In this document: in pieces, positions 1 to 64,000 of the stretch
Position numbering within the stretch: position 1 is the first letter of the stretch
How the letters are laid out: the number at the start of each line of letters is the position of its first letter
Source: Minisyncoccota bacterium
GTDB lineage: Bacteria; Patescibacteriota; Minisyncoccia; Phycocordibacterales; JACRKE01
Reading direction: 5' to 3'
NCBI GenBank assembly: GCA_041660505.1
Contig: JBAZWG010000001.1
Location: 23,758 to 87,757 of the forward strand
Length of the DNA: 64,000 nucleotides
The notes under the pieces: model-generated
The model's database searches: none
What the model saw: only the letters and a program-made list of their open reading frames with translations
What the model was told of the DNA's origin: nothing
Position numbers and translations under genes: made by a program

Positions 1-746
1 AACTCGACAATCATCACCTGGTCCGGGAATTTGAGCGCACCGAGAATCATTACGGCAATTGCTGATACGACGTACGTCTCGAAGAGGTCTGCGGCCATGC
101 CCGCATCATCGCCAACATTATCTCCTACGTTGTCGGCGATAACGGCGGGGTTACGGGGATCATCCTCTGGTATACCTGCCTCAACTTTACCTACGAGGTC
201 GGCACCGACATCAGCACCTTTGGTGAATATTCCGCCACCAAGTCTCGCGAATACCGAGATGAGCGATGCACCGAAGCCGAGCCCGACGAGTGCCTTGATG
301 TCACCTGTAATATAGTATAAAAGTGTAACTGAAAGGAGAGCTAGACCGACAACGAAGAATCCTGTGACCGCGCCGCCTTTGAAGGCAAGTGAGAACGCCT
401 GAGACAGACCCTTCTTCGCCTCCTCGGTCACACGCGAGTTTGTTTTAACCGCAACGGTCATACCTACATATCCCGCAAGCATTGATGCCAAGGCGCCAAC
501 AATGAATGCAACGGCGGTCACTTGACTAATGAACCACCAAAGCAGAATAGCGGTAATAGCACCGACGGCGAGTACGGTCGTGTTCTGGCGCTTGAGGTAA
601 GCTTTTGCTCCCTGCTCAATAGCCTGCTGGATAGAGACCATTTTCTCGTCGCCAGGCGACTTCTTCATTATTATAGAGATGAGTATCACCCCATAGACGA
701 TTGAGACGATTGACGCCCCGATTGCCATTACCACAATAGTAGACAT
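1..746 (-). CDS. hppA: K+/H+-translocating membrane pyrophosphatase (HppA), N-terminal part; 3' end runs off window start
   Basis: Reverse-strand translation from ATG (cat at 744-746) gives MSTIVVMAIGASIVSIVYGV...GGIFTKGADVGADLVGKVEAGIPEDDPRNPAVIADNVGDNVGD, the signature of membrane-bound H+-PPase. No stop before position 1, so it is not in the ORF track. Confidence 0.8.
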   Translation of the reverse strand, partial: MSTIVVMAIGASIVSIVYGVILISIIMKKSPGDEKMVSIQQAIEQGAKAYLKRQNTTVLAVGAITAILLWWFISQVTAVAFIVGALASMLAGYVGMTVAVKTNSRVTEEAKKGLSQAFSLAFKGGAVTGFFVVGLALLSVTLLYYITGDIKALVGLGFGASLISVFARLGGGIFTKGADVGADLVGKVEAGIPEDDPRNPAVIADNVGDNVGDDAGMAADLFETYVVSAIAVMILGALKFPDQVMIVE

Positions 747-799
747 GTATAAAAAGCTAGTTTTTAATAATACTGGCTTATAATAACGTTTCTTTAGAA

Positions 800-1828
800 T
801 TATGCAAGCGCCTTCACGCTATGCATTAGGAGTGTGGCGACATAACCCCACTCGTTGTCGTACCAAGAAAGCACTTTGACCAGGTCACCGTCTACGACTT
901 TTGTGAAGTTCAGATCTACAATTGCACCATACGGTTCACCGATAATGTCTGATGAGACAAGCTGTTCTGTCGTCGTCTTCATAATCCCATGCCAGCGTGG
1001 GTCGGCCTCGGCTTTCTTGAATATATTATTAACCTCATCGACTGTCGTTTGGCGCGAAGATATAAAAGTAATATCTGCAAGAGAACCGGTAATGACTGGC
1101 ACACGGAAGGCCAAGCCGTCAAACTTCTTTTCTAATGCGGGAATTGCGCGGGTAACGGCGATAGCGGCGCCGGTCGTTGACGGCACAATGTTGTGCCCGG
1201 CTGCACGACCTCTGCGATAGTCCGTGCCATCCCGTACCGGAGCGTCGTTCGTGCTCTGGGTGTTGGTAATACCGTGAACAGTGCTCAATATCGCTTTCTT
1301 AATACCCAACCCTTCTTGTAAAATCTGCATGACCGGCGAAGCGGAATTAGTGGTGCATGAAGCATTAGAGGATATTGCGCAGGTCTTTAACTTACCGTCA
1401 TTCACACCCATAAGCACGGTGGCACCGCCGCTTGTGCCCTCAGCATCCTTCGCCGGTGCAGTGATTATCGCGCGTTTGGCGCCGGCGTTGATATGTCCCT
1501 CTGCCTTCTCGAAGGATTCGAAAAATCCGGTAGACTCGATAGCGAGGTCAATCCCCAACTTGCCCCAAGGCAACATTGCCGGATCTTTCTCATTCAAAAA
1601 CTGGATAGTTTTACCGGCGATAGTAAAGGTGCGATTGGCTTCGTCTACTATAATGTCATGATGATATTTGCCATAGACAGAATCGTGCTTCAGTAAGTAA
1701 GCAAGATTAGCGACACTGCCAAGATCGTTAATAGCGATAATATCAAACTCCGGCCGGCCGAAAGCTTGGCGGAAGAACAGTCTCCCAATTCTCCCAAAAC
1801 CATTAATGGCAACTTTTTTCTTTGGCAT
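800..1828 (-). CDS. gap: Glyceraldehyde-3-phosphate dehydrogenase (type I)
   Basis: 342 aa with INGFGRIGR NAD-binding motif, active site SNASCTTN, C-terminal WYDNEWGY. Confidence 0.95.
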   Translation of the reverse strand: MPKKKVAINGFGRIGRLFFRQAFGRPEFDIIAINDLGSVANLAYLLKHDSVYGKYHHDIIVDEANRTFTIAGKTIQFLNEKDPAMLPWGKLGIDLAIESTGFFESFEKAEGHINAGAKRAIITAPAKDAEGTSGGATVLMGVNDGKLKTCAISSNASCTTNSASPVMQILQEGLGIKKAILSTVHGITNTQSTNDAPVRDGTDYRRGRAAGHNIVPSTTGAAIAVTRAIPALEKKFDGLAFRVPVITGSLADITFISSRQTTVDEVNNIFKKAEADPRWHGIMKTTTEQLVSSDIIGEPYGAIVDLNFTKVVDGDLVKVLSWYDNEWGYVATLLMHSVKALA

Positions 1829-1892
1829 AAATTTGCAAGTTAGTTACGTGTCATATATTGTATCAGTGACTAGAGTCAATTCCAAAAATATT

Positions 1893-2312
1893 ATGCACAG
1901 AGAACTGCAAGTCGGTGTTAAAATTCTGCTAAAAAACAAATCAGGAAGGTATCTGCTTATTCGCCGTAACCCGAAAAAGTATCCGGAAATCGGTCCAAAG
2001 TGGGACATTGTTGGTGGCAGGATCAAACCCGGGACAGGCTTAGTGCCAAATTTAAAAAGAGAGGTCAAAGAAGAAACCGGTTTGATTCTAAAATGCAAAC
2101 CCACGCTTGTTGCCGCGCAAGATATCTTGCGCATTCCGGAACGCCATGTTGTCAGACTTACCTATCAGGGTACAATCGTCGGCACACCAAAAATAGATTC
2201 AGAGAGCTTAGAATACAAATGGTTTACAAAAGAGGAGATATTCAAACTCTCGCAAAAAGAGATTGATATTTATTTCAAAGAACTAATTAGGCTCAAGCTT
2301 ATAGATTGGTAG
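1893..2312 (+). CDS. NUDIX hydrolase
   Basis: Nudix box GGRIKPGTGLVPNLKREVKEETGL (GX5EX7REVXEEXGU). Start moved to internal ATG 1893 because the ORF-track start 1806 overlaps gap. Confidence 0.8.
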   Translation: MHRELQVGVKILLKNKSGRYLLIRRNPKKYPEIGPKWDIVGGRIKPGTGLVPNLKREVKEETGLILKCKPTLVAAQDILRIPERHVVRLTYQGTIVGTPKIDSESLEYKWFTKEEIFKLSQKEIDIYFKELIRLKLIDW

Positions 2313-3096
2313 TCTTCAGCTCAGCGATTTCAGCTGGTCGTTTGCCGGTGAGAATCGGGGAGGTGTTTACGTCTATGAAGAAAATCTCGCCGGTAGGCTT
2401 GACGCAATATTCAGTATAAATCGGATTACTCTCCTTGGGCTTCAAATGAGGGAATATGTATTTAAGCGCACGTACAGCATATTCTTTGCCATCTTGAAGG
2501 TCTTGGCCTTCACCCCCAGTCCAATTAAAGTGCATATCGGGAGCGTCTGGATTGAACTCTGCTTCGAATTTCTGACAGTCCGTCACATTTAGGTAGTGCG
2601 GTCCTTTCCACGTTTCAATATTAGTTTTCCCGGACGGTGAGACAATGATAGTGCCTGCCATAATCGGCTCGCAGTATTCCTTAACCTCTACAGTCCATGA
2701 AGCGAATCCTCCTGGCAGTTCTTCACCGAATTTACAAATCTCATCAAGGCTTCCATCTATTAGTCTCCTCACTTCACCCATTTCCTTTGATTTGCAACGA
2801 ATGATGAAGTGTTCGTTTTTCTGTTCCAAAAGTTTTTCTTTGATGTCATCGATTGAATTAAACAAACCGTAATGACGCAACTGCGGCAGGCCAAATTTCC
2901 TCATCCCTTCCTCTTTATGATTATTCTGAAATATAAAATCGTCGTATACCTCTTGACTGATCCGGCCAGCTTCAAACAGGCTCTTCGCCCAAAAATCCAA
3001 ACCCTGTTTTTCCTTAGTTCGCTCCTTTATGTTTACGTTTGTTTTCTGTTCACTCGATGTTAAATTGACCTCCCCAAATTGTTTTATTTCTTCCAT
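2299..3096 (-). CDS. Hypothetical protein, possible ATP-grasp-like C-terminal region
   Basis: 265-aa ORF with protein-like composition. C-terminal GEIFFIDVNTSPIL resembles the ATP-grasp (E/D)xN motif region. No firm family assignment. Confidence 0.45.
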   Translation of the reverse strand: MEEIKQFGEVNLTSSEQKTNVNIKERTKEKQGLDFWAKSLFEAGRISQEVYDDFIFQNNHKEEGMRKFGLPQLRHYGLFNSIDDIKEKLLEQKNEHFIIRCKSKEMGEVRRLIDGSLDEICKFGEELPGGFASWTVEVKEYCEPIMAGTIIVSPSGKTNIETWKGPHYLNVTDCQKFEAEFNPDAPDMHFNWTGGEGQDLQDGKEYAVRALKYIFPHLKPKESNPIYTEYCVKPTGEIFFIDVNTSPILTGKRPAEIAELKTTNL

Positions 3097-3444
3097 CTTT
3101 CGATTATATCATAATAATCCATAGCCCGTATTTGACGCAAAATTTTGGGTGTGGTACTATGACGCCTTGTTTTTGTACGCACCCGAGACACAATACTGCT
3201 TTGCAGCGGAGGATTTATGTGGAGAATTGTTAGAGATGATTCGCGGCCGATACCCGCATCCCCAATCGAATTCTTCACTGAATTCATGAGGGACGATCCG
3301 GTTGCCGGCTGGGCGCTGGTTTTGAGCGCTGTCGCGCTCGCGATCAGTATCGCCGGCCAGTTTGCCGGCGTGGTTCATCCCTAGCCGCGTCCTCTCGGGC
3401 GCCCAATTCGACGGGAGCACAACACTCCCGTCGTACACAAAGGA

Positions 3445-3478
3445 CATGTCGTTATCCGCGACGTGTTTTTTGTTTTTT
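3445..3478 (+). terminator. Rho-independent terminator closing a GC-rich island
   Basis: Stem catgtcg/cgacgtg followed by ttttttgttttttt. Confidence 0.6.
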
Positions 3479-3549
3479 TGGACCTATCGGGAGTCGAACC
3501 CGAACTCCATCCATGCCATGGATGTGTGATACCGCTTCACCATAGGCCC
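3479..3549 (-). tRNA. tRNA-Ala (anticodon GGC)
   Basis: Reverse complement folds as a 71-nt cloverleaf: acceptor GGGCCTA/TAGGTCC with G3:U70 Ala identity pair, anticodon loop ATGGCAT, T-loop TTCGACT. CCA not encoded. Confidence 0.85.
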
Positions 3550-3612
3550 GTCAACGTTTTGTAAGTATAACAAAATTATGCTTAAATATCTAGACACGCG
3601 CAATAATATTGC

Positions 3613-3686
3613 GCACCCTTAGCTCAGTTGGTTAGAGCGCACGATTCACATTCGTGAGGTCTCAGGTTCGAACCCTGAAGGGTGCA
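3613..3686 (+). tRNA. tRNA-Val (anticodon CAC)
   Basis: 74-nt cloverleaf: acceptor GCACCCT/AGGGTGC, D-loop AGTTGGTTA, anticodon loop TTCACAT, T-loop TTCGAAC. Confidence 0.9.
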
Positions 3687-3791
3687 CACTCGGTGTGCGG
3701 CCTAACCTCGCAACTGCTTGCGAGGTGGCAGGGCGAGAAAGACTTTTCAATATCGCTAAGCAATCTGAAAAGTACCCGCGACGGTAGTCGA

Positions 3792-3810
3792 GAACCCTGA
3801 AGGGTGCACA
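3792..3810 (+). repeat. 19-bp direct duplicate of tRNA-Val 3' end (gaaccctgaagggtgcaca)
   Basis: Exact copy of 3670-3688 (T-arm/acceptor 3' half) about 120 bp downstream. att-like scar. Confidence 0.7.
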
Positions 3811-3840
3811 GTCGCTCCATAAAAATACGAACTAACTCTT

Positions 3841-4389
3841 TTGACGGAGCATCTGATACGTGATATTATACATTTCGACTTCTTGTTCCTTACCAAGCTT
3901 ACTGTAGGAGGAAAGCCGATGCCCGGTCACATGTCTAATTCTGAAGAGTTACTACCACTCCTCCCTATGCCGGCTGATAACGAGGTGTTCGAATTGACGC
4001 TCGACGGCGACCTCGCCACCAATCAGCCTAGCGCCATGATCGCCGAGTTCGTCAGTGGGCATGGGGAGTTCGAGTACAGAGGGCGACTTATCGTTGGCAT
4101 AGAGACGCGCCGCTTCAGGTGGGTATCTATTGGCAGGCAGTTTGGCCTCGCCACAGTGAAGCGAGCACTGGCGGGGCAGAAAGTTCCTGAATGCCAATGG
4201 CTGAACGCCGTCGTGGCAAAGTACGAGATAACTCCGCACCTGCGAGGTATAGCCAACGCCTCGTGGGTCTCGCCCGACTTCCACGCCAACCTGTTCCCGT
4301 ACATAAATTCAGGCGGGAACATCAGCCTCGAGTTTCCTGGTGTCCATATGGGCGGGTATTGGCGGTGGCTGGTCGAAATGGAGGAATGA
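3841..4389 (+). CDS. Hypothetical protein, GC-rich, adjacent to tRNA-Val duplication
   Basis: 182-aa ORF (true start may be internal M at 3919/3931). GC content clearly above flanks. Followed by hairpin plus T-rich terminator. Confidence 0.5.
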   Translation: MTEHLIRDIIHFDFLFLTKLTVGGKPMPGHMSNSEELLPLLPMPADNEVFELTLDGDLATNQPSAMIAEFVSGHGEFEYRGRLIVGIETRRFRWVSIGRQFGLATVKRALAGQKVPECQWLNAVVAKYEITPHLRGIANASWVSPDFHANLFPYINSGGNISLEFPGVHMGGYWRWLVEMEE

Positions 4390-4416
4390 CCACCTGATTC
4401 TGGTCCTTGGTGTTGC

Positions 4417-4456
4417 CCCGCGTAGTCAGTTTGATACGCGGGGCTTCTGTTTATGG
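4417..4456 (+). terminator. Intrinsic terminator
   Basis: ccccgcgta...tacgcgggg stem followed by cttctgtttatggttt. Confidence 0.55.
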
Positions 4457-4490
4457 TTTCGCAAGTGCTATAATAAGAACTACAATTTTT

Positions 4491-5090
4491 ATGTTCAACA
4501 TTCCTAAACTTATCGCCGCTATCGGATACTTCGGTATCGGCGGGATTATCTTCGCCGAGTCGGGACTATTCTTCGGGTTCTTCTTGCCCGGTGACAGCCT
4601 GCTCTTTACCGCCGGATTCTTGGCCTCGCAGAACTTACTGAACATTTGGGCTCTCTTAATACTAACGTTCGTCTGTGCAGTACTTGGCGATCAGGTCGGA
4701 TACTGGTTTGGCCGAAAGGCGGGGCCGAAGATATTTACAAAAGAAGAGTCTATCTTCTTTCATAAAGACCACATTACGCGCACGCAAGACTACTTTGCTA
4801 TCCACGGCAAGAAGACAATAATCCTCGCTCGCTTCATCCCCATAATCCGCACATTCGCACCGATAATGGCAGGGGTCGGCAATATGGAATATTCGACATT
4901 TCTCTCATACAATATTATTGGTGGATTCGGTTGGACATTCGGCCTCACCCTCGCTGGGTACTTCCTTGGTAGTGTTATCCCGGACGTGGATAAATATCTA
5001 CTGCCGATAATCACTGTCATTATTATATTATCGGTATTACCAGCAATTAAGCACTTCATCGTTGATGGCAGAAGAACGAAAGAAAAATAA
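4491..5090 (+). CDS. DedA/VTT-domain (SNARE-associated) membrane protein
   Basis: GLFFGFFLPGDSLLFTAGFLA motif and multiple TM helices. Start set to MFNIPKL ATG at 4491. Confidence 0.85.
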   Translation: MFNIPKLIAAIGYFGIGGIIFAESGLFFGFFLPGDSLLFTAGFLASQNLLNIWALLILTFVCAVLGDQVGYWFGRKAGPKIFTKEESIFFHKDHITRTQDYFAIHGKKTIILARFIPIIRTFAPIMAGVGNMEYSTFLSYNIIGGFGWTFGLTLAGYFLGSVIPDVDKYLLPIITVIIILSVLPAIKHFIVDGRRTKEK

Positions 5091-5136
5091 GAACCTCCTG
5101 ATTTCTCAAGGGGTTCTTATTTTCTAGAAGACTGTC

Positions 5137-5568
5137 TTATTGAGAGACTGTGGTTGTGGTCACAGGAGGAATAACTACTGTACCATTCTTCGCGGCGGCA
5201 AGAGCGGCATCAGCAGCCTTCTTCTCGGCGGCAAATGTTTCATTCGCCAACTGTATGGCAGCCTTGCGCTTCTCGTTCGCTGCCTTGATGGCGGCTACAT
5301 GAACTTTTACCGCAGCCGTTATCGCTGACTTCTTTCCCTCGCGCTCGGCTTTAGCCTTATCTTGTAGCGCCTTTCTTTCCGTCTTTGCTTTTTCCAGAGC
5401 GGCCTTTTTATCTTCTCTCGCTTTCTCTGCTATCGCCTTTGCTTCTTGGCGCTTCGCTTCAATCTGTGCTTTAACGCTTCCAGCGTCCGGTGCGGCCGTT
5501 GTCTGAGCCAATACCGGTGCCGCCATAAGCATCAAACCTACTATCGCTAACTTCGATACATTTTTCAT
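5137..5568 (-). CDS. Secreted Lys/Ala-rich coiled-coil protein (hypothetical)
   Basis: Signal-peptide-like N-terminus MKNVSKLAIVGLMLMAAPVLA followed by a KAxAExxK low-complexity repeat region. Confidence 0.55.
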   Translation of the reverse strand: MKNVSKLAIVGLMLMAAPVLAQTTAAPDAGSVKAQIEAKRQEAKAIAEKAREDKKAALEKAKTERKALQDKAKAEREGKKSAITAAVKVHVAAIKAANEKRKAAIQLANETFAAEKKAADAALAAAKNGTVVIPPVTTTTVSQ

Positions 5569-5692
5569 AAAAAAATAATTACTTGTAATACTTTAAGTAT
5601 AGCACACTTCAAATAAAGTTTTCCACTTACAAAGTTTCTGCTACCTGTTATAATTATAAAGGGCATTAGTAATAAATTAGTAATAAATTTTT

Positions 5693-5929
5693 ATGATGAA
5701 CTATTCGAATTTTGGAACTATGGGATTCGGTTGGGTCGTGAGCCTAATTGGCACACTCTGGATTATACTTTTAATAGCAGCGATGATCGCCCTGATTAAA
5801 TATCTTATGGGCGAGATTTCCGACACCAACCGCAAGCACCGTTCACCGATGGAAATGGTCAAGGAGCGTTATGCCAAGGGCGACATCGACAAGAAGGAAT
5901 TCGACACCTTGCGCAAAGACCTGAAATAA
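5693..5929 (+). CDS. SHOCT-domain small membrane protein
   Basis: One TM helix then ERYAKGDIDKKEFDTLRKDL, typical of the SHOCT short C-terminal domain. Confidence 0.7.
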   Translation: MMNYSNFGTMGFGWVVSLIGTLWIILLIAAMIALIKYLMGEISDTNRKHRSPMEMVKERYAKGDIDKKEFDTLRKDLK

Positions 5930-5943
5930 AACATACTTGTCTT

Positions 5944-6714
5944 ATGGACAAGAAGGATACAAGCTGGGAGAATGTGGCTGTCTGGTACGACAGCCACTTG
6001 CATTCATCAGACACTTATCAGGAGCAGGTTATTTTACCTAAACTTACGGAGCTACTAATGCTTGCACCGGATGACACTTTGCTTGATTTAGCTTGCGGTC
6101 AGGGTTATTTTTCTCACGCGCTACTCCCCTTTGTCGGACACGTTATCGGTGTAGATATGTCAGAGTCATTAATAGATTTTGCGCGCAAAGCTACACAGAT
6201 CAAGGATCTCGAACGCATAGAATTCCATGTGAGCGAATCGCACAAGCTTGCCATGCTTGCCGACGCGAGCGTGGATAAAATTATCATAGTACTTGCTCTG
6301 CAAAATATCAGGGAGCTGGAAACGACGTTGCAAGAATGCGCCCGCGTTCTTAGGCCGTCCGGTAGTCTGCACATCGTCCTTAATCATCCTATGTTCAGAA
6401 TTCCCAAATACAGCGACTGGCGCTACGACACAGCCAAGAAGGCGCAAGTACGCGAGGTGTGGCGTTATTATTCTGAATTCAGCTCGTCTATTATTATGAA
6501 CCCCGGAGCGAAGAAGGATAAACAAACGACGGTATCGTTTCATCGACCGCTTGCATCATTTATAAAAGCCGGAGCAAAGGCGGGATTCTTGTTGTCGAAT
6601 CTGGAAGAATGGGCTTCTAATAAAGAGAGTGAACCGGGTCCGAAAGCCCAACTCGAGAACATTGCCCGCAAGGAGATACCGCTCTTTATGTATTTGCAAT
6701 TACAGAAGAAATAA
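5944..6714 (+). CDS. Class I SAM-dependent methyltransferase
   Basis: Motif I LLDLACGQGYFS and post-I acidic residue GVDMS. No DPPY/NPPY DNA-methyltransferase motif seen. Confidence 0.85.
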   Translation: MDKKDTSWENVAVWYDSHLHSSDTYQEQVILPKLTELLMLAPDDTLLDLACGQGYFSHALLPFVGHVIGVDMSESLIDFARKATQIKDLERIEFHVSESHKLAMLADASVDKIIIVLALQNIRELETTLQECARVLRPSGSLHIVLNHPMFRIPKYSDWRYDTAKKAQVREVWRYYSEFSSSIIMNPGAKKDKQTTVSFHRPLASFIKAGAKAGFLLSNLEEWASNKESEPGPKAQLENIARKEIPLFMYLQLQKK

Positions 6715-6716
6715 TC

Positions 6717-7475
6717 ATGTCTAAATACTATTCAGGCAAACGCAGTAGAAATATTTATGAATCCGACTCGAAGACACCGTTCCGTTTGAGCCGTTCTAAA
6801 ATAGATTTATTTTTAAACTGTAAGCGCTGTTTCTATCTAGACAGAAAGCTTGGCGTTGGTCAACCGCCCGGATACCCTTTCAGTCTTAACTCTGCCGTTG
6901 ATACTTTATTAAAAAAAGAATTTGATATTCACCGTGCCGCACATACGCCACATCCGATGATGTCGGCTTACGGCTTGGATGCTATTCCATTTCATCATGA
7001 GAAGATGGATGAGTGGCGCGACGCGCTACGCGGAGGCATTACATATACTGATCCGGAAACTAACTTCTATGTCACAGGCGGAGTTGATGATGTCTGGCGT
7101 CATGCACCGGAAGGCCAGCTCATAATAGTAGACTATAAGGCCACGTCTAAGACGTCTGAAGTATCGTTGGATGCCGACTGGCAGATCGGTTACAAACGCC
7201 AAATGGAAGTGTACCAATGGCTCTTCCGTATGAACGGCTTCGATGTATCCGAAACAGGCTACTTCGTCTACTGCAACGGCGATACCGACAAAGAAGCCTT
7301 CGACGGTAAACTTGAGTTCAATATCAAGCTCATTCCATATAAAGGCGACCCGAGCTGGATACCTCAAACGCTCAAAGATATCAAATCGTGTCTCGAATCC
7401 GCAGATTTGCCAGATTCGAGTCCTGATTGCGACTATTGTCTATATAGAAAGCTAACTAAAGAATATGAAAGGTAA
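6717..7475 (+). CDS. PD-(D/E)XK nuclease, RecB/Cas4-like with Cys pairs
   Basis: GGVDDVW ... IIVDYKATSK ... RQMEVYQWL (D / DxK / QxxxY motifs of RecB-family nucleases). N-terminal CKRC and C-terminal CDYC. Start 3 nt after the methyltransferase stop. Confidence 0.7.
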   Translation: MSKYYSGKRSRNIYESDSKTPFRLSRSKIDLFLNCKRCFYLDRKLGVGQPPGYPFSLNSAVDTLLKKEFDIHRAAHTPHPMMSAYGLDAIPFHHEKMDEWRDALRGGITYTDPETNFYVTGGVDDVWRHAPEGQLIIVDYKATSKTSEVSLDADWQIGYKRQMEVYQWLFRMNGFDVSETGYFVYCNGDTDKEAFDGKLEFNIKLIPYKGDPSWIPQTLKDIKSCLESADLPDSSPDCDYCLYRKLTKEYER

Positions 7476-7617
7476 TACGTATACCAAAGCAGGTAAAAAA
7501 CAAGGCCGGCCGGCATTCCGCACCGCGTCAGTCTATCGCAATAACAAAGGCGTGAAGACTCGCGCGATAAAAGCCTCGTTCAACGGCTTCAGCGGGAATC
7601 AAAAATTTCCAAAATAA
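7465..7617 (+). CDS. Possible small basic protein (50 aa), unannotated
   Basis: MKGNTYTKAGKKQGRPAFRTASVYRNNKGVKTRAIKASFNGFSGNQKFPK. Overlaps the end of the nuclease gene in another frame. Below the ORF-track size cutoff. Confidence 0.2.
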   Translation: MKGNTYTKAGKKQGRPAFRTASVYRNNKGVKTRAIKASFNGFSGNQKFPK

Positions 7618-7622
7618 CCTTC

Positions 7623-7653
7623 AAATAGAGAGTTGAACTCTCTGAAATTAAGG
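7623..7653. repeat. REP-like palindrome family 1, copy 1 (core agagagttgaactctct)
   Basis: Perfect 8-1-8 palindrome with conserved trailing aaattaagg. One of 4 copies in the window. Confidence 0.85.
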
Positions 7654-7669
7654 ATAAAATAACTATTAC

Positions 7670-7960
7670 ATGAGCATACTATTGATTGTAGGAATAATTA
7701 TAAATACAATGGCTTTTGGAGTAATGGGGTTTCGTAATCAGAAACTAGGCATAAAAGTACCAAAAATATTGCTAAGAGAAATATTTAATATTCCAATTAC
7801 TGTTATTTACTATTTGAGTTTTGTAGTGATTTTACTTTCTCCTGATAGTTGGCTACAAAAAATAATAATAGCTTTATCAATGCAATTTTTGATTAACCAC
7901 ATTATCTGGGGATCTATAACTGGTATTGTTGCGGGTATAATAGTACGAAGGAATAAATAA
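7670..7960 (+). CDS. Small membrane protein (hypothetical) between REP copies
   Basis: 96 aa with 3 predicted TM segments. AT-rich. Bracketed by REP copies 1 and 2. Confidence 0.45.
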   Translation: MSILLIVGIIINTMAFGVMGFRNQKLGIKVPKILLREIFNIPITVIYYLSFVVILLSPDSWLQKIIIALSMQFLINHIIWGSITGIVAGIIVRRNK

Positions 7961-7985
7961 TAAGTAGTAATTCAGACTTTTCCAC

Positions 7986-8016
7986 AACTAGAGAGTTCAA
8001 CTCTCTATAATAAGGC
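7986..8016. repeat. REP-like palindrome family 1, copy 2 (centre base flipped: agagagttcaactctct)
   Basis: Same element with trailing ataataagg, 32 bp upstream of the transposase start. Confidence 0.85.
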
Positions 8017-8037
8017 TTTTTGTGATAAACTGATTTT

Positions 8038-8664
8038 ATGGACAGGGCACCAATTGAAGAAGACACATTTCATCATGTTTATAACCGTGGCGTTGATAAG
8101 CGAACGATCTTCGAAGACGACGCAGACCATCGAAGATTTATCCTATACCTGAATGTCTTGAATGACACACAGATTGAGAGCCCAAACACCTTTGAGGCGC
8201 TCGAGCGACGACATAAAGATTCACCACTTGGCGAGCGGTTGGTGAATATTTGCGCATTCTGTCTTATGCCTAACCATTTTCATCTATTGCTACACGAGCG
8301 TACACCTGGAGGAATAAGCAAATTTATGCAAAGACTGGGGACAGCATACACACTATATTTCAATGAGAAACATAAACGGAGCGGTGCATTGTTCCAGGGC
8401 AGATACAAAAACCGAATTATTGACGACGAGGAGTACTTGCTCCATGTCATTGATTATATACATTGCAATCCTAATTCAATCGCCGGAGTCGAGGAATATT
8501 TATGGTCCAGCTACCATGATTTTTGCGGAAGCAAAAAGTTTAAACAATTACTGGGAACAGATGTATTATCCGAGTTTACCGAAATTCCAAAGAACTATGC
8601 TTCTTGGTTAAGGTCGCGAGGCAATTTTTCTGAAATAAAGCATATTACGATCGATGAAAGCTAA
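8038..8664 (+). CDS. IS200-like / REP-associated tyrosine transposase (Y1 HUH, RAYT), copy 1
   Basis: HHVYNRG ... NHFHLLLH (HuH) ... GRYKNRIIDDEEYLLHVIDYIHCNP (catalytic Tyr region), about 208 aa. Confidence 0.85.
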   Translation: MDRAPIEEDTFHHVYNRGVDKRTIFEDDADHRRFILYLNVLNDTQIESPNTFEALERRHKDSPLGERLVNICAFCLMPNHFHLLLHERTPGGISKFMQRLGTAYTLYFNEKHKRSGALFQGRYKNRIIDDEEYLLHVIDYIHCNPNSIAGVEEYLWSSYHDFCGSKKFKQLLGTDVLSEFTEIPKNYASWLRSRGNFSEIKHITIDES

Positions 8665-8674
8665 AATATCCTTT

Positions 8675-8705
8675 AAATAGAGAGTTGAACTCTCTAGGAT
8701 AAGGT
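8675..8705. repeat. REP-like palindrome family 1, copy 3
   Basis: aaatagagagttgaactctctaggataagg. Overlaps the stop of the minus-strand DUF218 gene. Confidence 0.85.
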
Positions 8706-9316
8706 TATTTCTCGAGAAAGGTACGTGTGAAGGGCAAGTTAATTTCCAGCCAGGCTTTTATGCTTGCGGCGTACTCCCTTTTGGCATAGGTTGCTTCTGC
8801 TTTAGTGTTGGTTGATGAGGCCGCTATTCCGATCGAGCTTAGCCCGAGATTATTGCAGAGATACAGGGCTCGCGGGAGATGAAACTTTTGGGTTACTAAG
8901 ATAGTATTCTTTATATTATAGACGGTAGCGGCGTTATAACATGAGGCGAAGGTTGAGTTGCCATTATAATCGAGAACAAGTTGGTCTGATTTGGCACCGT
9001 GCGCAAGGGCAAACTTTTTCATCGCGTCGGGCTCGTTGTGGCCAAGGTCAGAGGCGCCGGATAGGAGCAACTTCCCCACCTTACCCTGTTGCAAGAGTTC
9101 TATGCCCTTCACCACTCTTGCTTCGAGCATGTCACGCGGAGTGCCATCGGGCTTGAGCCCTGCGCCGAAGACTAACCCGACGATTGTGCTCGTCGCTAAG
9201 GTATCCTGCATAATGATTTGACTTGCGTATGCGGACTGGACGCGGAAAATCGCCCCGAGTATAATAAGAATGAGTAGCAAGGCAATAAAGCCTAGCAACT
9301 TAATTATCAATTTCAT
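8705..9316 (-). CDS. DUF218 / SanA-YdcF family membrane-anchored protein
   Basis: N-terminal TM, then the GxxPDGTPRDMLEARV...LLLSGASD core typical of DUF218 (SanA/ElyC). Confidence 0.65.
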   Translation of the reverse strand: MKLIIKLLGFIALLLILIILGAIFRVQSAYASQIIMQDTLATSTIVGLVFGAGLKPDGTPRDMLEARVVKGIELLQQGKVGKLLLSGASDLGHNEPDAMKKFALAHGAKSDQLVLDYNGNSTFASCYNAATVYNIKNTILVTQKFHLPRALYLCNNLGLSSIGIAASSTNTKAEATYAKREYAASIKAWLEINLPFTRTFLEK

Positions 9317-9333
9317 TAGTATACTATACCAAT

Positions 9334-10611
9334 ATGAACGCGTATAAGCCAGTAGTCACGAGCGTTGTATCCGGCGTAGTCGGAGCGCTCATCGTGTTTC
9401 TCGGGGGTCTTTGGTTGTTATCGACTAACCCCCTATTGTTTATTAACTTGTTCGGTAACCCAAAATCAGTAAGCGCAACAGCAAGCAGTACGCCGGAGAA
9501 TACAGTAAAAAATATTTTCTCCAAAGAAATATACACTCAAGAATCATTTGTTATCGATACGGTCAAAGCAACAAAGGGTGCCGTGGTATCAATAGTGATA
9601 TCCAAAGACGTACCGGTAATGGAACAGTATTATAGCCAGGTGCCTGGGATTGATCCGAATGATCCATTCGCACAGCTCTTTGGCGGTGGATTTAATTTTC
9701 AGATCCCCCAGCTTCGCCAGAACGGCACTAAACTGCAACAAGTCGGTGCGGGCTCCGGGTTCATTGTTTCGCCAGACGGTCTTATTATTACCAACAAACA
9801 CGTGGTGGCCGACAAGACGGCGGAGTATGCCGTGTTCCTAAACGATGGCAAGAAATATGCGGCGAAGGTTGTCGCTCGAGACCCTGTTAATGATCTCGCC
9901 GTTCTCAAAATTGGGGGGGTAAAATTACCCTATCTCAAATTCGCAAACTCCGACGCCATACAGGTTGGCCAGACCGCTATCGCTATCGGTAATGCGCTCG
10001 GCCAATTCAATAATACGGTCTCGGTTGGCGTTGTGTCGGGCTTAGCTCGCTCGGTCACGGCCGGAAACATGTCGGGCATGTCGGAACAGCTCGATAACGT
10101 TATCCAAACCGACGCGGCGATTAACCCCGGTAACTCCGGCGGGCCGCTCCTAAATCTCGACGGCCGTGTAATCGGCGTGAATGTCGCCGTGGCCCAAGGT
10201 TCGCAAAATATCGGTTTCTCATTACCTGCTAATCTTGCAAAGAGCGTCGTCGATTCGGTACAGAAGAATGCAGGCAAGATAATTCGCCCATACCTTGGGA
10301 TTCGCTACACCGCGGTTACGCCGGAACTTAAAGATGCGAATCATCTGATGGTTGACTATGGTATGCTCGTGCTCCGCGGAAGTTCTAAAGACGAGCTCGC
10401 CGTGGCCCCGGGCTCACCGGCTGACAAAGCCGGTATCCTCGAGAATGACATAATTCTCGAAGCCGACGGCAAGAAATTAACAAGCGACGTCAGCCTGTCT
10501 AATCTGGTTCGTGATCACAAGGTCGGCGACACTATGGCACTCAAGGTATTAAGTAAGGGTACGACCAAGACTGTGAAGATTAAGCTAGAGGCAATCCCGA
10601 CATTGCAGTAA
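9334..10611 (+). CDS. htrA: HtrA/DegP-family trypsin-like serine protease with PDZ domain
   Basis: TNKHVV (His), DLAVLKI (Asp), GNSGGPLLN (Ser) catalytic motifs. C-terminal PDZ. N-terminal TM. Confidence 0.9.
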   Translation: MNAYKPVVTSVVSGVVGALIVFLGGLWLLSTNPLLFINLFGNPKSVSATASSTPENTVKNIFSKEIYTQESFVIDTVKATKGAVVSIVISKDVPVMEQYYSQVPGIDPNDPFAQLFGGGFNFQIPQLRQNGTKLQQVGAGSGFIVSPDGLIITNKHVVADKTAEYAVFLNDGKKYAAKVVARDPVNDLAVLKIGGVKLPYLKFANSDAIQVGQTAIAIGNALGQFNNTVSVGVVSGLARSVTAGNMSGMSEQLDNVIQTDAAINPGNSGGPLLNLDGRVIGVNVAVAQGSQNIGFSLPANLAKSVVDSVQKNAGKIIRPYLGIRYTAVTPELKDANHLMVDYGMLVLRGSSKDELAVAPGSPADKAGILENDIILEADGKKLTSDVSLSNLVRDHKVGDTMALKVLSKGTTKTVKIKLEAIPTLQ

Positions 10612-10668
10612 AACACAAGACCGCCTTCTGCGAATTTCGAGAAGGCGGTCTTGTGTTTTTGATTTTGT
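10612..10668 (+). terminator. Strong intrinsic terminator (18-bp perfect stem)
   Basis: aacacaagaccgccttct...agaaggcggtcttgtgtt followed by tttgattttg. Sits between convergent genes. Confidence 0.8.
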
Positions 10669-10669
10669 A

Positions 10670-10990
10670 TTAGTTGGTCACTTTGTCGTAACACGACCAG
10701 TGATATTCTTTGTTATTTGCAAGCGCCCACATGGCGAGTTTGATGCTGTCTTCGTTGTTGTAGTAGTCGAGATCCTCACCCATTTTAGCAGAGAATTCCT
10801 TGAACGTCGGCTTATGGAACTGGAATGTACCGTAGGCCTTACCATTATCTCCAAAGACATTTCCTCTGATATTAGACTCACATTGCGCGATGGCAAGGGC
10901 TAGCTTCTTGCTGACGCCATACTTCTTCGCATAGGCAGTAATGAGAGCTGATATGCATGCGCGCGATTCAAGCTTCTGACCTTCACACAC
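10670..10990 (-). CDS. Lysozyme-like transglycosylase domain protein (Rpf/SLT-like); 5' signal-peptide region appears frameshifted
   Basis: AIAQCESNIRGNVFGDNGKAYGTFQF matches the catalytic-Glu region of Rpf/SLT transglycosylases. Upstream, an in-frame signal-peptide-like stretch (LILSLFATKSVAGVLLAANFAFA) lacks a start codon. An ATG (MRTVRNALGIG) is in another frame across a T-run near 11148-11155. Confidence 0.6.
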   Translation of the reverse strand: MCEGQKLESRACISALITAYAKKYGVSKKLALAIAQCESNIRGNVFGDNGKAYGTFQFHKPTFKEFSAKMGEDLDYYNNEDSIKLAMWALANNKEYHWSCYDKVTN

Positions 10991-11463
10991 CGGCAGAACG
11001 TCGCTAACCGTTTCGGTCGCGTCGCTTTGCTGGCTGACTTCTTGGATGGTTTGCGCATTATTGGCGATAGAATTAATTGCTTGCGGAGCGAAAGCGAAGT
11101 TGGCGGCGAGGAGAACCCCTGCGACGGACTTCGTGGCGAATAATGATAAAATAAGCCTATTCCTAATGCGTTCCGGACTGTTCTCATTACCTGGCGAAAC
11201 CGACTAAGGATCACCTGGCTTTGCAATGCTGGGTCCCGTGCTGACGGGGTTTAATCGAAAACAAGCTCGAAAGCTTGTTGAGAAATATCATATCATATCT
11301 AGTATCTCCTGTCAATACTAAAACCCACTTTATCCACCCTGTCAATATCATAAATATGGCTATATATATAGCTAGAATAGCTGGAAATATAAGCCAACAT
11401 TTGTACCCGATTTGCAACTCCTGTATACTGCGAACAGATTATATAAGTTAATTTAAGAACATT

Positions 11464-12045
11464 ATGTACGAAGAGAAAAAGTTTGCCCTCGGGAGCCTCA
11501 AGGGGCTCTCGGAGAAACAGGTTAGTGAGCATCTTAAGCTCTATTCGGGGTACGTAAAGAATACAAACGAACTTCTTTCCAAGCTCGAAGCCGGCATCTC
11601 TTCCGGTTGGGATGCCTACACTTTGGCAGAGCTCCGGCGCCGAATGGGTTTTGAGTTCAACGGTATGCGTTTACACGAATATTACTTTAAGCAATTCGAG
11701 TCTGGCTCGGTATTCGATGGCACAGCACTGAAGGATGCCGTTTTGGCTCAATACGCATCGCTAGATAACTGGAGGTCACAGGTCAGCGCGGCGGCGATGG
11801 CACGCGGTGCCGGCTGGGTGTTACTCCTCCGAGATCGTGCAATAAACAAACTTATGATCCAGTGGGTCAGTGATCACGATATGGGGATGATCGCCGGTGT
11901 GGATGTGATAATGGCTCTTGACGTCTGGGAGCATGCCTATCTTTTGGACTATCTGCCGTCCCGGCGTAAAGATTACATTGCCGCATTCTTTGACAACCTT
12001 AACTGGTCGGTGCTAGAGTCTAGGTTCGAGCGAACTGATAAATAA
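11464..12045 (+). CDS. sod: Fe/Mn superoxide dismutase
   Basis: DVWEHAYLLDY C-terminal signature. 193 aa. Confidence 0.95.
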   Translation: MYEEKKFALGSLKGLSEKQVSEHLKLYSGYVKNTNELLSKLEAGISSGWDAYTLAELRRRMGFEFNGMRLHEYYFKQFESGSVFDGTALKDAVLAQYASLDNWRSQVSAAAMARGAGWVLLLRDRAINKLMIQWVSDHDMGMIAGVDVIMALDVWEHAYLLDYLPSRRKDYIAAFFDNLNWSVLESRFERTDK

Positions 12046-12052
12046 CTAATGG

Positions 12053-12097
12053 CACACAAGGCGGTCTTCTGGGGCTCGCAGAAAACCGCCTTGTGTG
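12053..12097 (+). terminator. Hairpin downstream of sod (13-bp stem, no clear U-run)
   Basis: cacacaaggcggt...accgccttgtgtg. Shares the 10-mer aggcggtctt with the 10612 terminator. Confidence 0.4.
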
Positions 12098-12107
12098 ACA
12101 AAAATAT

Positions 12108-12869
12108 ATGGAACCAAACCAACAGCAGAACTACTCTATACCGATTGCAATCGTGATTGCCGGTGTAATCGTTGCCGGAGCAGTGCTCTGGAGCAAAGGT
12201 TCCGGCCCGGTGCCGGTAGCACAAGTTCAGGGTCAGGGACAAGCACAAACAGCCTCAACCGCTGAGCTCATAAAGAGCATGCCGGCCGTTAGTGCTAAGG
12301 ATCATGTCCTAGGTAATCCATCTGCCCCTATTACAATAGTAGAATACTCCGATATCGAATGCCCCTTCTGTCGTCGATTCCATACCACTATGCAGGAAGT
12401 GATGTCTCAATATGGAGACAGCGGCCAGGTGGCGTGGGTGTATCGCCAGTTCCCCTTAAGCATCCATCCCAAGGCCTATCCGGAAGCTACGGCAACCGAG
12501 TGTGTGGCATCGCAATACGACAACAACACTTTCTGGAAATTCCTCGCCGCTCTAATGGAGACTAAAGCCGATGCAGATGGTAATCAGATTGCTGTGATAT
12601 CCGACGACTTTACCGCCGAACAGCGCATCGCCGAAGCATCAACAAAGCTCAAATTGGATGGTGCAAAGATAGCTTTGTGCGTCTCCGCCGATACATTTAA
12701 ACAAAAATTGGAGAGTCTAAGAGGGGAGGCGATGAAGGCAGGCCTTGGCCAGAACGAAACAGGCACGCCGTACAGTATTATCGTAGCCGGCAATAAAAGA
12801 TACTTCATAGACGGTGCCCAGCCCTACAGTGCGGTCAAAGCGCTTATCGATACGGCGCTCAAAGGCTAG
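12108..12869 (+). CDS. DsbA-family thiol:disulfide oxidoreductase (thioredoxin fold, TM-anchored)
   Basis: N-terminal TM. CPFC active-site motif in [15 protein letters not shown]. Confidence 0.75.
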
Positions 12870-14110
12870 TAATTCAACAGTCTTTTGGCCTTCTGGTGGT
12901 AGCGAATTTTTTCGTGAGCTTTGGCTTCTATTTGGCGGATGCGTTCGCGGGTAACGCCGAACTCTTTGCCGACTTCTTCGAGTGTACGCATGACGCCGTC
13001 TATGAGACCATGGCGCATTTCTAATATCTTGCGCTCTTTGGGGGTCAGGTCGTTCAGAATTTCTTTGATTTGGTCGGCTAGGATACGGCGCGAACTTTCT
13101 TGATCGGGAGAAAGAATTTTATCATCGGCGATGAACTCGCCCAGAGTTGACTTATCGTCGCTCGAGTCTCCTATCGGCGTTTCCAGCGAAACAGTGCTCT
13201 GGTCTATCTTTTCTATATTATAAACCTTCTCAACCTCGATACCCATCTCTATTGCAATTTCCTCCGGCAACGGATCGCGCCCCAAGTCTTGCGAGAGTCT
13301 GCGCACTACTTGCTTATACTTCGCAATAGTCTCTACCATATGCACGGGTATGCGGATTGTGCGCGATTGGTCAGCCAAGGCGCGAGTAATTGCTTGGCGA
13401 ATCCACCAAGTGGCATAAGTTGAAAATTTATAACCCTTAGACCAGTCGAATTTCTCTACGGCTTTGAAAAGGCCAAGATTTCCTTCTTGAATTAAGTCTA
13501 AAAGGGTCAAATCAGAACTACGGCCAACGTATTTCTTCGCAATAGAAACCACGAGACGCAAATTGGCTTTTACCAGAATGTCCGACGCCTCACGCTCGCC
13601 GAGCGCTATGCGCTTCGATAGTTCACGCTCTTCGGCGGCAGAAATAAGACGATACTGGCCGATCTCGCGCAAGTACATCTGCACAGAATCCGGCATCGAG
13701 CCTTCGCGTCCTTTACTCACTCGTGCGTGGGCGATATCCTGCTCAAGTTGCTCGTCAAGAAGTCCGCCACCTTCTAATACATCAATATTCGCTTCGTCGA
13801 ATTTCTCGTACAACTCATCCAAAAATAGAATATCATTCTCGATAGTCGGAAACTCTTTTAAGATCTCATTATAGGTGACGAAGCCTCGCGACTTGGCCTT
13901 CTCGATAAGCAGATTAATCTTGCGAGCCTGAAGACCGCTCTCTTTCTTAGCAACTATCGCTGTCCCGCCCCTCGGCTTGGTCTTTGCCTTCTGCTTTACA
14001 ACCTTCTTCTGCTTATTTTTGGCAACAGACTTTTTCGCTTTAGGTGCGTGCTTCTTCTTTACTATCTTGTGCGTTTTCTGCGCCTTCTTTTTTTTATTTT
14101 TCATTTTCAT
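12866..14110 (-). CDS. rpoD: RNA polymerase sigma-70 factor RpoD
   Basis: Region 2 [13 protein letters not shown], region 4 helix-turn-helix ([11 protein letters not shown]), Lys-rich N-terminus. Confidence 0.95.
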
Positions 14111-14126
14111 AATATTGTACTAAAAA

Positions 14127-15872
14127 TTAAATTAACTTGCTTTCAAATTTCTTTAGAACTTCAAGCCTTGAGCCCATCTTCTGACATTCTTCCAAAAGGG
14201 TTTTTGTTTCCGCTTCGCTTATACCGGACTTCTTCAAATCACTCATGCAAATATAAAATTTCTTTTTTAGAATTTCTGTTTCGAGAGAAGCGAACAGGCG
14301 ATCAATCTCTTTGGAGATTTCTGCAGAACCGGCGAACTGGGCTTCTGCCTCGAACATAAATCTCTCTCTGTTGTTGATAAGCGCTTGTTCTCGACCGGCT
14401 GCTTGCTCACCAAATATGTCAGCAAACAATTTCCGCACCGTACCGGTATCAATTGTCGCTTTTGCCGGTTCGCTCTCTTGCCAGAAGACTATCCCGAGAA
14501 TTTTCTCTATTATAGCATCTTCGCGTGTGCGAGTAGCTTTTGTTATATAGGTCGTGTCGGTCTTATATGACATATCGGACTTATGCAACCCCATAGATCT
14601 TATACTCTCTCTGATAACATCTTCTTTCAAATCGATTCTGTCGGCGATAAGCGCGATAAAATGAGCTTGATCTATATGGCTTCTAAGCCGCACGACGAGC
14701 GGGAGGACTTCATGTTCTACTCTTTTGCGCAATTCACGCAAATCCTTAGTCTTTTCTCTTATAACCTGCAGATAATACTCTATAACATGAATGCTATTTT
14801 TTACCGACTGCTTCCACGCCTCCGGATTCTCTTTTATGCTATCAGCCGGGTCTTTGCCATCTGTCACAACCGCAACGCGGACATCCATATCGAGATCAAG
14901 TGCCATCTCTACGGCTCGACGCGATGAAGCCACTCCGGCCGTGTCGGCATCGAATGCTAAGATTAAATTATTGGTCAACCGTTTAACAAGCATTAAGTGA
15001 TCATTAGTAAGTGCTGTACCGGATACGGCGACTGTATTCGTAAGCCCTGCCTGGTGAGACATGATGGCGTCCATTTGGCCTTCCACTAAAATGCAGACGT
15101 TCTCTTTTCTTATCGATACCTTGGCCTTATCATAGGCATAAAGCACGCCGGATTTATTATAGAGCACCGTCTGGGGAGAATTTACATATTTACCTTGAGT
15201 CGAAATATCGCGGACAGTAACAGACTCACGATTTGTTTCCAATATTCTACCCGTAAAAGCGACGACGTGGCCAATACTGTCTGCTATCGGGAACATGATA
15301 CGCTGGCGGAATCTATCGTACGATGAACCCGACTTGCCAACCGCAGATAATCCAACCGAGTCTATATCCCTATTCTGATAACCTCTCGCAAGCAGATAAT
15401 CCAAGCACTTCTTCCAGCTATCCGGCGCGTAACCAATACGGAAATTATTTATTGTTTCTTTTTGTAATCCCCTCTTAAGCAGATAATCCATAGGCTCGTT
15501 ATCTTCCTTGAGTTCCTGCTGATAGAAAAGGGTCGTTGTCTCCATTATCTCGCGCAAGATTTTATGCGGATCGGTATGTTGCTCTGGGCCTGTCACAAGT
15601 ATTACTCCGGCGCGATCGGCCAAAAGCGTAAGTGCCTGCCGGAAGTCAACACCCTCTATGTCCTGCACGAAGCTAAATATGTCTCCGCCCTTATTACATC
15701 CAAAACAGTAATAACTCCCGCGTGCCGGAGACACGAAGAAAGAAGCCGTGTTTTCCGCATGGAAGGGACACTTAGCCTTTAAGTTCGCGCCGGCGCCATC
15801 AAGCTTGAGATACGAGCCTACAACATCCTGAACTCCAAGCCGCGCCTTTATCTGTTCGACGACGGATGACAT
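14127..15872 (-). CDS. dnaG: DNA primase DnaG
   Basis: CHC2 zinc finger CPFHAENTASFFV...YYCFGC. TOPRIM domain (EGQMDAI, DADTAG). Confidence 0.95.
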   Translation of the reverse strand: MSSVVEQIKARLGVQDVVGSYLKLDGAGANLKAKCPFHAENTASFFVSPARGSYYCFGCNKGGDIFSFVQDIEGVDFRQALTLLADRAGVILVTGPEQHTDPHKILREIMETTTLFYQQELKEDNEPMDYLLKRGLQKETINNFRIGYAPDSWKKCLDYLLARGYQNRDIDSVGLSAVGKSGSSYDRFRQRIMFPIADSIGHVVAFTGRILETNRESVTVRDISTQGKYVNSPQTVLYNKSGVLYAYDKAKVSIRKENVCILVEGQMDAIMSHQAGLTNTVAVSGTALTNDHLMLVKRLTNNLILAFDADTAGVASSRRAVEMALDLDMDVRVAVVTDGKDPADSIKENPEAWKQSVKNSIHVIEYYLQVIREKTKDLRELRKRVEHEVLPLVVRLRSHIDQAHFIALIADRIDLKEDVIRESIRSMGLHKSDMSYKTDTTYITKATRTREDAIIEKILGIVFWQESEPAKATIDTGTVRKLFADIFGEQAAGREQALINNRERFMFEAEAQFAGSAEISKEIDRLFASLETEILKKKFYICMSDLKKSGISEAETKTLLEECQKMGSRLEVLKKFESKLI

Positions 15873-15888
15873 TCTTTATTTATTTTTC

Positions 15889-18800
15889 CTATTCCTCTTC
15901 TTCTTTTGATTCCCTGTCCTGGACAGATTGTCGAAAGCCGGTGCCCGCCGGGATAAGTCTTCCGATAATAACATTTTCTTTGAGACCGCGGAGATGGTCT
16001 ACGCCTCCTTTGACAGCCGTTTCGGTCAATACGCGAGCGGTATTCTGGAATGATGCGGCAGACAGGAACGACGGAGTCTTAAGCGCAACCTCCGAAATAC
16101 CTAGGAGCAATACGTCAACCTTTGCCGGCTTGCCACCTTTAGCCTCCGCGCGCTTGTTCGCGTCTGCGACTGTAGAAATATCTACAGTTTCCCCCGCCAC
16201 CAAGCCTGTGTCGCCGGAATTAACAACGTGTCTCTTTGAGAACATCTGTCTTACGATAACTTCTACGTGCTTACGGGCAATCGTTGCGCCTTGTGTCGCG
16301 TAAACGCGGTTAACTTCGTTCACGATATAATCTTCAACAACGACCTTCCCACCAAACTCGAAGAGCTCCGCCAGATTAGCTGAACCGTCGGTAAGGAGAT
16401 TACCTTTCTTAACTGTATCCCCTTTACTCACCTTGACCGAACGAACTTGCGGAACGATGTATTCTTTAGTTTTTGAATCGGTGCTTGTCGTGCGAGAGTC
16501 GTCCGACAACACTTCGATAATCTTATCACGGCCGACTGATTTAACATCTACAACGGTACCGTCAATCTCGCTAATAATAGCCGGATTCTTGGGTGCGCGT
16601 CGCTCGAAGATCTCCTCTACGCGCGGGAGACCCATCGTAATATCTCCGCCGGCTTGCGCCACACCGCCAACGTGGAAGGTACGCATTGTGAGCTGGGTGC
16701 CCGGTTCGCCGATAGCCTGAGCGGCGACGACACCGACTGCTTCACCGAGCTCGATCTGCTTGTTACGGCCGAAGTCGAGACCATAACACTTGCGACACAT
16801 ACCGCGAGTTGATTTACAAGTCAGCGGAGTGAAAACCTGCACCGATTCTATCCCTGATTGGTCAACGATTATTGCGTCCGCTTTATTAAGTAATACGCCT
16901 TTTTTAAATAGGATTCCGCCGTCCGGATTAACAATATCTTTAGCAATAATACGGCCACGAACGGCATTGGCGATTCCCGGTTCCAGGCCGACTACATGTT
17001 TGCGCTCGATAGCGCGTCCGATTTGATCACCGCAATCTTCGTGTGTCACGATTGAATCCTGGGCGACGTCAACCAAGCGCCGTGTAAGATAGCCGGACTT
17101 GGCGGTGTTAAGTGCCGTGTCCGCGTTACCCTTACGCGCACCGTGAGTGGTGATAAAGTATTCGAGCGGAGAAAGGCCTTCGTGCCAAGACGGGATAACC
17201 GGGAAGTCAAGTTGGCGTCCTTGAGTATTGACGATAAGGCCGATCATTCCGGCCATCTGCGTTATCTGACTCATAGAGCCGCGCGCCTTTGAGATAACCA
17301 TGTCGTGAACGCTGCCCGTGGGGTTCATTGCAATCGGCACCATCTTCTCGACATCATCCTTAACCTTACGCCAAAGCTCGATCATAATTCGATAACGCTC
17401 CGTTTCCGAAAGCAAGCCTTCGGCATATTGATCATCCACGACTCTGGCCTCTGCCATACCGCGTGCGATTATCTCCGGCTTCTCCTTCGGCACAACGACA
17501 TCATCGATACCCCAAGTGATACCAGAACGCATCGCGTATTTATAACCAAATGATTTGATACGATCGAGCAGAGCAGGAGCGGCCTCGGCACCGTAATGAG
17601 CGATGAGCTCTTCCACAAGTGCGGCAATTTCCTTGGCGCTAATCTCGTAGTTCACGAACGGGTAGTCTGATGGGAGAATACTATTGAAGAAGACTCTGCC
17701 GACAGTAGTCTCTACGAGCTCACCCTTAAATATAGAATACTTCTCGCTAGTGCCTCCGAGTAATTTGACCTTTGCCTGCAGGCTGACATCACCGAATTCA
17801 TAGGCCATAATAGCGGCGTTCGGACGAGCGAAATACTTGCCTTCTCCTTTGGCGCCCGGAACCATCTTTGTCATCCAATAACAGCCGAGTACCATATCCA
17901 ACATTTTCGGCGTCGTGGTCGGATTACCGTTACCAGGGAAAAGCAGGTTCTTGTCGGCGGACATTAATCGGCCGGCCTCCTCTTGCGCCTCGTCAGAAAG
18001 CGGAACGTGGACTGCCATTTGGTCACCATCGAAGTCTGCGTTGAATGCCGGACAAACCATCGGGTGAATCTGGATAGCGTTGCCTTCGATAAGAACCGGC
18101 TTGAAGGCCTGAATACCCAAGCGGTGCAGGGTCGGCGCACGGTTAAGAAGAACGTATTTATTCTTGATAACTTCTTCGAGTATTGCCCACACCTCCGGCG
18201 CGCCTTCCTCGATAAGCTTGCCGGCACCACGGATGTTAAACGCGAGCTCTTGTTCGAGAATCTTGGAGATAACAAAGGGACGGAAGAGCTCTAGAGCCAT
18301 GTGCTTAGGCAGACCGCATTGATTTAGTTTAAGTTCCGGACCGACAACGATAACACTTCGGCCTGAATAGTCTACGCGCTTACCGAGCAAGTTCTGGCGG
18401 AAGCGGCCTTGCTTACCCTTCAACATATCCGCCAAAGACTTTAACGGGCGGCGCTGGGCTTGAGACACCGCCGAAGCGGCACCGTTACCATGGCGGATAG
18501 AGTTGTCGATAAGAGCATCAACTGCCTCTTGGAGAATACGCTTTTCATTGCGCTGAATAACTTCCGGCGCGTTTATTTCTACGAGCCTCTTCAAACGATT
18601 GTTACGATTAATAACGCGGCGATACAAATCATTAATATCCGACGTTGCATGACGGCCACCATCCAAGGCAACCATCGGGCGCAGGGCCGGAGGAGTTACT
18701 GGGATAATAGTCAAGAACATCCATTCCGGACGGACTCCAGCGCGGATAAGCGACTTCACAAGCTGTAGGCGCTTATTAAGTTTGAGTCTCTCCGCAGTTC

Positions 18801-19539
18801 CCGCCTTCTCAAGTCTCGTTTCAATCTCACCGACAATGCTCTCGAGATCAAGTTCCTTGAACTTCTTATATATAGCCTCAGCGCCGATCTCGGCATCGAA
18901 GAGAGTTCCATAACGCATCGAATATTTATGATAAAGCACTTCGTCGAAGACGACACCCGGCTTAATAGAGTCTATTTCTTTCTTAACTTCTGAAAGAGAG
19001 TTTCGAATGGCCTCTTTGGCCTCCTCTGAATTCGAAGATTTAATCTTAGACCTGAATTCGCTATCAAGATCTTTTAGAATTTTCTTTTTCTCTTCATCAT
19101 TTACTTTCGTAACCAAGTAGCCGGCAAAGTAGATTACTTTTTCAAGATCCGTAACAGAAAGGTCCATCAAGAGTCCTATGCGAGACGGTACGCCGCGCAC
19201 AAACCAGATATGCGCCACAGGCGCGGCAAGCTCGATGTGCCCCATACGCTCACGGCGAACGATAGAGCGGGTCACTTCAACCCCGCACTTCTCACATATG
19301 ATATCTTTATAACGAATGCGACGATATTTACCGCAGTAACACTCGTAATCCTTTTCCGGACCGAAGATCCGTTCATCGAAGAGGCCGGAACGTTCACTGC
19401 GTTGAGTGCGGTAGTTGATTGTCTCTGGTCTGGTAACTTCACCATGAGACCACTCTCTGATGCGTTCGGGTGATGCCAGCTTCAGGCTGATAGCGTTGAA
19501 GTCGAGCGGAGCATTTTTTGAATACATTTTTTGTTCCAT
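15889..19539 (-). CDS. rpoC: DNA-directed RNA polymerase beta' subunit
   Basis: 1216 aa. Zinc-binding [20 protein letters not shown], catalytic [12 protein letters not shown]. Confidence 0.98.
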
Positions 19540-19554
19540 ATATTTATGTATGTT

Positions 19555-22500
19555 TTATTCTTCGTCCGACTTTTGTTTATCAAGCTTTTCTAATTGCACA
19601 TCGAGTGCCAAACCCTTGAGCTCGCTTAAGAGAACATTAAATGAAGCCGGGATATTCGGCTCGCGGATTTTCTCGCCCTTTACAATAGCATCGAAGGTCG
19701 CAGAACGGCCGACGATATCATCGGATTTGATAGTTAGCATTTCGCGAAGCATGTGAGCGGCGCCATAACCCTCGAGTGCCCACACCTCCATTTCTCCGAA
19801 TCTCTGCCCGCCACCTTGCGCCTTACCGCCCAAAGGCTGTTGGGTGATAAGCGAGTATGGCCCGATTGAGCGCATGTGAATCTTGTCCTCAACCATGTGG
19901 TGGAGCTTAAGAATATACATGACGCCGATGGCGATATCTTGTTCGAATTTCTCGCCGGTTAAGCCATCATAGAGAGTGACTTTACCTGATTCCGCCAAAC
20001 CGGAGCTGACTAGCTCGTCTTTGATCTCTTCGGTTGTTGCCCCAAGGAAGGTTGGCACAACGGCCTGGTAGCCGCCTCGCGTTGCCGTAAGACCCATATG
20101 CATTTCGAAGATTTGGCCCAAGTTCATACGAGAAGGCACACCGAGCGGAGTCAAGATAACATCGATTGGCGTTCCGTCGGCCATGTATGGCATATCCTCC
20201 TCCGGCAAAATTCTGGAGATGATACCTTTGTTACCGTGACGTCCGGCAAGCTTATCACCCACCGACACACTGCGGAGTTGAGCGACTTCTATATAGACTT
20301 TCTTAATGATGCCTGATTCGAGTTTGGCGCCTTTATCGCGGGAAAAAACTTTGACACCGATAACGCGACCGCGCTTGCCATGACCCATTCTTAATGAGGT
20401 ATCCTTTACGTCTCTGGATTTCTCGCCGAAGATAGAACGCAAAAGTCTTTCTTCTGGTGTCAGCTCCGTCTCACCCTTCGGCGTAATTTTACCGACAAGA
20501 ATATCGTTCGGGCCAACCTCGGCGCCAATACGGACAATACCGTCTTCATCAAGATCTTTGAGCTTCGATTCGCCGACATTTGGAATATCGTGGGTGGTAA
20601 CCTCCGGCCCAAGTTTGGTGTCGCGAACGCTTATCGAGAATTCCTCAACGTGAATCGAGGCGAATTTGCTGTTCTTAACTATGCGTTCGGAAATAATGAT
20701 AGCGTCTTCATAGTTCGCACCACCCCATGACATGAAGCCGACAAGGGCATTTTGGCCGAGAGCGATCTGGCCTTGATCGGTCGACGATGTGTCGGCCAAA
20801 ACTTCGCCCTTCTTAACCTCCTGTTTGAGTGACACGATTGGGCGCTGATGAAAGGCCGTGAAGTCGTTGGTACGGGCAAAATTTACGAGCGGATATTCGT
20901 CTCTGTCGCCTCCATTGGTCTTTACCACGATCTTGCGAGAGTCCACCTTCTCTACAACACCATCGTTCTTTGCAACAACGAGGCGGCCCGTGGCTGTCGC
21001 AATCTGTGCCTCCATACCAGTCGAAACAACAGGATATTCCGGAACGATACAAGGGGTTGCTTGGCGTTGCATGTTCGTACCCATGAGCGAACGGTTTGCG
21101 TTGTCATGCTCAAGGAATGGAATCATCGAGGTTGCCAAGGAAAATGCCTGATTCGGCGCAACGTCGATGAAGTCAATGTCGTCTCTGTTCGCCATGCCAG
21201 GGTTAGCCTTGATACGAGCCTCGACTTTTTCTTCTGTAAATTTGCCCTTCGCATCATAAGCGACGCCGGCGTGAGCAATGTTGTAACTCTCTTCTTCTAG
21301 CGCATTCAAGTAAACAACCTCGTCGGTTATCTTACCATTCTTTACTCGGCGATAAGGAGCCTCGATAATACCGAGATCGTTGATGCGCGCGTACGATGAA
21401 AGCGTAAGAATGAGACCGATGTTCGGACCCTCCGGCGTCTGGATAGGACAAACTCGGCCGTAGTGAGATGTATGTACATCGCGAACTTCGAAGCCGGCGC
21501 GCTCGCGCGTGAGACCTCCGGGACCAAGCGCAGACAAGCGGCGCAAGTGTTCGAGCTCCGACAAGACGTTCTCCTGACCGGCCAATTGTGAAAGTTGGTT
21601 GGTAGTAAAGAATTCTTTGATACGTGCCTGGAGTGGTCGCGGATTGACGACTTGTACCGGCATAACCGTACCGGTGTCGATAGTCGACATTCTGTCTTGC
21701 GTGTTGCGCTTCATCTGCGCCAGGCCGAGACGAACCTTGAGCTGGAACATTTCTCCAACGGGGCGAACACGGCGGAGACCGAGGTGGTCTATATCATCCG
21801 GCAAAGCCTCCGGATTGGCATTTAGCTCAAGAATATGGCGCACAGTGGCCAGAATATCTTCATAATTAAGCGTGCGCTTGGACATTGCCTTAGCGCCCAT
21901 ATCCATTCCGAAGCGCTTATTGAAGCGATATCGGCCGACGTGCGACAAATCATAGCGATCTTCTCCGAATAACGATTCTATATATTCCTTGGCGCTATCG
22001 GCGTTCGCGAGGTCATTATCGCGAAGGCGTTTGTACATTTCTACATATGAGTCCTCAACAGTCTTGGCATGGTCTTTGGCGAAGGCAAGCTCGATCATCT
22101 TCAAACCGTCTGGGAGGTCGGCAAAATCCTTTTTGATCTCCTCATCCTTCTTGCCAGAGAGAACGCGTAAGAATGAGCTGACGGGAATTTTGCGGCGTCT
22201 GTCTACGCGCACATACATAATGTCATCAGAATCGGTCTCAAGCTCAATCCACGAACCGCGAGCCGGAATAACTTTGGCACCGAAGAAATTTTTGCCTTTA
22301 ATTTCGAGCGCGGTGAAGAAGATACCGAAGCTTCTGGCCAGCTGGGGCACGACAATGCGCTCAACGCCGTTCACTACGAATGTGCCATGCTCGGTCATGA
22401 GGGGAAAGTCCGTCAAAAATATCTCCTGATCCTTCTCCTGGCCAAGAACTTTGTTGGTCAAACGGACGATGGCGCGGAGCGGAGTCTCATAACTTAACTT

Positions 22501-22743
22501 ATTTTCTTTAGCGTAAAAATCGTCATATTTAGGCTCATCAAGTTTAAAAGAGACGAATGAGAGGTCGAACTTCTTGCCGGAATAGTCGTGAATGACGGAA
22601 AATTCTTTAAAGACTTCTTTAAGACCGTCCTCGAGCAACCACTTATACGAGTTTCTCTGCATCTCGATTGGAGCAGGCAGATCGGCCAACGGCGGTTTGT
22701 ATTTCGAAAAATATTTCTTAACGATGGGCGTGGATGATGCCAT
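19555..22743 (-). CDS. rpoB: DNA-directed RNA polymerase beta subunit
   Basis: 1062 aa with conserved rpoB blocks (GRHGNKGIISRILP, EMEVWALEGYGAAHML). Confidence 0.98.
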   Translation of the reverse strand: MASSTPIVKKYFSKYKPPLADLPAPIEMQRNSYKWLLEDGLKEVFKEFSVIHDYSGKKFDLSFVSFKLDEPKYDDFYAKENKLSYETPLRAIVRLTNKVLGQEKDQEIFLTDFPLMTEHGTFVVNGVERIVVPQLARSFGIFFTALEIKGKNFFGAKVIPARGSWIELETDSDDIMYVRVDRRRKIPVSSFLRVLSGKKDEEIKKDFADLPDGLKMIELAFAKDHAKTVEDSYVEMYKRLRDNDLANADSAKEYIESLFGEDRYDLSHVGRYRFNKRFGMDMGAKAMSKRTLNYEDILATVRHILELNANPEALPDDIDHLGLRRVRPVGEMFQLKVRLGLAQMKRNTQDRMSTIDTGTVMPVQVVNPRPLQARIKEFFTTNQLSQLAGQENVLSELEHLRRLSALGPGGLTRERAGFEVRDVHTSHYGRVCPIQTPEGPNIGLILTLSSYARINDLGIIEAPYRRVKNGKITDEVVYLNALEEESYNIAHAGVAYDAKGKFTEEKVEARIKANPGMANRDDIDFIDVAPNQAFSLATSMIPFLEHDNANRSLMGTNMQRQATPCIVPEYPVVSTGMEAQIATATGRLVVAKNDGVVEKVDSRKIVVKTNGGDRDEYPLVNFARTNDFTAFHQRPIVSLKQEVKKGEVLADTSSTDQGQIALGQNALVGFMSWGGANYEDAIIISERIVKNSKFASIHVEEFSISVRDTKLGPEVTTHDIPNVGESKLKDLDEDGIVRIGAEVGPNDILVGKITPKGETELTPEERLLRSIFGEKSRDVKDTSLRMGHGKRGRVIGVKVFSRDKGAKLESGIIKKVYIEVAQLRSVSVGDKLAGRHGNKGIISRILPEEDMPYMADGTPIDVILTPLGVPSRMNLGQIFEMHMGLTATRGGYQAVVPTFLGATTEEIKDELVSSGLAESGKVTLYDGLTGEKFEQDIAIGVMYILKLHHMVEDKIHMRSIGPYSLITQQPLGGKAQGGGQRFGEMEVWALEGYGAAHMLREMLTIKSDDIVGRSATFDAIVKGEKIREPNIPASFNVLLSELKGLALDVQLEKLDKQKSDEE

Positions 22744-22759
22744 AATGAAATATAGTTAG

Positions 22760-22797
22760 ATAACAAATAAAAGCACGAGTGGATAACTTCTCGTGTC
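22760..22797 (-). terminator. Intrinsic terminator downstream of rpoB (minus strand)
   Basis: Reverse complement cacgagaagttatccactcgtg followed by cttttatttgtt. Confidence 0.6.
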
Positions 22798-22978
22798 GTT
22801 CGTGTTATTAATTAGTGGTGATAAGTGTATGCAAAGTACTTACGCGATACTTGTACACTTTAATAAAGACTCACCACTCGCCCCCAGCCAAAACTCAATC
22901 TTGCAAGTGTTGATAAGTAGTATAGTAGAAAAGCCCAAATATGTCAACACTTATCCACAGTTTAGGGACTTGACTGGC

Positions 22979-23629
22979 CTAATGCGCCTTTTTCCACTCG
23001 TCAATTTTTTTGTGATTCCCCGAAGTCAAAACAGCGGGGACTTTATATCGTTTCTCTTTCCACTCCAGAATCTCCGGCCTGGTATAAACATCGTGAGCAC
23101 TTACTCTTTTCTCTTCTATAGAACTTTCGTTGCCTAAAACACCAGAAATCTGTCTGGATACGGCATCTGCGACAATTAGCGCCGGCAACTCCCCGCCTGT
23201 CAGCACATAAGGCCCGACAGAAATTTCATCACCCTTTAATATTTTCTTAACGCGCGCGTCAATGCCTTCATACCGCCCGCAAATTAAAACTATATCAGTA
23301 TATTTTGTATAACCTTTGGCGATAGTATTTGTAAACTGCTTCCCCGCCGGCGAAAAATGAATTATCTTGAATTTATTATATCCTTCTCCACTTTCCACTT
23401 TCGACTTTATACTTTCAACTGTCCGCAGGACAGGTTCCGCATACATCACCATCCCCGGGCCGCCGCCATATGGTATGTCGTCGGTCTTATGATGCTTGTC
23501 GGTCGTAAAATCCCGCGGGTTGTAGAAAGTAATCGAAATTGCGCCAGAGCTTTGTGCTCGCTTCAGTATGGAGTCTTCGGTATAAGGCCGAATAATCTCC
23601 GGAAATGTAGTGATAATATGAAAACGCAT
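22979..23629 (-). CDS. trmD: tRNA (guanine37-N1)-methyltransferase TrmD
   Basis: MRFHIITTFPEII start, IPYGGGPGMVM, GRYEGIDARV motifs. Start set to internal ATG at 23629. Confidence 0.9.
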   Translation of the reverse strand: MRFHIITTFPEIIRPYTEDSILKRAQSSGAISITFYNPRDFTTDKHHKTDDIPYGGGPGMVMYAEPVLRTVESIKSKVESGEGYNKFKIIHFSPAGKQFTNTIAKGYTKYTDIVLICGRYEGIDARVKKILKGDEISVGPYVLTGGELPALIVADAVSRQISGVLGNESSIEEKRVSAHDVYTRPEILEWKEKRYKVPAVLTSGNHKKIDEWKKAH

Positions 23630-23665
23630 CTGCAAAGAATAGCAGTTTTTTGTACTTAACGCCAT

Positions 23666-23932
23666 CTAGTGGGCAAACACAAATTTCTCCACTTTGTCCA
23701 CTCTTTCTACTAATTCCTCGTGATCGAGAGTACTTACAGAGTTTACTTTAAGAAAAGCGACGTCGCGTTTGACCTGTGTCATATCTGCTTCCAGATTTTG
23801 CAGACGCTCGTCAACCTTGTCTAATCTCTGATTAACGCCAGAAAATCCGTTCGCCATCATGACGGCAAGTTTGTCTACGGTCTCCTCGATATGACTTATT
23901 TTTTCTTCGGATGCTTCGCTCATAACCATCAT
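23666..23932 (-). CDS. Small coiled-coil protein (hypothetical), paralog of 48850..49119
   Basis: About 89 aa from the MMVMSEASEEK start. Shares ...QVKRDVAFLK.../...HEELVERVDKVEKF with the 48850 ORF (KVKQDVEFIR / HEDLRSRVGKIESK). Confidence 0.5.
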   Translation of the reverse strand: MMVMSEASEEKISHIEETVDKLAVMMANGFSGVNQRLDKVDERLQNLEADMTQVKRDVAFLKVNSVSTLDHEELVERVDKVEKFVFAH

Positions 23933-24068
23933 GATACTCCAGAGCAAAAATATAACAAGTTGATAACAAAAAACCGCCCGGAGGCGGCTTCTTGGTTCCA
24001 GAGGTTGAACCTTTCCTACCCCCGGCAGGCGCGGTTGATGCTTAAGGTTCAACTTCTTCCAGTCTTTA

Positions 24069-24434
24069 TTATAACTTAAGATCTGCCATGGCTTCATCGA
24101 CCGTCTTGGTCGGTGTAGTCTGGGTGTTCTGTAGCGGGCGGTTCTCTATGCCGACACCCAAATCGTCTTTCTTAATACCGCCTGTGCCGCCTATCGGTTC
24201 GTTGATCTTAAGATTAACACGAGCGTTATTCTTGAGGCCGACAATGCGGAGCAAAGTGCGGATAGCCTTGGCGGTGTTGCCACTGCGACCGATTATCTTA
24301 CCCATGTCCTCCGGATGCACATCGAGCGTGAGCAATACGCCCATCTCGTCAACTGTCCTGTTCACCTTCACTGACTCCGGATGATCTGCAAGCGCCTTAA
24401 TGATACTCTCCAGAAATACCTGATCTTGTTCCAT
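24069..24434 (-). CDS. KH-domain RNA-binding protein (UPF0109/YlqC-like)
   Basis: GKIIGRSGNTAKAIRTLL KH GXXG loop. Sits in the conserved position after rpsP. Confidence 0.8.
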   Translation of the reverse strand: MEQDQVFLESIIKALADHPESVKVNRTVDEMGVLLTLDVHPEDMGKIIGRSGNTAKAIRTLLRIVGLKNNARVNLKINEPIGGTGGIKKDDLGVGIENRPLQNTQTTPTKTVDEAMADLKL

Positions 24435-24526
24435 ACGTGATATTAGAAACTAGTAATAACTTTATAATGTGCTAACTATACATGAGTGCTCGCCATCCTT
24501 CAATCAAGACTGTGAATATCTGCGCG

Positions 24527-24829
24527 CTAAGCGGCAGGAGCGGCGGCCTTGGCCTTCGGGTCAACCTTCTTCTTGCCAACCTTCGAGACCTTCTTGGACT
24601 CGATGAGTTTGTGATTAACCAGGATATTGTGTACCGTATCAGTCACCTGTACGCCTTGCTTGAGCCAGTGCGCGATACGTGTTTTGTCGAGCTGGGCTTT
24701 GCCACCTCGAGCATTATATGAGCCAACCACTTCTAAAAATCTGCCGCTTTTTGCCGAATTCTGCGAATCGGTCACAACCATGCGGAATGACGGATCGTTC
24801 GCTCTGCCCACACGTGATAATCGTATCAT
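24527..24829 (-). CDS. rpsP: 30S ribosomal protein S16
   Basis: MIRLSRVGRANDPSFRMVVTDSQNSAKSGRFLEVVGSYN matches the bS16 N-terminus. Confidence 0.9.
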   Translation of the reverse strand: MIRLSRVGRANDPSFRMVVTDSQNSAKSGRFLEVVGSYNARGGKAQLDKTRIAHWLKQGVQVTDTVHNILVNHKLIESKKVSKVGKKKVDPKAKAAAPAA

Positions 24830-24866
24830 TAACATAATCGTGCTATACTACCGAAAATATTAGGAT

Positions 24867-26864
24867 ATGTCAAAGCATAAACAAGAGGAAACACACAAAA
24901 TGGGAACAATAGCCACGACCGGTAAGGGTCTAGGCTTCGTTGCCGTTGAGGGCTTCGACGATGATGCCATGATCCAACAAGGAGAGCTCAATTGCGCTCT
25001 GAATGGCGATACTGTCGAACTGGAACTTCTCCCACGAGTTAGCAAACGTGTAGGGGCTAGGGTTGTGAAAGTACTCGCACGGAAGAAGACAACATTCGTC
25101 GGCACCGTTGTGCGCGTAGGCGACAAGAAAAGCCAGAAGCCTCTTTATGATCTCATTCCGGACGATACGAAATGTTACGTGCATTTCGTTATCACTAATA
25201 CCGACTTCCCCGACCTCACACACGAAGTGAAGGCGCAAGTTGAGATGAATGCGTGGACTGACCCGAGCGTTCCGCCGACCGCAACCGTAACACAAGTCTT
25301 CGGCTCTGCCGGCACGCACCGTGCCGAGATGGGCGCTATTATCGCCGGCGCAGGCTTCGATAATTCATTTACTAAAGATATCGATGCGGCGGCGGAGAAG
25401 CTTAAGCATAGTTACGCGCAGGATCTGGAAAATGAACGAGCTAAACGCCGAGATTTTAGCAACGTCCTAACCTTTACCATCGACCCGTTCGACGCGAAGG
25501 ATTTCGACGACGCACTGTCATACCAGAAGCTCGCAAACGGCCAGCACGAGATTGGCATTCATATCGCCGACGTGTCGCACTTCGTCCGCCCCGGCACAAT
25601 ATTGGATGAAGAAGCTTATCGAAGGGCTACTTCTGTCTACCTTGTCGACCGCACCATCCCAATGTTACCGGAGGCTTTAAGCAACGATATCTGCAGTCTT
25701 AAGCCGCACGAGCCAAGACTTACCTTTTCTGCCGTGTTCACCATGGACGACAACGCAACTATTCTGAACTCGTGGTTTGGCCGAACTATAATTAACTCCG
25801 ATCACCGCTTCACTTATGAGTCGGCACAGGAGGTGCTCGACCATCCCGGCAAGGATGAGAAGTTCGGGCAGATTCTCGCGCGCATGAACAAGTTCGCCAA
25901 GCTCCTTAATGAGCGCGGGATGAAGCGCGGTGCGATATCATTCGAGAACGATCGCGAGGTCAAATTCGAGCTCGATGCAGATGGTAAACCAATTCGCCTC
26001 ATCAAGAAAGAACGCACCGATTCGCACAAACTTATCGAAGAGTTCATGCTCCTCGCCAATCGCAGAGTAGCGGAATATGCCTCTGCCTTGGGTTCCGAAG
26101 CCGGGCCTCTGGGGGCTCGAGGCGCGGCTTCTGTATCCAAGCCGGTAGTCTTTATCTATCGTAATCACGATATCCCAAATGTTGATAAAGTGATGAACCT
26201 GAAGGAATTTCTCGGCTCTCTCGGCCACAAACTGCATATCAAGGGCAAGAAGTTGCGGGCAGAAGAACTGAACGAGGTATTGCAGTCTGCAGGCGACGAT
26301 CCGGCGCTCGGCGCGCTTATCGAGAAGAGTATCCTACGCTCGATGGCCAAGGCAGTCTATTCCACAAAAAATATCGGCCACTATAGCCTCGCCTTCGAGC
26401 ATTACACCCACTTTACCTCACCCATTCGCCGCTATCCGGACGTGATGGTGCATCGCTTGCTGTTTGAATATCTGGAGGACCGCCACCCTGATAAATCAGA
26501 ATTAAAGGCGTACGAAGAAAGATGCCTGCATTCCTCTGTGCGCGAACGCGAGGCAATGCATGCCGAGTGGGACTCGATTAAGTATAAACAATCAGAATAT
26601 CTGGCGTCGCATGTGGGCGACGAATACGAAGCGGTCATCACTAGCGTAACCGACTGGGGCATGTATGTAGAAACGATAGAAGAACTCTGCGAAGGTCTCG
26701 TCTCTGTAAGAGACATGACTGACGACTTCTATGAACATCACGAAAAAGCCTACGCCTTAGTAGGCCAGAAAAAGAAGAGGAGATTTAGAGTCGGTGACAC
26801 ATTGAGAGTAAAAGTTAAAGGCACCGACGTAGCCAAAAAGCAAGTGAACTTCGTCCTTGCATAA
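24867..26864 (+). CDS. rnr: Ribonuclease R / RNB-family 3'-5' exoribonuclease
   Basis: Cold-shock-like N-terminus. RNB catalytic region (FTIDPFDAKDFDDALS, GIHIADVSHFV). C-terminal S1 domain. Confidence 0.9.
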   Translation: MSKHKQEETHKMGTIATTGKGLGFVAVEGFDDDAMIQQGELNCALNGDTVELELLPRVSKRVGARVVKVLARKKTTFVGTVVRVGDKKSQKPLYDLIPDDTKCYVHFVITNTDFPDLTHEVKAQVEMNAWTDPSVPPTATVTQVFGSAGTHRAEMGAIIAGAGFDNSFTKDIDAAAEKLKHSYAQDLENERAKRRDFSNVLTFTIDPFDAKDFDDALSYQKLANGQHEIGIHIADVSHFVRPGTILDEEAYRRATSVYLVDRTIPMLPEALSNDICSLKPHEPRLTFSAVFTMDDNATILNSWFGRTIINSDHRFTYESAQEVLDHPGKDEKFGQILARMNKFAKLLNERGMKRGAISFENDREVKFELDADGKPIRLIKKERTDSHKLIEEFMLLANRRVAEYASALGSEAGPLGARGAASVSKPVVFIYRNHDIPNVDKVMNLKEFLGSLGHKLHIKGKKLRAEELNEVLQSAGDDPALGALIEKSILRSMAKAVYSTKNIGHYSLAFEHYTHFTSPIRRYPDVMVHRLLFEYLEDRHPDKSELKAYEERCLHSSVREREAMHAEWDSIKYKQSEYLASHVGDEYEAVITSVTDWGMYVETIEELCEGLVSVRDMTDDFYEHHEKAYALVGQKKKRRFRVGDTLRVKVKGTDVAKKQVNFVLA

Positions 26865-26872
26865 TTGTACCA

Positions 26873-27250
26873 ATGCGCCGAATATGCTTAAATGCATTCG
26901 GAGGTGATCGCGTGAGAAAATCGGAAAATAGGTTCACTAGTCTGTTTGTTGCGATTCAGGAAGTACTTGTTGGCGATACTGCCAGCGAGGAAATCATGGA
27001 CGCAATCGGCCAGATTTTTAGACAGAGACATTTTTACCATACCAGCCTTAAACTCGAAGAACTGGACGGTGGCGGTCTTGAGGCCAAATTCACGATCTAC
27101 ATAGGCCGATGTTTTGCGATTCCTGACGACCAGGATCTGTCCCAGTTCAAATCCTTCGCGGTCACATCATTTGCCGCTAAGGAGATATCTCACGCAGAAA
27201 TGTTAGAGGTATCAGAGGACTTCAAGGCGGAAGTTGAAACACTAATGTGA
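26873..27250 (+). CDS. Hypothetical protein
   Basis: 125-aa ORF 9 nt after the rnr stop. Followed by an 11-bp perfect hairpin (27271-27297). Confidence 0.4.
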   Translation: MRRICLNAFGGDRVRKSENRFTSLFVAIQEVLVGDTASEEIMDAIGQIFRQRHFYHTSLKLEELDGGGLEAKFTIYIGRCFAIPDDQDLSQFKSFAVTSFAAKEISHAEMLEVSEDFKAEVETLM

Positions 27251-27338
27251 ACGCCCTATTCACGCACGAAAACTCCGGTCAATCACTGACCGGAGTTGCA
27301 GTTTCCATGACATTTTAAAAACATTAATTAATACTAAT

Positions 27339-27372
27339 ACATCATTTCTGTGCTATAGCAGATATCTGATGT
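27339..27372. promoter_or_regulatory. Composite palindrome ACATCAT-N5-TGCTATAGCA-N6-TGATGT (copy 1)
   Basis: Outer 6-bp inverted arms around a perfect inner 10-bp palindrome. Second copy at 27960-27993 on the other side of the PaaX-like gene. Confidence 0.4.
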
Positions 27373-27380
27373 AATAGTAG

Positions 27381-27941
27381 TTAGTTGAGTTTGAAGTGGT
27401 CGCGCAATTTATTATCGGGCGAGATATCGGAGCGCATATAATAGACATGTTCCGGAATATCGAAGTAGTTAATAACAAAATTGATCTCATTTTCACAATC
27501 GAACGGAAATACAAAAACGCTTTTCTGGAACTCCTTGAATCCAAGTCTTTTTAGAGTGTGCCTTAGCGCGTCACGCGTCCTTTTGCTCTCTTCTGGAACA
27601 TCGAACAAAACTACGCGCCAGCGACCGTCCCACTTCTTCTTCGGCTTAAGCTTTAAATTTTTGAACTCCTGGTCTAGGAAATATGCCCTCCCTTTATTCG
27701 TAAGGCGCACCTCCTCAAGATTATTCGTCTTTATCCGCTCAACAAGTCCGCGCGCTTGATAGCGTTCGAGTAATACATAGAGCTTCTTGCGATCGATCTT
27801 ATACCAGATCTTATCGCAAACATTAGCCATTCGCCTACGCTCATAGTTCGTTCGTTGAAAAGCGAGAAAAGACTTAGCCGCCAATAGTGAAAGTATTTGA
27901 AATGAAAACTTGGTCGAGTCTTTAATGTCTTTGACTATCAT
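27381..27941 (-). CDS. PaaX-like winged-helix regulator (wHTH + Cas2-like C-terminal fold)
   Basis: KWDGRWRVVLFDVPEESKRTRDALRHTLKRLGFKEFQKSVFVFP resembles the PaaX C-terminal region. N-terminal HTH-like segment. Confidence 0.55.
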   Translation of the reverse strand: MIVKDIKDSTKFSFQILSLLAAKSFLAFQRTNYERRRMANVCDKIWYKIDRKKLYVLLERYQARGLVERIKTNNLEEVRLTNKGRAYFLDQEFKNLKLKPKKKWDGRWRVVLFDVPEESKRTRDALRHTLKRLGFKEFQKSVFVFPFDCENEINFVINYFDIPEHVYYMRSDISPDNKLRDHFKLN

Positions 27942-27959
27942 AATTCGATTCTATCAACT

Positions 27960-27993
27960 ACATCATCCCTCTGCTATAGCAACGAAGTGATGT
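27960..27993. promoter_or_regulatory. Composite palindrome copy 2, extended by outer tatcaac/gttgata arms (27952-28001)
   Basis: ACATCATccctcTGCTATAGCAacgaagTGATGT immediately upstream of the PaaX-like start. Candidate operator. Confidence 0.4.
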
Positions 27994-28027
27994 ATGTTGA
28001 TAACTGGAGAAACGGGGGCGGGGCGGG

Positions 28028-28056
28028 TAAAAAATGCGAAGGACCAGGTCCTCCGC
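28028..28056 (-). terminator. Intrinsic terminator ending the copper operon (minus strand)
   Basis: Reverse complement gcggaggacctggtccttcgc followed by attttttac. Confidence 0.6.
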
Positions 28057-28089
28057 GGGTCTAGTCCTTGTTCGGTTCTGCTCTCAAGC

Positions 28090-28356
28090 TCAATCCTTGA
28101 ACGTGGCTACGTATGATTCTAGGAGAGCTAGAAACTCTTCTGGTGGCCTAGGTGATTGGTGGGTCTCGACGTCACACCTGCAAGGACCAATGAGTCCCCA
28201 TTTATCACTACTGTTTATGTCGTTCTCACAATATGAAATGTGGACTCTACGACCAACCTTAGTCGCAACGCAAAAAATCACCGTAGCCCCGTCACTTTTG
28301 ATAAATCTCAAGAGCTCACCTCCGTTATCAATCACAGTATACAGTCTTTCAGACAA
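28090..28356 (-). CDS. Cys-containing 88-aa hypothetical protein downstream of copA (TTG start)
   Basis: Starts 1 nt after the copA stop. FC..YC..PCRC cysteines. GC-rich. Followed by the minus-strand terminator. Confidence 0.35.
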   Translation of the reverse strand: MSERLYTVIDNGGELLRFIKSDGATVIFCVATKVGRRVHISYCENDINSSDKWGLIGPCRCDVETHQSPRPPEEFLALLESYVATFKD

Positions 28357-30588
28357 TTAATTCAACTTCAACCGTTTAAGCAACAGCGAGTTGCTCACCA
28401 CCGAGACACTGGATAGTGCCATGGCGACTGAGGCGAAGATGGGGTTCATCACTATATGCCAGACTGGGAAGAGAACGCCCATTGCTACGGGTATCAAGAT
28501 GATGTTGTAACCGAAAGCCCAAAATAAATTCAGCTTGATGGTGCGCATCGTACGCTTGGAGAGTTTGATAGCGCCAGCGACCGATGACAAGTCTTTATTA
28601 ATGAGTGTGATATCGGCGGCCTCTATCGCCACATCGGTACCTGTACCCATCGCGATGCCGACGTCGGCCGCGGCGAGCGCCGGTGCATCATTGATGCCGT
28701 CACCAACCATTGCGACCACCTTTCCTTCTGCTTGGATCTTCCTAACTTGACTCTCCTTCTCGGCCGGCATGACTTGGGCGAGAATCCTCGTAATACCAAC
28801 TCTTGCGCCAATAGCCTTGGCTGTGCGCTCGTTGTCGCCCGTGATCATCACCGGCTCAATTCCCAGAGATATGAGCCGCTTGACCCCCTCTACTGCACTC
28901 TCTTTGATGGTATCGGCTACGGCAATCATACCCGCAAGCTCGCCTTCTACGGCAATGAGCATGACTGTCTTGCCTTCGCTCTCGAGCTTCTCGATCTGTG
29001 CCGTAATGCTCTGCACCTCGATATTCTGGCTTTGCATCAAGCGCGTATTGCCGAAGTAGACAGCCTTGCCATCCACCTTACCATAGACGCCTTGCCCGGC
29101 TATTGCTTTGAAGTTCTCAACTCTGCCAATAAGTAATTTCTCTGCGTCAGCTTTGTTCATAATACTTTCTGCAAGTGAATGTTCAGAACCTTTCTCGACA
29201 GAGGCGGCGAGTTGTAAAATTTCTTTTTCTTTAATATCGCCTAACGCAATAATTTCTGTCACTTCCGGTTTGCCTTTCGTTAACGTGCCGGTCTTGTCGA
29301 ATATCACGACGTTCACTTTGTGCGCGGTCTCTAGACTTTCTGCATCTTTAATAAGTATGCCGTATTCTGCGCCTTTGCCGGTGCCCACCATTATCGCTGT
29401 CGGCGTCGCCAAGCCCATCGCGCACGGGCAAGCAATAATAAGCACGGCTATCGTATTGAGTATCGCATAAAGCAACGCCGGTGCTGGGCCGAAGACATAC
29501 CAAGCAACGAACGTAATTACAGCAAGCATCATCACGATAGGCACGAAGTATGATGAGACCAAGTCAGCAATGCGCTGGATTGGCGCCTTACTCCCCTGTG
29601 CTTCTTCCACCAGCTTGATGATTTGCGCGAGCAACGTGTCAGAGCCGACCTTAGTCGCTGTGAACGTAAACGTACCTGATTTATTTATCGTCGCACCGAT
29701 GACCGTATCACCTTTTGATTTATCAGTCGGGATACTCTCGCCGGTGACCATCGACTCGTCTATTGATGACTCGCCATCAATAATCGTGCCGTCGACCGGG
29801 ACTTTCTCGCCGGGACGGACACGAATGATGTCGCCGATGACTACTTCTGCAATCGGAATGTCTAACTCTTTATCACCCCGAAGAACACGGGCGGTGCGAG
29901 CTTGTAACCCTATTAATTTCTTTATAGCTTCTGAAGTTCCAGCCTTCGCTCGAGCTTCAAAATATCTGCCGAGCAATATCAGGCCTATAATAATTGTCGC
30001 GACGTCGAAGTAAGGCATTGGCTCTATGCCTACAGACTGCACCACTTGCGGCGCCACTACAACGAATACCGAATAAAGATACGCGACAGAAGTACCGAGC
30101 GCGACGAGCGTATCCATATTGGCTGTGCGATGCTTAAATGCAGGAATAGTGGCACGGTAGAAAGTAAATCCTGCCCAGAACTGCACCGGTGTTGCAAGTA
30201 AAAGTTGGAACCAGAAATTCTTGAGCAATTCGGGAGCAGTCTCCATCAGCCCAGGGAAGCTGCCCCAGAGCACAAGAGCGCCGAGCACCAAGCTCACAGT
30301 GACGCGAATAAGCAGAGCGCTAAGTTCGCGCTGTTTCTCCAGCTTCTGCTCATCGTCAGTTTGCACGATACTATTAAGTACAGCTTCGTAGCCAACGTTT
30401 GCAACCGCGCCGGCCAGATGTTCGTCGGTAACTATTGCAGAGTCGTAGGTGACCGTAGCCTTGGTATTCGCCAAATTAACATTGGCCGATTCTACGCCCG
30501 GCACCTTCTTGAGCGCGTCTTCTATAATGAGTACGCACGAGGCGCAGTGCATTCCCTTAAGTGGAAAAGTCTTCTTGGTAGTAGCCAT
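28357..30588 (-). CDS. copA: Copper-translocating P1B-type ATPase
   Basis: [14 protein letters not shown] motif ([10 protein letters not shown]). DKTGTLT phosphorylation site. [10 protein letters not shown]. Confidence 0.95.
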
Positions 30589-30590
30589 AT

Positions 30591-30956
30591 CTATTCGACA
30601 ATTATTTTACCTTTATACATATTCATCCCGCACGAGTAGACGAATGTACCCTTCTTTTTCGGTGTTATCTCGATAGAGACCTTTTGATTCAAGGGCAAAG
30701 TCTTGCGCACGTTAAAGTCGCCAAGCACCACTTCTTCCAAGCATGATGTCGGATCTGTGCGCGTGAAGTCGAGCGTGGTCGTTTTATCCAACGGAATTTT
30801 TACCACCTCCGGCGTATAACCGCCATCGACTTTAATTTCTATTGCGCCAGATGTGGCACTTACTGCTTGCTCGTTTTTTTTACCAAGGAAGAATTTATAG
30901 ACCGCACCGATAACAACAATCCCGCCAATCACTATTGCGATTTTATCTGGAGTCAT
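30591..30956 (-). CDS. Cupredoxin-like small protein, putative copper-binding (TM-anchored)
   Basis: N-terminal TM. C-terminal [17 protein letters not shown] motif, also present at the C-terminus of the neighbouring 458-aa protein (FMCSMGMYRGSIEVIE). Confidence 0.5.
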
Positions 30957-30973
30957 AATTATGTATTTTTTAA

Positions 30974-32350
30974 CTATTCAATGACTTCAATGCTACCACG
31001 ATACATACCCATTGAACACATAAACGGTATTGTTCCTGTCTTGGTCGGCGTGAATTCCGCAATATTTTCTCCTTCTTTAAGTAACCCTCTGATACCGAGA
31101 CTCGGCACGATGAATGACGCGGCGCAGGAGTACGGGAACGTGGCGTTAATAATCCAGCGCACCGGAATTCCTTTCTTCACTACCAGATTATTAGGCACAT
31201 AGCCAGAACGTTCCTCGTTCATTCTTAATATCTGTATCTGTTTGCCGTTCTCTGTGATAATCTCTGCCGAAGTTGCCGAGGTCGAACCTCGGTTATCCAC
31301 AGGCCAGACAATCTTTGGCAAAGTGATATTAATTCCATTCTGCGCCAAGCCGTTACTTATACTTAAGAAGCCGAAGATGATGACCGCGATGCCGGCAATA
31401 CGGAAGAAGTATCTGCCGACTACACCTTTTACATAAGCCGAGAGCCAGCCGATACCCATAAGCATCGGTAACGTCCCAAGCGCGAATATGCCCATTATCA
31501 ATGCACCTTGCACAAAGCTTCCGGTACTAACAGCATAGAGCTGCATTGCTTGTGTGAACCCGCAAGGTAGGAAGAACGTCGCTGCACCCATGAGAAATGC
31601 TCCGGTGTGTGAATATTCTTTTCCGTCTCTGTGAATACCAAGCATTTTACTGATTCGTTTTGGCATAAAGGCGATCCCGCCTGATATGCGCGGGAAGATT
31701 CCAACAAGTGAGAGGCCAAGCACAAACATAACAATACCGACAACGATTGTGATGCCGCCAAGCAGGCTTTGCGACAATAAGAATACCGAGCCGAGGTAGC
31801 CGATAACTCCGCCAAGCAGTGTGTAAGAAATAATTCTGCCAAGGTTGAAGAAGATATGCGGGCGGAAGTTCTGGAGCGAGGTCGCTTCGGGGTGCGCCAC
31901 AGCGTGCTCGGCAGATAAGCCAAGCACAAGCCCGCCAACAAGCGCCATGCATGACGAGATACCGGCGGTTAGGCCAATTATCAGCACTGTGAGCAACGAC
32001 GCATTACCCTCATCCTTTATGGCGACATCAAGCAGGCCGGTCGTGGAGAGTACTGCGTAGAGCAACAAGACAATAGCGCCAGAGGCGGCCAGCTCGGCAT
32101 AGTCCATCGGATTATTCGAGAGCCACAACTTGGAAGCAGAGCGTCCAAGTGAATATCCTGCAGATTTTACAGCCTCCTCAACAACAGTCATATCCAGATT
32201 CTCACCGTCATAGGCAATCTGACAGACACCAGTTTTGTGACTGATGTGTATGTTATGGATGTTCTGTATAGCGCGCAGCTTATTCTCGATAAGCACTTCG
32301 CACGATTTGCAGTGCATCCCCTTAATTGAGATGGTATGTGTGTTATTCAT
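30974..32350 (-). CDS. HMA-domain membrane permease (DsbD/TauE-like TM core) with C-terminal cupredoxin-like domain
   Basis: N-terminal GMHCKSCEVLIE heavy-metal-associated motif. About 8 TM helices with conserved Cys (SSCMALVGG, LPCGFTQAM). C-terminal CSMGMY motif. Confidence 0.75.
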   Translation of the reverse strand: MNNTHTISIKGMHCKSCEVLIENKLRAIQNIHNIHISHKTGVCQIAYDGENLDMTVVEEAVKSAGYSLGRSASKLWLSNNPMDYAELAASGAIVLLLYAVLSTTGLLDVAIKDEGNASLLTVLIIGLTAGISSCMALVGGLVLGLSAEHAVAHPEATSLQNFRPHIFFNLGRIISYTLLGGVIGYLGSVFLLSQSLLGGITIVVGIVMFVLGLSLVGIFPRISGGIAFMPKRISKMLGIHRDGKEYSHTGAFLMGAATFFLPCGFTQAMQLYAVSTGSFVQGALIMGIFALGTLPMLMGIGWLSAYVKGVVGRYFFRIAGIAVIIFGFLSISNGLAQNGINITLPKIVWPVDNRGSTSATSAEIITENGKQIQILRMNEERSGYVPNNLVVKKGIPVRWIINATFPYSCAASFIVPSLGIRGLLKEGENIAEFTPTKTGTIPFMCSMGMYRGSIEVIE

Positions 32351-32379
32351 TAAGCTTAACTCTGATGTGTTCGGACTGT

Positions 32380-32640
32380 TTATTTTTTAAGCAGGCTGGA
32401 ATTGTGCATCCAGACGTAATACCAAGCGAATATCCATGACACTATAAACACAAACCCTGCCCCCCAGACGATACTCGTAGGGTCACCCCAGGTGAAACCG
32501 GGGATAAGCTCGAATAGCGAATTATGCAGGGCTAGTGCGCTACCAGTGAGAAGGCTTGCATATGCCATACATGCGAAATACACTACCTCGCCACCCAACA
32601 CACACTTCCACCCGTACGACTTAAGAGACAATTTGTCCAT
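32380..32640 (-). CDS. Small membrane protein (hypothetical)
   Basis: 86 aa, two TM segments, Trp-rich C-terminus. Confidence 0.4.
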   Translation of the reverse strand: MDKLSLKSYGWKCVLGGEVVYFACMAYASLLTGSALALHNSLFELIPGFTWGDPTSIVWGAGFVFIVSWIFAWYYVWMHNSSLLKK

Positions 32641-32715
32641 ATTTGATGTTAGCTTTATTAATTTCTAGATTATACATCACAACCGTGATGGCAAAAAGCT
32701 GGCTATTAACAATAT

Positions 32716-33051
32716 CTATCTCATCATTTCGCCCATCGATGCACTTGCACCTGATGCCTCGGTATTTTCCTTCACATATTTCGCACTTAAGACTTCCGTA
32801 TCCTTACCCATACTTGTTAGCTTCTCATCTTTATACTTCGCTCCGGCCTCTTGCATCATCAAGCCGTCGTCCTTCATCATCTTACTCATCTCTCTTATGC
32901 TTGCCGTTTGTTTTTTCATCATTGAGACTGCTTCGGCCAACTTTTTGTTCTGTGCGTTTGTGTCTAGCATTTGATTGGCCGAGACATATCCGACAACACC
33001 GCCAATGAGTAATGCGATAACCATACCAATACTTGCTGTTTGCGTGTTCAT
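32716..33051 (-). CDS. Met-rich TM-anchored protein, candidate Cu(I)-binding
   Basis: 111 aa, about 13% Met (MMKKQ, MSKMMKDDGLMM, MGEMMR). N-terminal TM. Sits between RND and metal genes. Confidence 0.5.
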   Translation of the reverse strand: MNTQTASIGMVIALLIGGVVGYVSANQMLDTNAQNKKLAEAVSMMKKQTASIREMSKMMKDDGLMMQEAGAKYKDEKLTSMGKDTEVLSAKYVKENTEASGASASMGEMMR

Positions 33052-33087
33052 GATATATTTTTAGAACTAATAAACTTGCTAATAAAT

Positions 33088-36000
33088 TTAGAACCCGGAT
33101 TCATTCTCATTCACCTTCAATGCCGCTTTCCTGCCGAACTTGTAGAACAAGGCCGGGGTTAAGAAAAGCGAAATAATAGTCGACGAAACCAAACCACCAA
33201 AGATAACAACTGCAAGCGGGTGGAGCATCTCCTTGCCCGGCTCGCCACCGCCGACGATGAGCGGTATCAGTGCGAGCGCCGTCACCAAGGACGTCATAAG
33301 CACCGGTACAACACGATCGAGCGTGGCCCTTACTATTGTCTCCGGAGTAAACGGTAATCCCTCTTTCTGCACCAGTGTAAGCGCTCTGCCGATAAGCATG
33401 ATGCCATTTCGGGACACAATACCAGCAAGCGAGATAAAGCCGACCATATGGGCCAGATTGACCGACCCGCCCGTGAGCCAAATACCAGCCATTCCGCCGA
33501 TAAGCACAGTCGGAATGTTGGTCATAACGAGCAAGGTAATCGGCACCGAGCGAAAGGCATGGAATAGTACGCCGAAGATCATAATGACCCCCAGTACGAA
33601 CACTATCGCAAGTCTCTCTGAACTTTCCTTCTGACTTTTATAATTACCTTCGAAGGAAAGTGTGACGCCGAGCGGAAGCTTCTTGGACTCCACTGCCGAC
33701 TTCGCTGCACCGACGGCACCCACCACATCGCTCCCCTGATAATTAGCCGAGACGATAAGCACGCGCTTACCAGCCTCGTGGTCTAGACTATTACGGCCAC
33801 CCTCAATCCTTATGTCGCCGATATCACCGACGGACTCGACACCCATAAACGGGAGCGAGAGGTCGCGGAGAGACGCCATTGCGCCCTTAGACTCCGGGTC
33901 GAAATAGGCAACGACATTTACCGATGCGGGGCCGAGGCGGACTTGGCCGAGCTTATCGCCCATGAGACCCATCTCGAGATCGTTCGCTACTTTACCGGAT
34001 GAGAGACCATAATCAGCGAGCCGATTGCGATCGACATAAATGCGGAACTCCGGCACAACTGCGTTCTGTTGGATACGTGCGTTGGAGATACCTTTCTGCT
34101 TCTTGAGCTCCGACACGACTCGATTGGCCGCTTGCTCCATAAGAGCTGGATCATCACCGAATACTTTAACTACGATAGGCGCGCGGACACCGGAGAGAAG
34201 CATTTCCACACGGTGTGTAATCGGCTGACCAAGACTGAAGTCCGCTCCGGCAAGCCTATCGAGCACGGCTTGGATTTGCCGGAATATTCGTTCATGCTCG
34301 CCCTCGTAGCCGGGCTTAATGGCTATCTGCACCTCGCTCGTGTTGGCACTGCCGCCGTGTGGATCGGCCGGCGCACGGCCGGCGATATTGCTTACCTGCC
34401 TGATACCTTTGATTTGCAATATTTTCGACTCAAGCCTCGTGACGTATTCATTGGTCGTAGAGAGCGCCGTGCCGGGCGGGAGATAGACCATCGCGACCAT
34501 CGAACCCTCGTTGAATGGAGGGATACCCTCCTTACCTGCCAGCGCATACAGCCCGACCGTCAGCACAAGTGCAACGAGTGTAGCATTGCCGATGATTTTG
34601 ACATTCGTGACGCACCAGTGTATCCACGGCGTTATCTTCGCTTTAATTTTCTGCACGATCTTCGTTTCTTGTTCATGACCCTTGAGCGATTTGTCGTTCA
34701 AGAGAAGTGCCGACAGAACCGGCGTTACTGTTAAGGAAACAGCCATCGAGGCAAAAAGCGAAACGAGATAGGCTGAACCAAGCGCAATAATCAATTTGCC
34801 TTCTATCCCCGGCAAAAAGAATATCGGTAGGAATACTACAGCAACAAGCACGGTTGCGTACACAATGGAATTACGCACCTCCTTTGATGCCGACAATACG
34901 ATACTTTCTCGCAATTCCTTTTTGTCGCCCTTCATCCAATCGCGCAGACGATGGTAGATATTTTCGATGTCGACGATAGCATCGTCAACGAGTTCGCCCA
35001 CCGCAACCGCAATACCGCCCAGAGTCATCACGTTCACGGATAGCCCGAACGATTTAAAGACGATTGCCGTCGCAAGGATCGAGAGCGGGATTGCTGTGAG
35101 CGTAATAAGCGTCGTGCGTACATTCATCAGAAAGATTATCAGAATAATGATAACGAGTATCGTACCATCGCGCAGGGCATCTTCTACATTCTGCAATCCG
35201 GCACGAATAAAGTTCTCTTGTCTGAAGAGATTGGGGTGTAATTCTATACCGGCCGGCAAGCTTGGCTTGAGCGAGGCGAATGTGGAATTAATGGCGTCCG
35301 TAACGGTAATTGTTTGCGCATCCGGCTGGCGAATAATGCGAAGTATCACGCCCGCTTTGCCATCGATAGCACCGCTCCCGCGGATAGGGCTTGCCCCTTC
35401 GACAATCGAAGCGATGTCGCCGAGACGCACCGCGGCTCCATTCATACCGCTCTTGCCGATTGCGATTTCTTGCAAATCGGCAACGACTGACGGTGCGGTC
35501 AGAATTCTGATAGCGTATTCTTTTTCATCCTCAATAATCACACCGCCGCTTCGATTGACGAGCATCGTCGACACGTTATCGCGAATTGCATCGAACATAA
35601 GGCCGTAGCGACGCATGCGTTCGGCGTTTACATTGATTTGCCATTCGCGCACTTCTCCGCCCATCACCAATACGTTCGCGACTCCGGGCGTTTTGAGTAG
35701 TGCCGGCCTTATTGTCCAATCGGCCAAGGTACGGAGTTCCATCGGAGATATTTTCTCATCCGGCGAACTCACACCTACCCACATTATTTCTCCTAGGAGC
35801 GATGTCGATGGTCCAAGTGTCGGCTTCACGTTAACCGGTAGAAGTGCTTGCGCCAAGCGCTCTTGTACCACCTGCCTGTTGCGTAGAGTGTCGCTCCCCC
35901 ACGCAAACTCGATGTTTACCGTGGCTTGCGAATATGAGGCGTTACCCGTCAGGCGCTCCACGCCTGGCGTACCGGTAAGCACGGATTCTATCGGATTCAG

Positions 36001-36195
36001 GATACTGCGCTCCACTTCTTCTGCCGCCATCCCCGTACTCTCGGCGAATATCGTTACCGTCGGCTTATTGATATCGGGCAAAATATCAACCTTCATCGTG
36101 GCAATGCTGTAGACACCGGCAAGCGTCATCGTTCCGGCCAGCACGAGTACGGTTATCTTATTGTTGAGCGACCAGGAAATAATTTTATTGAACAT
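33088..36195 (-). CDS. RND-superfamily efflux pump (CusA/CzcA-like heavy-metal or AcrB-like)
   Basis: 1035 aa. 12-TM and two large periplasmic loops with typical RND architecture. Context suggests the HME type. Confidence 0.9.
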   Translation of the reverse strand: MFNKIISWSLNNKITVLVLAGTMTLAGVYSIATMKVDILPDINKPTVTIFAESTGMAAEEVERSILNPIESVLTGTPGVERLTGNASYSQATVNIEFAWGSDTLRNRQVVQERLAQALLPVNVKPTLGPSTSLLGEIMWVGVSSPDEKISPMELRTLADWTIRPALLKTPGVANVLVMGGEVREWQINVNAERMRRYGLMFDAIRDNVSTMLVNRSGGVIIEDEKEYAIRILTAPSVVADLQEIAIGKSGMNGAAVRLGDIASIVEGASPIRGSGAIDGKAGVILRIIRQPDAQTITVTDAINSTFASLKPSLPAGIELHPNLFRQENFIRAGLQNVEDALRDGTILVIIILIIFLMNVRTTLITLTAIPLSILATAIVFKSFGLSVNVMTLGGIAVAVGELVDDAIVDIENIYHRLRDWMKGDKKELRESIVLSASKEVRNSIVYATVLVAVVFLPIFFLPGIEGKLIIALGSAYLVSLFASMAVSLTVTPVLSALLLNDKSLKGHEQETKIVQKIKAKITPWIHWCVTNVKIIGNATLVALVLTVGLYALAGKEGIPPFNEGSMVAMVYLPPGTALSTTNEYVTRLESKILQIKGIRQVSNIAGRAPADPHGGSANTSEVQIAIKPGYEGEHERIFRQIQAVLDRLAGADFSLGQPITHRVEMLLSGVRAPIVVKVFGDDPALMEQAANRVVSELKKQKGISNARIQQNAVVPEFRIYVDRNRLADYGLSSGKVANDLEMGLMGDKLGQVRLGPASVNVVAYFDPESKGAMASLRDLSLPFMGVESVGDIGDIRIEGGRNSLDHEAGKRVLIVSANYQGSDVVGAVGAAKSAVESKKLPLGVTLSFEGNYKSQKESSERLAIVFVLGVIMIFGVLFHAFRSVPITLLVMTNIPTVLIGGMAGIWLTGGSVNLAHMVGFISLAGIVSRNGIMLIGRALTLVQKEGLPFTPETIVRATLDRVVPVLMTSLVTALALIPLIVGGGEPGKEMLHPLAVVIFGGLVSSTIISLFLTPALFYKFGRKAALKVNENESGF

Positions 36196-36227
36196 AATTT
36201 TGAGTTTTAAGGTTCAACCTTTACCAG

Positions 36228-37958
36228 TTACATTCCTGGCATATTGTCATGCTCGCCCGACTTCGGCTGAGCAGTCTCACCTTCAGCGCTCGGCATACCG
36301 GCCGGCGCAATTTCTTCAAGCAACATATCCTCGCGTATCTCCGGTGTTGGCTTCAATATATATCGGTCGCCTATCGCGAGTCCGTCATACACCTCAATCT
36401 GTGCACCGAGCGTGCGGCCGATTGTTATTTTCCTCGCGAATATTCTGCCAGCTTCAGAAACAGCCCAGACTTGTGGCTCACCGGTGGAATTCCACCAAAC
36501 GGATGATGCTTTTATTATAATTCCGGTCGAATTATCCGGTGCAATAATTCTGACAGAGGCGTCTATCGGCCAAGCTATTTGCTCTGTAAATGAAGCGTCA
36601 GCCATATACATTCCACCGGAGTCAAGTGATGCGCCGACACCCGTGACTCGGACTTCCTTAACGTCTCGCGAGAATCCCGGGCGTACAACCTTCAACACCT
36701 CGCCGACTTTTGGCGTACGAATATTGCCCGGAATTCTGAATCGCACGAACGGTTGCGTTGATCCATTCGCCGACGTGATGCGCGCAATAGGCATACCCGG
36801 TCCGACGAACTCGCCGGCATTCTTATCGATGGTGGAAACAGTGCCCGACAAAGGCGCCTTTATATAGAGTCCGCCGCGAGAACCATTTTCAACAGCCGCA
36901 TATGAAGCCTCTGCCGCCTTAGCCTCGGCCTCCGACATCGCTAGCATTTTTTCATTCTCGGCAATTTTCTCTTCGATCATTTTACGATCATTTACCAACA
37001 TCCGCTTCTGTTCAAGGTTCATATTTTCGTATTCGGTTGCTTGCATACTGACGTCTGCCTCTGCGTCTTTGTATTTCGCTACCATAGCAAGAAACTCTGC
37101 TTGATCTTCTTTCATCATTGGGCGAATATCTTCGACACCTTCGCCAAAGACGCTGCTGTGTGCCATGCGCACGGCCGATGCCAGATACTGCGTGGCCTCA
37201 TCGAGAGGAAGCGACTGCGTGTCTTTTAGTGCGGTGATTAACCGAAAAAGATTGGTGTCTGCTGTATTCCGTGTCTCTTGGTCGAGCATGCCGTACGCAG
37301 CGTAAATACTGCCCCCACGATAGAGTGATGCAATGTGCGTATTGGTAATCGTGTTTACGTGCTCACTAACCATCTGATCGAGAAACGAGCGAATTTCACC
37401 ACGCATCGCTCGCACGGTATCCTTCGCCAGTTCTATCGAGTTATTTCCGGAGAGTAACGTATTTGAATCTACCCTCGATCGTTCGAGTGACGCAAGTTGC
37501 GTTTTGAGCTGTGCATTATTTTTCTCGACAAATTGCTTTGTCGTCTCCAACTGTGCACGCTTTTCTGTCAACATTTTCGCTTCTGTCGCAAGCATCGCCA
37601 CGAGCTCCGGCATCGCCGGGGGTTCCGAGAGCTTGGCAATCGGCTGGCCGGCATACACACTGTCTCCAATTTTTACCATCCACGAGACAATACTCCCATC
37701 GCGCGTCGGCTGTACCGGCACGGTTCCTAGGGACAATATTGTCCCTGACCAAGAATTCTGCGAAGAATTACCGCCCACGCCGGCATCATCGCCGACTGTG
37801 GCCACGATAGATTCGAAAGAAGGGGCGTCAGCCACGGTAGAATCCGCCTCCGCAACAGAAGCGCTCATATTACTGCCAACTTTAGCCAATCCTATTCCGA
37901 CAATACCGGCACCGAGAAACGTGATGACAATCCAAAAACCGATAAATTTTATTTTCAT
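36228..37958 (-). CDS. RND periplasmic adaptor (membrane fusion protein, HlyD/CusB-like)
   Basis: N-terminal TM. Long coiled-coil hairpin. Beta-barrel/lipoyl-like C-terminal (VGDSVYAGQPIAKL). Confidence 0.85.
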   Translation of the reverse strand: MKIKFIGFWIVITFLGAGIVGIGLAKVGSNMSASVAEADSTVADAPSFESIVATVGDDAGVGGNSSQNSWSGTILSLGTVPVQPTRDGSIVSWMVKIGDSVYAGQPIAKLSEPPAMPELVAMLATEAKMLTEKRAQLETTKQFVEKNNAQLKTQLASLERSRVDSNTLLSGNNSIELAKDTVRAMRGEIRSFLDQMVSEHVNTITNTHIASLYRGGSIYAAYGMLDQETRNTADTNLFRLITALKDTQSLPLDEATQYLASAVRMAHSSVFGEGVEDIRPMMKEDQAEFLAMVAKYKDAEADVSMQATEYENMNLEQKRMLVNDRKMIEEKIAENEKMLAMSEAEAKAAEASYAAVENGSRGGLYIKAPLSGTVSTIDKNAGEFVGPGMPIARITSANGSTQPFVRFRIPGNIRTPKVGEVLKVVRPGFSRDVKEVRVTGVGASLDSGGMYMADASFTEQIAWPIDASVRIIAPDNSTGIIIKASSVWWNSTGEPQVWAVSEAGRIFARKITIGRTLGAQIEVYDGLAIGDRYILKPTPEIREDMLLEEIAPAGMPSAEGETAQPKSGEHDNMPGM

Positions 37959-37984
37959 ACATACTAGCTAGCTGATAAAAGCGT

Positions 37985-38404
37985 CTAGTATTGTATGTGG
38001 GGCGTTATCTTGGAATTGATTATTCCGTCGCTGAATAATATAGAATACAAAAGTTGGAGCTCGGAAATTTTCTTAGATTGCCAACGTCTTATCTTGTGCG
38101 CGAGCAGAACGGTAAATCCTGCGGATAATTTGCGTATTGCTAAATAAAAAATATTTACAGCAACGAAGAATAAAAATATTTGAGTAGCATTAAAAAAAAT
38201 ACCGCGCCAAGCGTCCAGATGAGCGAACAGGCTTATTGGACATTCCGGGTTAACTGCGCCTATCGGGCATTCAGTGGACATCGTTGCGTTATCATTATGA
38301 AGCATAAAGAAGAATCCGAAAACGCCAAAGGCGACAAGCGCGCTTATTGCTAAAATAGCTATAATTCTCCTGCTTAATTCCGACATGTTGTCATTATACC
38401 ACAT
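37985..38404 (-). CDS. Membrane protein (hypothetical) upstream of the efflux genes
   Basis: 139 aa with TM segments and a CPIGAVNPECPIS Cys pair. Confidence 0.4.
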   Translation of the reverse strand: MWYNDNMSELSRRIIAILAISALVAFGVFGFFFMLHNDNATMSTECPIGAVNPECPISLFAHLDAWRGIFFNATQIFLFFVAVNIFYLAIRKLSAGFTVLLAHKIRRWQSKKISELQLLYSILFSDGIINSKITPHIQY

Positions 38405-38418
38405 TTGCAGATATTTTG

Positions 38419-39129
38419 TTAGCGCATCCCGCGTTCGTAGTTATATCCGCCCTCCGTTTTCGTAAATATGTTATCGCTATACTCGTAGACAAGCGGGGCG
38501 GCAAATGGCAGGTCTAGCAATGGGATTTTCTCATCGCTTATATTGTCGAGATGTTTTATCAGCGCTCGCATCGTATTGCCGTGGCTTACAACGAGTATCG
38601 TCTGACCGCGCTTAAGCCTAGGCAGTATTGAACTTGTAAAATACTCCATTACTCTTGTGTGCACATCCCTAAGGCTCTCGCCTTTTGGCGGAGTGGCTTC
38701 ATAACCTCGACGCCAGTCTCGCACCTGCTCTACACCATACATTTTCTCCGCCTCGTTTTTATTAATGCCTTGCAGGGCGCCATAGGCTCGCTCGTTCAAT
38801 GCGCGATTTGTATATATCGGTAGCAATTGCTTCTTATTCATCGCGAGCGGGCCGGTACGCACCATGCTGTACCAAGGATTCTTACCATGCTCGAATATTC
38901 CAAGCTTCCTTTGGCACGATAAGATTATAAGTAAAGTCTCGTGCGCTCTCTCGAGATGAGAGCTGAACGCAGAGTCGAATTCGAATTTTTTGCAAATCTC
39001 GGCAACTTCCTGCCCCTCTCTTATTCCATCGGCAGTTAAGGGTACATCAAGCCAACCTGTAAAGACGTTGAGTTTATTAAATGACGACTCGCCGTGTCTG
39101 ACGAGCACTAACGTTCCTTTTTTACTCAT
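38419..39129 (-). CDS. gpmA: 2,3-bisphosphoglycerate-dependent phosphoglycerate mutase
   Basis: LVRHGESSFNKLNVFTGWLDVPL histidine-phosphatase motif. 236 aa. Confidence 0.9.
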   Translation of the reverse strand: MSKKGTLVLVRHGESSFNKLNVFTGWLDVPLTADGIREGQEVAEICKKFEFDSAFSSHLERAHETLLIILSCQRKLGIFEHGKNPWYSMVRTGPLAMNKKQLLPIYTNRALNERAYGALQGINKNEAEKMYGVEQVRDWRRGYEATPPKGESLRDVHTRVMEYFTSSILPRLKRGQTILVVSHGNTMRALIKHLDNISDEKIPLLDLPFAAPLVYEYSDNIFTKTEGGYNYERGMR

Positions 39130-41405
39130 GCTTTTATTGTATCATAGTCGTCAAGCTTTACGGAGAGGACGCGCGAGATTGCATCGTTGCCTAAGGTTAT
39201 ACCATACAGAATGCCGGCATGAGCCATCGTCTCGCGATTATGCGTGATAATGATGAGCTGAGTCTGTGAAGAGAGCGCTTCAAGCATATCGCCATATTTT
39301 TTGGAATTAGACTCGTCGAGCGCGGCGTCTGTCTCGTCTAATACTAAAAATGGCGGCGGATTTACCTGCGTAACAGCGAACAAGAGTGCTATCGAGACCA
39401 ATGTTCTTTCGCCACCGGACAAGAGATCCAACGAGCGAATTTTCTTGCGTGGGAGAGAGACGTCTATCTCGAGACCGAGCTCGGGTTTATCAGGTATTAC
39501 AGGGGCTAATTCTTGTGTAAGTTCATCCGCAACTTTTACTCGTTTGATTTTTTCCGCAACTTTGAGTGAAGCCGTTCCTCCGCCGAAAAGTAATTCAAAA
39601 TACTTCGCGAACTCTGCATTTATTTTCTCTATCCCGGACTCGAATTGTGTCTCAAGCTTTTTCTCCAGCTCTGTCTTGACCTGCTCCAATGCTAACCGAC
39701 TTTTCTCCAGATCTGCGACTTCTGTCATTAAGAATGTATCGCGCTCTTTGGTCGCGTCGTACTCCTTGAGTACATCGGTGTTGACTCCGCCAAATTCCTC
39801 GATACGCGCTCGCATACGCTCAATCTTACGCCAGAGTGTCTCGAGCTCGTCTTTGGACTTTAGTGTTATCCCACCCTCTCCTTCGGGGAGGGTCAGGGAG
39901 GGGCTAAGCAAGTTCTTTTGTATCACATACGATATATCAGACAATGCCTGCTTCAGATTCTTCTCGCGTTCATCCACTTGCGCCACAAGTAAAGTCAGAC
40001 TGTCAATACGCGCAGTCAAACGCTCCAGCGTTATCTCCTCCTCGTGCGAACGCTTCTCGGCCTCGATTGACTCCTGCGCCAGTAAATCTCGTGACACGCG
40101 CAGGCGGGCAGTTTGCTCACGCATTACCTTCTCCTTCGTCTCACGTTCGGCAATCTCGTGCCGTTGCATCTCGAGGTCGAAGGTGAGGGCTGATATCTCG
40201 TTGCCAAGTTCTTGCCGACGCGTCTCGTTCTCATCTCCCGCATTTGCATCGTCGCCCCTATGATATAAACCTTGAATATCTTTTATAAGCTCGCGAACCT
40301 TAGCCTTCAAAAAATTAATGTCAGCCAAACTCTCAAGCTCATGCACCAGTGCGCTCGCGCGATGTACGAGTGACGAGAGATGTGTTTCTGATATTTTAAC
40401 AAAACTCTCGCTAGTGCTGTTCGCCGGTGAGGCGAGCGTCGTCAGTGTTCGCTGCTTTTCTCCCAAAGCACCCTCCATCTTGCCAACTTCACGCGATAAT
40501 TCTAGCCGTTCATAGGTAATCTTACTGATTTCCGCCTCTGACTCTCTGATATTTTTATCAAGCTCTTGGGTAGCGCGATTCTCGGCGTGCTTGCCTTGTT
40601 GTGCACGCTCGCGGCGCGTCACATCGAGCTTGTCGCGCTCAAGTTTATATCGCTCCAGTTCTATCACATGCGCCTGCCGTTCTTCATCCAGCCGGCCAAA
40701 GGTGTGAGTAAAGTAGTCGCGCGCCAACGCCTCAAGCTCGATACGCACCGCTTCGGTTTTGCGAATTTGCTCTACTTGTTTCTCTAAATATTTAAGATGA
40801 GGTGCCAATTCTTTTCGCAGGAGTTCGACCTGCTTCAAGTTCTCTTCTGTCTTCGCCAGCTTTCTCTCACTCTCGTCTTTCTTATATTCTATTAAAGACA
40901 AGCCGAGTGCGTCATCGATCATCTCGCGTCGCTCTGTGCTCGAGGCATAGAGAAGTCTATCCGCCTCGCCTTGGCTGATAATATGATGCTGTGAGGTGCC
41001 GAGGCCGGCGCCCGCAAGTAGTTCTACAATATCTTTTAATCTAACTTTAGAATTGTTTAAATAGTATTCATTAACGCCGTCACGATACACATGCCGTGAT
41101 ATAGTAACTTCATCGAAGTCTATGTTAAGAAATCTGGAGACGTTATTTAACGTGACAGCGACAGACGCATGCTGTAAACGTTGTGCAGTTTGTGAGCCAT
41201 GAAAGATAAAATCCTCGCCTTTCTTGGCGCGCATGCCTTTAGCTGATTGATCGCCCAAGACCCATCTGAATGCCTCCACAACATTACTCTTGCCGGAGCC
41301 ATTAGGCCCCACCACGGCCGTAACCGGTGAGCTGAATTCGAATTTGGTCTTCTTGGCAAAAGATTTAAAACCGGCTATCTCTAGCGACTTGAGGTACATA
41401 GACAT
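39126..41405 (-). CDS. smc: SMC-family chromosome segregation ATPase (short form, 759 aa)
   Basis: N-terminal Walker A GPNGSGKSN. C-terminal signature LSGGERTLVSIALLFA and Walker B LDETDAALD. Central coiled-coil much shorter than canonical SMC. Confidence 0.8.
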   Translation of the reverse strand: MSMYLKSLEIAGFKSFAKKTKFEFSSPVTAVVGPNGSGKSNVVEAFRWVLGDQSAKGMRAKKGEDFIFHGSQTAQRLQHASVAVTLNNVSRFLNIDFDEVTISRHVYRDGVNEYYLNNSKVRLKDIVELLAGAGLGTSQHHIISQGEADRLLYASSTERREMIDDALGLSLIEYKKDESERKLAKTEENLKQVELLRKELAPHLKYLEKQVEQIRKTEAVRIELEALARDYFTHTFGRLDEERQAHVIELERYKLERDKLDVTRRERAQQGKHAENRATQELDKNIRESEAEISKITYERLELSREVGKMEGALGEKQRTLTTLASPANSTSESFVKISETHLSSLVHRASALVHELESLADINFLKAKVRELIKDIQGLYHRGDDANAGDENETRRQELGNEISALTFDLEMQRHEIAERETKEKVMREQTARLRVSRDLLAQESIEAEKRSHEEEITLERLTARIDSLTLLVAQVDEREKNLKQALSDISYVIQKNLLSPSLTLPEGEGGITLKSKDELETLWRKIERMRARIEEFGGVNTDVLKEYDATKERDTFLMTEVADLEKSRLALEQVKTELEKKLETQFESGIEKINAEFAKYFELLFGGGTASLKVAEKIKRVKVADELTQELAPVIPDKPELGLEIDVSLPRKKIRSLDLLSGGERTLVSIALLFAVTQVNPPPFLVLDETDAALDESNSKKYGDMLEALSSQTQLIIITHNRETMAHAGILYGITLGNDAISRVLSVKLDDYDTIKA

Positions 41406-41460
41406 ATAATATCATAGCGAAGGTTTTACAGTAGTGGACAATGTGCTATATTCACAATAT

Positions 41461-42561
41461 ATGAAAAAGAAAACAGGGGGCAAGATCAGAGTTGGGGTGC
41501 TGTTCGGCGGGAAGTCGGCAGAGCATGAGGTTTCTTTACAGTCGGCGCAAAATATCATTAAGGCTTTAGACAGGACGAAGTATGACGTGGTGCCTATTGG
41601 CATTGACAAGCATGGCAAGTGGCTTTTGCACGACCCGTTGAACTACCTTCTAAATGCAGCCGATCCTAAGTTAATCAAACTGAACTCCTCAAGTAGAAGT
41701 GTAGCACTTGCTCCAGAAAGCGCCGGGAAGATTACTGCGCTTTCTACACAGGAGCCGATGGGTAGTATCGATGTGGTGTTCCCTGTCTTGCACGGACCAT
41801 TTGGTGAGGACGGCAGTATTCAGGGCTTACTTAAAGTTGCCAACGTGCCATTCGTCGGCGCAGGCGTGCTCGGTTCGGCCGTCGGGATGGACAAGGATGT
41901 GATGAAGCGATTACTCCGCGACGCCGGCATACCGATTGGTAAATTTATCACCGTGGCCGGTTATGAAAAAATTACATTTGCGCAAGCTAAGAAGAAATTA
42001 GGTACCCCACTATTCATAAAGCCGGCCAACATGGGCTCATCGGTTGGCGTGAGCAAGGTAAAGAATGAGAAAGAATTTAAATCAGCGCTAGCAGAAGCAT
42101 TTAAATACGATACAAAAGTTTTGATAGAAGAGATGATAGTAGGCAGAGAGATAGAATGTTCCGTCCTCGGCAATGAGCATCCGATGGCATCGGTGCCGGG
42201 CGAAGTCATCCCGCATCAAGACTTCTACTCCTATGATGCGAAGTATATTGACCCGGACGGAGCGGGCTTAGAAGTGCCGGCAAAATTGCCAAAAAATATT
42301 GTAAAGAAAGTGCAAGACGTAGCGATAAAGACATTCAAGGCACTGAACTGTGAGGGACTCGGTAGAGTTGATATGTTCCTCAAGAAGAACGGTCAGATTT
42401 TCGTGAATGAAATCAACACTATCCCTGGCTTTACCAAAATCAGCATGTACCCCAAGCTGTGGGAAGCCTCCGGCATGCCGCAACCAAAACTACTTGATAA
42501 TCTCATCAAATTGGGAATCGAACGCTTCGAACGAGATCAGAAATTGCAGACAGAGAAGTAG
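41461..42561 (+). CDS. ddl: D-alanine--D-alanine ligase
   Basis: [14 protein letters not shown] and ATP-grasp motifs ([19 protein letters not shown]). Alternative GTG start at 41434. Confidence 0.9.
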
Positions 42562-42628
42562 ATTCGATAAGTTGAAGTTCGCAACGAATTGTGTTAGTTA
42601 TGTACACGGAAGTGCTGAAAGGAGTTCT

Positions 42629-42997
42629 ATGAAAATAAAGGTTCTTGGTTATGGGCCTGCGGACCTGCTTGAGCAAATCTTAAAGCAGGAATGGTCACCG
42701 TGTAATGATGGTGGTCAAAATTTCACGTCCATCACTGTCAAGAGCGGAGAGCTCAAGGCCTGCTTCTCAGTGCCTCGAGGCAAGGAGGAATTCATTCACA
42801 CTGCTCTGTTCTTGGTACGCGTGGGACGCAAGAGAGGCGTGTCCGTTCGTAACGCATTCGTCACGCTTACATTCTTCGACTTGCTGTGCAAGAGCGGGAG
42901 AAGGGCTCTCTTGCTCAATGGCAACCGCCTAGTGGAGAGACCTTCTGGGAAGAAACCTGTGCGCTACTGCGCCACCTTTACCTTCGAAAACACGTAG
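42629..42997 (+). CDS. Hypothetical protein (122 aa), GC-rich orphan
   Basis: SD aaaggag 5 nt upstream of the ATG. Overlaps the ddl 3' end in another frame. Followed by terminator-like element A. Confidence 0.5.
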   Translation: MKIKVLGYGPADLLEQILKQEWSPCNDGGQNFTSITVKSGELKACFSVPRGKEEFIHTALFLVRVGRKRGVSVRNAFVTLTFFDLLCKSGRRALLLNGNRLVERPSGKKPVRYCATFTFENT

Positions 42998-43005
42998 CTC
43001 CTGCC

Positions 43006-43058
43006 AAGCTGCCGGAAAGTTGCTGTAACCGCACTTCCCGGCAGCTTTTCGTTTTATA
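43006..43058 (+). terminator. Terminator-like conserved element, copy A (diverged)
   Basis: aagctgccgg...ccggcagctt 10-bp stem plus ttcgtttt. Loop sequence related to the 53-bp elements at 48666 and 49397. Confidence 0.6.
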
Positions 43059-43085
43059 AGCTAGCACACAAGACTACCTTGTGTG

Positions 43086-43769
43086 CTACCAGCCAAGTTT
43101 ATCGAGGGCGCTTCGCGCGGCGTCTTGCTCCGCTTCTTGTTTGGACGGGCCTTTGCCTTTTGTAATCAGATCCGGGCCAAGGAAGACGCCTACGGTAAAG
43201 ACTTTGTCATGGTCGGGACCTTCTTCGCCCACCACTTCGTAGCGCGGGGTGACACTGCGTTTTTCTTGTGACACTTCTTGCAGAGCACTCTTTGCGTCAC
43301 GCCACAACTTCTTTTTTACTATCTCATCGGTTTTTGGAATTAAAGTACGGGCGATAAAGTCCTTGGCTACAGCATAACCTTGATCAAGATATATAGCGCC
43401 AATGATTGCCTCATAGGCGTTGGCCAATATCGACTGGCGTGCGCGTCCGGTATCTTTGGCTTCACCCTTAGACATTAGCAAGAACTTCTGAACGTCGAGC
43501 GATGACGAAATCTGAGAAATACTCACTGTATTCACCAACGCCGCTCTATATGCTGTGAGCTCGCCCTCCCACACTTTGGGGTATTTGTGATAGAGATATT
43601 CCGTCACCACTAATTCTAAAACTGCATCGCCAAGAAATTCAAGCCGTTCATTGTGCGAAAGCTGGAAGCTGGGATTCTCATTTAAATATGACCGATGCGT
43701 CAAAGCCTGCTGGATATATTCTCTATTTTGGAACTGTACGCCGATGGTCTTTTCGAATTTTTCTAGCAT
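43086..43769 (-). CDS. rnc: Ribonuclease III
   Basis: ERLEFLGDAVLELVVTEYLY signature. C-terminal dsRBD. Confidence 0.95.
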   Translation of the reverse strand: MLEKFEKTIGVQFQNREYIQQALTHRSYLNENPSFQLSHNERLEFLGDAVLELVVTEYLYHKYPKVWEGELTAYRAALVNTVSISQISSSLDVQKFLLMSKGEAKDTGRARQSILANAYEAIIGAIYLDQGYAVAKDFIARTLIPKTDEIVKKKLWRDAKSALQEVSQEKRSVTPRYEVVGEEGPDHDKVFTVGVFLGPDLITKGKGPSKQEAEQDAARSALDKLGW

Positions 43770-43837
43770 AAAATTATTTTGTCTTAGAAGGCGAGGCCTT
43801 GAGCATCTAGAAGGCCTCGCCTTCTAATTCCTAGTCA

Positions 43838-44758
43838 TTATTTCGCGACAAGTGTTATGGCTTTAGTAATTATTGGTATTAAATCGTCATAAATTTTAAG
43901 GTGTACGACTTCATGCACCTCAAACCATCTTGCATCGTCAAGGCCGGTGGAATTGTGGATTAACTCATCGCGCAAAGGCGCCTTGAGCAAGAAATATACT
44001 ACTTGTCGGCGCACCTTCCCTGAGTGCTCGTCATTCGCTATGTATTCGTTGTGCCCTAAGTCGGCCTCAACCACCGTGTGTAAACCCAACTCTTCTTCTA
44101 TCTTTCTCACGACAGCGTCTTTGTCATTCTCTCCCGAATCGATATGACCTTTCGACAGCGTCCAGAATCCGAAAATATCATGCACGAGAGCTAAATAAAT
44201 TTCTCCATCTTCTACTGTATATACAACTCCTCCCGCTATTTTCTCTACGTTCATTTTTTCGAGATCGGCAGGAGAATAATCTTGGATTTTATTGCGTGAT
44301 TTTTTCTCCTTCTTCTTCGGCTTCTCGTTCTTGCCCGGCTCGCCCATCTCTTTATATACCGTGCCGAGCACGCCGTTCACAAATCTGCCAGACGATTCCC
44401 CGCCGAACGTCTTCGCCAGTTCTATCGATTCATTAATGGCAACTTTGGCTGGCACCTCGCCCTTCTCCGAAAATAAAAGCTCGTATAAGCCGATACGCAG
44501 GATGTTGCGATCAACCATCGAGATTTTATCCAATGGCCATTCCGGCGCGGCCTTCACAATAAGCTGGTCAAGCGCACTGCGTTTACTGGCAACGCCTTGT
44601 GCGAGAACGTCAACAAATTCCCTGTCGGTCAGACCGGGTCCGAATTCTTCTATATTTTTCTCGAGGATATGCGGGAGGTTAGCCAAGGGCTGACTGCGGA
44701 AGTCGAGCTCAAAGAGTGATTGTAAAACGATACTTCTTGAAAGGTGCCTATTGGCCAT
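43838..44758 (-). CDS. NusB-domain / NUDIX hydrolase fusion protein
   Basis: N-terminal NusB helices (RHLSRSIVLQSLFELDFRS...DRNILRIGLYELLF). Lys-rich linker. C-terminal Nudix box GHIDSGENDKDAVVRKIEEELGL. Confidence 0.8.
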   Translation of the reverse strand: MANRHLSRSIVLQSLFELDFRSQPLANLPHILEKNIEEFGPGLTDREFVDVLAQGVASKRSALDQLIVKAAPEWPLDKISMVDRNILRIGLYELLFSEKGEVPAKVAINESIELAKTFGGESSGRFVNGVLGTVYKEMGEPGKNEKPKKKEKKSRNKIQDYSPADLEKMNVEKIAGGVVYTVEDGEIYLALVHDIFGFWTLSKGHIDSGENDKDAVVRKIEEELGLHTVVEADLGHNEYIANDEHSGKVRRQVVYFLLKAPLRDELIHNSTGLDDARWFEVHEVVHLKIYDDLIPIITKAITLVAK

Positions 44759-44806
44759 GTCGAAATTTATTGTACCCCAGAATTCAAAAAGGTTCAAGCA
44801 AAACAA

Positions 44807-44842
44807 GAGGTTCGACCTTTTAGATGCTCAAGGTCGAACCTC
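44807..44842 (-). terminator. Palindromic terminator family gaggttcgacctt / aaggtcgaacctc (copy 1), downstream of rpmF
   Basis: 13-bp perfect stem with A-run on the plus strand upstream (U-run for the minus transcript). Near-identical copy at 60067-60102. Confidence 0.65.
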
Positions 44843-44860
44843 TAAACGTGAGTGGAAAAA

Positions 44861-45082
44861 CTATGACTGCTTTGCCGCGTCTGCTTTTCTCTTCTTTTTG
44901 TCTTCAGCCTTCTTGGTCTTCTTCATGACATCGATGATTTCACGGCCATTATAACTGCCGCAGGTCATGCAGAGCGTGTGTGAGCGGACAGGAGCTTTGC
45001 ACTTAGGGCAAACGCTCTTAGGCGTCTCGGTCAGCGCGTGATGGGATCGTCTATTGTCGCGGTGTGCCCGCGTATGTCGCAT
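44861..45082 (-). CDS. rpmF: 50S ribosomal protein L32
   Basis: MRHTRAHRDNRRSHHAL...CPKC...CMTCGSY zinc ribbon typical of bL32. Confidence 0.85.
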   Translation of the reverse strand: MRHTRAHRDNRRSHHALTETPKSVCPKCKAPVRSHTLCMTCGSYNGREIIDVMKKTKKAEDKKKRKADAAKQS

Positions 45083-45178
45083 GTGTACTACCATTTCAGT
45101 ATTATTTATTGTTTATTTCTTGTTGGGCAAATAATACCCTATTTTAACCAAAAACGCAAATTTTCTTTATTCATAATA

Positions 45179-48100
45179 ATGAGCTACACTGCATACACCA
45201 TGCGACCCTTCGTTCACCTCCACACACACTCTCACTATTCCCTGCTCGATGGGTTATCAAAAACAGAGGAACTCATTAGGCTCGCGAAGCAGTATGAGAT
45301 GCCGGCATTGGCGGTGACTGACCACGGCAACATGTACGGCGCCATCGAGTTCTATCAATATTGCAAAAAAAAAGATATCAAACCTATCTTCGGCTTCGAG
45401 GCTTACGTTGCCAATCGTACAAGATTCGACAAACAACCGGGTATCGATAATAAAAGATATCACCTCACACTGCTTGCAGAAAATTTCACCGGTTACAAGA
45501 ATCTGATGAAGCTCGTCACCAAGTCTTCGCTCGAAGGCTATTATTACAAGCCTCGCGTTGACAAAGAATTGCTAAAAGAATGTGCTGAAGGACTAATTTG
45601 TTTGTCCGGTTGCCTTGGTAGCGAGCTAGGGCGAGCAGTCCAATCCGGCGACGAAGCGGAAGCTTATCGCGTCATAGACGAGTATCAAAATATCTTCGGT
45701 AAAGATAATTATTATCTCGAGATAATGGCGCACGACAGTATTGCCGATGTAAAAACGATGCGCGAGTTTATCATAAGAGCATCGAAGAAGACGGGTATCC
45801 CGCTTGTCGCTACGCAAGACTCTCATTACCTACACAAAGACGACAAACACGCGCACGAGACATTACTCGCCATCAACACCGACGGCACGACGACCGACGC
45901 CAACCGCTACAGCTTCGGCGAAATGGACGGCTCCTTTATTAACGGCGATGAAGCCTATGAACTTTTTAAGGACACACCGGAGGCCTGCGATAATACTTTA
46001 AAAATAGCGGAGCGTTGCAACGTTGAGCTGACTCTGGGTAAATTTATCTTCCCCAACTTCCCTCTCCCTGAAGGGAAAAGTGCCGACGACTTCTTGCGCG
46101 AGAAAACATTCGCCGGTATCGAGCGCCGCGGGCTTACTGGTAAACCGGAAGTAGTCGAGCGCTTGGAGTATGAGCTTGGGATAATTAAGATGAAAGGTTA
46201 TGCCGCCTATTTCCACGTCGTGGAGGACCTGATACGATTCGCCACCGAACGTAATATCTACAGCAACATTCGTGGTTCGGTTGCAGGTTCGATGACTACA
46301 TATTTACTCGGCATTACGAAGATCGACCCGCTGGTTTATAAAATCCCGTTCGAACGATTCCTTAATCCTGAACGTCCGTCGGCGCCAGATATTGATATGG
46401 ACTTCGCCGATAATCGGCGCGAAGAAGTGCTTGAATATACTAAAGAAAAGTATGGGCATGACTATGTGGCGCAAGTAGGCACGTTCGGCACGATGCTCGC
46501 GCGAGGCTCTGTACGTGATGTGGCACGGGCACTCGGTCATCCATATATATTGGGCGACAGCATTTCCAAGCTCATCCCGCTTGGCTCTCAAGGCTTCCCT
46601 ATGACTATTGAACACGCCTTCGAGGTAGAGCCGGAGCTCCAGAAAATGTACGACGCTGATCCGAAAGTAAAAGATATTATAGATATCGCGAAGAAGCTAG
46701 AGGGGTGCGTGCGCCACGTCTCGGTGCATGCGGCCGGTGTCGTCATCGCGCCCAATCCGCTCATCGAGTACGCCCCGCTCCAGCTTGACCCCAAGGGTGG
46801 TAAAATTATTACGCAGTACGATATGTATACCGTGGGTGAAGATGGCGTTGGACTGACGAAATTTGACTTTTTGGGAATCAGAAATCTCTCAATTCTTGCC
46901 GACGCCGTTCGCATAGTAAAAGCCGTACGCAACGAAGACATAGATATAGAAGCAATACCCTTGGATGATAAGAAAACATTTCAGATGCTCGCGCGCGGAG
47001 AGACGATGGGGCTCTTCCAACTGAACGGCCAAGGCATGACTAAATTCTTGAAAGATTTGAAGGCGACCAGCATTCACGACATCAACGCCATGGTGGCTCT
47101 CTATCGCCCGGGCCCGATCCAATTCATTCCGGAATATATTAAGCGCAAGCATAATCCCGAACTTGTCTCATACCTTGACCCGGCGCTTGAGAAAATCCTG
47201 AAGCAGACGTACGGCATCTTGGTCTATCAAGACGACCTCTTGATGATGGCGCACGATCTCGCTGGTTACAGCTGGGGTGAGGTTGATAAATTCCGCAAGG
47301 CTGTCGGCAAGAAGATCCCGGCAGAGATGGAAGCGCAAAAAGAGAAGTTTATAAAGGGTTGTGTTGCTGTGTCTAAATGGCCGCAGAAGAAGGCGGAGGA
47401 AATTTGGGCGTGGATAGAGCCCTTTGCCGCGTATGGCTTTAACAAGGCTCACAGCGCTTCGTATGGCCGAGTAGCCTATCAGACATCATATATGAAGGCC
47501 AACTTCCCTGCCGAATATATGACCGCGGTACTCACGGCGGAGTCGGGCGATGTGGACGAAGTGGCTGCCGTCATCGATGAATGCAAGCGGATGAAGATAC
47601 CGGTCTTGCCACCGTCTATTAACGAGAGTCTCGGCGACTTCGCTGTCGTCAAGAAAGCATCCGGTGATGAAATCAGGTTCGGATTATACACGATAAAAAA
47701 TCTGGGTACCGAAATTGCGAACTCTATTATAGAGAACAGAACGGAGCATGGGTTTTTTAAGTCTCTTGCCGATTTCTTCGACCGCGTGAGACACAAAAAT
47801 TTGAATAAGAAGTCGCTCGAGGCGCTTATTAAGTCCGGTGCCATGGACGAGCTTGGTGAGCGCGGGGCTATGATCTTTAATCTCGACGACGCTCTGCAAT
47901 ATAATAAAGAAGCGGCAAGTACGGCACACCAGTCGTCCTTATTCGGTCTGTTGGATGAACCGCATGTGGCCGCGGCACTGACGCTTAAGCTTGCGCCACC
48001 GGCGACGCTTATGGAGAAGCTAGCGTGGGAGAAGGAATTATTAGGCCTCTATATCTCCGGCCATCCGTTAGAAAAACATCGCGAAAAATTTGAGAAGTCC

Positions 48101-48388
48101 GGAATTACAATCACAAGCATAAAGGCGCAGACCGACGGCGCGGTCGTGGCCTTCGGCGGGCTCATAGAAGAGCTCAAGGCGATATTTACAAAGAAGGGCG
48201 ACCACATGGCGTTCATGAAAGTGTCGGACTTTACCAACCAAATCGAGGTTGTCGTCTTCCCCAAAGTGCTTGAAGAATTCAAAGCAATAGCCATACCCGA
48301 AAAATGTGTGGCCATCCGTGGCCGCCTCTCATTCCGCAACGGTGAACCGAGCATAATTGCGAGCGCGTTCAAGAGCCTTGACGAATAA
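45179..48388 (+). CDS. dnaE: DNA polymerase III alpha subunit
   Basis: PHP domain FVHLHTHSHYSLLDG. Palm/fingers motifs. About 1070 aa from the ATG at 45179. Confidence 0.95.
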   Translation: MSYTAYTMRPFVHLHTHSHYSLLDGLSKTEELIRLAKQYEMPALAVTDHGNMYGAIEFYQYCKKKDIKPIFGFEAYVANRTRFDKQPGIDNKRYHLTLLAENFTGYKNLMKLVTKSSLEGYYYKPRVDKELLKECAEGLICLSGCLGSELGRAVQSGDEAEAYRVIDEYQNIFGKDNYYLEIMAHDSIADVKTMREFIIRASKKTGIPLVATQDSHYLHKDDKHAHETLLAINTDGTTTDANRYSFGEMDGSFINGDEAYELFKDTPEACDNTLKIAERCNVELTLGKFIFPNFPLPEGKSADDFLREKTFAGIERRGLTGKPEVVERLEYELGIIKMKGYAAYFHVVEDLIRFATERNIYSNIRGSVAGSMTTYLLGITKIDPLVYKIPFERFLNPERPSAPDIDMDFADNRREEVLEYTKEKYGHDYVAQVGTFGTMLARGSVRDVARALGHPYILGDSISKLIPLGSQGFPMTIEHAFEVEPELQKMYDADPKVKDIIDIAKKLEGCVRHVSVHAAGVVIAPNPLIEYAPLQLDPKGGKIITQYDMYTVGEDGVGLTKFDFLGIRNLSILADAVRIVKAVRNEDIDIEAIPLDDKKTFQMLARGETMGLFQLNGQGMTKFLKDLKATSIHDINAMVALYRPGPIQFIPEYIKRKHNPELVSYLDPALEKILKQTYGILVYQDDLLMMAHDLAGYSWGEVDKFRKAVGKKIPAEMEAQKEKFIKGCVAVSKWPQKKAEEIWAWIEPFAAYGFNKAHSASYGRVAYQTSYMKANFPAEYMTAVLTAESGDVDEVAAVIDECKRMKIPVLPPSINESLGDFAVVKKASGDEIRFGLYTIKNLGTEIANSIIENRTEHGFFKSLADFFDRVRHKNLNKKSLEALIKSGAMDELGERGAMIFNLDDALQYNKEAASTAHQSSLFGLLDEPHVAAALTLKLAPPATLMEKLAWEKELLGLYISGHPLEKHREKFEKSGITITSIKAQTDGAVVAFGGLIEELKAIFTKKGDHMAFMKVSDFTNQIEVVVFPKVLEEFKAIAIPEKCVAIRGRLSFRNGEPSIIASAFKSLDE

Positions 48389-48435
48389 TAAATACTATTG
48401 TAGCTTGTCGAAAGAAGCGGGAAGAGTGAGTTGTC

Positions 48436-48654
48436 ATGGCAAATCTATTCGGAGCCGTGTCGATGATTCTACTGGGAATTTCCGGTTTCGCTGCTGGAGT
48501 TTCGGTCATGGACCATGCTGGTGGTGCTGAATTTATCAACGCAATCAGCAGCCGTGCATGGTTCTGGGAGGTGATAACGCTAACGTTTTTCATCATGGGC
48601 GCGTTCCTGCATGTAATCGCCCTCAACGAGATGTTGAAACCTCGTGGGCGATAG
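48436..48654 (+). CDS. Small membrane protein (hypothetical, 72 aa)
   Basis: Two TM segments. Immediately followed by the 53-bp terminator-like element B. Confidence 0.4.
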   Translation: MANLFGAVSMILLGISGFAAGVSVMDHAGGAEFINAISSRAWFWEVITLTFFIMGAFLHVIALNEMLKPRGR

Positions 48655-48665
48655 CTCTTTTCATA

Positions 48666-48718
48666 GCTGCCGGAGGAAGTTGTCTTAACACCGCTTCCAA
48701 GGGCAGCTTTCTTCGTTT
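48666..48718 (+). terminator. 53-bp terminator-like element B (identical to C)
   Basis: agctgccggaggaagttgtcttaacaccgcttccaagggcagctttcttcgtt. Nested stems agctgcc/ggcagct and ggaag/cttcc, then a U-rich tail. Confidence 0.65.
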
Positions 48719-48726
48719 ATATTAAT

Positions 48727-48757
48727 ACTTAGAGAGCTGAACTCTCTAAAATAGGGG
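48727..48757. repeat. REP-like palindrome family 1, copy 4 (agagagctgaactctct, one mismatch)
   Basis: Same element and trailing aaaatagg context as the copies at 7.6-8.7 kb, 40 kb away. Confidence 0.8.
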
Positions 48758-48849
48758 TTTTTGCAGATTGCATTTGCTTGATGCGCAAGTTGTGTGTCTT
48801 GAAATCTTTTCCACTTCCTAAACCTTCAGTTCAGAGCTAAAATAACTGA

Positions 48850-49119
48850 ATGAAAACCGAGGACCTGGCAGTCATGATAAAAAAGCAATTCGACGTTATG
48901 GGTATGCAACTCAGAAATATTGATTATGGGATAGAAAAACTTGAGGTCAAGAACGACAACCTCGAGAACCAATTGACACAGGTTCGAGCCGATCTAACGA
49001 AAGTAAAACAGGATGTTGAGTTCATCCGTGAAAACAATGTGTTTAAAATCGAACACGAGGACTTACGGTCGCGCGTAGGAAAGATTGAATCGAAACTCAA
49101 GCTTCGTTTGAAGGTTTAG
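48850..49119 (+). CDS. Small coiled-coil protein, paralog of 23666..23932
   Basis: 89 aa, heptad-rich. Shared KVKQDVEFIRENN / HEDLRSRVGKIESK blocks. Confidence 0.5.
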   Translation: MKTEDLAVMIKKQFDVMGMQLRNIDYGIEKLEVKNDNLENQLTQVRADLTKVKQDVEFIRENNVFKIEHEDLRSRVGKIESKLKLRLKV

Positions 49120-49224
49120 CTCGCTGAATCTCCCACCCCAAAAAGTTTAGGGACTATTTCAGCTTGACGAATAACATATTTTATATTAATTTCATTGTTA
49201 ATGATGTAGGGATAGGAGGTGAAC

Positions 49225-49380
49225 ATGATCTGTGTAGTGAAGGTGAATTATCCCAAATGCAAGAAGTGTGGCTGTGATACAGAGCGCACCGGAGGATGGC
49301 GAGGCGATGTTGGTCTCGATTACCTTCGATGTACAAAGTGCGGCCACAAACAAACTAGCCGGGTTTATACCTGGCGATGA
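49225..49380 (+). CDS. Zinc-ribbon mini-protein (51 aa), unannotated
   Basis: MICVVKVNYPKCKKCGCDTERTGGWRGDVGLDYLRCTKCGHKQTSRVYTWR with CxxC...CxxC. SD ggaggt upstream. Followed by element C. Confidence 0.35.
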   Translation: MICVVKVNYPKCKKCGCDTERTGGWRGDVGLDYLRCTKCGHKQTSRVYTWR

Positions 49381-49396
49381 CCGTGTTGCAGCACCA

Positions 49397-49449
49397 AGCT
49401 GCCGGAGGAAGTTGTCTTAACACCGCTTCCAAGGGCAGCTTTCTTCGTT
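49397..49449 (+). terminator. 53-bp terminator-like element C (identical to B)
   Basis: Exact 53-bp repeat of 48666-48718. Confidence 0.65.
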
Positions 49450-49471
49450 AGACCTTATTATTAGCCAAGTT

Positions 49472-49490
49472 ATCAACACCGAGTGTTGAT
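49472..49490. repeat. Palindrome family 2 (atcaacac-cga-gtgttgat), 5' copy
   Basis: 8-bp perfect arms with a 3-nt loop, about 22 bp upstream of the second transposase ATG. Confidence 0.8.
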
Positions 49491-49512
49491 ATTTCGTGAT
49501 ATACTCTCAAGT

Positions 49513-50193
49513 ATGAGAGTTATTGAAATTTGCGAGGATGAGTACTACCATGTTTTGAATCGAGGAATTAATAAGCAAAAAATCTTTCTTGATGATCGAG
49601 ACCGTGCTCGGTTTTTATTTCTTATCTTGTTTTTGCAGTCTCCTGCCCTGGTAAATAATATGAGTGATTTCGCCGCGAGATTTACAGATCTTATTCTTGC
49701 TGATGAATACAACATACTTGCGGTGAAAGAACTAGATGAACTTTGGAATAAAATGAAGGAGTCGAGGTGTGTGGAGCTCCTGGCGTTTGCACTTATGGGG
49801 AACCACTTTCATATCGCCGTTCATGCACTCAAGGATTCAGGAATAGCAACCTATTTGCAACGAGTGCAGAACGCGTATACAAAATACTTTAATATAAAAC
49901 ACGATCGGACGGGACATTTATTCCAGGGACCATACAAAGTCGTACACCAACCAGACGACGAACGTCTCATGATGCTTACTGCGTATATCCACCATAACCC
50001 GAATGAGGTTTTAGATAGTAGAGCTGAAGTTGAAGCATTCAAATGGTCTAGCTACCAGGATTACCACAACAATAATCGCTGGGGCGAGTTATTAAAGCCA
50101 GAAATAGTACTCGAACAATTTTCCAATCCCGCGGAATACCTAGAATTCGTTAACGATGGCAACGTAAAATCAACACCGAGTGTTGATAAATAG
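49513..50193 (+). CDS. IS200-like / REP-associated tyrosine transposase (Y1 HUH), copy 2
   Basis: YYHVLNRG ... GNHFHIAVH (HuH) ... GPYKVVHQPDDERLMMLTAYIHHNP (Tyr region). Diverged from copy 1. Confidence 0.85.
   Translation: MRVIEICEDEYYHVLNRGINKQKIFLDDRDRARFLFLILFLQSPALVNNMSDFAARFTDLILADEYNILAVKELDELWNKMKESRCVELLAFALMGNHFHIAVHALKDSGIATYLQRVQNAYTKYFNIKHDRTGHLFQGPYKVVHQPDDERLMMLTAYIHHNPNEVLDSRAEVEAFKWSSYQDYHNNNRWGELLKPEIVLEQFSNPAEYLEFVNDGNVKSTPSVDK
50169..50187. repeat. Palindrome family 2, 3' copy (inside the last codons of the transposase)
   Basis: Identical atcaacaccgagtgttgat. Confidence 0.8.
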
Positions 50194-50277
50194 AGCTTGC
50201 AAAGGGCTATGTCGGTGCTAGACTTTATACAGCCCTGCTCTTTTCGAACGATGAGAGCATGATTGTAGGAGGTCAGC

Positions 50278-50550
50278 TTGAGCCAGATGTTCGAATATCA
50301 CGAGGTCATCGAGACTCTTGCCCGACAAAGCCGGAAGATCTCGAAAGAAATTCCGTTGGAGGACCAACGGGCTGTGCTCTCGGCAATTTCTAGGTTCGAG
50401 ACCGTTCATGGCCGTGGTGCAGTGCTCGACGTTATCTGTGCCGCATCGCGAGCCGGCAAGTTGCACGAATGCCTGAAAGCGCTCGACGCAGTGACAGACT
50501 CACCCTCGTTGCTAAACGATGTTTGTCGGCAACTGGGACTCGTTCGATGA
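50278..50550 (+). CDS. Hypothetical protein (90 aa), GC-rich orphan; TTG start
   Basis: SD gtaggaggt 9 nt upstream. High GC relative to flanks. Confidence 0.4.
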   Translation: MSQMFEYHEVIETLARQSRKISKEIPLEDQRAVLSAISRFETVHGRGAVLDVICAASRAGKLHECLKALDAVTDSPSLLNDVCRQLGLVR

Positions 50551-50692
50551 TTATCTTGGCAGGTTAAGGGGGAGCCTGTCGAAAGTACAAATCCCCCAAC
50601 CCACAAAGAACGCGTCCATGTGACGTGTTTTTTGTTTCTATTTGTCTATATATAGATATCTGCTATTATGGTGTGACACTAATTTAAATACT

Positions 50693-52438
50693 ATGGAACC
50701 AGAAAAATTGCAGAACATTCGCCATACGCTTGCTCACCTTATGGCACAGGCTGTTAAGGAGCTCTATCCGAACGCACAACTTACGCTTGGCCCGGCTATT
50801 GATACGGGGTTTTATTATGACATTGACTTTGGTGCCGACAAATTATCGGACGCTGATCTACCGAAAATAGAGAAACTGATGCGCAAGAACCTCCAGAATT
50901 GGAAAGAATTCACTCATCAAGAAGTAGACGAGGCGGGTGCAGAAAAAGCTTTTGCCGGTAATCAGTACAAACTTGAACTGGTTAAAGAAATTTCTGAACG
51001 CGGGGAGAAGATCACCCTATACACCTGCGGTAATTTTACAGACCTTTGCCGTGGCGGACACGCAGAAAATCCGTCCAAGGATATTGCACCGGACTCGTTC
51101 AAACTCGATCGTATTGCCGGGGCCTATTGGCGCGGAAGCGAGAAGAACCCTATGCTCACCAGAATCTACGGTCTGGCCTTCGAGTCAAAACCAGCGCTAG
51201 ACATGCATCTCACAATGCTCGAAGAGGCCAAAAAACGCGACCATCGTAAACTCGGCAAAGAACTGGAACTGTTTATGATCGCCGACGAAGTCGGTCCAGG
51301 TTTACCGATGTTCTACCCGAAAGGCGCAATTTTACGCCGACTTATCGAGAACTACATTATTGAAGAACAAGAGGCAAGGGGCTACGTTCCCATCTGGATT
51401 CCACATATTACAAAGGGCAAGCTCTATGAAATTTCCGGCCATTTGTCGAAATACGATGCGATGTACAATCCAATGCACATTGACGACGACGACTATTACC
51501 TTAAGCCGATGAATTGCCCGCACTTCATGATGCTCTATAAGTCACTCCCGCATTCATACAAAGAACTCCCATTACGATACACTTGTACTACTACAAATTA
51601 CCGCTATGAGAAGTCCGGCGAGCTCTCTGGCCTCACGCGCGTGCGAGCCCTCACACAAGACGACTGTCATGTGTTCTGTATGCCGGACCAGATTGAGAAT
51701 GAAATTAAGCTGATGCTCGAGATGATCGGCAACGCATATCATGTCTTCAAAATTACCGACTTCTGGGTGCGCATTTCACTTAGAGATTCTAAGGATAAAT
51801 CAAAGTACCTTGGCGACGACGATGTTTGGAATAAAGCGGAAGACGCCTTACGCAAGGTAGTGAAGGCATCCGGCTGGAAATATAAAGAAGCGGAGAATGA
51901 AGCGGCCTTCTATGGTCCCAAGCTTGACTTCATGATGAAGGATGCTATCGGCCGTGAGTGGCAAATCTCCACAATCCAACTCGACTTCAACCTGCCTAAG
52001 CGTTTCGAGCTGGAATATACCTCTAACACTGGCACAAAAGAACAACCCGTGGTGATTCACAGAGCAATCCTTGGCTCTACAGAGCGTTTTATGGGAGTAC
52101 TCATAGAGCACCTAGCCGGTAACTTCCCCACTTGGCTCTCGCCGATACAGGTTGCCATATTGCCAATCTCCGATAAGCATTTGGAATATTCAAAAAAGGT
52201 CGCCGAGAGCCTCCGAGCTTCTGGTGTCCGTGTGGAGCTTAATGAAGATAACGATACTTTGGGCAAGAAGATACGCAATGCGAAAGGTACAAAAGTGCCT
52301 TACATGCTAGTCATCGGCGATGCGGAGGTTAACGACAAAACTATTACGGTAGAGCATCGTGACAAAGGTAAGGTCGGCGCACAATCCGTCGCCGAATTCA
52401 TTGCGAATATTACTGACGAAATTAAAAATCGTAATTAA
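50693..52438 (+). CDS. thrS: Threonyl-tRNA synthetase (lacks N-terminal TGS domain)
   Basis: Editing-domain start IRHTLAHLMAQAV...GFYYDIDFG. Class II motifs. Anticodon-binding C-terminus. Confidence 0.95.
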   Translation: MEPEKLQNIRHTLAHLMAQAVKELYPNAQLTLGPAIDTGFYYDIDFGADKLSDADLPKIEKLMRKNLQNWKEFTHQEVDEAGAEKAFAGNQYKLELVKEISERGEKITLYTCGNFTDLCRGGHAENPSKDIAPDSFKLDRIAGAYWRGSEKNPMLTRIYGLAFESKPALDMHLTMLEEAKKRDHRKLGKELELFMIADEVGPGLPMFYPKGAILRRLIENYIIEEQEARGYVPIWIPHITKGKLYEISGHLSKYDAMYNPMHIDDDDYYLKPMNCPHFMMLYKSLPHSYKELPLRYTCTTTNYRYEKSGELSGLTRVRALTQDDCHVFCMPDQIENEIKLMLEMIGNAYHVFKITDFWVRISLRDSKDKSKYLGDDDVWNKAEDALRKVVKASGWKYKEAENEAAFYGPKLDFMMKDAIGREWQISTIQLDFNLPKRFELEYTSNTGTKEQPVVIHRAILGSTERFMGVLIEHLAGNFPTWLSPIQVAILPISDKHLEYSKKVAESLRASGVRVELNEDNDTLGKKIRNAKGTKVPYMLVIGDAEVNDKTITVEHRDKGKVGAQSVAEFIANITDEIKNRN

Positions 52439-52443
52439 AAAAC

Positions 52444-52905
52444 ATGAACTCAATGACAAAGTGGATATTAGGGCTAGTTGTCGTTGTTGCAGTAGCACTT
52501 CTCGTTATGAAGGATAACGAGAAGACTGTATACGCGCCGGATGACACTTCAGCTATCCAGAGTGGAGTAAACGAACCGACAAGTATTAACAAAGAACCTG
52601 TCGTCCAGAATGCTCCGTCATATACTTCGATTGTTAAAATAAAAGAGGTAACAGGTCCGGCATCAGTAGCCACAGGTTTACAGACTAATTGGGTGATCAG
52701 TGCAGAAGCACCGGGTACAGAGACAACAACATACACGGCAAACTGGGCAGACGGCTCGCCCAAAGAGTCTCAAACGAGCAGTAATGTGTTTACCCATATC
52801 TACACCAAGCCAGGTCTGTACGTAATTACCTTCACGGCAAAGAGTACAAACAGCAAGCTCGTTCAGACGCTAAAGACGGTAAACGTCGTATCGGCCAACA
52901 AGTAA
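52444..52905 (+). CDS. TM-anchored protein with PKD-like domain
   Basis: YTANWADGSP...FTHIYTKPGLYVITFTAKS matches the PKD consensus (WDFGDGS...HxYxxxGxYxV). Confidence 0.6.
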   Translation: MNSMTKWILGLVVVVAVALLVMKDNEKTVYAPDDTSAIQSGVNEPTSINKEPVVQNAPSYTSIVKIKEVTGPASVATGLQTNWVISAEAPGTETTTYTANWADGSPKESQTSSNVFTHIYTKPGLYVITFTAKSTNSKLVQTLKTVNVVSANK

Positions 52906-52908
52906 CGT

Positions 52909-54576
52909 ATGCAGAGTCCGGAACTTGCCAAACAGATCAAGACTTTCCTTGAGGGCGATGTTGAGTTTGACGACAAGACTCTAGATACTTATAGCAAGGA
53001 TACGAGCCTATTTTCTGTACGTCCGCAGATTGTTGTCTTCCCCAAACATTCCAAAGATGTTTCTGCTCTAGTAGCTTTCGTGCTCGAACAAAACGCTAGA
53101 GGCGAGAAGCTTACTCTTACCGCGCGCTCCGGCGGGACGGATATGTCCGGCGGACCGCTTACGGAATCTATTGTGGTAATATTCGGACGTTATATGAACC
53201 AACTCATTTCACTTGGCGCCCTGGGTGCCAAGTGTGCTGTTGTAGAGCCGGGTATGTTCTACCGCGACTTCGAGACCGAGACGTTGAAGAACAATTTACT
53301 CCTCCCTTCCTATCCGGCCTCACGAGAGATCTGCATGATGGGCGGTGTCGTCAACAACAATTCCGGCGGAGAGAAGACCCTGCGCTACGGCAAAACCGCA
53401 CGATATGTGTCTAAAATGAATATGATTCTCTCTGATGGAAACGAGTATGAGATAAAGAAACTTACAGAACATGAACTCTTCCTCAAGATGGTACAAGAAA
53501 ACTTCGAAGGCAGGTTTTATAAACAGCTCTACGATTTAGTAAAGAATAATTACGATTTATTGCAGGCTCGCAAACCGCAGGTATCGAAAAATTCTTCCGG
53601 CTACGCACTCTGGGACGTGTATGATCCGCAAGCCAAAACCTTCGACCTCACCCAGCTCTTCGTCGGCGCACAAGGCACGCTCGGCCTTATGACCAAGGCC
53701 GAGATCCAGCTTATCCACCCCAAACCTTATAAACGTATGCTTGTTATATTTATGAAGAGCACCGATATATTGGGCGACTTGGTGCAAGATGTGCTCAAGT
53801 TCTCGCCAGAGAGCTTCGAGTCATACGACGACAACACGATGAAGGTGGCTATCAAATTCTTCCCCGCCCTGCTCAAACGCTTGAAGGGCAGTCTGGGCTC
53901 GCTTATCATGAGCTTCTTGCCCGAAGTGGGCATGGTGCTGACAGGAGGCTTCCCCAAGCTCGTCCTGCTTGCCGAATTTACGGCCGACAGTGTTGAAGAG
54001 GCATTAGCGCAAGCAGAAAAGTGCCGAGCTGCAATCAAAGAAAAGTACAATCTAAAGATGCGCGTGACGCAAAGTGATATAGAAACAGAAGAGTATTGGG
54101 TCGTGCGCCGAGAGAGCTTTAACCTCTTGCGCAATAACGTCCACGGCATGCACACGGCGCCGTTTATCGACGACGTTGTGGTTAATCCGCAATATTTGCC
54201 GGAGTTCTTGCCTAAGCTGAATAAAATCTTCGAGCCGTACAAGATTATCTATACCGTGGCCGGGCACGTGGGTGATGGCAACTTCCACATCATCCCGCTA
54301 ATGGACTTGACCGATCCACATACCAAGGAAATAATAAAGGAGCTGGGGCCAAAAGTGTATGATCTGGTAATCTCCTATAACGGCTCAATAACAGGCGAAC
54401 ATAATGATGGCATTGTCCGCACGCCGTATATAGAGAAGGAATTCGGCAGTGAAGTTTATAAACTTTTTGTCCAAACAAAGAAAATTTTAGACCCGCTTAA
54501 TATCTTTAACCCCGGTAAAAAAGTCGGCGGCACAATAGCTTACGAAGAAGCGCATTTGCTTACGAAGAATAATTAA
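52909..54576 (+). CDS. FAD-linked oxidase (GlcD / D-lactate dehydrogenase family)
   Basis: FAD-binding PCMH-type N-terminus (RSGGTDMSGGPL). C-terminal FAD-oxidase_C. Confidence 0.85.
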   Translation: MQSPELAKQIKTFLEGDVEFDDKTLDTYSKDTSLFSVRPQIVVFPKHSKDVSALVAFVLEQNARGEKLTLTARSGGTDMSGGPLTESIVVIFGRYMNQLISLGALGAKCAVVEPGMFYRDFETETLKNNLLLPSYPASREICMMGGVVNNNSGGEKTLRYGKTARYVSKMNMILSDGNEYEIKKLTEHELFLKMVQENFEGRFYKQLYDLVKNNYDLLQARKPQVSKNSSGYALWDVYDPQAKTFDLTQLFVGAQGTLGLMTKAEIQLIHPKPYKRMLVIFMKSTDILGDLVQDVLKFSPESFESYDDNTMKVAIKFFPALLKRLKGSLGSLIMSFLPEVGMVLTGGFPKLVLLAEFTADSVEEALAQAEKCRAAIKEKYNLKMRVTQSDIETEEYWVVRRESFNLLRNNVHGMHTAPFIDDVVVNPQYLPEFLPKLNKIFEPYKIIYTVAGHVGDGNFHIIPLMDLTDPHTKEIIKELGPKVYDLVISYNGSITGEHNDGIVRTPYIEKEFGSEVYKLFVQTKKILDPLNIFNPGKKVGGTIAYEEAHLLTKNN

Positions 54577-54597
54577 GAGATTTATACATAAACACTG

Positions 54598-54622
54598 AGA
54601 CCCACCGGGTCCCAGTGGGTCT
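54598..54622. terminator. Hairpin between convergent genes
   Basis: agacccac-cgggtccca-gtgggtct. Confidence 0.45.
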
Positions 54623-54646
54623 TATCCTCGAGTCTAGCAGGCGGTC

Positions 54647-55045
54647 TTACGCCGAGAACACGGCGAGGCCGATGGCCAGGCGCAACTGCTCGAACAGAAC
54701 CGAAACGTCGTCCTGATTGATTCCTTCGGAAAACGTCCGAAGGTAAACGTAGTCCGACTCCATGCCCACGTACATTTCTCCTCGGTAGTTCGGTGGTGTC
54801 GTGACCTCGGTTGGCATTTTCGAGAGCTTGTGCTCTTGAGTTTCCGCCTCCGCTTGCTCCAGCGCGCCCGAGAAGTCGGCGAGCGTAGTGGCTACGCGTG
54901 TCCCACCGATGATGATGTCGAGGTTAGGGTTCTCGGCATCGCGTGAGTTATGGTACGCGTAGACAATCACAGATTGATTGTTTGCGTGTCTTGCAGGTAT
55001 GACAAACCTGCGGGCTTGGGCGTACTTCAGCTTTGCCTTGGCCAT
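54647..55045 (-). CDS. Hypothetical protein (132 aa), GC-rich orphan
   Basis: Strong SD gaggagg 6 nt upstream of the ATG. GC well above flanks. Confidence 0.5.
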   Translation of the reverse strand: MAKAKLKYAQARRFVIPARHANNQSVIVYAYHNSRDAENPNLDIIIGGTRVATTLADFSGALEQAEAETQEHKLSKMPTEVTTPPNYRGEMYVGMESDYVYLRTFSEGINQDDVSVLFEQLRLAIGLAVFSA

Positions 55046-55171
55046 GCTTGTTCCTCCTCTAGTCCACGTTCGGACAAGAATTTTCTGCCTGTTTCCGTTA
55101 CCGCAATAAGGCTATCACTATTAAAACTTTTCCGCAATTTATTCTCTCTTCAATGTTTATGGCCGTCTAGT

Positions 55172-55444
55172 TTAGACAATACTTACATGAAGCTTGCCAC
55201 CCACAGCATGTGCGATTTCATTCAGATAGGAAAGTGTCGGGTTTTCTGAACCGGATTCGAGACGCGCGATTGCTGACTGATGCGTACCCAAACGAGAGGC
55301 CAATTCGGCCTGAGTAAGCTTCTTTTGAATACGCTTTCTGATAATTGCCTCTATTAATTCAAATTGAGGGCCCAATGCATCGTAGGCTTTTTTTACTTCT
55401 TTATTTCGAAGCGTCTTTTTCTTAAATTGTGCGAAAGTATTCAT
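55172..55444 (-). CDS. XRE-family HTH antitoxin (HigA-like)
   Basis: LTQAELASRLGTHQSAIARLESG Cro/C1-type HTH. Immediately downstream of the toxin gene. Confidence 0.7.
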   Translation of the reverse strand: MNTFAQFKKKTLRNKEVKKAYDALGPQFELIEAIIRKRIQKKLTQAELASRLGTHQSAIARLESGSENPTLSYLNEIAHAVGGKLHVSIV

Positions 55445-55454
55445 AACCTATATG

Positions 55455-55763
55455 TTATATCAGTCTCCTTAAATTTGCAAGTGCCTTATAGAGTTCGCGT
55501 TTTGGCAACTTCCGACCTTTCTTTGTATACACATGCAGTATCCAAGCTCTACCCTTATGGAATGTGTAAAACAACCTGAGATTTTTCTTCCCAAAAATTC
55601 TGAGTTCGAACAGTCCGTTAAGTATTGGCTTGCTATGAGGCATTCCCAACAAATGACCGAAGGTTTCTAGAAGCGTCAGTGTTCTATCAACTTTAGCAAT
55701 AGTATCGGGATCTAACGCCTCAATATACCGATTAATATATCGATCAAGAAATTGAATATCCAT
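55455..55763 (-). CDS. RelE/ParE-superfamily toxin, Gp49/HigB-like
   Basis: LFELRIFGKKNLRLFYTFHKGRAWILHVYTKKGRKLPKRE matches the Gp49-like HigB family. Toxin-first gene order. Confidence 0.7.
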   Translation of the reverse strand: MDIQFLDRYINRYIEALDPDTIAKVDRTLTLLETFGHLLGMPHSKPILNGLFELRIFGKKNLRLFYTFHKGRAWILHVYTKKGRKLPKRELYKALANLRRLI

Positions 55764-55765
55764 AA

Positions 55766-57175
55766 TTAGGATGTACTTGGATTATCAACTCTTTGTAATC
55801 TACTGTTTAGCATCTCGTAAAATTCTAGCGGCATAATCTTTTTCAAGAAATATCTATCATGCGAGACGACGATGAGCGTGCCGGCATAATCCTGCAGGAT
55901 GGTTTCCAGCACTTCAAGCGCTTCGATGTCCAGATGATTGGTCGGTTCATCAAGTATTAAAGTGTTGATAGAGCGTAACGAGAAAATTATCATGAGCAAC
56001 CTCGCCCGCCCGCCCGGGCTCAATGTGGCGATAGTCTTATCCGCCTGCTCGCGCTCGAGCCCGGCATGCACCAAGGCGCGGTACGCATCGGTTACATTCA
56101 GCGTAAATGTTTCTTGCAGATAGGCAAGCACCGTCTCTTCGCGCGGTAAGGACTCATGCTCTTGCAACAGGTTCGCGAGCTTAACACCGGCTCCAATTAC
56201 AACACTCCCTGATGTTGGCGCCAGTTCACCGGTGAGAAGTTTTATCAGTGTAGATTTACCACTACCATTCGCGCCGACTATTGCAATGCGGCTCTTGGCG
56301 GGAATAAAAAGTGAGAATGGCCCGATCTTAAAACCTTGAGAATACTTGTATGCAACATCAGAAATGACAATATCATTTGACCCACCCTTCTTCGCGACAG
56401 TCAGGGGCACTTTGAACGGTTGTTCGAATATCGGCTTCTCGATTTTTTCTATTCTGTCTATTCTTTTTTCTAACGCCTTGGCAGTCTTCGCACTGCGAAT
56501 TGCCTGGTCGCGATAGAATCCCTGCAAGATTTTATCTTTGTCAGAAACTTTGTGCTTACCGCCTCGCAAGGCGTCTTCTTTTTTATCTTTTACATTCTGT
56601 ACGAGGCGCGAAATTTCTTCTTGTTGTAAACGATAGGCCGTCTGCACGCGTGCTCGCTCCGCCTCTTTACGCGCTAGATATTCACTATACGTCCCGCGAG
56701 TAGCAGAGAGCGTGTGGGTGTTGGCGTCGAGCTCGAAGACCGCCGTCGCTACTCTGTCCAGGAACATACGGTCGTGCGAGACGATGAGGCAAGCGGCTTT
56801 GGTGTTAATGAGAAGTTCTTCGAGCCAAGCCAATGATGCCAGGTCGAGATTATTCGTCGGCTCATCCAGGAGCAACAGCTCCGGCTCTTTTGCCAGGGCG
56901 TCCATGAGTAGTTTCTTGGTCTTCTGACCACTGCTTAGGCCGGCGTCGTGCAAACTGGTATCTTGCATCACGTAAGCAATATTCTTCCCTGCCGACAAAT
57001 GAACCTTGCCGGAGTCTGCTTCTTCCAACCCAGCCAATATTTTTAGCAACGTCGATTTACCGGACCCGTTATGGCCGACCAACGCGACCTTCTCCCCTGC
57101 TTCGATGGTGAAGGAGATGTCGTCCAATATTGTGCGCGTACCGAAGCTTTTGTGAAGTTTGGTGACTTTAAGCAT
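55766..57175 (-). CDS. ABC-F family ATPase (two tandem NBDs, no TMD)
   Basis: Two Walker A sites (GHNGSGKST, GANGSGKST). Two LSGGQ-like signatures (LSSGQKTK, LSPGGRARL). Inter-domain linker. Confidence 0.9.
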   Translation of the reverse strand: MLKVTKLHKSFGTRTILDDISFTIEAGEKVALVGHNGSGKSTLLKILAGLEEADSGKVHLSAGKNIAYVMQDTSLHDAGLSSGQKTKKLLMDALAKEPELLLLDEPTNNLDLASLAWLEELLINTKAACLIVSHDRMFLDRVATAVFELDANTHTLSATRGTYSEYLARKEAERARVQTAYRLQQEEISRLVQNVKDKKEDALRGGKHKVSDKDKILQGFYRDQAIRSAKTAKALEKRIDRIEKIEKPIFEQPFKVPLTVAKKGGSNDIVISDVAYKYSQGFKIGPFSLFIPAKSRIAIVGANGSGKSTLIKLLTGELAPTSGSVVIGAGVKLANLLQEHESLPREETVLAYLQETFTLNVTDAYRALVHAGLEREQADKTIATLSPGGRARLLMIIFSLRSINTLILDEPTNHLDIEALEVLETILQDYAGTLIVVSHDRYFLKKIMPLEFYEMLNSRLQRVDNPSTS

Positions 57176-57179
57176 TCAA

Positions 57180-57941
57180 CTATTGTGCAGAAGGTGCGGA
57201 GGTAGTAGGTGTACTTGTGGCCTCTGAAGTCTTATTGAAAGCCTTCAATCCCTTCATGATGGTCTCAATATCTTTGCGGGCGTCGTGGAGATCGCTCGTG
57301 CCGACTTTAATATCTGCTCGGGCAGATTTGAGGGCGGCTTGATTCGCCTTAGCTACAGCCTTATCCCCATTGTCCGGCACTAGCGGTGCAACGTAATTAA
57401 TAGCAGCTGATGCCTGGATGCTGGCGTCTGCGAGCTTAGCATTCAGATCAGTAAGTGCCGTCTGCAGAGCCGTCACATCCTTGCCCGCCGTTTGAGCTTC
57501 ATTGATGCGCGTTTGGAGCTTGCCGGAGAGTGTGGTCATCATACCGACGAGAGTCGCAATGCGGTCTGCGGCGGCGATGAGATGCCCGCGCGGGATTATA
57601 AGGGCATATACGCGATATGAACCGAGAATCGACTTCTCGTCTTCGCGGGCTGTGGCTAATTCGGTATCGGCGTCTATCTTGGCTTTGAGCGCAGTGAGCT
57701 CACCGACATTATTTTGCACATCGGCGGCGATACTCGTCTTCTGGTCCGCACTCACGTTCTTCATTTCCTGGACACGAGCCATTAGCGTATTCAAATCAGC
57801 GATGCGTGCATCAATCTGCTTGTCCGAGCGGGCAATAACAGTCTCGAGCTGGGTTGCGGCGAGAGCCGGCGTCGCAGAACCAAGCAAGACAACCGTACCG
57901 AGTGCCAATGCGATTTTAGCGGTTATATTATATTTCATCAT
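57180..57941 (-). CDS. Secreted Ala/Thr-rich coiled-coil protein (DUF5667-like)
   Basis: Signal peptide MMKYNITAKIALALGTVVLLGSATPALA. Helical repeats. Confidence 0.55.
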   Translation of the reverse strand: MMKYNITAKIALALGTVVLLGSATPALAATQLETVIARSDKQIDARIADLNTLMARVQEMKNVSADQKTSIAADVQNNVGELTALKAKIDADTELATAREDEKSILGSYRVYALIIPRGHLIAAADRIATLVGMMTTLSGKLQTRINEAQTAGKDVTALQTALTDLNAKLADASIQASAAINYVAPLVPDNGDKAVAKANQAALKSARADIKVGTSDLHDARKDIETIMKGLKAFNKTSEATSTPTTSAPSAQ

Positions 57942-57971
57942 AGAAGTTTTATGTTTATTTGTTAATGAAGA

Positions 57972-58220
57972 TTACTGCGTCGCGCTGGCTTTGTCTGCGT
58001 TGGCGGCGTCGGCAGTGAGGCCATTAAGCTCTGCGTCAATAATTGCGGCATCATTTGCCAAACCTGTATCTGTTGTATCTATTACAACCGTAGGTGTGGT
58101 TGTTGCCTGCTCTTCCGTTGTCTGTGCGACCGGAGTAGAAGAACTGCTCATCATCCAGAAGAACCAAAAGATAACCAATACCACAATGATACTTATGATC
58201 GCTTTTATTGTGCTAGACAT
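57972..58220 (-). CDS. Small TM-anchored Thr-rich protein (hypothetical)
   Basis: 82 aa. N-terminal TM. Low-complexity tail. Confidence 0.4.
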   Translation of the reverse strand: MSSTIKAIISIIVVLVIFWFFWMMSSSSTPVAQTTEEQATTTPTVVIDTTDTGLANDAAIIDAELNGLTADAANADKASATQ

Positions 58221-58387
58221 ACAATATATAGTTAAATAAATAAAGTCTTAAAATTTCTTTAAGCTCCAATATTGAGTATACACCCGTCGCTTGTATTGTC
58301 TAGTTTATAAATAACTATTTACAGATTACCAATCGTATGTTATTATGACAAGCAGATGGCGGATGTGTTCCGTCGAAAGGAAGGTGG

Positions 58388-58816
58388 ATGATGGTCGACA
58401 ACGACCGTCAGGCAGCATTAGAGGAGATGGAAGCCGCGCTTCAGGAGAAGCGCGTGCTGTACACACTCGGAGACTCGGAAGGCAAGGTCCTCGAGTCGAT
58501 TCGAGAGCGGCACGAGGTCCACTGCTGGTTGGGCCGTGAGCCGTTCAGCTCGACCGAGACCTGTGAGTCACTCACGAGAAGCAACACGCCCGAGGCCGAG
58601 TTCCGTGTTCACGACATCATGGTCGCGAAGGACCGTCTGGGTGTGGAGCTCCTCATCGCCGAGGGATCGATCAGAGTTACGGGTTACACCGAGGGCAAGA
58701 ACATCCTCGGAAACATGACCGGATTCAGGTCGGTCAGGGCCCGGCTCTACATCCCCCGGGGGGCGCCTGTCCCCACCCCTGCATTTTTTGTTCTTGGGGA
58801 GCTCGTGCACGAGTAG
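58388..58816 (+). CDS. Hypothetical protein (142 aa) in a ~60% GC island
   Basis: SD ggaaggtgg upstream. Followed by a strong terminator. Composition sharply different from the genome. Confidence 0.5.
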   Translation: MMVDNDRQAALEEMEAALQEKRVLYTLGDSEGKVLESIRERHEVHCWLGREPFSSTETCESLTRSNTPEAEFRVHDIMVAKDRLGVELLIAEGSIRVTGYTEGKNILGNMTGFRSVRARLYIPRGAPVPTPAFFVLGELVHE

Positions 58817-58833
58817 CACAGCTCTCCCTACTG

Positions 58834-58871
58834 CCCCGGTCCGCATTGTGCGACCGGGGCTGGTTTTTTTA
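58834..58871 (+). terminator. Strong intrinsic terminator
   Basis: ccccggtc-cgcattgtgc-gaccgggg followed by ctggttttttt. Confidence 0.8.
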
Positions 58872-58907
58872 AATTATTCCTAATGTCCGAGGCGAGACCT
58901 CGGACAA

Positions 58908-59954
58908 TTATACTTTGGCCATGGCTTTTGCGAGCAAATATTTCGGGACAAAAAAATTGAGTACCGGCACGAAAATGAAAAGGCTGATTCGCGCTGGAAC
59001 GCCTGCTCGTTTTGAGAGCCCGGCCCAGGTCAGACCAATCATAACAACATTCAGACCGGGGACTAGATATGTCACATACCACCACCATGGTCGCTCGGCA
59101 ATAGTAATAGGGTAAAAAATATTCAAAAGCGGAACACACGCCATCCACGATCGAGGAACCTTGAAATGTTCGGCAAGTTCATACAAGCAAAAGGAATAAT
59201 AAAAGTAGAGAGCTACGCAGAGGATTCCGCCCGGACCCGCAAAAAGATTTTTCGCAAAATCACCCAGGCCGGCAACAATACCGATCACTGGCTTCGCGAG
59301 CATGAGAGCGCCGAGTATGATGAGAAGAATGACTGGTGTCGGATAATCCTTTTTTACCATAACGCTTTGTGCGGGCGAAACAGGCATTGTTTCGGCAGAC
59401 GATGATTTTACCGCAGGTACAGGCGCGGAAGGAGTGCCGGCTCCCGTCTCCCATAACACTTTGTATACTTTGATCTCATGTGGAATACCTTTCAAATGGC
59501 GATAGCCGATCTCTGCACTTGGTATCTCGTTCTTATTCATCGAGAGGTAGACTGCTTCGGTGAAGTAGATTTCATTCGCATCGGCGAGCCCTTCTACCCG
59601 TGCCGCGATATTGACCGGCTGACCGAAAACATCATTCTCGCGTACCGAAACCTCACCGGAGTTGATAGCCACTCGCACCTCAAGCGCTTCGTTCGAGGCC
59701 TTTGCGTTGTGGCCCCTCAGCCTGCGCTGGATCGCCATACCGCACAAAACAGCATTGGTAGGACTCTCAAAGGTCACCAAGAAAGCATCGCCGATGGTTT
59801 TAATTACCGTCCCCCGGAACTTAAGAAAAATTGGACGGATAAGGCGATCATGCAGATCAAGAAGTTCCTCCAGCTCGTTGCGTGTCTGCCGCGAAGAACG
59901 GTCTGTGTATCCCTTGATGTCAGTAAACATTATGGTGAGGTGCCGTGTTTCCAT
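58908..59954 (-). CDS. Class III adenylate/guanylate cyclase with C-terminal membrane domain
   Basis: IMFTDIKGYT ... KTIGDAFLVTF ... NIAARVEGLA cyclase homology domain. Then about 4 TM helices. Confidence 0.85.
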   Translation of the reverse strand: METRHLTIMFTDIKGYTDRSSRQTRNELEELLDLHDRLIRPIFLKFRGTVIKTIGDAFLVTFESPTNAVLCGMAIQRRLRGHNAKASNEALEVRVAINSGEVSVRENDVFGQPVNIAARVEGLADANEIYFTEAVYLSMNKNEIPSAEIGYRHLKGIPHEIKVYKVLWETGAGTPSAPVPAVKSSSAETMPVSPAQSVMVKKDYPTPVILLIILGALMLAKPVIGIVAGLGDFAKNLFAGPGGILCVALYFYYSFCLYELAEHFKVPRSWMACVPLLNIFYPITIAERPWWWYVTYLVPGLNVVMIGLTWAGLSKRAGVPARISLFIFVPVLNFFVPKYLLAKAMAKV

Positions 59955-60066
59955 AGGTTACAACATATTAACACGTTTCAATCTTTTAGACATCCGGTGT
60001 TGCTAAAATTGAGCCTGTAAAGAGTATGGGATGGAATATACTTGCCATGTTTTTGTAAACAAAAAA

Positions 60067-60102
60067 GAGGTTCGACCTTTTGGATGCCTAAGGTCGAACC
60101 TC
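60067..60102 (-). terminator. Palindromic terminator family gaggttcgacctt (copy 2), downstream of the DUF5679 gene
   Basis: Same 13-bp stem as 44807-44842. A-run on the plus-strand 5' side. Confidence 0.65.
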
Positions 60103-60131
60103 TGGATTCTGTCTACTAAGTAACAGCTCTG

Positions 60132-60314
60132 CTACTTCAACGCCTCGGCGTCGGTCTTGGACATGAATTTGAACATGTTGCCACCGCACTTCTCGCACTT
60201 GCCTTTGGCAGAGTATCGTCCGTTCTTTTCAGACACTTGCGGGTCTTTCATTATTTGCATCGTCGGCTTGTTGTTCGCATCGCGATCCTTCATGCACAAA
60301 GCTTTGAGTTCCAT
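60132..60314 (-). CDS. DUF5679-like zinc-ribbon mini-protein
   Basis: ...KNGRYSAKGKCEKCGGNMFKF pattern typical of this CPR-enriched family. Confidence 0.55.
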   Translation of the reverse strand: MELKALCMKDRDANNKPTMQIMKDPQVSEKNGRYSAKGKCEKCGGNMFKFMSKTDAEALK

Positions 60315-60417
60315 ATTATTACTTTTACTTAATATTTAATTAATCCGGATAGTATACACTATTTCTCTTAATTATACACGTAATCCAACTATTTTCGATT
60401 ATTGTGCCTTTGTACAT

Positions 60418-60852
60418 TTATTTATTTAAATACGTAATCGTTAATTGCAGTATCGTCGCGAACGAAACCCACAAGAGATACGGAATGTTGGCGTATATTA
60501 TCCATGCATAGGTGGGAGCGCCAGTCTCTATGTGGAGCTTGAGGCCGAAGGAGTAAATAGCGAAGAGCGCCCAGATGAGCGTGCCGAGGACGAGGAGAAT
60601 ATCAAACGCCGCGAATAGATTATTCTTCAGCCCGAATTGAATCGGCGTAAAAGCGAAGTTGAAGATTAGATTAAGCGCGAATGGCAGAGCCACAATCCAC
60701 GGAATCTGCTTGGTGAATGTTTTGTAAAATACAGTGCCGAAAGAAACGGCTATCAACACATACAGCACTGTCCAAACGGGGCCGAAGAGCCAGCTCGGCG
60801 GCGACCACCAAGGCTTCACAAGTTGCGAGTACCAATTGTAAGCGTTGTTCAT
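60418..60852 (-). CDS. tspO: TspO/MBR (tryptophan-rich sensory protein) family
   Basis: PSWLFGPVWTVLY and 5 TM helices. Confidence 0.85.
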   Translation of the reverse strand: MNNAYNWYSQLVKPWWSPPSWLFGPVWTVLYVLIAVSFGTVFYKTFTKQIPWIVALPFALNLIFNFAFTPIQFGLKNNLFAAFDILLVLGTLIWALFAIYSFGLKLHIETGAPTYAWIIYANIPYLLWVSFATILQLTITYLNK

Positions 60853-60962
60853 AATATAATGCCTCCAGTATAACACAACGGCTCAAATGGCAGGAAATGA
60901 GCCGATTAGCGGAGGTTTAACCTCCGCCAGCACAGAGATATTGTATCACAATCACCAAATAT

Positions 60963-61826
60963 CTATCTGATCCCCGTGTCGCAGGAGAGGTTGAGTTCGC
61001 TCATTACTTTTGACATGACTATGACATCTTGAGGTGCACAGCGTGGGAGCATTTGACCGCCTGCGGCTTGGACAGTATAGGTGCCCGGTGCGAGGGTGGC
61101 GGTGTAGTGGCCTAGCGCGTCGGTCGGGGCGCTCACGGTCGCGGTCGCACTTCCTTTTTTAAATATCTGCACCGTCGTCTGATACGGCTTGTCGGCACAT
61201 TGCGGGTCTGGCGGGTCACGCATCACCGGGCAAGTCGGCCCGAGCGTAACGGTGCCCTGTATGCCGGATGTTATTGGTGCCGGTGCGGGCGGGCACTTGG
61301 TAAATTCACAGTTGGGGCCGGTGCGGGCGACGTACGAGCCGTCGGGGCATAGCTTGGCCTCCATCGTGCAGGCTACAGGGCCGGGTGGCACCGTCGTGCT
61401 GGCTGCTGCAAGAAATATCGGCACCTCGATCGCGTCATCATTCGCAGGCAGGCCGGATGGGTTATCTTTCTTCAAGATGAGCGTCGCTTTATTGCTATAC
61501 GCCTTCGGATCTGCGGTGAAAGTAAGCTTAGCCTCGAATGGCACGTAGGCCGTGGTCATCCATTCCCCTTTTGCTTGGGCAGAGCCTTGTGCAATAATTT
61601 TACCATCCCAATCAACGAGCACAACATGGAAGCTCGCTTCGAAGTACCAAGTCCCCGGCGCCTCACCCGTGACAGAGAGCGGGCTCGAGACGGTAGCGCC
61701 GGCCAGAGGCGCGCTCACCCGCGGTTTGTTCGCAACATTGGTTGTAGGCGTCTGCGCTGGTTGAGCGAACTTGAACAGAGCAAAAGTAATCACAAGCACG
61801 ACAACGATGTATAATATTTTTTTCAT
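60963..61826 (-). CDS. Secreted protein with Gmad2 Ig-like and carboxypeptidase-regulatory-like domains
   Basis: Signal/TM MKKILYIVVVLVITFALF. GTWYFEASFHVVLVDWDGKIIAQG (Gmad2-like). GHYTATLAPGTYTVQAAG (CarbopepD_reg-like). Cys-rich linker. Confidence 0.65.
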   Translation of the reverse strand: MKKILYIVVVLVITFALFKFAQPAQTPTTNVANKPRVSAPLAGATVSSPLSVTGEAPGTWYFEASFHVVLVDWDGKIIAQGSAQAKGEWMTTAYVPFEAKLTFTADPKAYSNKATLILKKDNPSGLPANDDAIEVPIFLAAASTTVPPGPVACTMEAKLCPDGSYVARTGPNCEFTKCPPAPAPITSGIQGTVTLGPTCPVMRDPPDPQCADKPYQTTVQIFKKGSATATVSAPTDALGHYTATLAPGTYTVQAAGGQMLPRCAPQDVIVMSKVMSELNLSCDTGIR

Positions 61827-62009
61827 ATAGTTCATGTTATTTTCATTCATTATACTCCACAACCATTCACTATCCTATTAACCCCTCTACAACCTTTCCG
61901 ACTTGACATATTAACGATAACATTTTTGTATCACCAAATGGACGGGCACGTCATTTTATTGTAGAGTGAATGTGATTTTTGTAGGCTCAACACCGAAAGG
62001 AGGTTCAAT

Positions 62010-62309
62010 TTGAGCAGAAATGATTCTGTCGGCGACGAAGAGGATGAGCGGAAGAGCTACGTCGAGGAGCTGATCGACGGCGACGAGCTCGAAGGCGCCG
62101 CACTTGGCGTCGCCAAGAAATACGTCGCCGACGGGCGAGACAGCCTTTCCGACAAGCAGTTGTTTGTCCTAGAGAAGTATGTTCTAGGCAAACAGAAGGA
62201 CTGCGGACGCTGTGGGACACCAATCCCCTGGAGCGAGAGGTATGCACTCTCGACCCAGGAACACCCCTGGTGCTCCTGGTGTCTACAAGTCACCTCGCAC
62301 GACGACTAG
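62010..62309 (+). CDS. Hypothetical acidic protein with C-terminal Cys4 motif, GC-rich orphan; TTG start
   Basis: SD aaaggagg 9 nt upstream. CGRCG...CSWC. Confidence 0.45.
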   Translation: MSRNDSVGDEEDERKSYVEELIDGDELEGAALGVAKKYVADGRDSLSDKQLFVLEKYVLGKQKDCGRCGTPIPWSERYALSTQEHPWCSWCLQVTSHDD

Positions 62310-62374
62310 TCACACGACGAGGTGACCACGGCAACGGGGCAGGCCGGTAATTCTGCCCCTAACTACAAAAAACA

Positions 62375-62635
62375 CTATTCTGGATTATGAATAGTGTTTT
62401 TTGTTTTCAAGCTCAATTTTTCCTTGCGGGATAATTTTTTAATTTCCGCTTCGCGCTTAGATGCCGATGACCTATCCGGATGCTTTTCATTATACACCAT
62501 CTTACTCGCTCCGTGAGCGCGCGTGTATTGCCCACCGATTCCCTTCTTGTGCTCATTAAGACGCCGCGCAAGGTCGGTCGTGATGCCGGTGTAGATAGAC
62601 TTGTCGGCGCACTGGAGTAGGTAGACGAAGTACAT
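62375..62635 (-). CDS. GIY-YIG nuclease family protein (UPF0213-like)
   Basis: YFVYLLQCADKSIYTGITTDLARRLNEHK canonical GIY-YIG motif. Confidence 0.9.
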   Translation of the reverse strand: MYFVYLLQCADKSIYTGITTDLARRLNEHKKGIGGQYTRAHGASKMVYNEKHPDRSSASKREAEIKKLSRKEKLSLKTKNTIHNPE

Positions 62636-62656
62636 AATTCAATTTTCCGATCAAGG

Positions 62657-62727
62657 CTGGGGGATTAGGACTCGAACCTAAATACTCAGGACCAAAACCT
62701 GATGTCCTACCATTAGACGATCCCCCA
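62657..62727 (-). tRNA. tRNA-Gln (anticodon UUG)
   Basis: Reverse complement TGGGGGATCGTCTAATGGTAGGACATCAGGTTTTGGTCCTGAGTATTTAGGTTCGAGTCCTAATCCCCCAG. Acceptor 7 bp. Anticodon loop TTTTGGT. Confidence 0.85.
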
Positions 62728-63408
62728 TTGATTCTCACAAATACCTTCTGTCCACCCCGCGATTCTTCTCACTAAATGTGAGCTACTTTTTGGGCAGACT
62801 CTGAGTACGCCAACGTACTCCTCGCCAACATTCCTTCTCTTCGTTTTTGGATTACCTTTTTTGTAGTATATGTGAGTGATACTACCGACGGGCAACTTGA
62901 GTCTATTACACCAGAAATTTAGTATTTTTTCAAGGTCGTCGCGCTTCGCATTATGTAAATAAAGTTCATACTTTATCTCATTGTTATCAAGTCTTAGAAT
63001 AAATTTAAGGAATAAAATAAAAACCTTGACCATTCGCCAGTCTGAATTACTAAACTTTAGTCCCGAACCAGCCGAATATTCCTTCTCCTTTGAGCCTTCC
63101 GCCCAATAGAGACAGGTTCCAATGATCAATAAGTCTCGGTCGCTCAGCTTACCAATTTCTGTTCGCGCCAATTCAATTATTTCTGTCTGAATTCTTACTC
63201 GCTTGGCTTTACGCGCTGCAGCCCCTCGCCTTTGACCAGCCCTTCTTTTCTCGGTAAAAATCTGCTTTTGGCGTTTCGATAAACCAACATCAACAAACCA
63301 TTCCGTGAGTGTCGATTTAGCAACGGGAATTACTTTCCGTATCTCCGAATAACTTTTTCCTTGTCGTCTAAGCGCCACCGCCCGTTCGTGTATCGTACTA
63401 TCAATCAT
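62713..63408 (-). CDS. HTH-domain protein with degenerate LAGLIDADG-like region (hypothetical)
   Basis: N-terminal HTH (GKSYSEIRKVIPVAKSTLTEW). Basic linker. LLIIGTCLYWAEGSK and NAKRDDLEKILNFWCNRLKLPVGSI resemble LAGLIDADG endonuclease motifs. 3' end overlaps tRNA-Gln by 15 nt. Confidence 0.5.
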   Translation of the reverse strand: MIDSTIHERAVALRRQGKSYSEIRKVIPVAKSTLTEWFVDVGLSKRQKQIFTEKRRAGQRRGAAARKAKRVRIQTEIIELARTEIGKLSDRDLLIIGTCLYWAEGSKEKEYSAGSGLKFSNSDWRMVKVFILFLKFILRLDNNEIKYELYLHNAKRDDLEKILNFWCNRLKLPVGSITHIYYKKGNPKTKRRNVGEEYVGVLRVCPKSSSHLVRRIAGWTEGICENQWGIV

Positions 63409-63452
63409 AGCACTAATACTAACATACTATGTACGATTATTCGTGGGAATAA

Positions 63453-64000
63453 CTACTCCCCTGCGATCTTGGCCAGGGCAATTTCGAATAAGAGTTCCGG
63501 CACGGCGGATGTCGTCATTTCGTCGTAGGTTTTCAAGAGTTCGCGGAGGAGGTCGGAGAAGGTCCCGGTAAATTTAACTTTCTGGAGTTCGGCGATACGC
63601 GCGAGTTCTTCCTTCGACATTTCCGCTTCGAAAAATTTCTTCAGTTCCGGCGAGAGCTTCATCAACATCACAATGCGTAGTGTGCGCAGAATGAATTTAA
63701 GGAGCAGCCGCGTATCCATATTCTCCGCTTCGCTGGACTTGAGTAGGGCAACGCCTGCCGAAACATTCTTCTCCAAAATCGACTTAGCCAGATCGAAGAC
63801 GAGCGTGATCTTGGGTGAGCCCGATGTCGCTTCGACGTCTTCTGATTTTATCTTCTTGCCTTTTACAGACGCTATAACTTTCTGCAACACACCGTGCGCG
63901 TCGCGGAACGAGCCCTCGGCCAGAGTTGCAAGCACGCCGGCGGCATCCTTATCCAATTCATAACCTTCCTTCTTTGCCACATCGATGAGCATCTTCTTCG
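63453..64000 (-). CDS. dnaX: DNA polymerase III gamma/tau subunit, C-terminal part (5' end beyond window)
   Basis: LAEGSFRDAHGVLQKV matches the conserved DnaX domain III motif. The N-terminal AAA+ part must lie past 64000. Confidence 0.75.
   Translation of the reverse strand, partial: KKMLIDVAKKEGYELDKDAAGVLATLAEGSFRDAHGVLQKVIASVKGKKIKSEDVEATSGSPKITLVFDLAKSILEKNVSAGVALLKSSEAENMDTRLLLKFILRTLRIVMLMKLSPELKKFFEAEMSKEELARIAELQKVKFTGTFSDLLRELLKTYDEMTTSAVPELLFEIALAKIAGE

Follow-up and report, generated by a model that had tools for sequence, protein, structure and literature searches.

A RAYT-like Y1 HUH endonuclease gene between private palindromes in an ultra-small CPR genome

Genes and palindromes at the locus

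The locus described here centres on T1, a gene for a homologue of Y1 HUH tyrosine endonucleases and transposases, and lies in a 64-kb stretch of DNA that we refer to as the window (Table 1). T1 stands between two copies of a short palindrome, REP-T1, of the form TAGAGAGTT[G/C]AACTCTCTA, of which the window holds three exact copies and a fourth with one mismatch. An earlier, sequence-only reading had placed the palindrome at 7627, 7990 and 8679, and all three copies were seen; the fourth is an addition. The copies that bracket the gene, described there as perfect over 17 nt, are in fact perfect 19-nt palindromes once the flanking T/A is counted, and the spacings given as 32 and 15 bp were essentially right. 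The HUH (NHFHLLLH) and tyrosine (YIHCNP) motifs and a 96-aa ORF lying between the first two copies, all proposed in the same reading, are present. Its suggestion of a CPR-like genome is borne out by an identical T1 protein on a 719,008-bp contig that is assigned to Candidatus Paceibacterota at NCBI.

Table 1. Positions of the genes and palindromes in the window.
Feature	Coordinates	Strand	Sequence	Description
REP-T1 copy 1	7626..7644	.	TAGAGAGTT-G-AACTCTCTg; core 7627-7643, AGAGAGTT-G-AACTCTCT	Follows the stop codon of a conserved 50-aa ORF by 9 nt
ORF96	7670..7960	+		96-aa small membrane protein, between REP-T1 copies 1 and 2
REP-T1 copy 2	7989..8007	.	core 7990-8006, AGAGAGTT-C-AACTCTCT	Centre C; 31 nt 5' of the T1 ATG
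T1	8038..8664	+		208 aa; Y1 HUH tyrosine endonuclease/transposase homologue
REP-T1 copy 3	8678..8696	.	core 8679-8695, AGAGAGTT-G-AACTCTCT	Centre G; 14 nt past the T1 stop
REP-P0004 inverted doublet	43785..43826	.	TAGAAGGC-GAG-GCCTTCTA	P0004 gene lies outside the window
REP-T1 copy 4	48730..48748	.	core 48731-48747, AGAGAGCTGAACTCTCT	One stem mismatch; intergenic; 40 kb from T1
REP-T2 upstream copy	49471..49491	.	TATCAACAC-CGA-GTGTTGATA	~22 nt ahead of the T2 ATG
T2	49513..50193	+		226 aa; Y1 HUH paralog, 35% identical to T1; MGNHFHIAVH, YIHHNP
REP-T2 downstream copy	50169..50187	.		Overlaps the final codons of T2

The sequences around the palindromes are partly shared. The tails 3' of the four copies read GAAATTAAGG, ATAATAAGG, AGGATAAGG and AAAATAGGGG; the aataagg tail that had been called conserved follows copy 2 exactly and is inexact after the other copies. 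At copies 1 and 3 the AAGG of the tail pairs with an upstream CCTT to give a longer hairpin, and these two copies, 5' flank included, form a 31/33 direct repeat. Copy 4, which sits upstream of an 89-aa coiled-coil ORF, resembles copy 2 for about 20 nt further in the 3' direction. The centre of copy 1 supplies the TTGAAC of a promoter-like site ahead of ORF96 (TTGAAC, 16 nt, TAAAAT), a TATAAT box at 8006-8011 abuts copy 2, and the stop codon of a convergent DUF218 gene lies 8 nt beyond copy 3. The foot of the REP-T1 hairpin reads (A/C/T)TAGAGAG, with neither GTAG nor GTGG, and the GT[AG]G tetranucleotide is likewise missing from the palindromes of the homologous family. The GGGGWSAS motif is absent from REP-T1 (TAGAGAGTT...), and the P0025 repeat GGGGTAAGG alone comes near it. 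A contig scan with AGAGAGNTNAACTCTCT (15 specified bases) listed chance matches in unrelated phyla, none of which shares 31-mers with the window, and Rfam found three tRNAs in the whole window and nothing else.

T1 is one of at least four divergent paralogs in the 719-kb Paceibacterota genome (T1, T2, P0004 and P0025), which are 35-66% identical in pairwise comparison and have four different palindromes, one private to each. With T2 as query for more paralogs in the same genome, T2 alone appeared among the best 120 matches, and the window holds no copy of REP-T2 away from the two flanks of its gene. The REP-P0004 doublet fills the spacer between NusB-NUDIX and RNase III, and its ssDNA form folds as a hairpin of 17 bp (-19.7 kcal/mol, z -6.9). 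Six copies of REP-P0025 lie on one contig of 7 kb, among them an in-frame doublet within the gene for ArgRS; at the aligned position, solved ArgRS structures have a variable linker about as long, and the doublet may be either an insertion or a replacement. Ultra-small CPR genomes (0.72 Mb), as this locus shows, maintain a set of divergent Y1 nuclease genes that have one private hairpin apiece.

Relationship of T1 to described Y1 enzymes

T1 matches the Pfam family Y1_Tnp at 38.4 bits (cut-off 23), and Pfam finds nothing further in T1, T2, P0003, P0004 or P0025, a distal HTH or DnaA_C domain included; the last 50 residues of T1 are modelled as short helices only. The HUH motif is N79-H-F-H82, within LMPNHFHLLLH, and the tyrosine motif is Y140-IHC-N144-P. 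In a 20-sequence family alignment H80, H82, Y140 and N144 are invariant and the consensus includes LMPNHFHLL, LFQG, YIHLNP (YIHCNP in T1) and WSSY. Phmmer found no match for T1 among PDB sequences, and with a family profile ISDra2 TnpA (E 0.038) and TnpA_REP (E 1.2) matched weakly and almost equally well; the protein could not be placed from its sequence alone, and fold comparison was therefore needed. The AF2 model of T1 (pLDDT 83.6) is closest in the PDB to 4er8, the complex of E. coli TnpA_REP and a REP hairpin (TM-score 0.67 on target length, E 2.3e-6; about 15% identity in the structural alignment), with IS608 and ISDra2 TnpA following at E ~2e-4 or worse. The sole NCBIfam match of T1 is the RAYT model REP_Tyr_transpos (NF047646), at 49.9 bits against an equivalog cut-off of 80; T2 scores 29.7 bits. 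Neither T1 nor ORF96 has a match in PHROGs, relatives of T1 are almost absent from a phage collection (one match at 33%), and those on plasmids are distant (31-36% identity).

The class-2 tyrosine motif, which is Y---NP (PMC6006769), the match to the RAYT model alone in NCBIfam and the 4er8 fold together make T1 a RAYT-like Y1 HUH enzyme rather than an IS200 transposase. The sequence-only reading had called the gene product an IS200-like tyrosine transposase in a geometry typical of RAYTs, and had suggested comparing it with RAYT and IS200/IS605 groups; motifs and fold put it on the RAYT side, with subclass 2.1 nearest. That subclass has the motif set NH[YF]H, FQ, Y[IV]HLNP and a proximal SS (PMC6006769), and the NHFH, FQ, YIH[LC]NP and SS of the T1 family match its row in Table 1 of that paper, so that on motifs T1 belongs to class 2 of TnpA_Y1, with subclass 2.1 as its nearest subclass. 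The same group has been described as TIRYT or the "TIRtron" (Di Nocera et al. 2013, PMC3733652), as subclass 2.1 (PMC6006769) and as Bertels group 1 RAYT (PMC5581495). The closest relatives outside the CPR also put T1 with the TIRYT/"TIRtron" branch: a homologue encoded on a plasmid of Rhodospirillum rubrum (36% identity, E 7e-18), whose motifs are of the 2.1 type, has the same layout and is flanked by GGGGTC[A/T]GACCCC, which is the GGGGWSAS TIR of Di Nocera.

Other features of this group recur here. As in TIRYT systems, the gene has on both sides, at fixed distances, a private repeat with partial or complete self-complementarity, one genome may hold several divergent genes with different repeats, and the repeats are "moderately abundant", with flanking 16-mers in group 1 at about 12 per replicon. 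In contrast, T1 is short (208 aa), the distal C-terminal HTH (Bac_DnaA_C, HTH_23 or HTH_28) and DnaA_C domains are undetected in it, and its palindrome lacks the GGGGWSAS motif of most described cases. Subclass 2.1 was reported to be without REP-like structures (Quentin et al. 2018, PMC6006769), whereas the T1 clade has clear, perfect hairpins and dispersed copies. RAYT/TIRYT domesticated transposases have been catalogued mostly in Proteobacteria, Cyanobacteria and Bacteroidetes, and the surveys that we compared (e.g. PMC6006769) were made without CPR genomes. The module, a domesticated transposase with palindromes, is thus of a known kind, and the CPR clade is a new member that brings subclass 2.1 clean, perfectly palindromic substrates.

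E. coli TnpA_REP (PDB 4er8; Ton-Hoang 2012; Messing 2012, PMC3479197), the best structural match, shares with T1 the Y---NP motif, a single-copy-type gene between cognate palindromes that are also found elsewhere, inverted doublets among them, and presumably a chemistry acting on ssDNA hairpins. The two differ in that phmmer detects no similarity and structural identity is about 15%, that the GTAG guide tetranucleotide of E. coli is missing at the T1 palindromes, and that E. coli REPs are imperfect, bulged and present in hundreds, whereas the stems here are perfect, with loops of 1-5 nt, and a handful of copies is seen; T1 also falls short of the NCBIfam equivalog cut-off. The proposal of a REP-RAYT module accordingly stood in part. 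The enzyme is RAYT-like and has cognate palindromes on both sides, but the absence of a GT[AG]G foot, a score of 49.9 rather than 80 bits and the low copy number seen in the sampled 64 kb leave T1 outside REP-RAYT in the strict sense. With subclass 2.4 RAYTs (PMC6006769) the relatives of T1 share an in-frame copy of their own palindrome within the gene in addition to flanking copies. The in-frame REPs of subclass 2.4, called unique to it, lie between the HUH and tyrosine motifs, whereas the sites in T1 relatives lie before the HUH motif (~+160 to +205 nt) and after the tyrosine motif (~+456 to +488 nt); T1 itself has no in-gene palindrome.

Arrangement, dispersal and inheritance across the family

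Our family set comprised 84 loci, 80 of them metagenomic and the others the four paralogs of this genome. At 64/84 loci the gene has two or more copies of a single private palindrome within 250 nt, and 49 of those 64 have an upstream copy (-100 to +25) together with one in the stop-codon region. The gene's own palindrome flanks it on both sides at about 60 of 70 usable homologous loci (~85%), above shuffle controls, usually about 30 nt ahead of the start codon and again at the stop. The near-perfect stems of the family are up to 19 bp long. The window itself, searched with up to three mismatches allowed, gave four REP-T1 matches against 0.11 expected, a number reached in 0/100 shuffles. That the gene is flanked by chance palindromes or by ordinary intrinsic terminators is scarcely credible: the copies do occupy short intergenic spacers near gene 3' ends, but no T-run follows the hairpins and a terminator scan flags nothing at the copies, while chance palindromes are refuted by the match statistics and by family-wide flanking compared with shuffles. 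Across the family the loops of the two flanking copies are inverted in 25 cases and direct in 24, with flanks mostly ambiguous. The orientation of so symmetric a palindrome, proposed earlier as a check, carries no information that could separate RAYT from IS200. Random loop orientation suits symmetric duplex recognition as well as hairpin recognition.

Palindromes also occur far from their genes. Over the 80 metagenomic loci, together with the P0004 and P0025 contigs, the density of cognate palindromes at distances above 300 nt from the gene is 4.4 per 100 kb, against 0.05 for a non-cognate control (~87-fold). Palindromes away from their gene are found solo and as inverted doublets, in intergenic DNA and in frame within genes, including ArgRS and a 387-aa ORF; in relatives of T1, in-frame copies also lie within the Y1 gene itself. 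For REP-T1, one of the four copies in the 64 kb of genome sampled is far (40 kb) from the gene. The palindrome is thus not confined to its locus, as there is the copy at 48730, and sister families have distant copies; confinement was what the sequence-only reading had named as counting against a dispersed REP family. Dispersal is genuine yet low-copy, and for T1 alone the term "dispersed REP family" applies weakly. The private hairpins of CPR Y1 genes can evidently spread at low copy number, even in frame into essential genes.

A syntenic locus, L204, bears on how the module is inherited. Its proteins are 81% (PDDEXK), 70% (Y1), 67% (DUF218) and 77% (HtrA) identical to those of the window, and the Y1 gene, with pN 0.21 and a saturated pS of 0.90, has diverged similarly to its neighbours. 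L204 retains the palindrome through two compensatory double stem changes, present in both copies, and the palindrome co-varies with the protein; such natural co-variation in the CPR clade makes specificity rules testable in vitro. Symmetric "compensatory" changes are equally expected for a double-stranded operator bound by a dimer. The T1 gene is chromosomally resident and vertically inherited, and no near-identical duplicates were seen.

This history is difficult to reconcile with an autonomous IS200/IS605-type insertion sequence, in which the gene and terminal hairpins would move as a unit with ORF96 as passenger, and which we consider quite improbable. Such elements (IS608, ISDra2; subclass 1.1) do share with T1 the Y1 HUH fold and DNA hairpins at their ends, the Pfam domain is named "Transposase IS200 like", hairpins in the T1 family lie chiefly at gene ends, and many homologues are on short contigs, one of which ends within a hairpin. 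Furthermore, P0002, which is 70% identical to T1, shares its palindrome with P0003 but has an upstream neighbour unlike that of T1 and P0003, so that a gene-plus-palindrome unit may occasionally move. IS200/IS605 TnpA proteins, however, carry Y---Q and H[VI]H, where T1 has YIHCNP and HFH, the middle HUH residue being F and not V/I (compare Table 1 of PMC6006769). Their left and right ends are distinct, whereas T1 has the same symmetric palindrome at both; they occur in multiple near-identical copies, whereas the paralogs here are 35-66% identical, each with another palindrome; and they are frequently partnered by tnpB, whereas no tnpB stands beside T1, whose neighbours are PD-(D/E)XK, DUF218 and HtrA-like genes. 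Gene-less solo and doublet palindromes, and housekeeping synteny kept at 70% identity with synonymous sites saturated, also argue against this alternative. For annotation, CPR Y1 genes labelled "transposase" should not count as insertion sequences.

Proposed mode of action and the captured segment

We propose, with a probability of roughly 70%, that the locus is a REPtron/TIRtron-type module, in which a resident, subclass 2.1-like Y1 HUH gene lies between private 19-nt palindromes. From its homology, at about 15% identity, to the solved enzymes TnpA_REP of E. coli and TnpA of IS608 and ISDra2, we infer that dimeric T1 would bind the palindrome extruded as an ssDNA hairpin, for example on the lagging-strand template, and would cut and rejoin DNA beside it by means of an HUH-bound metal and Tyr140. 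Low-frequency copying could then carry the palindrome to new, mostly nearby sites while the gene stays put. Because the upstream copy overlaps or abuts a putative promoter, we tentatively suggest that T1 binding there probably autoregulates the gene. A sigma-70 promoter scan around the locus gave 5 sites against 4.7 expected, which is not above chance, so the promoter overlap is one that we infer.

The palindromes could instead be double-stranded operator or terminator sites of a regulon in which nothing is mobilised, bound by the protein as a dimer or by another factor. The upstream copy does keep a constant spacing to the ATG and lies over promoter-like elements (TTGAAC-16-TAAAAT at copy 1; TTGAAC-17-TATAAT-6-ATG in L204), a downstream palindrome is found at the stop codon, copies are few, and random loop orientation is what a symmetric duplex site predicts. 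We nevertheless regard this explanation as unlikely. T1 has the fold and catalytic residues of ssDNA-hairpin endonucleases, with the HUH and tyrosine motifs invariant in 20 sequences; near-perfect stems of up to 19 bp are not operator-like; in-frame copies in ArgRS, the 387-aa ORF and the Y1 gene would make little sense; the inverted doublets resemble REPINs; the promoter scan is at chance level; and the hairpins lack the T-run of a terminator.

ORF96 had been described as REP-flanked cargo, and it behaves as captured foreign DNA. Its segment has 27-29% GC against a window average of 48%, it is missing from L204, and its few homologues lie in low-GC islands with an integrase, one of them a 28%-GC island with a gene 78% identical in DNA sequence. 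With 27% GC, no L204 counterpart and homologues in integrase islands, ORF96 looks like a captured foreign gene. Copy 1 and the upstream palindrome of L204 are positional orthologues and align, flank included, so that the window has 363 extra bp, within which ORF96 and copy 2 lie. The segment of leader, ORF96 and copy 2 may therefore be an insertion at the ancestral upstream palindrome; composition and the one comparison favour insertion here over deletion in L204.

A further possibility, which we consider distinctly doubtful, is that a palindrome and its Y1 gene form a small gene-capture site, at which HUH single-strand transfer would paste in foreign ORFs and duplicate the hairpin. This would resemble integron attC cassettes in outcome, with a different enzyme. 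Counted toward it are the position of ORF96 exactly between two inverted REP-T1 copies, the in-frame palindromes at two fixed sites in the Y1 genes of relatives and in the ArgRS gene of this genome, and copy 4, which with the same 3' leader precedes a block of small ORFs (89 and 51 aa). This block, just upstream of T2, has a perfect 53-nt direct repeat at its boundaries.

Private palindromes at T1 and across its family

T1, a 208-aa Y1 HUH tyrosine nuclease/transposase homologue, is accompanied by a private palindrome (REP-T1, AGAGAGTT-[G/C]-AACTCTCT), and the three copies that the sequence-only reading had placed around it can all be read from the DNA (copies 1-3, table). Copies 2 and 3, which become 19-nt perfect palindromes once the outer T/A is counted, bracket the gene as described, with 31 nt between the end of copy 2 and the ATG and 14 nt between the stop codon and copy 3; copies 1 and 2 likewise flank a 96-aa ORF (ORF96). 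The conserved aataagg tail also attributed to the element is roughly present and not strictly kept, and in copies 1 and 3 its AAGG base-pairs with an upstream CCTT to form a longer hairpin. The arrangement also appears in a Logan assembly made independently from the same sample. A mismatch-tolerant search of the window yielded a fourth copy, giving four matches against 0.11 expected, a number reached in 0 of 100 shuffles. This copy lies 40 kb from T1, so that the palindrome is not confined to its locus, and its likeness to copy 2 continues for ~20 nt past the palindrome.

Coordinates of the features (window positions unless another contig is named)
Feature	Position	Strand	Remarks
REP-T1 copies 1, 2, 3	7627; 7990; 8679
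REP-T1 copy 4	48731 (48730 for the 19-nt form)
T1	8038-8664	+	208 aa
ORF96	7670-7960		96 aa
Lysine/arginine-rich ORF	7465-7617		50 aa; overlaps PD-(D/E)XK stop codon
Same ORF, L204	about 808-960		read by eye from DNA
T2	49513-50193	+	window paralog, 35% identical to T1
T2 palindrome	49472 and 50169		ATCAACAC-CGA-GTGTTGAT; downstream copy overlaps last T2 codons
P0004 palindrome, inverted doublet	43785-43826		TAGAAGGC-GAG-GCCTTCTA
RNase III gene start	43769	-
P0025 palindrome, distant copies in L002 (P0025 contig)	5816-5863; 3398-3419; 4248-4269		GGGGTAAGG-TTTCG-CCTTACTC; ArgRS doublet; 387-aa ORF copy; spacer copy between them
AGAGGTTCGACCTT-N10-AAGGTCGAACCTCT doublet	44806-44843; 60066-60103		two copies, 91% identical
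53-nt direct repeat	48665-48717; 49397-49449		perfect
Coiled-coil ORF	48850-49119		89 aa
CxxC...CxxC zinc-ribbon ORF	49225-49380		51 aa
37-nt inverted repeat	27337-27373; 27959-27995		81% complementary
PaaX central/Cas2-like domain gene	27381-27941	-	186 aa
P0002 downstream palindrome, L215	1093-1113		contig end

Detectable relatives of T1 number more than 4,000, nearly all from Parcubacteria/Paceibacteria-type sources, and a private palindrome before the ATG and at the stop codon is a trait of this family. In 64 of the 84 loci analysed (80 metagenomic loci and four paralogs of this genome), a single gene-specific palindrome is present two or more times within 250 nt of the gene; a copy lies between -100 and +25 from the ATG in 58/84, its centre typically near -30, a copy lies at the stop codon in 55/84, and both are present in 49/84. 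The perfect stem has a median of 9 bp (maximum 19) and a formal loop of 1, 3 or 5 nt; purines dominate the arm, a tip such as GGTT-N-AACC or GTC-N-GAC recurs, and the lower stem varies between loci. Relative to each other, the two flanking copies have their loops in random orientation (25 inverted, 24 direct), and their flanks are mostly uninformative, so that the symmetric palindrome is the functional unit and the inverted orientation expected of a REPtron (a REP-associated tyrosine transposase, RAYT, with its cognate REPs) is not applicable as a criterion.

An identical T1 protein is encoded on a 719,008-bp Paceibacterota contig, in keeping with the CPR-like host suspected earlier, together with the paralogs P0004 (66% identical to T1) and P0025 (49%). 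Each of T1, T2, P0004 and P0025 has a different palindrome. In the NCBI annotation the T2 gene appears only as a 177-aa version.

The T1 protein and its class

Pfam assigns T1 to Y1_Tnp (38.4 bits), and its sole NCBIfam match, at 49.9 bits and under the 80-bit model cut-off, is the REP-associated tyrosine transposase model. PDB sequence searches gave weak, ambiguous matches. An AlphaFold model was of good quality (pLDDT 83.6), and its best fold match was E. coli TnpA_REP with a REP hairpin (4er8; E 2.3e-6, TM-score 0.67 on target length), with the IS608, ISDra2 and IS200 transposases ranking behind (E ~2e-4 or worse). An alignment of 20 family members has the consensus motifs LMPNHFHLL, LFQG, YIHLNP and WSSY, with N79, H80, H82, Y140, H142, N144 and S157-S158 among the invariant residues. 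Y---NP defines class 2 of the TnpA_Y1 superfamily, RAYTs included, in place of which IS200 transposases have Y---Q; NH[YF]H / FQ / Y[IV]HLNP / SS is the motif set of subclass 2.1, which corresponds to Bertels group 1 and probably also to Di Nocera's TIRYTs (Quentin et al. 2018, PMC6006769). A tblastn search of plasmids found relatives in Proteobacteria with 31-36% identity. One, from Rhodospirillum rubrum (MTNHIHLL, LWQGRYK, YIELNP, WSSY), is flanked ~40 nt before the ATG and directly after the stop by GGGGTC[A/T]GACCCC, which contains GGGGWSAS, Di Nocera's "TIR" motif (PMC3733652). From the shared motif set and these flanks we infer that T1 is related to, and works like, the TIRYT/subclass 2.1 branch. 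It lacks the distal HTH domain of that branch, and its palindrome lacks GGGGWSAS.

REPtrons, TIRtrons and genomes with several RAYT/TIRYT genes, each with private repeats, have already been published (PMC6006769, PMC3733652). Two published surveys of these gene families make no mention of Parcubacteria or Patescibacteria, and among the papers listed by a full-text search on RAYTs and REPINs none contains "Patescibacteria"; the locus is therefore a clean case of the RAYT/TIRYT kind in a lineage that earlier surveys had not covered, and its family has some peculiarities of its own.

The gene's own palindrome also occurs in frame within the Y1 ORF, at ~+160 to +205 nt, before the HUH motif, in 26/84 loci and at ~+456 to +488 nt, after the Tyr motif, in 9/84, almost the only in-gene positions. 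Examples are L171 (735-1412; here 900 bp hold five identical copies of 23 nt), L126, L152, L156, L186, L193 and L195, and one peptide footprint is QGSTL, encoded by CAAGGTTCAACCTTG. In the literature, in-frame REPs within a RAYT gene are a peculiarity of subclass 2.4 alone (PMC6006769), where they occupy other positions; T1, T2, P0004 and P0025 have none.

Dispersal and probable mechanism

The P0004 palindrome, whose gene lies outside the window, recurs between the NusB-NUDIX and RNase III genes as an inverted doublet folding into a 17-bp hairpin. This perfect hairpin lies 16 nt upstream of where the RNase III gene begins and, if transcribed, could plausibly serve as a substrate for RNase III within the leader of its own gene. 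The P0025 palindrome has six copies in its 7-kb contig: two flanks, one intergenic, one in a 387-aa ORF, where it encodes GEGETLP in frame, and one inverted doublet, in frame within a variable linker of arginyl-tRNA synthetase (…SGKVSPYPVGEGETLPG…). Such copies recall the in-frame Rickettsia palindromic elements. In 270 kb of DNA around homologues (metagenomic loci and the contigs of P0004 and P0025), the density of cognate palindromes beyond 300 nt from the gene is 4.4 per 100 kb, against 0.05 per 100 kb for non-cognate ones. Together with the distant copies, this shows that spreading is real, low-copy and apparently local, in agreement with group 1 repeats (Bertels et al., PMC5581495) and TIRYT repeats (Di Nocera et al., PMC3733652). 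A further inverted doublet of the same style, AGAGGTTCGACCTT-N10-AAGGTCGAACCTCT, has no cognate gene within the window and is possibly the repeat of another paralog elsewhere in the genome.

From its homology to TnpA_REP and the IS608/ISDra2 TnpA proteins, T1 most likely binds the palindrome extruded as a hairpin on single-stranded DNA and would then carry out metal- and tyrosine-dependent cleavage and rejoining, as a result of which the palindrome may occasionally be copied. The chief competing explanation sees in the palindromes duplex operator or terminator sites only. Promoter-like elements coincide with the upstream copy (TTGAAC-17-TATAAT-6-ATG at L204, the syntenic locus; TTGAAC-16-TAAAAT before ORF96), which suggests autoregulation; a promoter scan found no excess over chance. 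In-frame copies inside unrelated genes and REPIN-like doublets weaken an explanation by operator or terminator sites alone.

Inheritance and inserted blocks

The groundwater-metagenome locus L204 shares the gene order of the T1 locus: PD-(D/E)XK nuclease (81% identity), a small basic ORF, the Y1 gene P0003 (70%), DUF218 on the opposite strand (67%) and an HtrA-like protease (77%). Between T1 and P0003 synonymous sites are saturated (pS 0.90) and pN is 0.21, close to values for neighbouring genes. Purifying selection therefore acts on the Y1 gene, which has been inherited together with housekeeping genes; an active insertion sequence would not behave in this way. From T1 to L204 the palindrome changes from TAGAAGGTT-S-AACCTTCTA to TAGAGAGTT-S-AACTCTCTA, a difference of two compensatory double substitutions that both flanking copies share. 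P0002, another close relative, and the L125 homologue retain the AGAAGGTT core; the upstream neighbour of P0002 differs, so the gene-plus-palindrome unit may have relocated at times. The P0002 contig terminates within the downstream palindrome and several further homologues lie on 1-2 kb contigs, perhaps because assemblies broke at repeated palindromes, perhaps only because coverage was low. The 50-aa ORF (MKGNTYTKAGKKQGRPAFRTASVYRNNK...) before T1 appears conserved at L204, where an unrelated 102-aa membrane ORF is inserted directly before it; it has no match in Pfam or NCBIfam.

In alignment, copy 1 together with its 5' flank corresponds to the L204 upstream palindrome, after which the Y1 start codon follows at 22 nt, so that the window holds 363 extra bases: a short leader, ORF96 and copy 2. 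This segment has 27-29% GC against 48% in the window. ORF96 is a real but rare protein (20 homologues among 1.8 billion representatives, 8 in a larger collection) whose relatives lie in gene strings of 25-31% GC adjoining phage-type integrases, with 78% DNA identity limited to ORF96 itself. Low GC, integrase-associated relatives and the extra bases point to a foreign gene lodged at the hairpin, which could have arrived through strand transfer by the HUH enzyme, by inserting into a doublet that was already there, or through template switching.

Directly upstream of T2 lies a 732-bp block with REP-T1 copy 4 and the coiled-coil and zinc-ribbon ORFs, apparently a recent duplication or insertion; it is bounded by the 53-nt direct repeat, which is a terminator-like hairpin in its own right. 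Elsewhere, the 37-nt inverted repeat, partly palindromic itself, encloses the PaaX central/Cas2-like gene.

Follow-up and report, generated by a model that had tools for sequence, protein, structure and literature searches.

Results

The window, meaning the whole 64,000-nucleotide stretch of DNA analyzed here, is part of a 719-kb Candidatus Paceibacterota MAG (Paceibacteria/CPR), a tiny genome. Six candidate ORFs (A-F) that a preliminary description had picked out are all present in the window at the coordinates given below, and both PGAP and IMG call them. Unit A (42614..43046, plus strand) contains ORF 42629-42997 (122 aa, GC 0.515) behind the SD AAAGGAG at 42618-42624 (AAAGGAG-4-ATG, duplex -8.2 kcal/mol); its terminator, a hairpin at 43007-43046 with a T-run, belongs to a three-copy AGCTGCC..GGCAGCT family. 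Unit B (50264..50635, plus strand) has a TTG start (ORF 50278-50550, 90 aa, GC 0.546), with AGGAGG at 50267-50272 (AGGAGG-5-TTG, -11.4 kcal/mol) and a terminator at 50603-50635. Unit C lies on the minus strand (54592..55062; ORF 54647-55045, 132 aa, GC 0.559, GC3 0.70), with GAGGAGG at 55053-55059 (GAGGAGG-7-ATG, -12.0 kcal/mol) and a terminator hairpin at 54592-54622. Unit D (58318..58865, plus strand) opens with a promoter-like site at 58318-58346 (TTTACA-17-TG-TATTAT), followed by the SD AAGGAAGG at 58377-58384 (context AAGGAAGGTGG-ATG, -7.2 kcal/mol), ORF 58388-58816 (142 aa, GC 0.606, GC3 0.78), and a terminator at 58830-58865; an internal GTG at 58454 has AGGAG six nucleotides upstream, with a duplex of -12.3 kcal/mol. 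Unit E (61993..62401, plus strand) carries AGGAGG at 61998-62003 (AGGAGG-6-TTG, -12.8 kcal/mol) before the TTG-initiated ORF 62010-62309 (99 aa, GC 0.577), which encodes an acidic N-terminus followed by a CxxC..CxxC zinc ribbon, and ends in hairpins at 62336-62356 and 62368-62401. Finally, unit F (3792..4444, plus strand) comprises 23 nt copied from the 3' end of tRNA-Val (3792-3814), a promoter-like site at about 3841-3869 (TTGACG-17-TG-TATTAT), AGGAGG at 3906-3911 (AGGAGG-7-ATG, -10.2 kcal/mol), ORF 3919-4389 (GC 0.569), and a terminator at 4415-4444. The preliminary description had placed this last gene at 3841..4389; the ORF exists, but its SD serves the start at 3919 and not the TTG at 3841, so that the protein has 156 aa (140 aa in IMG) rather than 182.

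Each unit is built for autonomous expression: a leader and a canonical SD precede the ORF, and an intrinsic terminator of its own follows it. The strong SDs claimed earlier are present in all six, more firmly than first described (-7.2 to -12.8 kcal/mol, at spacings of 4-7 nt), and the private terminators are likewise found in six of six, as a hairpin with a T-run 9-52 nt past the ORF (-14.3 to -23.7 kcal/mol); in units A and D this hairpin is distinct from that of the convergent neighbor. Predicted sigma-70-like sites with an extended -10 lie 41-49 nt upstream of D and F, while a promoter consensus search upstream of A, B, C, and E gave no clear match. Independent Logan contigs (9.4 kb and 1.8 kb) match B, C, D, and their junctions at 100% identity, so the units are not an assembly artefact.

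The resident genes carry different signals. The 64 other ORFs in the window have a median anti-SD duplex energy of -0.5 kcal/mol, with 3% of them at -7 kcal/mol or stronger, which equals the rate for random 17-mers (3.8%); the six differ from them in SD strength (Mann-Whitney p=3e-5) and in terminator strength (p=2e-4), with 14% of the other ORFs reaching -12 kcal/mol in the latter. Correctly spaced AGGAGG or GGAGG motifs 5' of ORFs of at least 50 aa occur only at the small units, TspO, and an ORF at 26912, and all remaining occurrences in the window lie inside long genes. Conversely, a -10 hexamer ending 4-9 nt before the start codon, with a peak at 6 nt, is found at 11 of the 64 resident ORFs versus 3.1% of all ATGs (p=4.5e-6), and at 0/6 candidates. 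With a -10 box some 6 nt before the ATG of many resident genes, many resident transcription units appear from their sequence to be leaderless. The resident genes have essentially no SD, and those inside operons are likewise without one.

The ORFs had also been described as GC-richer than their neighbors. Their GC contents (0.515-0.606) do exceed those of the 150-nt flanks (0.41-0.47) and of the window (0.479), yet when GC3 was scored against the value expected from each protein's residues under core codon usage, only D (z = 5.5), C (4.0), E (3.6), and F (3.2) stood out, as the top values among small genes, whereas A (1.6) and B (1.2) are only mildly enriched and neither is an outlier. Unit A, which also has an odd protein composition, is the weakest member of the six. 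Units B-F share a graded codon-position GC (GC1 0.59-0.63, GC2 0.39-0.43, GC3 0.59-0.78), and units C-F, with GC1 above GC2 and GC3 of 0.68-0.78, resemble a replicon of 55-60% GC. The six favor TAC (0.76 versus 0.39 in core and highly expressed genes) and GAC (0.82 versus 0.49) and avoid CCG (0.23 versus 0.51), and their RSCU correlates at 0.29 with the window's long genes versus 0.63-0.68 with Patescibacteria loci of 60-65% GC. Overall codon likelihood deviates mildly (z -0.6 to -2.3), and several AT-rich genes deviate more. The composition of C-F fails to match the resident genome, and their codon usage is not core-like.

All six are orphans. None of the proteins matches a family in Pfam, PHROGs, PADLOC, NCBIfam, or PDB, which bears out the earlier statement that they lack recognizable domains; no PADLOC or Pfam match places any of them in a known TA/defence family, and all are solitary. 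An Rfam scan at the gathering threshold gave no match on the six and yielded only three tRNAs in the window. Searches for C, D, and F covered 1.8-5.8 billion proteins: C, compared by HMMER with 1.84 billion representatives, found itself and one spurious repeat-protein match, and D and F returned only themselves. Clusters at 90% identity contain the source genome alone, the viral contigs searched hold no relatives of the six, 160 related loci (2.28 Mb) hold no orthologs, and no donor was identified. Since the relatives are distant (ThrRS identity at most 72%) and the proteins short and fast-evolving, the missing orthologs argue only weakly. Single-sequence AlphaFold models of D and F have very low confidence (pLDDT 37 and 32).

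The placement of the units is non-syntenic. Unit A and ddl together occupy the smc|rnc junction, where the gap is 1680 bp in the window versus 1-2076 bp in relatives, at most 139 bp in 13 of 23. Unit B and four other small genes fill a 2.25-kb insert between dnaE and thrS, an array of small ORFs on the same strand (2253 bp, versus 1-4753 bp in relatives and at most 74 bp in 14 of 51). In other relatives these two junctions house different, unrelated small ORFs; the operon-internal rnc|nusB and nusB|L32 gaps never exceed 312 bp. Unit B lies directly 3' of a Y1 transposase gene (49513-50193). Unit C adjoins a HigB/HigA-like pair, which forms a separate AT-rich operon without an SD, and unit E is flanked by a Gmad2-domain gene on one side and by a GIY-YIG gene with tRNA-Gln on the other. 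Units C, D, and E are located in a lineage-specific stretch, the regions of C-F have no synteny to relatives, and genes at 52.4-62.6 kb are nearly absent from related loci (none has more than one or two weak matches there); several neighbors without an SD are as lineage-specific as the units. Unit F follows directly on a repeat of the tRNA-Val 3' end, in which 23 nt at 3670 recur at 3792, 122 nt downstream (0 such pairs expected by chance); F itself is not enclosed by the pair, and no integrase accompanies it. The unit neighbors ddl, rnc, dnaE, thrS, an FAD oxidase, and ABC-F are chromosomal, and no PHROG structural or replication match or viral-contig relative points to phage or prophage residence. 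Core-like codon usage and syntenic orthologs, which the preliminary description had named as signs against its reading, were seen neither in C-F, for the former, nor in the 160 related loci, for the latter.

Two to four ORFs beyond the six are probably similar units in the window. One of them (49209..49449, plus strand) has an AGGAGG SD with a 5-nt spacer, ORF 49225-49380 encoding a 51-aa zinc ribbon, and a 53-nt hairpin copy at 49397-49449. A probable one at 48436..48717 (plus strand; ORF 48436-48654, 72 aa, two hydrophobic helices) has a weak SD (-7.0 kcal/mol) and a 53-nt hairpin at 48665-48717 with the same sequence as the copy at 49397, and the third (28090-28311, minus strand, 73 aa) is also probable. 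The fourth, at 3203..3474 (plus strand), is a possible unit with a GGAGG SD, ORF 3217-3384 (55 aa), and a terminator at 3437-3474; here gene callers prefer an antisense 96-aa ORF at 3157-3447.

Two terminator-hairpin families are the only pieces that units share. The first has three copies, one past A and the others past two further small ORFs; its two 53-nt copies (53/53 identical) bracket a 679-bp two-gene segment; the second weakly links B to the 3217 ORF through the stem GACGTGTTTTTTGT. The terminators of the six mostly differ, those of C, D, E, and F being unique, and among the units there is no common flanking or end motif, no integrase, and no target-site duplication. Y1 transposase genes lie at 8038-8664 and 49513-50193, each between palindromes of its own, and a stray palindrome copy lies in the dnaE|thrS hot spot. 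Mobilization by IS200/IS605 or RAYT/REP elements is not supported, as none of the six lies between Y1 palindromes and B is just outside, nor is an integron cassette, as no integrase occurs among the Pfam-scanned larger ORFs and unit neighbors and the hairpins are T-run terminators that are not conserved between units.

Units of this build also occur in relatives. A census of 68 related loci and the window for an SD, an ORF of 50-260 aa, and a terminator found 82 units, compared with 6 in reversed-sequence controls, and 63 of the 82 are singletons. Among ORFs of 100-260 aa 12% are SD-led, versus 3% of those of at least 260 aa (p=2e-12); SD-led genes are often found in the same junctions and are mostly small. 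Pfam matches only 9 of 74 units in relatives, versus at least 44 of 74 ORFs of like size without an SD (p=2e-9), and SD-led small ORFs exceed small ORFs without an SD in GC (p=3e-5), with an average excess in relatives that is small (+0.02 to +0.04). In one related locus, L007, a 929-bp segment encodes a 188-aa orphan, GC-rich and SD-led, which the roughly 90% identical L009 lacks. Both loci have an SD-led 220-aa gene between smc and rnc (GC 0.55 in a 0.39 genome), with its own predicted promoter (TTGACA-17-TGcTTTAAT), SD, and terminator. This gene is under purifying selection (dN/dS 0.13), and its dS of 0.53 falls among those of core genes (0.37-0.66); the ORF has diverged between the two, whereas SD, leader, and promoter have hardly changed, and GC3 is still about 0.62. 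As the gene is as old as the species split and has kept its GC3, high GC may be maintained by selection and need not be the mark of a recent import. In addition, tmk has an SD in five different related genomes.

Discussion

Phage morons, reportedly described by Juhala and Hendrix in 2000, are genes that lie singly between conserved genes of lambdoid phages, each with a promoter and a terminator of its own. The units described here resemble morons in having one ORF each with its own terminator (and a predicted promoter in D, F, and the L007/L009 unit), in a composition that differs from the surroundings, in cargo that is unrelated from unit to unit, and, for A and B, in lying between genes that are adjacent in relatives (less than 140 bp apart in many). 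Unlike morons, they reside in a CPR chromosome with no phage genes nearby and no PHROG matches, are GC-richer than their surroundings, and also differ from the residents in initiation mode (SD versus none or leaderless).

On balance, we lean toward the reading that the units are self-contained, moron-like genes acquired horizontally and singly from several SD-using, GC-richer sources, candidates for which are still unsampled and would include other Patescibacteria, host bacteria, and mobile elements. Each would arrive complete with a promoter (predicted for D and F), a leader of 40-50 nt, an SD, an ORF, and a terminator, and could land at permissive sites, such as operon boundaries of the conserved smc-rnc-nusB-L32 and dnaE-thrS block, the att-like site of tRNA-Val, or positions beside the Y1 transposase, the HigBA pair, and the GIY-YIG gene. 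Single genes insulated in this way may be expressible wherever they are inserted, as phage morons are. The units would then be foreign in origin and inserted one by one; judging from the motifs themselves they probably use their SDs, and they may have a cellular role. The preliminary description had likewise proposed cassette-like single genes, and separate acquisition or turnover agrees with the distinct signals, the missing orthologs, and the variable junctions of A and B.

Against acquisition counts the fact that ordinary, well-sampled donors would be expected to have homologs among billions of proteins, and none was found. Other counterpoints are that A and B do not stand out in GC or codon usage, that overall codon likelihood deviates only mildly in the six, that neighbors without an SD can be just as lineage-specific, and that neither an integrase nor a target-site duplication or shared end motif turned up. 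Moreover, the SDs are perfect, well spaced, and in one case conserved between species, so that they are apparently used in these cells and need not be a relic of a donor. These observations, together with the near-invariant signals and retained GC3 of the diverged L007/L009 gene, the SD-led tmk genes, and the lack of any donor for C, D, and F, would fit native, lineage-specific small-protein genes that form a separate translation class: the anti-SD would be kept, most genes would be leaderless or SD-independent, a few solitary small genes would rely on a leader and strong SD, perhaps with GC-rich coding, for strong or conditional translation, and the orphan look would come from fast evolution. 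The situation would be comparable to that of SD-led genes such as rpsU in SD-poor Bacteroidia. We regard this as possible but rather unlikely, as it does not explain why the units occupy junctions in which relatives have either no gene or different ones, nor why 63 of 82 are singletons; their codon choices depart from those of highly expressed native genes instead of exaggerating them, and operon-internal native genes without an SD indicate that a leadered message alone requires none here. That the ORFs are not genes, and are instead chance frames in GC-rich non-coding or RNA-coding DNA where stops are rarer, is very improbable. Several frames are indeed open over the same segments, the models of D and F score poorly, A is odd in composition and its compositional signal marginal, and gene callers favor the antisense ORF at 3217-3384. 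However, low pLDDT is expected without an alignment, codon-position GC in B-F follows a coding pattern in the SD-bearing frame, the six have a properly spaced SD and a terminator in every case (a combination rare in reversed sequence), Rfam gave no match while PGAP and IMG call the ORFs, and the related L007/L009 gene is under purifying selection.

The units might alternatively belong to one mobile system, whether integron-like, driven by IS200/IS605 Y1 enzymes, or based on recombination at repeated terminator hairpins. The two Y1 genes with their palindromes and stray copy, the three-copy hairpin family with its bracketed segment, the stem common to B and the 3217 ORF, and the same-strand dnaE|thrS array all lend themselves to this account, and that array, in which small unrelated ORFs are each followed by an imperfect palindrome, does recall integron cassettes. 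But there is no IntI, the hairpins are T-run terminators without attC core sites, and the units are scattered, with their own SDs and, in D and F, predicted promoters; only B adjoins a Y1 gene, outside its palindromes, and hairpin likeness could come from REP-like terminator dispersal independent of the ORFs. The shared origin suggested in the preliminary description is not supported: an all-against-all comparison found no pairwise similarity among the six proteins, their GC spans 0.52-0.61, and the search for a shared flanking motif, like the comparison of terminators (unique in C, D, E, and F), gave nothing in common. We therefore consider a single system improbable. There is a parallel with the PeSL cassettes of T4-type phages, small ORFans in hyperplastic regions flanked by repeated promoter/stem-loop modules (PMC2839356), which the two-gene segment between identical 53-nt hairpins resembles; in contrast to those cassettes, only five of about nine units here share a hairpin family, no promoter module is repeated, there is no evidence of circles, and the setting is chromosomal rather than phage.

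Acquisition of single moron-like genes, the reading we prefer, has precedent in that Patescibacteria are documented to exchange both single genes and islands horizontally (PMC12455944). Like bacterial ORFans, the units are short, lineage-restricted, without known domains, atypical in codon usage, and located in variable spots; unlike E. coli ORFans, whose GC is lower than that of native genes (PMC13012023), they have higher GC. Only 48% of Parcubacteria 16S sequences were found to contain the anti-SD motif (PMC9297842). We found no description of a contrast between SD-led and leaderless genes in the literature on ORFans or transferred genes. A more speculative and, in our view, unlikely extension is that Paceibacteria maintain two expression regimes, a leaderless or SD-independent core and a circulating pool of autonomous mini-genes (promoter, leader, canonical SD, GC-rich ORF, terminator) that would insert at operon boundaries, possibly by recombining at repeated terminator hairpins, and would persist under purifying selection. 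If so, the SD would mark a CPR-specific mobile gene pool and would act as a switch to privileged or conditional ribosome access where the lineage has otherwise abandoned SD initiation. SD-poor Bacteroidia have a few strong-SD genes, for example rpsU, a conserved core gene under feedback autoregulation. The units are similar in being strong-SD genes in a genome that largely ignores the SD, and they differ from rpsU in that the SD-led genes here are orphans in variable positions.

Anatomy and composition of the six small ORFs

All six small ORFs singled out in the preliminary description are present: A (42629–42997, + strand), B (50278–50550, +), C (54647–55045, −), D (58388–58816, +), E (62010–62309, +), and F (+). 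The strong Shine-Dalgarno (SD) site and private terminator ascribed to each were likewise recovered, in the form of an SD-like purine run, spaced 4–7 nt from the start, and of a GC-rich hairpin plus T-run shortly 3′ of the stop. F had been placed at 3841–4389; the ORF is real, but its SD serves the ATG at 3919 and not the TTG at 3841, making F a protein of 156 aa. In agreement with their description as lacking recognizable domains, none of the six matches Pfam, PHROGs, PADLOC, NCBIfam, PDB sequences, or Rfam, and a non-coding RNA reading was dropped for want of an Rfam match. AlphaFold2 run without an alignment returned unusable models for D and F (pLDDT 37 and 32, respectively).

The ORFs have a GC content of 0.515–0.606, compared with 0.41–0.47 in their immediate flanks. 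The codon-position GC of B–F (GC1 0.59–0.63, GC2 0.39–0.43, GC3 0.59–0.78) is the pattern of genuine coding sequence; spurious ORFs are unlikely, with the possible exceptions of A and a mini-ORF at 3217. With the protein sequence and the codon usage of 33 long resident genes taken into account, third-position GC (GC3) is in excess by z-scores of 5.5 for D, 4.0 for C, 3.6 for E, and 3.2 for F, against 1.6 for A and 1.2 for B. By this measure C–F are true GC3 outliers, and A and B, although GC-richer than their flanks, are not.

The proposed comparison of codon usage with core genes showed the candidates to deviate from core and highly expressed genes alike, and the codon choice of the pooled candidates differs from both in direction as well as degree. 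The candidates use TAC for Tyr at a frequency of 0.76 (0.39 in core and 0.31 in highly expressed genes), GAC for Asp at 0.82 (0.49 in core), and CCG for Pro at 0.23 (0.51 in core), and the rare Arg codons AGG, CGG, and CGA are elevated. Their relative synonymous codon usage correlates with that of the window's long genes at r = 0.29 and with that of Patescibacteria loci of 60–65% GC at 0.63–0.68; these correlations are compatible with GC-rich donors but not specific for them.

Expression signals of the units and of resident genes

For each member of a set of non-overlapping ORFs, we scored the upstream anti-SD duplex energy and, downstream, a hairpin plus T-run. SD energy has a median of −0.5 kcal/mol among the 64 ORFs other than the candidates, and just 3% of them get to −7, matching the rate for random 17-mers drawn from the window (3.8%), whereas all six candidates lie at or below −7.2 kcal/mol (Mann-Whitney p = 3e-5). 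The contrast is kept when residents are allowed the best start within their first 40 codons (p = 7e-5). We also listed every AGGAGG, GGAGG, or AGGAG that has a start codon 3–11 nt further on, opening an ORF of 50 aa or more. Matches at true ORF 5′ ends belong to the candidates, to the mini-ORFs 49225–49380 and 3217–3384, to TspO, and to an ORF at 26912, while every other match is internal to a long gene. The TspO/MBR ORF (60418–60852, −) has a good SD (GGAGG-9-ATG) and a GC3 of 0.63 and is without a terminator; the 112-aa ORF at 26912–27250, downstream of rnr, has a good SD (GGAGG-7-GTG), no Pfam match, and again no terminator.

Resident genes that stand first in their operons often carry a −10 hexamer, frequently TG-extended, that ends about 6 nt before the ATG, as in TATAAT-6-ATG at 3096 and TACAAT-6-ATG at 39129; sites of this type, with the −10 box about 6 nt before the start, include those at 3097–3110, 9317–9330, 22744–22760, and 39130–39145. 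Such a box precedes 11 of the 64 resident ORFs compared with 3.1% of all ATG triplets (p = 4.5e-6). This spacing implies leaderless mRNAs, and these resident genes therefore appear to be leaderless; sequence upstream of operon-internal residents is A-rich and SD-free. None of the six candidates has a start-proximal −10 box of the resident type, and sigma-70-like promoters are predicted 41 nt upstream of D and 49 nt upstream of F. Terminators of −12 kcal/mol or stronger follow all six candidates and 14% of the other ORFs (p = 2e-4). Together, the SD, −10, and terminator contrasts indicate that the six form a minority with leaders, SD sites, and terminators of their own, in a genome whose other genes dispense with both leaders and SD sites. 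Such a minority fits the patchy occurrence of the anti-SD motif, which has been found in only 48% of Parcubacteria 16S rRNAs (PMC9297842).

Genomic setting and mobility signs

The window (GC 0.479) belongs to a MAG with the annotation Candidatus Paceibacterota bacterium and sits inside a contig of 719,008 bp, on which units A–E carry locus tags between WC764_00350 and 00460. Its large ORFs are compact housekeeping genes, including rpoB, rpoC, dnaE, smc, thrS, rnr, an AcrB-type pump, and a P-type ATPase. Relatives are distant: across 185,579 species genomes and the JGI metagenomes the nearest ThrRS is only 72% identical, and all top ThrRS matches are Patescibacteria/Parcubacteria MAGs. Over B, C, and D and the junctions of these units, independent Logan assemblies agree with the window at 100% identity, which rules out a chimeric assembly. 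Two Logan contigs considered as independent strains (L081 and L082) matched it at 100% identity as well, and so confirm the assembly but offer no population contrast. No rRNA was found in 160 related loci.

The gene order smc(−), rnc(−), nusB(−), L32(−), dnaE(+), thrS(+) is kept in relatives. Operon-internal junctions are always tight there (rnc/nusB 17–312 bp, nusB/L32 55–245 bp), and operon-boundary junctions vary. The smc/rnc junction spans 1–2076 bp in relatives (139 bp or less in 13 of 23) and 1680 bp in the window, where it holds ddl and A; the dnaE/thrS junction spans 1–4753 bp (74 bp or less in 14 of 51) and 2253 bp in the window. The latter gap contains a same-strand series of a 72-aa membrane ORF, an 89-aa coiled-coil ORF, a 51-aa zinc-ribbon ORF, a Y1 transposase, and B. 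Units C, D, and E are housed in a stretch of mosaic GC at 52.4–62.7 kb, from downstream of thrS to tRNA-Gln, whose genes are nearly all missing from related loci: none has more than one or two weak matches there. Neighbors of these units include a HigB/HigA-like pair, an ABC-F gene, a guanylate cyclase, TspO, and a GIY-YIG gene. The HigB/HigA-like toxin-antitoxin pair (55172–55763, −; a Gp49/RelE-type protein of 102 aa and an HTH_3 protein of 90 aa) is AT-rich (GC 0.38–0.42) and adjoins the GC-rich unit C.

The last 23 nt of tRNA-Val (3670–3692) are repeated 122 nt downstream (3792–3814), right before F's promoter, where no such pair is expected by chance. This duplicate of a tRNA 3′ end would be a classic att-like integration scar, though F lies outside the repeat pair and no integrase is nearby. 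The search for shared flanking motifs proposed in the preliminary description gave no common motif. It returned only inverted repeats of 12–13 nt around C (54587–54598/55150–55161) and E (61972–61984/62363–62375), which occur at roughly the chance rate and are mutually unlike. Integron, IS200/IS605-cargo, and prophage readings were rejected on their defining features.

Homologs and relatedness among the six

A suspected common origin found no support in sequence: all-against-all BLASTP of the six gave a best E-value of 0.12, and a single shared origin is not supported. The 90%-identity clusters of the six contain the source genome only, and a search of 5.8 billion proteins returned nothing but D and F themselves for these two queries. 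HMMER with C against 1.84 billion representatives returned C and a 3500-aa repeat protein, whose E-value of 1e-16 is summed over 15 weak stretches with 35% identity over 45 residues; we judged this match spurious. Ten small window proteins compared with the 160 related loci (2.28 Mb) at E ≤ 0.05 gave no match except one of 20 residues, a scan of viral contigs with all six candidates gave none, and PDB sequence searches gave nothing below E = 0.006, a match to a designed repeat protein.

SD-led small genes in related loci

SD sites are also rare among the large genes of 68 related loci (0–38%, mostly below 15%), even with the best of 16 starts. We scanned these loci and the window for units consisting of GGAGG or AGGAG, 4–10 nt, a start codon, an ORF of 50–260 aa, and a terminator of −12 or stronger. 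The scan recovered 82 units compared with 6 in the same sequences reversed, and 63 of the 82 are singletons by BLASTP. When the ORFs of every locus of 8 kb or more among the 160 were binned by length, the SD-led fraction was 7% at 50–100 aa, 12% at 100–260 aa, 5% at 260–500 aa, and 2% above 500 aa, with about 2% in the reversed control (small versus large ORFs, p = 2e-12). Among small ORFs, those led by an SD have a higher GC than those without one (p = 3e-5, or 3e-4 without the window), with a mean excess of only 0.02–0.04. Pfam matches were found for 9 of 74 units in relatives (Tmk ×5, NUDIX ×2, TK, and YkuD) compared with at least 44 of 74 SD-less ORFs of 100–260 aa from the same loci (p = 2e-9).

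Many of these units fill the same junctions as A and B, including three in smc/rnc (L007 2049–2714, L009 3210–3869, L027 2450–2950) and three in dnaE/thrS (L008 1442–1732, L023 9381–9899, L051 9474–9848). Junction inserts in relatives show no average GC excess (mean −0.02); GC-richness is a property of SD-led ORFs and not of every junction insert.

Two of these loci, L007 and L009, with a DNA identity of about 90%, have in common a 220-aa gene between smc and rnc, with a GC of 0.55 in genomes of GC 0.39. It is equipped with a TTGACA-17-TGcTTTAAT promoter, a roughly 50-nt leader, TAAGGAGG-6-ATG, and, as terminator, a GGGGCCCCGC hairpin. Its dS of 0.53 is on par with flanking core genes (0.37–0.66), its dN/dS is 0.13, and its GC3 is 0.61 and 0.63 in the two loci compared with 0.27–0.39 in core genes. 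The core-like dS, low dN/dS, and retained GC3 indicate that members of this class are real, under selection, and able to outlast a species split with their composition intact. Five precise indels of 0.4–1.5 kb further distinguish the two genomes; each comprises one or two genes and has its boundaries where genes end (L007 4823–5259, 5845–6773, 11741–13298, 16072–16765, and 19114–19951). A 188-aa orphan, GC-rich, SD-led, and present in L007 only, accounts for one of them; the remaining four are AT-rich and without SD sites. Flux of single genes is therefore frequent in the clade and comes in at least two kinds, of which the SD-led GC-rich kind is one.

Origin of the units

The best-supported reading is that the units are independently acquired, self-contained accessory genes, whose leader, SD, and composition would betray an origin outside the resident expression system. 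Their build is that of phage morons, insulated single phage genes with their own promoter and terminator, but the units sit in a CPR chromosome. The main rival holds that they are a native class of SD-dependent small genes; in its favor, the SD sites are perfect and conserved, high GC3 persists over a dS of about 0.5, and no donor was found. Set beside these points are the codon choices of the candidates, which part from core and highly expressed genes in direction, and the singleton status of most scanned units.

Horizontal gene transfer and ORFans are already known in Patescibacteria (PMC12455944). ORFans of E. coli have a lower GC content than the other genes of the species (PMC13012023), whereas the orphans described here are GC-richer than their genome. 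In the literature searched, we found no mention of a split in translation-initiation signals between core and orphan genes, nor of a GC-rich direction of orphan deviation. Should the split hold genome-wide, SD plus leader would provide a cheap, sequence-only marker that separates accessory or imported small genes from inherited ones in Paceibacteria and other CPR lineages without SD-dependent initiation. Detection of horizontal transfer by homology does not work in these organisms, since most genes of this kind are orphans. The split also raises the testable question of whether these ribosomes still use the anti-SD, which was reported missing in about half of Parcubacteria 16S rRNAs (PMC9297842). 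GC-rich orphans further bear on the debate over whether ORFans are imported or invented, and start-codon and gene calling in such MAGs should not presume a single initiation model.

Shared hairpins, palindromes, and transposases

Two terminator families are common to some units. The family AGCTGCCGG..GGCAGCT plus T-run lies 3′ of A (43007–43046), of the 72-aa ORF (48665–48717), and of the 51-aa ORF (49397–49449), and is probably the "element A" of the preliminary description. Its copies at 48665 and 49397 are direct repeats identical at 53 of 53 positions and 732 bp apart, around a 679-bp two-gene segment. The other stem, ACAAAG.AC..GACGTGTTTTTTGT, occurs 3′ of B and of the 3217 ORF, where 0.04 such 14-mer pairs are expected. 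T4-type phages shuffle ORFans with promoter/stem-loop modules (PMC2839356); the terminator families here are similar but cover only part of the set.

Further repeats accompany transposase and other genes. An AT-rich IS200-like Y1 transposase gene (8038–8664) is bracketed by copies of the palindrome TAGAGAGTTGAACTCTCTA at 7626, 7989, and 8678, a RAYT/REP-like arrangement in a CPR genome, and a fourth copy lies 40 kb off at 48730–48748 in the dnaE/thrS hot spot. Another palindrome, ATCAACACCGAGTGTTGATA, occurs in two exact copies, at 49472 and 50169, that bracket a second Y1 transposase gene (49513–50193). The 38-nt perfect-stem palindrome AGAGGTTCGACCTT..AAGGTCGAACCTCT, a dispersed, bidirectional-terminator-like repeat, has two copies, between nusB and L32 (44806–44843) and near a DUF5679 gene (60066–60103). 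A 186-aa protein with a PaaX-type central Cas2-like domain (27381–27941, −) has a 37-nt inverted repeat on either side (27337–27373 and 27959–27995). Finally, the window's strongest codon-usage outlier (z = −5.8) is a 96-aa ORF at 7670–7960 (GC 0.285, GC3 0.22), which lies between REP-like palindromes and adjoins the first Y1 transposase.

What the first reader, a model, noticed from the sequence alone, without database searches (positions are those of the whole stretch)
43838..44758. NusB antitermination domain fused to a NUDIX hydrolase
Residues 1-140 carry the NusB fold signature. A Lys-rich linker follows. The C-terminal about 150 aa carry an intact Nudix box GHIDSGENDKDAVVRKIEEELGL. A separate stand-alone NUDIX gene also exists at 1893..2312. 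Coupling an RNA-binding antitermination factor to a pyrophosphohydrolase, possibly a decapping-like or nucleotide-sanitising activity, is not a canonical bacterial architecture.
Basis: partly seen in the sequence, partly recalled or inferred. Interest (0 to 1): 0.5.

Follow-up and report, generated by a model that had tools for sequence, protein, structure and literature searches.

The report
NusB with a tethered Nudix-fold domain
This gene is the organism's real NusB transcription factor carrying an extra Nudix-type domain, a fusion kept in hundreds of tiny uncultured (Parcubacteria/CPR) bacteria, but the enzyme's catalytic motif is imperfect here and varies freely in relatives, so the extra domain probably binds rather than cuts.

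Summary
A single 306-aa ORF on the minus strand (43838..44758) has a NusB domain (Pfam 5e-31; above the NCBIfam NusB equivalog cutoff). A disordered Lys-rich linker follows, then a Nudix-fold domain (Pfam 3e-13). It is not a frameshift artefact. At least 590 species-level Parcubacteria/Minisyncoccota genomes encode the full-length fusion, always in an rpmF–nusB::nudix–rnc(–smc) cluster. Related genomes carry a plain NusB in the same slot.

The Nudix half resembles Ap4A/Ap6A hydrolases (Aquifex 3i7u, Ndx1, NUDT2), not RppH or MutT.

"Intact Nudix box" is only partly right. The metal-binding Glu of RExxEE is Lys219 here. Only 84 of 193 close relatives have a fully canonical box, and this Glu changed state at least 34 times on their tree. 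Of 56 diverse fusions, 11 no longer match Pfam NUDIX. Even so, the domain is under purifying selection.

Best reading: this is a genuine NusB with a tethered accessory module whose conserved role does not depend on hydrolysis. I infer that it binds a nucleotide or 5' polyphosphate group, or helps assemble the complex, on the pre-rRNA leader.

I found no paper describing the fusion. I rate it a new variant of a known kind, of moderate interest.

The parts
43838..44758 (-). Complete nusB::nudix CDS (306 aa plus stop)
   Evidence: ORF list and sequence. Pfam and NCBIfam hits. A 100% identical protein occurs in a Candidatus Paceibacterota MAG on a 719 kb contig, annotated 'transcription antitermination factor NusB'.
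44339..44758 (-). NusB domain, aa 1-140
   Evidence: PF01029 E=5e-31. TIGR01951 116.9 bits, above cutoff. Foldseek matches: Aquifex NusB 3r2d TM 0.86, T. maritima 1tzv TM 0.82. F126 aligns with E. coli F122 (BoxA U8 stacking) and F16 with E. coli Y18 (NusE interface) (PMC3177189).
44249..44338 (-). Lys-rich flexible linker, aa 141-170
   Evidence: pLDDT below 50 for aa 141-154 and pTM 0.51. pI 9.6. Family linker length 20-36 aa, median K+R fraction 0.25.
43841..44248 (-). Nudix-fold domain, aa 171-306, of the Ap(n)A-hydrolase type
   Evidence: PF00293 E=3e-13. PDB sequence hits: Ndx1 1vc8, Aquifex Ap4A hydrolase 3i7u, CT771, C. elegans Ap4A hydrolase and NUDT2. Foldseek: 3i7u TM 0.89 at rmsd 1.9; 1vc8 TM 0.87. 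Acidic, pI 5.0.
44081..44149 (-). Nudix box, aa 204-226, GHIDSGENDKDAVVRKIEEELGL. It deviates at Lys219 (codon 44102-44104).
   Evidence: Read directly from the sequence. Position counts across the family.
43086..43769 (-). rnc (RNase III), the next gene downstream on the same strand
   Evidence: TIGR02191 260.9 bits. It lies immediately downstream in 80 of 80 related loci, with a median gap of about 66 nt.
44861..45094 (-). rpmF (ribosomal protein L32), the next gene upstream on the same strand
   Evidence: TIGR01031. It lies upstream in 77 of 80 related loci.
44769..44797 (-). Promoter-like TTGAAC-17-TACAAT, ending 11 nt before the ATG
   Evidence: Consensus scan only. A TACAAT-like box sits at a similar distance in L089. 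Function is not shown.
43789..43826 (-). Strong hairpin between nusB::nudix and rnc
   Evidence: 17-bp stem, dG -31.5 kcal/mol, z=-6.0. Related hairpins occupy the same position in L087, L089 and L091. It belongs to a dispersed hairpin family.

Best explanation
This is the lineage's genuine NusB, the BoxA-RNA and S10-binding antitermination and rRNA-maturation factor. In Parcubacteria/Minisyncoccota it has gained a C-terminal Ap(n)A-hydrolase-type Nudix-fold domain. A 20-36 aa flexible, basic linker joins that domain directly to helix alpha7, the BoxA-binding helix. The gene sits in a conserved rpmF–nusB::nudix–rnc(–smc) cluster and is probably co-expressed with RNase III.

Shown: the architecture is real; the gene is the positional orthologue of plain NusB; the NusB key residues are kept; the Nudix subtype is Ap(n)A-hydrolase-like; both domains are under purifying selection; the catalytic Nudix-box residues are not conserved.

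Inferred: the Nudix module is an accessory that acts in cis on the NusB/S10–BoxA leader complex. Its conserved role is to bind a nucleoside-polyphosphate group. The most plausible target is the 5'-ppp or Np(n)-capped end of the pre-rRNA leader. This would help hold or mark the leader during co-transcriptional RNase III processing. Hydrolysis would be an optional extra, kept only in members with a full box. In this particular protein, Lys219 replaces a metal-ligand Glu, so canonical Mg-dependent hydrolysis is probably weak or absent.
For: Real fusion. The ORF is uninterrupted. All 120 best homologues carry both Pfam domains. At least 590 species-representative genomes encode the full length. 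Dozens of 50%-identity clusters, down to about 27% identity, keep it.

Genuine NusB. It scores above the TIGR01951 equivalog cutoff. F126 matches E. coli F122 and is kept in 56 of 56 diverse fusions; F16 matches E. coli Y18 (PMC3177189). Plain NusB relatives sit in the same rpmF–nusB–rnc slot.

Synteny. rnc is downstream in 80 of 80 loci, rpmF upstream in 77 of 80 and smc present in 67 of 80. The order is kept in distant members.

Tether. The linker is disordered and pTM is 0.51.

Nudix subtype. An Ap4A-hydrolase-type Nudix, NUDT2, can act on ppp-RNA ends (PMC8616924).

Catalysis not conserved. Only 84 of 193 close relatives have the canonical GEREEEG pattern. The RE-Glu changed state at least 34 times on the NJ tree, whereas K203, Y239 and F126 changed 0 times. 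In 56 diverse representatives the box positions are only 23-75% conserved, while W199, K203, Y255, W278 and Y290 are at least 90% conserved. Eleven of the 56 fail Pfam NUDIX. RExxEE is the metal-binding motif (PMC5526541). The PDB title of 4ijx names a human Ap4A hydrolase E58A mutant; from the NUDT2 sequence as I remember it, E58 is the RE-Glu and would correspond to Lys219.

Domain still selected. Non-synonymous difference pN is 0.08-0.17 against saturated synonymous difference pS of 0.8-1.0.
Against: No experiment exists, and the binding target is inferred only.

E223 is nearly invariant (192 of 193) and E222 is 92% conserved in the close family. A metal site and some activity may therefore persist. 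Some authors argue that no protein base is needed in Nudix catalysis (PMC5526541).

The Nudix domain is acidic, pI about 5. That fits poorly with extended RNA binding.

Most residues conserved across the wide family are aromatic or Gly and may simply maintain the fold.

I assigned K203, Y239 and Y290 to phosphate and base contacts from my recollection of the C. elegans Ap4A hydrolase structure. I could not verify this in the paper library.

No rRNA leader or BoxA could be examined. I could not test whether the genome lacks a second nusB, or lacks suhB, rppH or rho.
Confidence: 0.4

Rival explanations
1. SuhB-like structural subunit. The Nudix fold is a catalytically irrelevant protein-protein or protein-RNA scaffold. 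It would stabilise NusB/S10 on RNA polymerase, NusA or NusG (or recruit RNase III), replacing accessory factors such as SuhB that these reduced genomes may lack.
For: Catalytic residues are unconstrained while the fold is kept and under purifying selection. In E. coli an enzyme-fold protein, SuhB, is needed for stable integration of NusB/E into the rRNA antitermination complex (rrnTAC). It works partly through NusA-AR2, a domain that is not universally conserved (PMC6614801). The domain is acidic. Non-enzymatic Nudix domains are a recognised class (abstract of PMC5389931).
Against: No partner has been identified. K203, the Lys of the PKG motif, and E223 stay highly conserved, which hints at a ligand or metal site rather than only a protein interface. 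Presence or absence of suhB in these genomes was not testable here.
Confidence: 0.2
2. The Nudix domain is an active NusB-targeted RNA 5'-end pyrophosphohydrolase or decapping enzyme acting on ppp-, Np4A- or NAD-capped nascent leader RNA. This would trigger 5'-end-dependent decay of the excised leader.
For: The domain is tethered next to the BoxA-binding helix. The nearest relatives are Ap4A/Ap6A hydrolases, and NUDT2 of that clade trims ppp-RNA (PMC8616924). Dcp2 Nudix domains are next-best profile hits. 84 of 193 close relatives have a full box, and E223 is near-invariant. The gene is adjacent to RNase III.
Against: This protein has Lys at the RE-Glu metal ligand. That site flipped at least 34 times on the tree. 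About 22 of 193 close relatives have lost three box residues. Many distant fusions have no recognisable box. RppH NCBIfam models score 14-30 bits against cutoffs of 116-259.
Confidence: 0.15
3. Small-molecule module. The domain hydrolyses or senses free dinucleoside polyphosphates or alarmones (ApnA, (p)ppGpp-like compounds). This would couple rRNA antitermination to nucleotide or stress status, analogous to the ligand-sensing Nudix domain of NrtR.
For: The best sequence and structure matches are free-ApnA hydrolases. The NrtR Nudix domain appears among Foldseek hits (rank 4). A degenerate box with a retained fold is typical of sensor-type Nudix domains.
Against: The NrtR match is poor (rmsd 6.5). 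There is no evidence of a conformational link between the domains, since the linker is disordered. Why a free-metabolite enzyme should be covalently tied to NusB in at least 590 species is unexplained.
Confidence: 0.15
4. Artefact. A frameshift, misassembly or read-through has joined two separate genes (nusB plus a Nudix gene).
For: None found. One apparent stand-alone Nudix (P0259, L082) was checked.
Against: P0259 is a contig-end artefact with the NusB tail in frame upstream. The fusion is continuous in independent assemblies from NCBI, JGI, ENA and Logan. It is conserved down to about 27% identity.
Confidence: 0.01

Closest known systems
Canonical bacterial NusB (E. coli, Aquifex, T. maritima, M. 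tuberculosis; TIGR01951/PF01029)
   Same: The N-terminal 140 aa is a full NusB. It has the seven-helix fold, scores above the equivalog cutoff and carries the FVNGVLG motif with the BoxA-stacking Phe. It also has an aromatic residue at the S10 interface. Plain NusB of related bacteria occupies the same genomic slot.
   Different: It carries an extra 165 aa, made of a basic linker and a Nudix-fold domain. In this phylum the gene sits between rpmF and rnc.
Ap4A/Ap6A Nudix hydrolases (Aquifex aq_158 3i7u, T. thermophilus Ndx1 1vc8, C. elegans 1ktg, human NUDT2, Chlamydia CT771, mycobacterial MutT1/Rv2985 N-domain)
   Same: These are the best sequence and fold matches: TM 0.87-0.89 and 23-28% identity. 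They share the W-x-x-[PS]-K-G-H lead-in to the box and have a similar size.
   Different: Those are free-standing enzymes (or, in MutT1, fused to a His-phosphatase domain) with strictly canonical boxes. Here the domain is fused to NusB. The RE-Glu is Lys in this protein, and the box is variably degenerate across the family.
RsmB/Sun 16S rRNA m5C967 methyltransferase (NusB-like N-domain plus enzyme)
   Same: The design principle is the same: a NusB-type RNA-binding domain at the N-terminus with a nucleotide-handling enzyme fold at the C-terminus, in rRNA biogenesis.
   Different: RsmB models score 41-57 bits against cutoffs of 269-540. Here the N-domain is true NusB, and the C-domain is Nudix rather than a methyltransferase.
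SuhB in the E. coli rRNA antitermination complex
   Same: It is an enzyme-fold protein working with NusB/E on the rrn leader RNA, and it is needed for NusB/E integration (PMC6614801).
   Different: There is no homology: SuhB has an inositol monophosphatase fold. It is a separate dimeric protein that binds NusA-AR2. The analogy is functional and untested.
RppH / BdRppH / Dcp2 RNA 5'-end Nudix enzymes
   Same: They share the Nudix fold. BdRppH and Dcp2 appear among weaker structural and profile hits. A role at RNA 5' ends is conceivable.
   Different: The RppH equivalog models are far below cutoff. Those enzymes keep an intact box.
NrtR-type non-catalytic Nudix regulators
   Same: A Nudix fold with a degenerate box serves as a ligand-binding module attached to a gene-expression factor.
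   Different: NrtR is a DNA-binding repressor with a wHTH domain, and its structural match here is poor (rmsd 6.5).

Membership tests
NusB (TIGR01951 / PF01029) | Profile score above the curated equivalog cutoff | tested here: met
   TIGR01951 scores 116.9 bits against a cutoff of 88.35. PF01029 scores 108.2 bits against 23.1.
NusB (TIGR01951 / PF01029) | All-helical seven-helix NusB fold | tested here: met
   The AF2 model has helices at 4-20, 25-39, 46-58, 60-70, 81-96, 104-119 and 121-138. Foldseek TM is 0.82-0.86 to solved NusB structures.
NusB (TIGR01951 / PF01029) | BoxA-contacting helix alpha7 with the conserved Phe (E. coli F122) that stacks on BoxA U8 | tested here: met
   F126 aligns with E. 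coli F122 within ...GGESSGRFVNGVLG. It is kept in 56 of 56 diverse fusions. The role of F122 comes from PMC3177189.
NusB (TIGR01951 / PF01029) | Buried aromatic residue at the NusE (S10) interface (E. coli Y18) | tested here: met
   F16 aligns with E. coli Y18 and is nearly invariant in the close family. This is a conservative Tyr-to-Phe substitution. The role of Y18 comes from PMC3177189.
NusB (TIGR01951 / PF01029) | Binds S10 and a BoxA element in the rRNA leader | not testable with these tools
   No rRNA gene occurs in the window or in the 96 fetched loci. No binding assay is possible.
Nudix hydrolase superfamily (PF00293) | Nudix alpha/beta/alpha fold and a Pfam score above gathering | tested here: met
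   PF00293 scores 50.4 bits against a cutoff of 21.1. Fold matches have TM up to 0.89.
Nudix hydrolase superfamily (PF00293) | Complete Nudix box GX5EX7REUXEEXGU, whose RExxEE binds the catalytic metal | tested here: not met
   The box reads G204-x5-E210-x7-R218-K219-I-E-E222-E223-L-G225-L, so the RE-Glu is Lys. Only 84 of 193 close relatives are fully canonical. The motif's role comes from PMC5526541.
Nudix hydrolase superfamily (PF00293) | Mg/Mn-dependent pyrophosphohydrolase activity | not testable with these tools
   This needs biochemistry.
Ap(n)A hydrolase (NUDT2 / Ndx1-like) subfamily | Closest sequence and structure relatives are ApnA hydrolases | tested here: met
   phmmer: Ndx1 E=1.8e-9 and 3i7u E=7e-7. 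Profile search: CT771 E=9e-11. Foldseek: 3i7u E=1.5e-9.
Ap(n)A hydrolase (NUDT2 / Ndx1-like) subfamily | Catalytic Glu residues of the box (NUDT2 E58, which is the RE-Glu; Ndx1 E50, which is the second Glu of EE) | tested here: inconclusive
   The Ndx1 E50 equivalent, E223, is present (alignment). The NUDT2 E58 equivalent is Lys219; that mapping rests on the box register and the NUDT2 sequence as I remember it, and no NUDT2 alignment was shown. E58A and E50Q are named as mutants in the PDB entry titles of 4ijx and 1vc9.
RppH RNA pyrophosphohydrolase | Score above the NCBIfam RppH equivalog cutoffs | tested here: not met
   NF001936 scores 29.7 bits against a cutoff of 118. The other RppH models score 14-17 bits against 116-259.
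RsmB (NusB-like domain + methyltransferase) | Score above the RsmB equivalog cutoffs, with a methyltransferase domain | tested here: not met
   It scores 56.5 bits against 319 and 41.1 against 269, covering the N-domain only. Pfam finds no methyltransferase domain.

The most novel reading that the evidence does not exclude
In Parcubacteria the rRNA antitermination factor NusB has a built-in reader, and in some lineages an eraser, of the RNA 5' polyphosphate or cap. The fused domain would take over the role that separate accessory proteins such as SuhB play in E. coli. It would physically couple BoxA recognition, the 5'-end status of the pre-rRNA leader and RNase III processing. That would be the first bacterial transcription elongation or antitermination factor with an integrated 5'-end recognition domain.
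Probability: 0.2. Interest if true: 0.7.

Novelty: new variant of a known kind. Interest (0 to 1): 0.45.

Why it matters
NusB is a core, well-studied factor, and no accessory enzyme-fold domain on it has been characterised. I found no paper describing this fusion.

The fusion is kept across a large uncultured clade with very small genomes, which suggests these organisms build their rRNA transcription and processing complex differently. The freely varying catalytic motif makes it a natural example of a Nudix enzyme fold turning into, or alternating with, a binding module.

It is directly testable by in vitro hydrolysis and binding assays, E. coli nusB complementation with and without the domain, and reconstitution with S10 and a BoxA leader. 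It also matters for annotation. Public records call the protein simply "NusB" and hide half of it, while a label of "Nudix hydrolase" would overstate what the sequence supports.

Tried and rejected
1. Frameshift or split gene: rejected.

2. Stand-alone version of this Nudix subfamily. P0259 looked like one, but it is a contig-end artefact with the NusB tail in frame upstream. Other hits matching only the C-terminal part (150-250 aa) overlap part of the NusB region or linker and look like truncated fusions. They were not checked individually.

3. The fused Nudix as a paralogue of the stand-alone NUDIX at 1806-2312: rejected. They share only 9 of 28 identities, all around the box, and the stand-alone gene is MutT-like.

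4. BoxA and rRNA leader test. There is no rRNA in the window or in the 96 loci. The regex BoxA hits are scattered single matches and were not examined further.

5. dN/dS per domain. Synonymous sites are saturated (pS 0.6-1.1), so only the pN-versus-pS contrast is usable.

6. Taxonomy of distant fusions via cluster names: no organism names were returned.

7. Foldseek against AFDB50: the library was not available.

8. Literature. Four searches (NusB+Nudix+fusion; NusB+CPR; NusB/Nudix/domain architecture; Ap4A hydrolase Tyr76/Tyr121) found nothing on the fusion. They also did not verify my recollection of the C. elegans residue roles.

9. Complementary-loop hairpins flanking the ORF as a gene-specific RNase III bracket: downgraded. 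The element (CCTT-N10-AAGG inside a GGTTCGACC stem) also occurs at 60069-60100. Only 2 of 5 close genomes have it on both sides.
Full report
**1. The observation**

The window has one uninterrupted ORF on the minus strand. The ATG is at 44758 and the stop at 43838-43840, giving 306 aa. A longer TTG start at 44806 is mechanically possible, but every homologue begins MANRHL.

Pfam finds NusB (PF01029, aa 7-136, E=5.2e-31) and NUDIX (PF00293, aa 177-291, E=2.9e-13). NCBIfam's NusB equivalog TIGR01951 scores 116.9 bits, above its 88.35 cutoff. RsmB and RppH models fall far below theirs.

An AlphaFold2 model built on 31 homologues has mean pLDDT 86.5. It shows a seven-helix N-domain (aa 4-138), a disordered segment (aa 141-154, pLDDT below 50) and an alpha/beta C-domain (aa 163-305). 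pTM is only 0.51, so the model does not fix the two domains relative to each other.

The linker GEPGKNEKPKKKEKKSRNKIQDYSPADLEKMN is basic, pI 9.6.

The quoted Nudix box is present at aa 204-226 (window 44081-44149). It is not fully canonical: G204-x5-E210-x7-R218-K219-I-E-E222-E223-L-G225-L has Lys where RExxEE requires Glu.

It is MutT-like, with PDB best hit 3grn 'MutT related protein'. It shares only the box region with the fused domain.

**2. Not an artefact, and not rare**

A 100% identical protein comes from a Candidatus Paceibacterota MAG on a 719 kb contig, named only 'transcription antitermination factor NusB'. All 120 best database hits (55-89% identity, about 300 aa) carry both Pfam domains.

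Of those, 590 encode a relative. The best 80 each span at least residues 1-301 of the 306. By record title they are Yonath-, Vogel-, Kaiser-, Campbell- and Lloydbacteria, Parcubacteria group, Paceibacterota or Minisyncoccia. NCBI now files Paceibacterota as phylum Minisyncoccota. Many records carry 'uncultured Candidatus Saccharibacteria' titles, which I suspect are generic labels. I did not verify that.

An exhaustive HMMER search of 50%-identity cluster representatives found 148 hits at E<1e-30. About 55 of the best 150 are full-length fusions, down to about 27% identity.

The one apparent stand-alone copy of this Nudix subfamily (P0259) is a contig-end artefact with the NusB tail in frame upstream.

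**3. Genomic context**

In all 80 fetched loci RNase III (rnc) follows on the same strand. The median gap is about 66 nt, and 69 of 80 gaps are 150 nt or less. rpmF (L32) precedes in 77 of 80 loci, and smc follows rnc in 67 of 80. The window shows the same order: rpmF at 44861-45094 and rnc at 43086-43769, both confirmed by NCBIfam. Here a ddl gene on the opposite strand sits between rnc and smc.

Distant fusions at 27-37% identity keep rpmF–fusion–rnc.

Related genomes with a plain 144-152 aa NusB (51-60% identical to the N-domain) have it in the same slot, directly followed by rnc. The fusion protein is therefore the positional orthologue of NusB, with a domain added at its C-terminus. It is not a second, NusB-like paralogue.

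**4. The NusB half looks functional**

Aligned to E. coli NusB, F126 corresponds to F122 and F16 to Y18. F122 stacks on BoxA U8 and is required for function. Y18 is buried in the NusB–S10 interface (PMC3177189).

F126 is kept in 56 of 56 diverse fusions. The surrounding VPxKVAINExIELAKxFGG...FVNGVLG block is the most conserved part of the protein.

The BoxA-binding surface lies largely on the C-terminal helix alpha7 (PMC3177189). The linker and Nudix domain therefore emerge right next to the RNA site. That placement is an inference from the sequence.

**5. What kind of Nudix domain**

By sequence, the closest solved proteins are T. thermophilus Ndx1 (Ap6A hydrolase, E=1.8e-9), Aquifex Ap4A hydrolase, Chlamydia CT771, C. 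elegans Ap4A hydrolase and human NUDT2. With a family profile, CT771 reaches E=9e-11, and Dcp2 Nudix domains appear at about 5e-6.

By structure, the best matches are Aquifex 3i7u (TM 0.89, rmsd 1.9 Å) and Ndx1 (TM 0.87). C. elegans Ap4A hydrolase (1ktg) also ranks near the top, and the mycobacterial MutT1/Rv2985 diadenosine polyphosphatases match through one domain of a longer chain. BdRppH and NrtR are weaker matches.

The domain therefore belongs to the Ap(n)A-hydrolase-like branch. One member of that branch, NUDT2, also trims 5'-ppp RNA (PMC8616924).

**6. The catalytic motif is not what is conserved**

RExxEE binds the essential metal (PMC5526541). This protein has Lys219 at the RE-Glu. 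The PDB entry 4ijx is titled as a human Ap4A hydrolase E58A mutant. From the NUDT2 sequence as I remember it, E58 is this same RE-Glu.

*Close family, 193 distinct sequences.*
- G204 is kept in 190, E210 in 157 and R218 in 155.
- The RE-Glu is kept in 112, with Lys in 54.
- E222 is kept in 178, E223 in 192 and G225 in 173.
- Only 84 have the fully canonical key-residue pattern.
- 26 share the exact key-residue pattern seen here (RE changed to RK).
- About 22 have lost three residues ([V/I]...[A/S/N]K).

*NJ tree built without the box columns.*
- The RE-Glu changed state at least 34 times.
- 'Fully canonical' changed at least 36 times.
- K203, Y239 and F126 changed 0 times.
- Even the nearest relatives differ: this protein has RK, while P0005 and P0007 (84% identical) have RE.

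*56 diverse representatives.*
- The box positions are 23-75% conserved.
- W199, K203, Y255, W278 and Y290 are at least 90% conserved.
- 11 of the 56 no longer match Pfam NUDIX at E≤0.001, while all 56 match NusB.

*The domain is not decaying.* Among five close relatives, non-synonymous difference is 0.08-0.17 in the Nudix part and 0.04-0.13 in NusB. Synonymous difference is saturated at 0.6-1.1. The domain has persisted in the same position across the whole clade.

Orthologous enzymes normally keep their catalytic ligands almost invariant. This pattern argues that hydrolysis is not the selected, family-wide function. It does not exclude activity in the members with a full box. E223 and E222 stay highly conserved in the close family, so a metal or ligand site may persist.

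**7. How it most likely works**

*Shown.* It is a genuine NusB with a flexibly tethered Ap(n)A-hydrolase-type fold. It lies in a conserved cluster with RNase III. Both halves are under purifying selection, and the catalytic residues are dispensable.

*Inferred, confidence about 0.4.* The module works in cis on the NusB/S10–BoxA leader complex as a binder of a nucleoside-polyphosphate group. The most plausible target is the 5'-ppp or Np(n)-capped end of the pre-rRNA leader. Binding would help hold or mark the leader while the RNase III processing stems form. Hydrolysis would be retained only in some lineages and is probably weak or absent in this Lys219 protein.

The assignment of K203 (PKG Lys) to phosphate contact and of Y239/Y290 to base stacking rests on my recollection of the C. 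elegans Ap4A hydrolase structure. I could not verify it in the library.

*Rivals.*
- A SuhB-like, purely structural subunit (0.2). In E. coli, SuhB is an enzyme-fold protein required to integrate NusB/E (PMC6614801).
- A free ApnA or alarmone hydrolase or sensor (0.15).
- An artefact (about 0.01).

The acidic character of the domain (pI 5.0; family median 4.9) argues mildly against extended RNA binding. It is compatible with a small-ligand or protein partner.

**8. Comparison with known systems and novelty**

The N-half passes every NusB membership test I could run. The C-half is a Nudix-fold domain of the ApnA-hydrolase branch, but it fails the strict Nudix-box test.

The nearest architectural analogue is RsmB, which joins a NusB-like domain to an rRNA methyltransferase. 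This protein is not an RsmB.

Searches of the held literature found nothing on a NusB–Nudix fusion. The large Nudix-clan survey PMC5389931 contains no mention of NusB. Public records name the protein only 'NusB'.

I therefore rate it a new variant of a known kind. It is widespread and already in databases, but undescribed and functionally open. Interest is moderate (0.45). The fusion itself and its near-universal linkage to rnc would interest transcription and CPR specialists. The degenerate box weakens the more exciting 'decapping antiterminator' reading.

**9. Limits**

- No rRNA leader or BoxA could be inspected.
- Whole-genome questions could not be asked with ±10 kb loci. These include a second nusB and the presence of suhB, rho, rppH or RNase J.
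- The AFDB50 fold library was unavailable.

Noticed in passing
window 43789-43826, 44809-44842 and 60069-60100: Three copies of an intergenic hairpin element with a GC-rich 12-17 bp stem ending CCTT, a 10-nt loop, then AAGG. Two of them flank the nusB::nudix ORF in opposite orientation, so in the mRNA their loops (GAGCAUCUAA and CUAGAUGCUC) are complementary. The downstream one has dG -31.5 and z=-6. Relatives L089 and L090 also have complementary-loop copies on both sides with a different loop sequence. L087 and L091 have only the copy upstream of rnc. This is probably a dispersed terminator-like or REP-like element. A loop-loop or RNase III role is not excluded.
   Followed up: partly
window 44769-44797 (minus strand): A promoter-like TTGAAC-17-TACAAT ends 11 nt before the nusB::nudix ATG, implying a very short leader. 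A TACAAT-like box sits at a similar distance in L089.
   Followed up: no
window 1806-2312 (+): Stand-alone NUDIX protein of MutT type. Pfam E=1.1e-14; the best PDB hit is 3grn 'MutT related protein'. It is not a paralogue of the fused domain.
   Followed up: yes
window 41434-42561 (+) and 42562-43085: A D-Ala-D-Ala ligase-like ORF on the opposite strand sits between rnc and smc. That placement is seen only in this genus-level group (also L087 and L089); in most relatives smc follows rnc more directly. The roughly 520-bp stretch up to rnc holds only an ORF (42407-42997) with no Pfam hit.
   Followed up: no
window 49483-50193 (+): ORF with an IS200-like Y1 transposase domain (PF01797, E=8e-8) just downstream of dnaE.
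   Followed up: no
window 27381-27941 (-); L083 3574-4128: PaaX_M / Cas2-like domain protein (PF20803, E=7.5e-23). A gene with the same Pfam family lies directly after a stand-alone nusB in locus L083. This may be coincidence.
   Followed up: no
window 38419-39129 (-): Histidine-phosphatase superfamily protein (PF00300, E=1.7e-37). Its stop overlaps the start of the smc-like ORF (39126-41405), which lies upstream on the same strand. Mycobacterial MutT1, a structural neighbour of the fused Nudix domain, has a chain about twice the Nudix length; from memory its second domain is a His-phosphatase. No link was tested.
   Followed up: no
P0235 and P0252 (about 340 aa): Some related NusB proteins carry long Lys/Glu-rich low-complexity C-terminal tails instead of a Nudix domain. 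C-terminal extensions of NusB therefore seem to be a recurring theme in these bacteria.
   Followed up: no
window 22979-24434 (-): A KhpA-like KH-domain protein (24069-24434), an ORF with no Pfam hit (23666-24097) and tRNA m1G methyltransferase TrmD (22979-23665) lie in a row. This resembles the usual rpsP–KH–rimM–trmD cluster.
   Followed up: no
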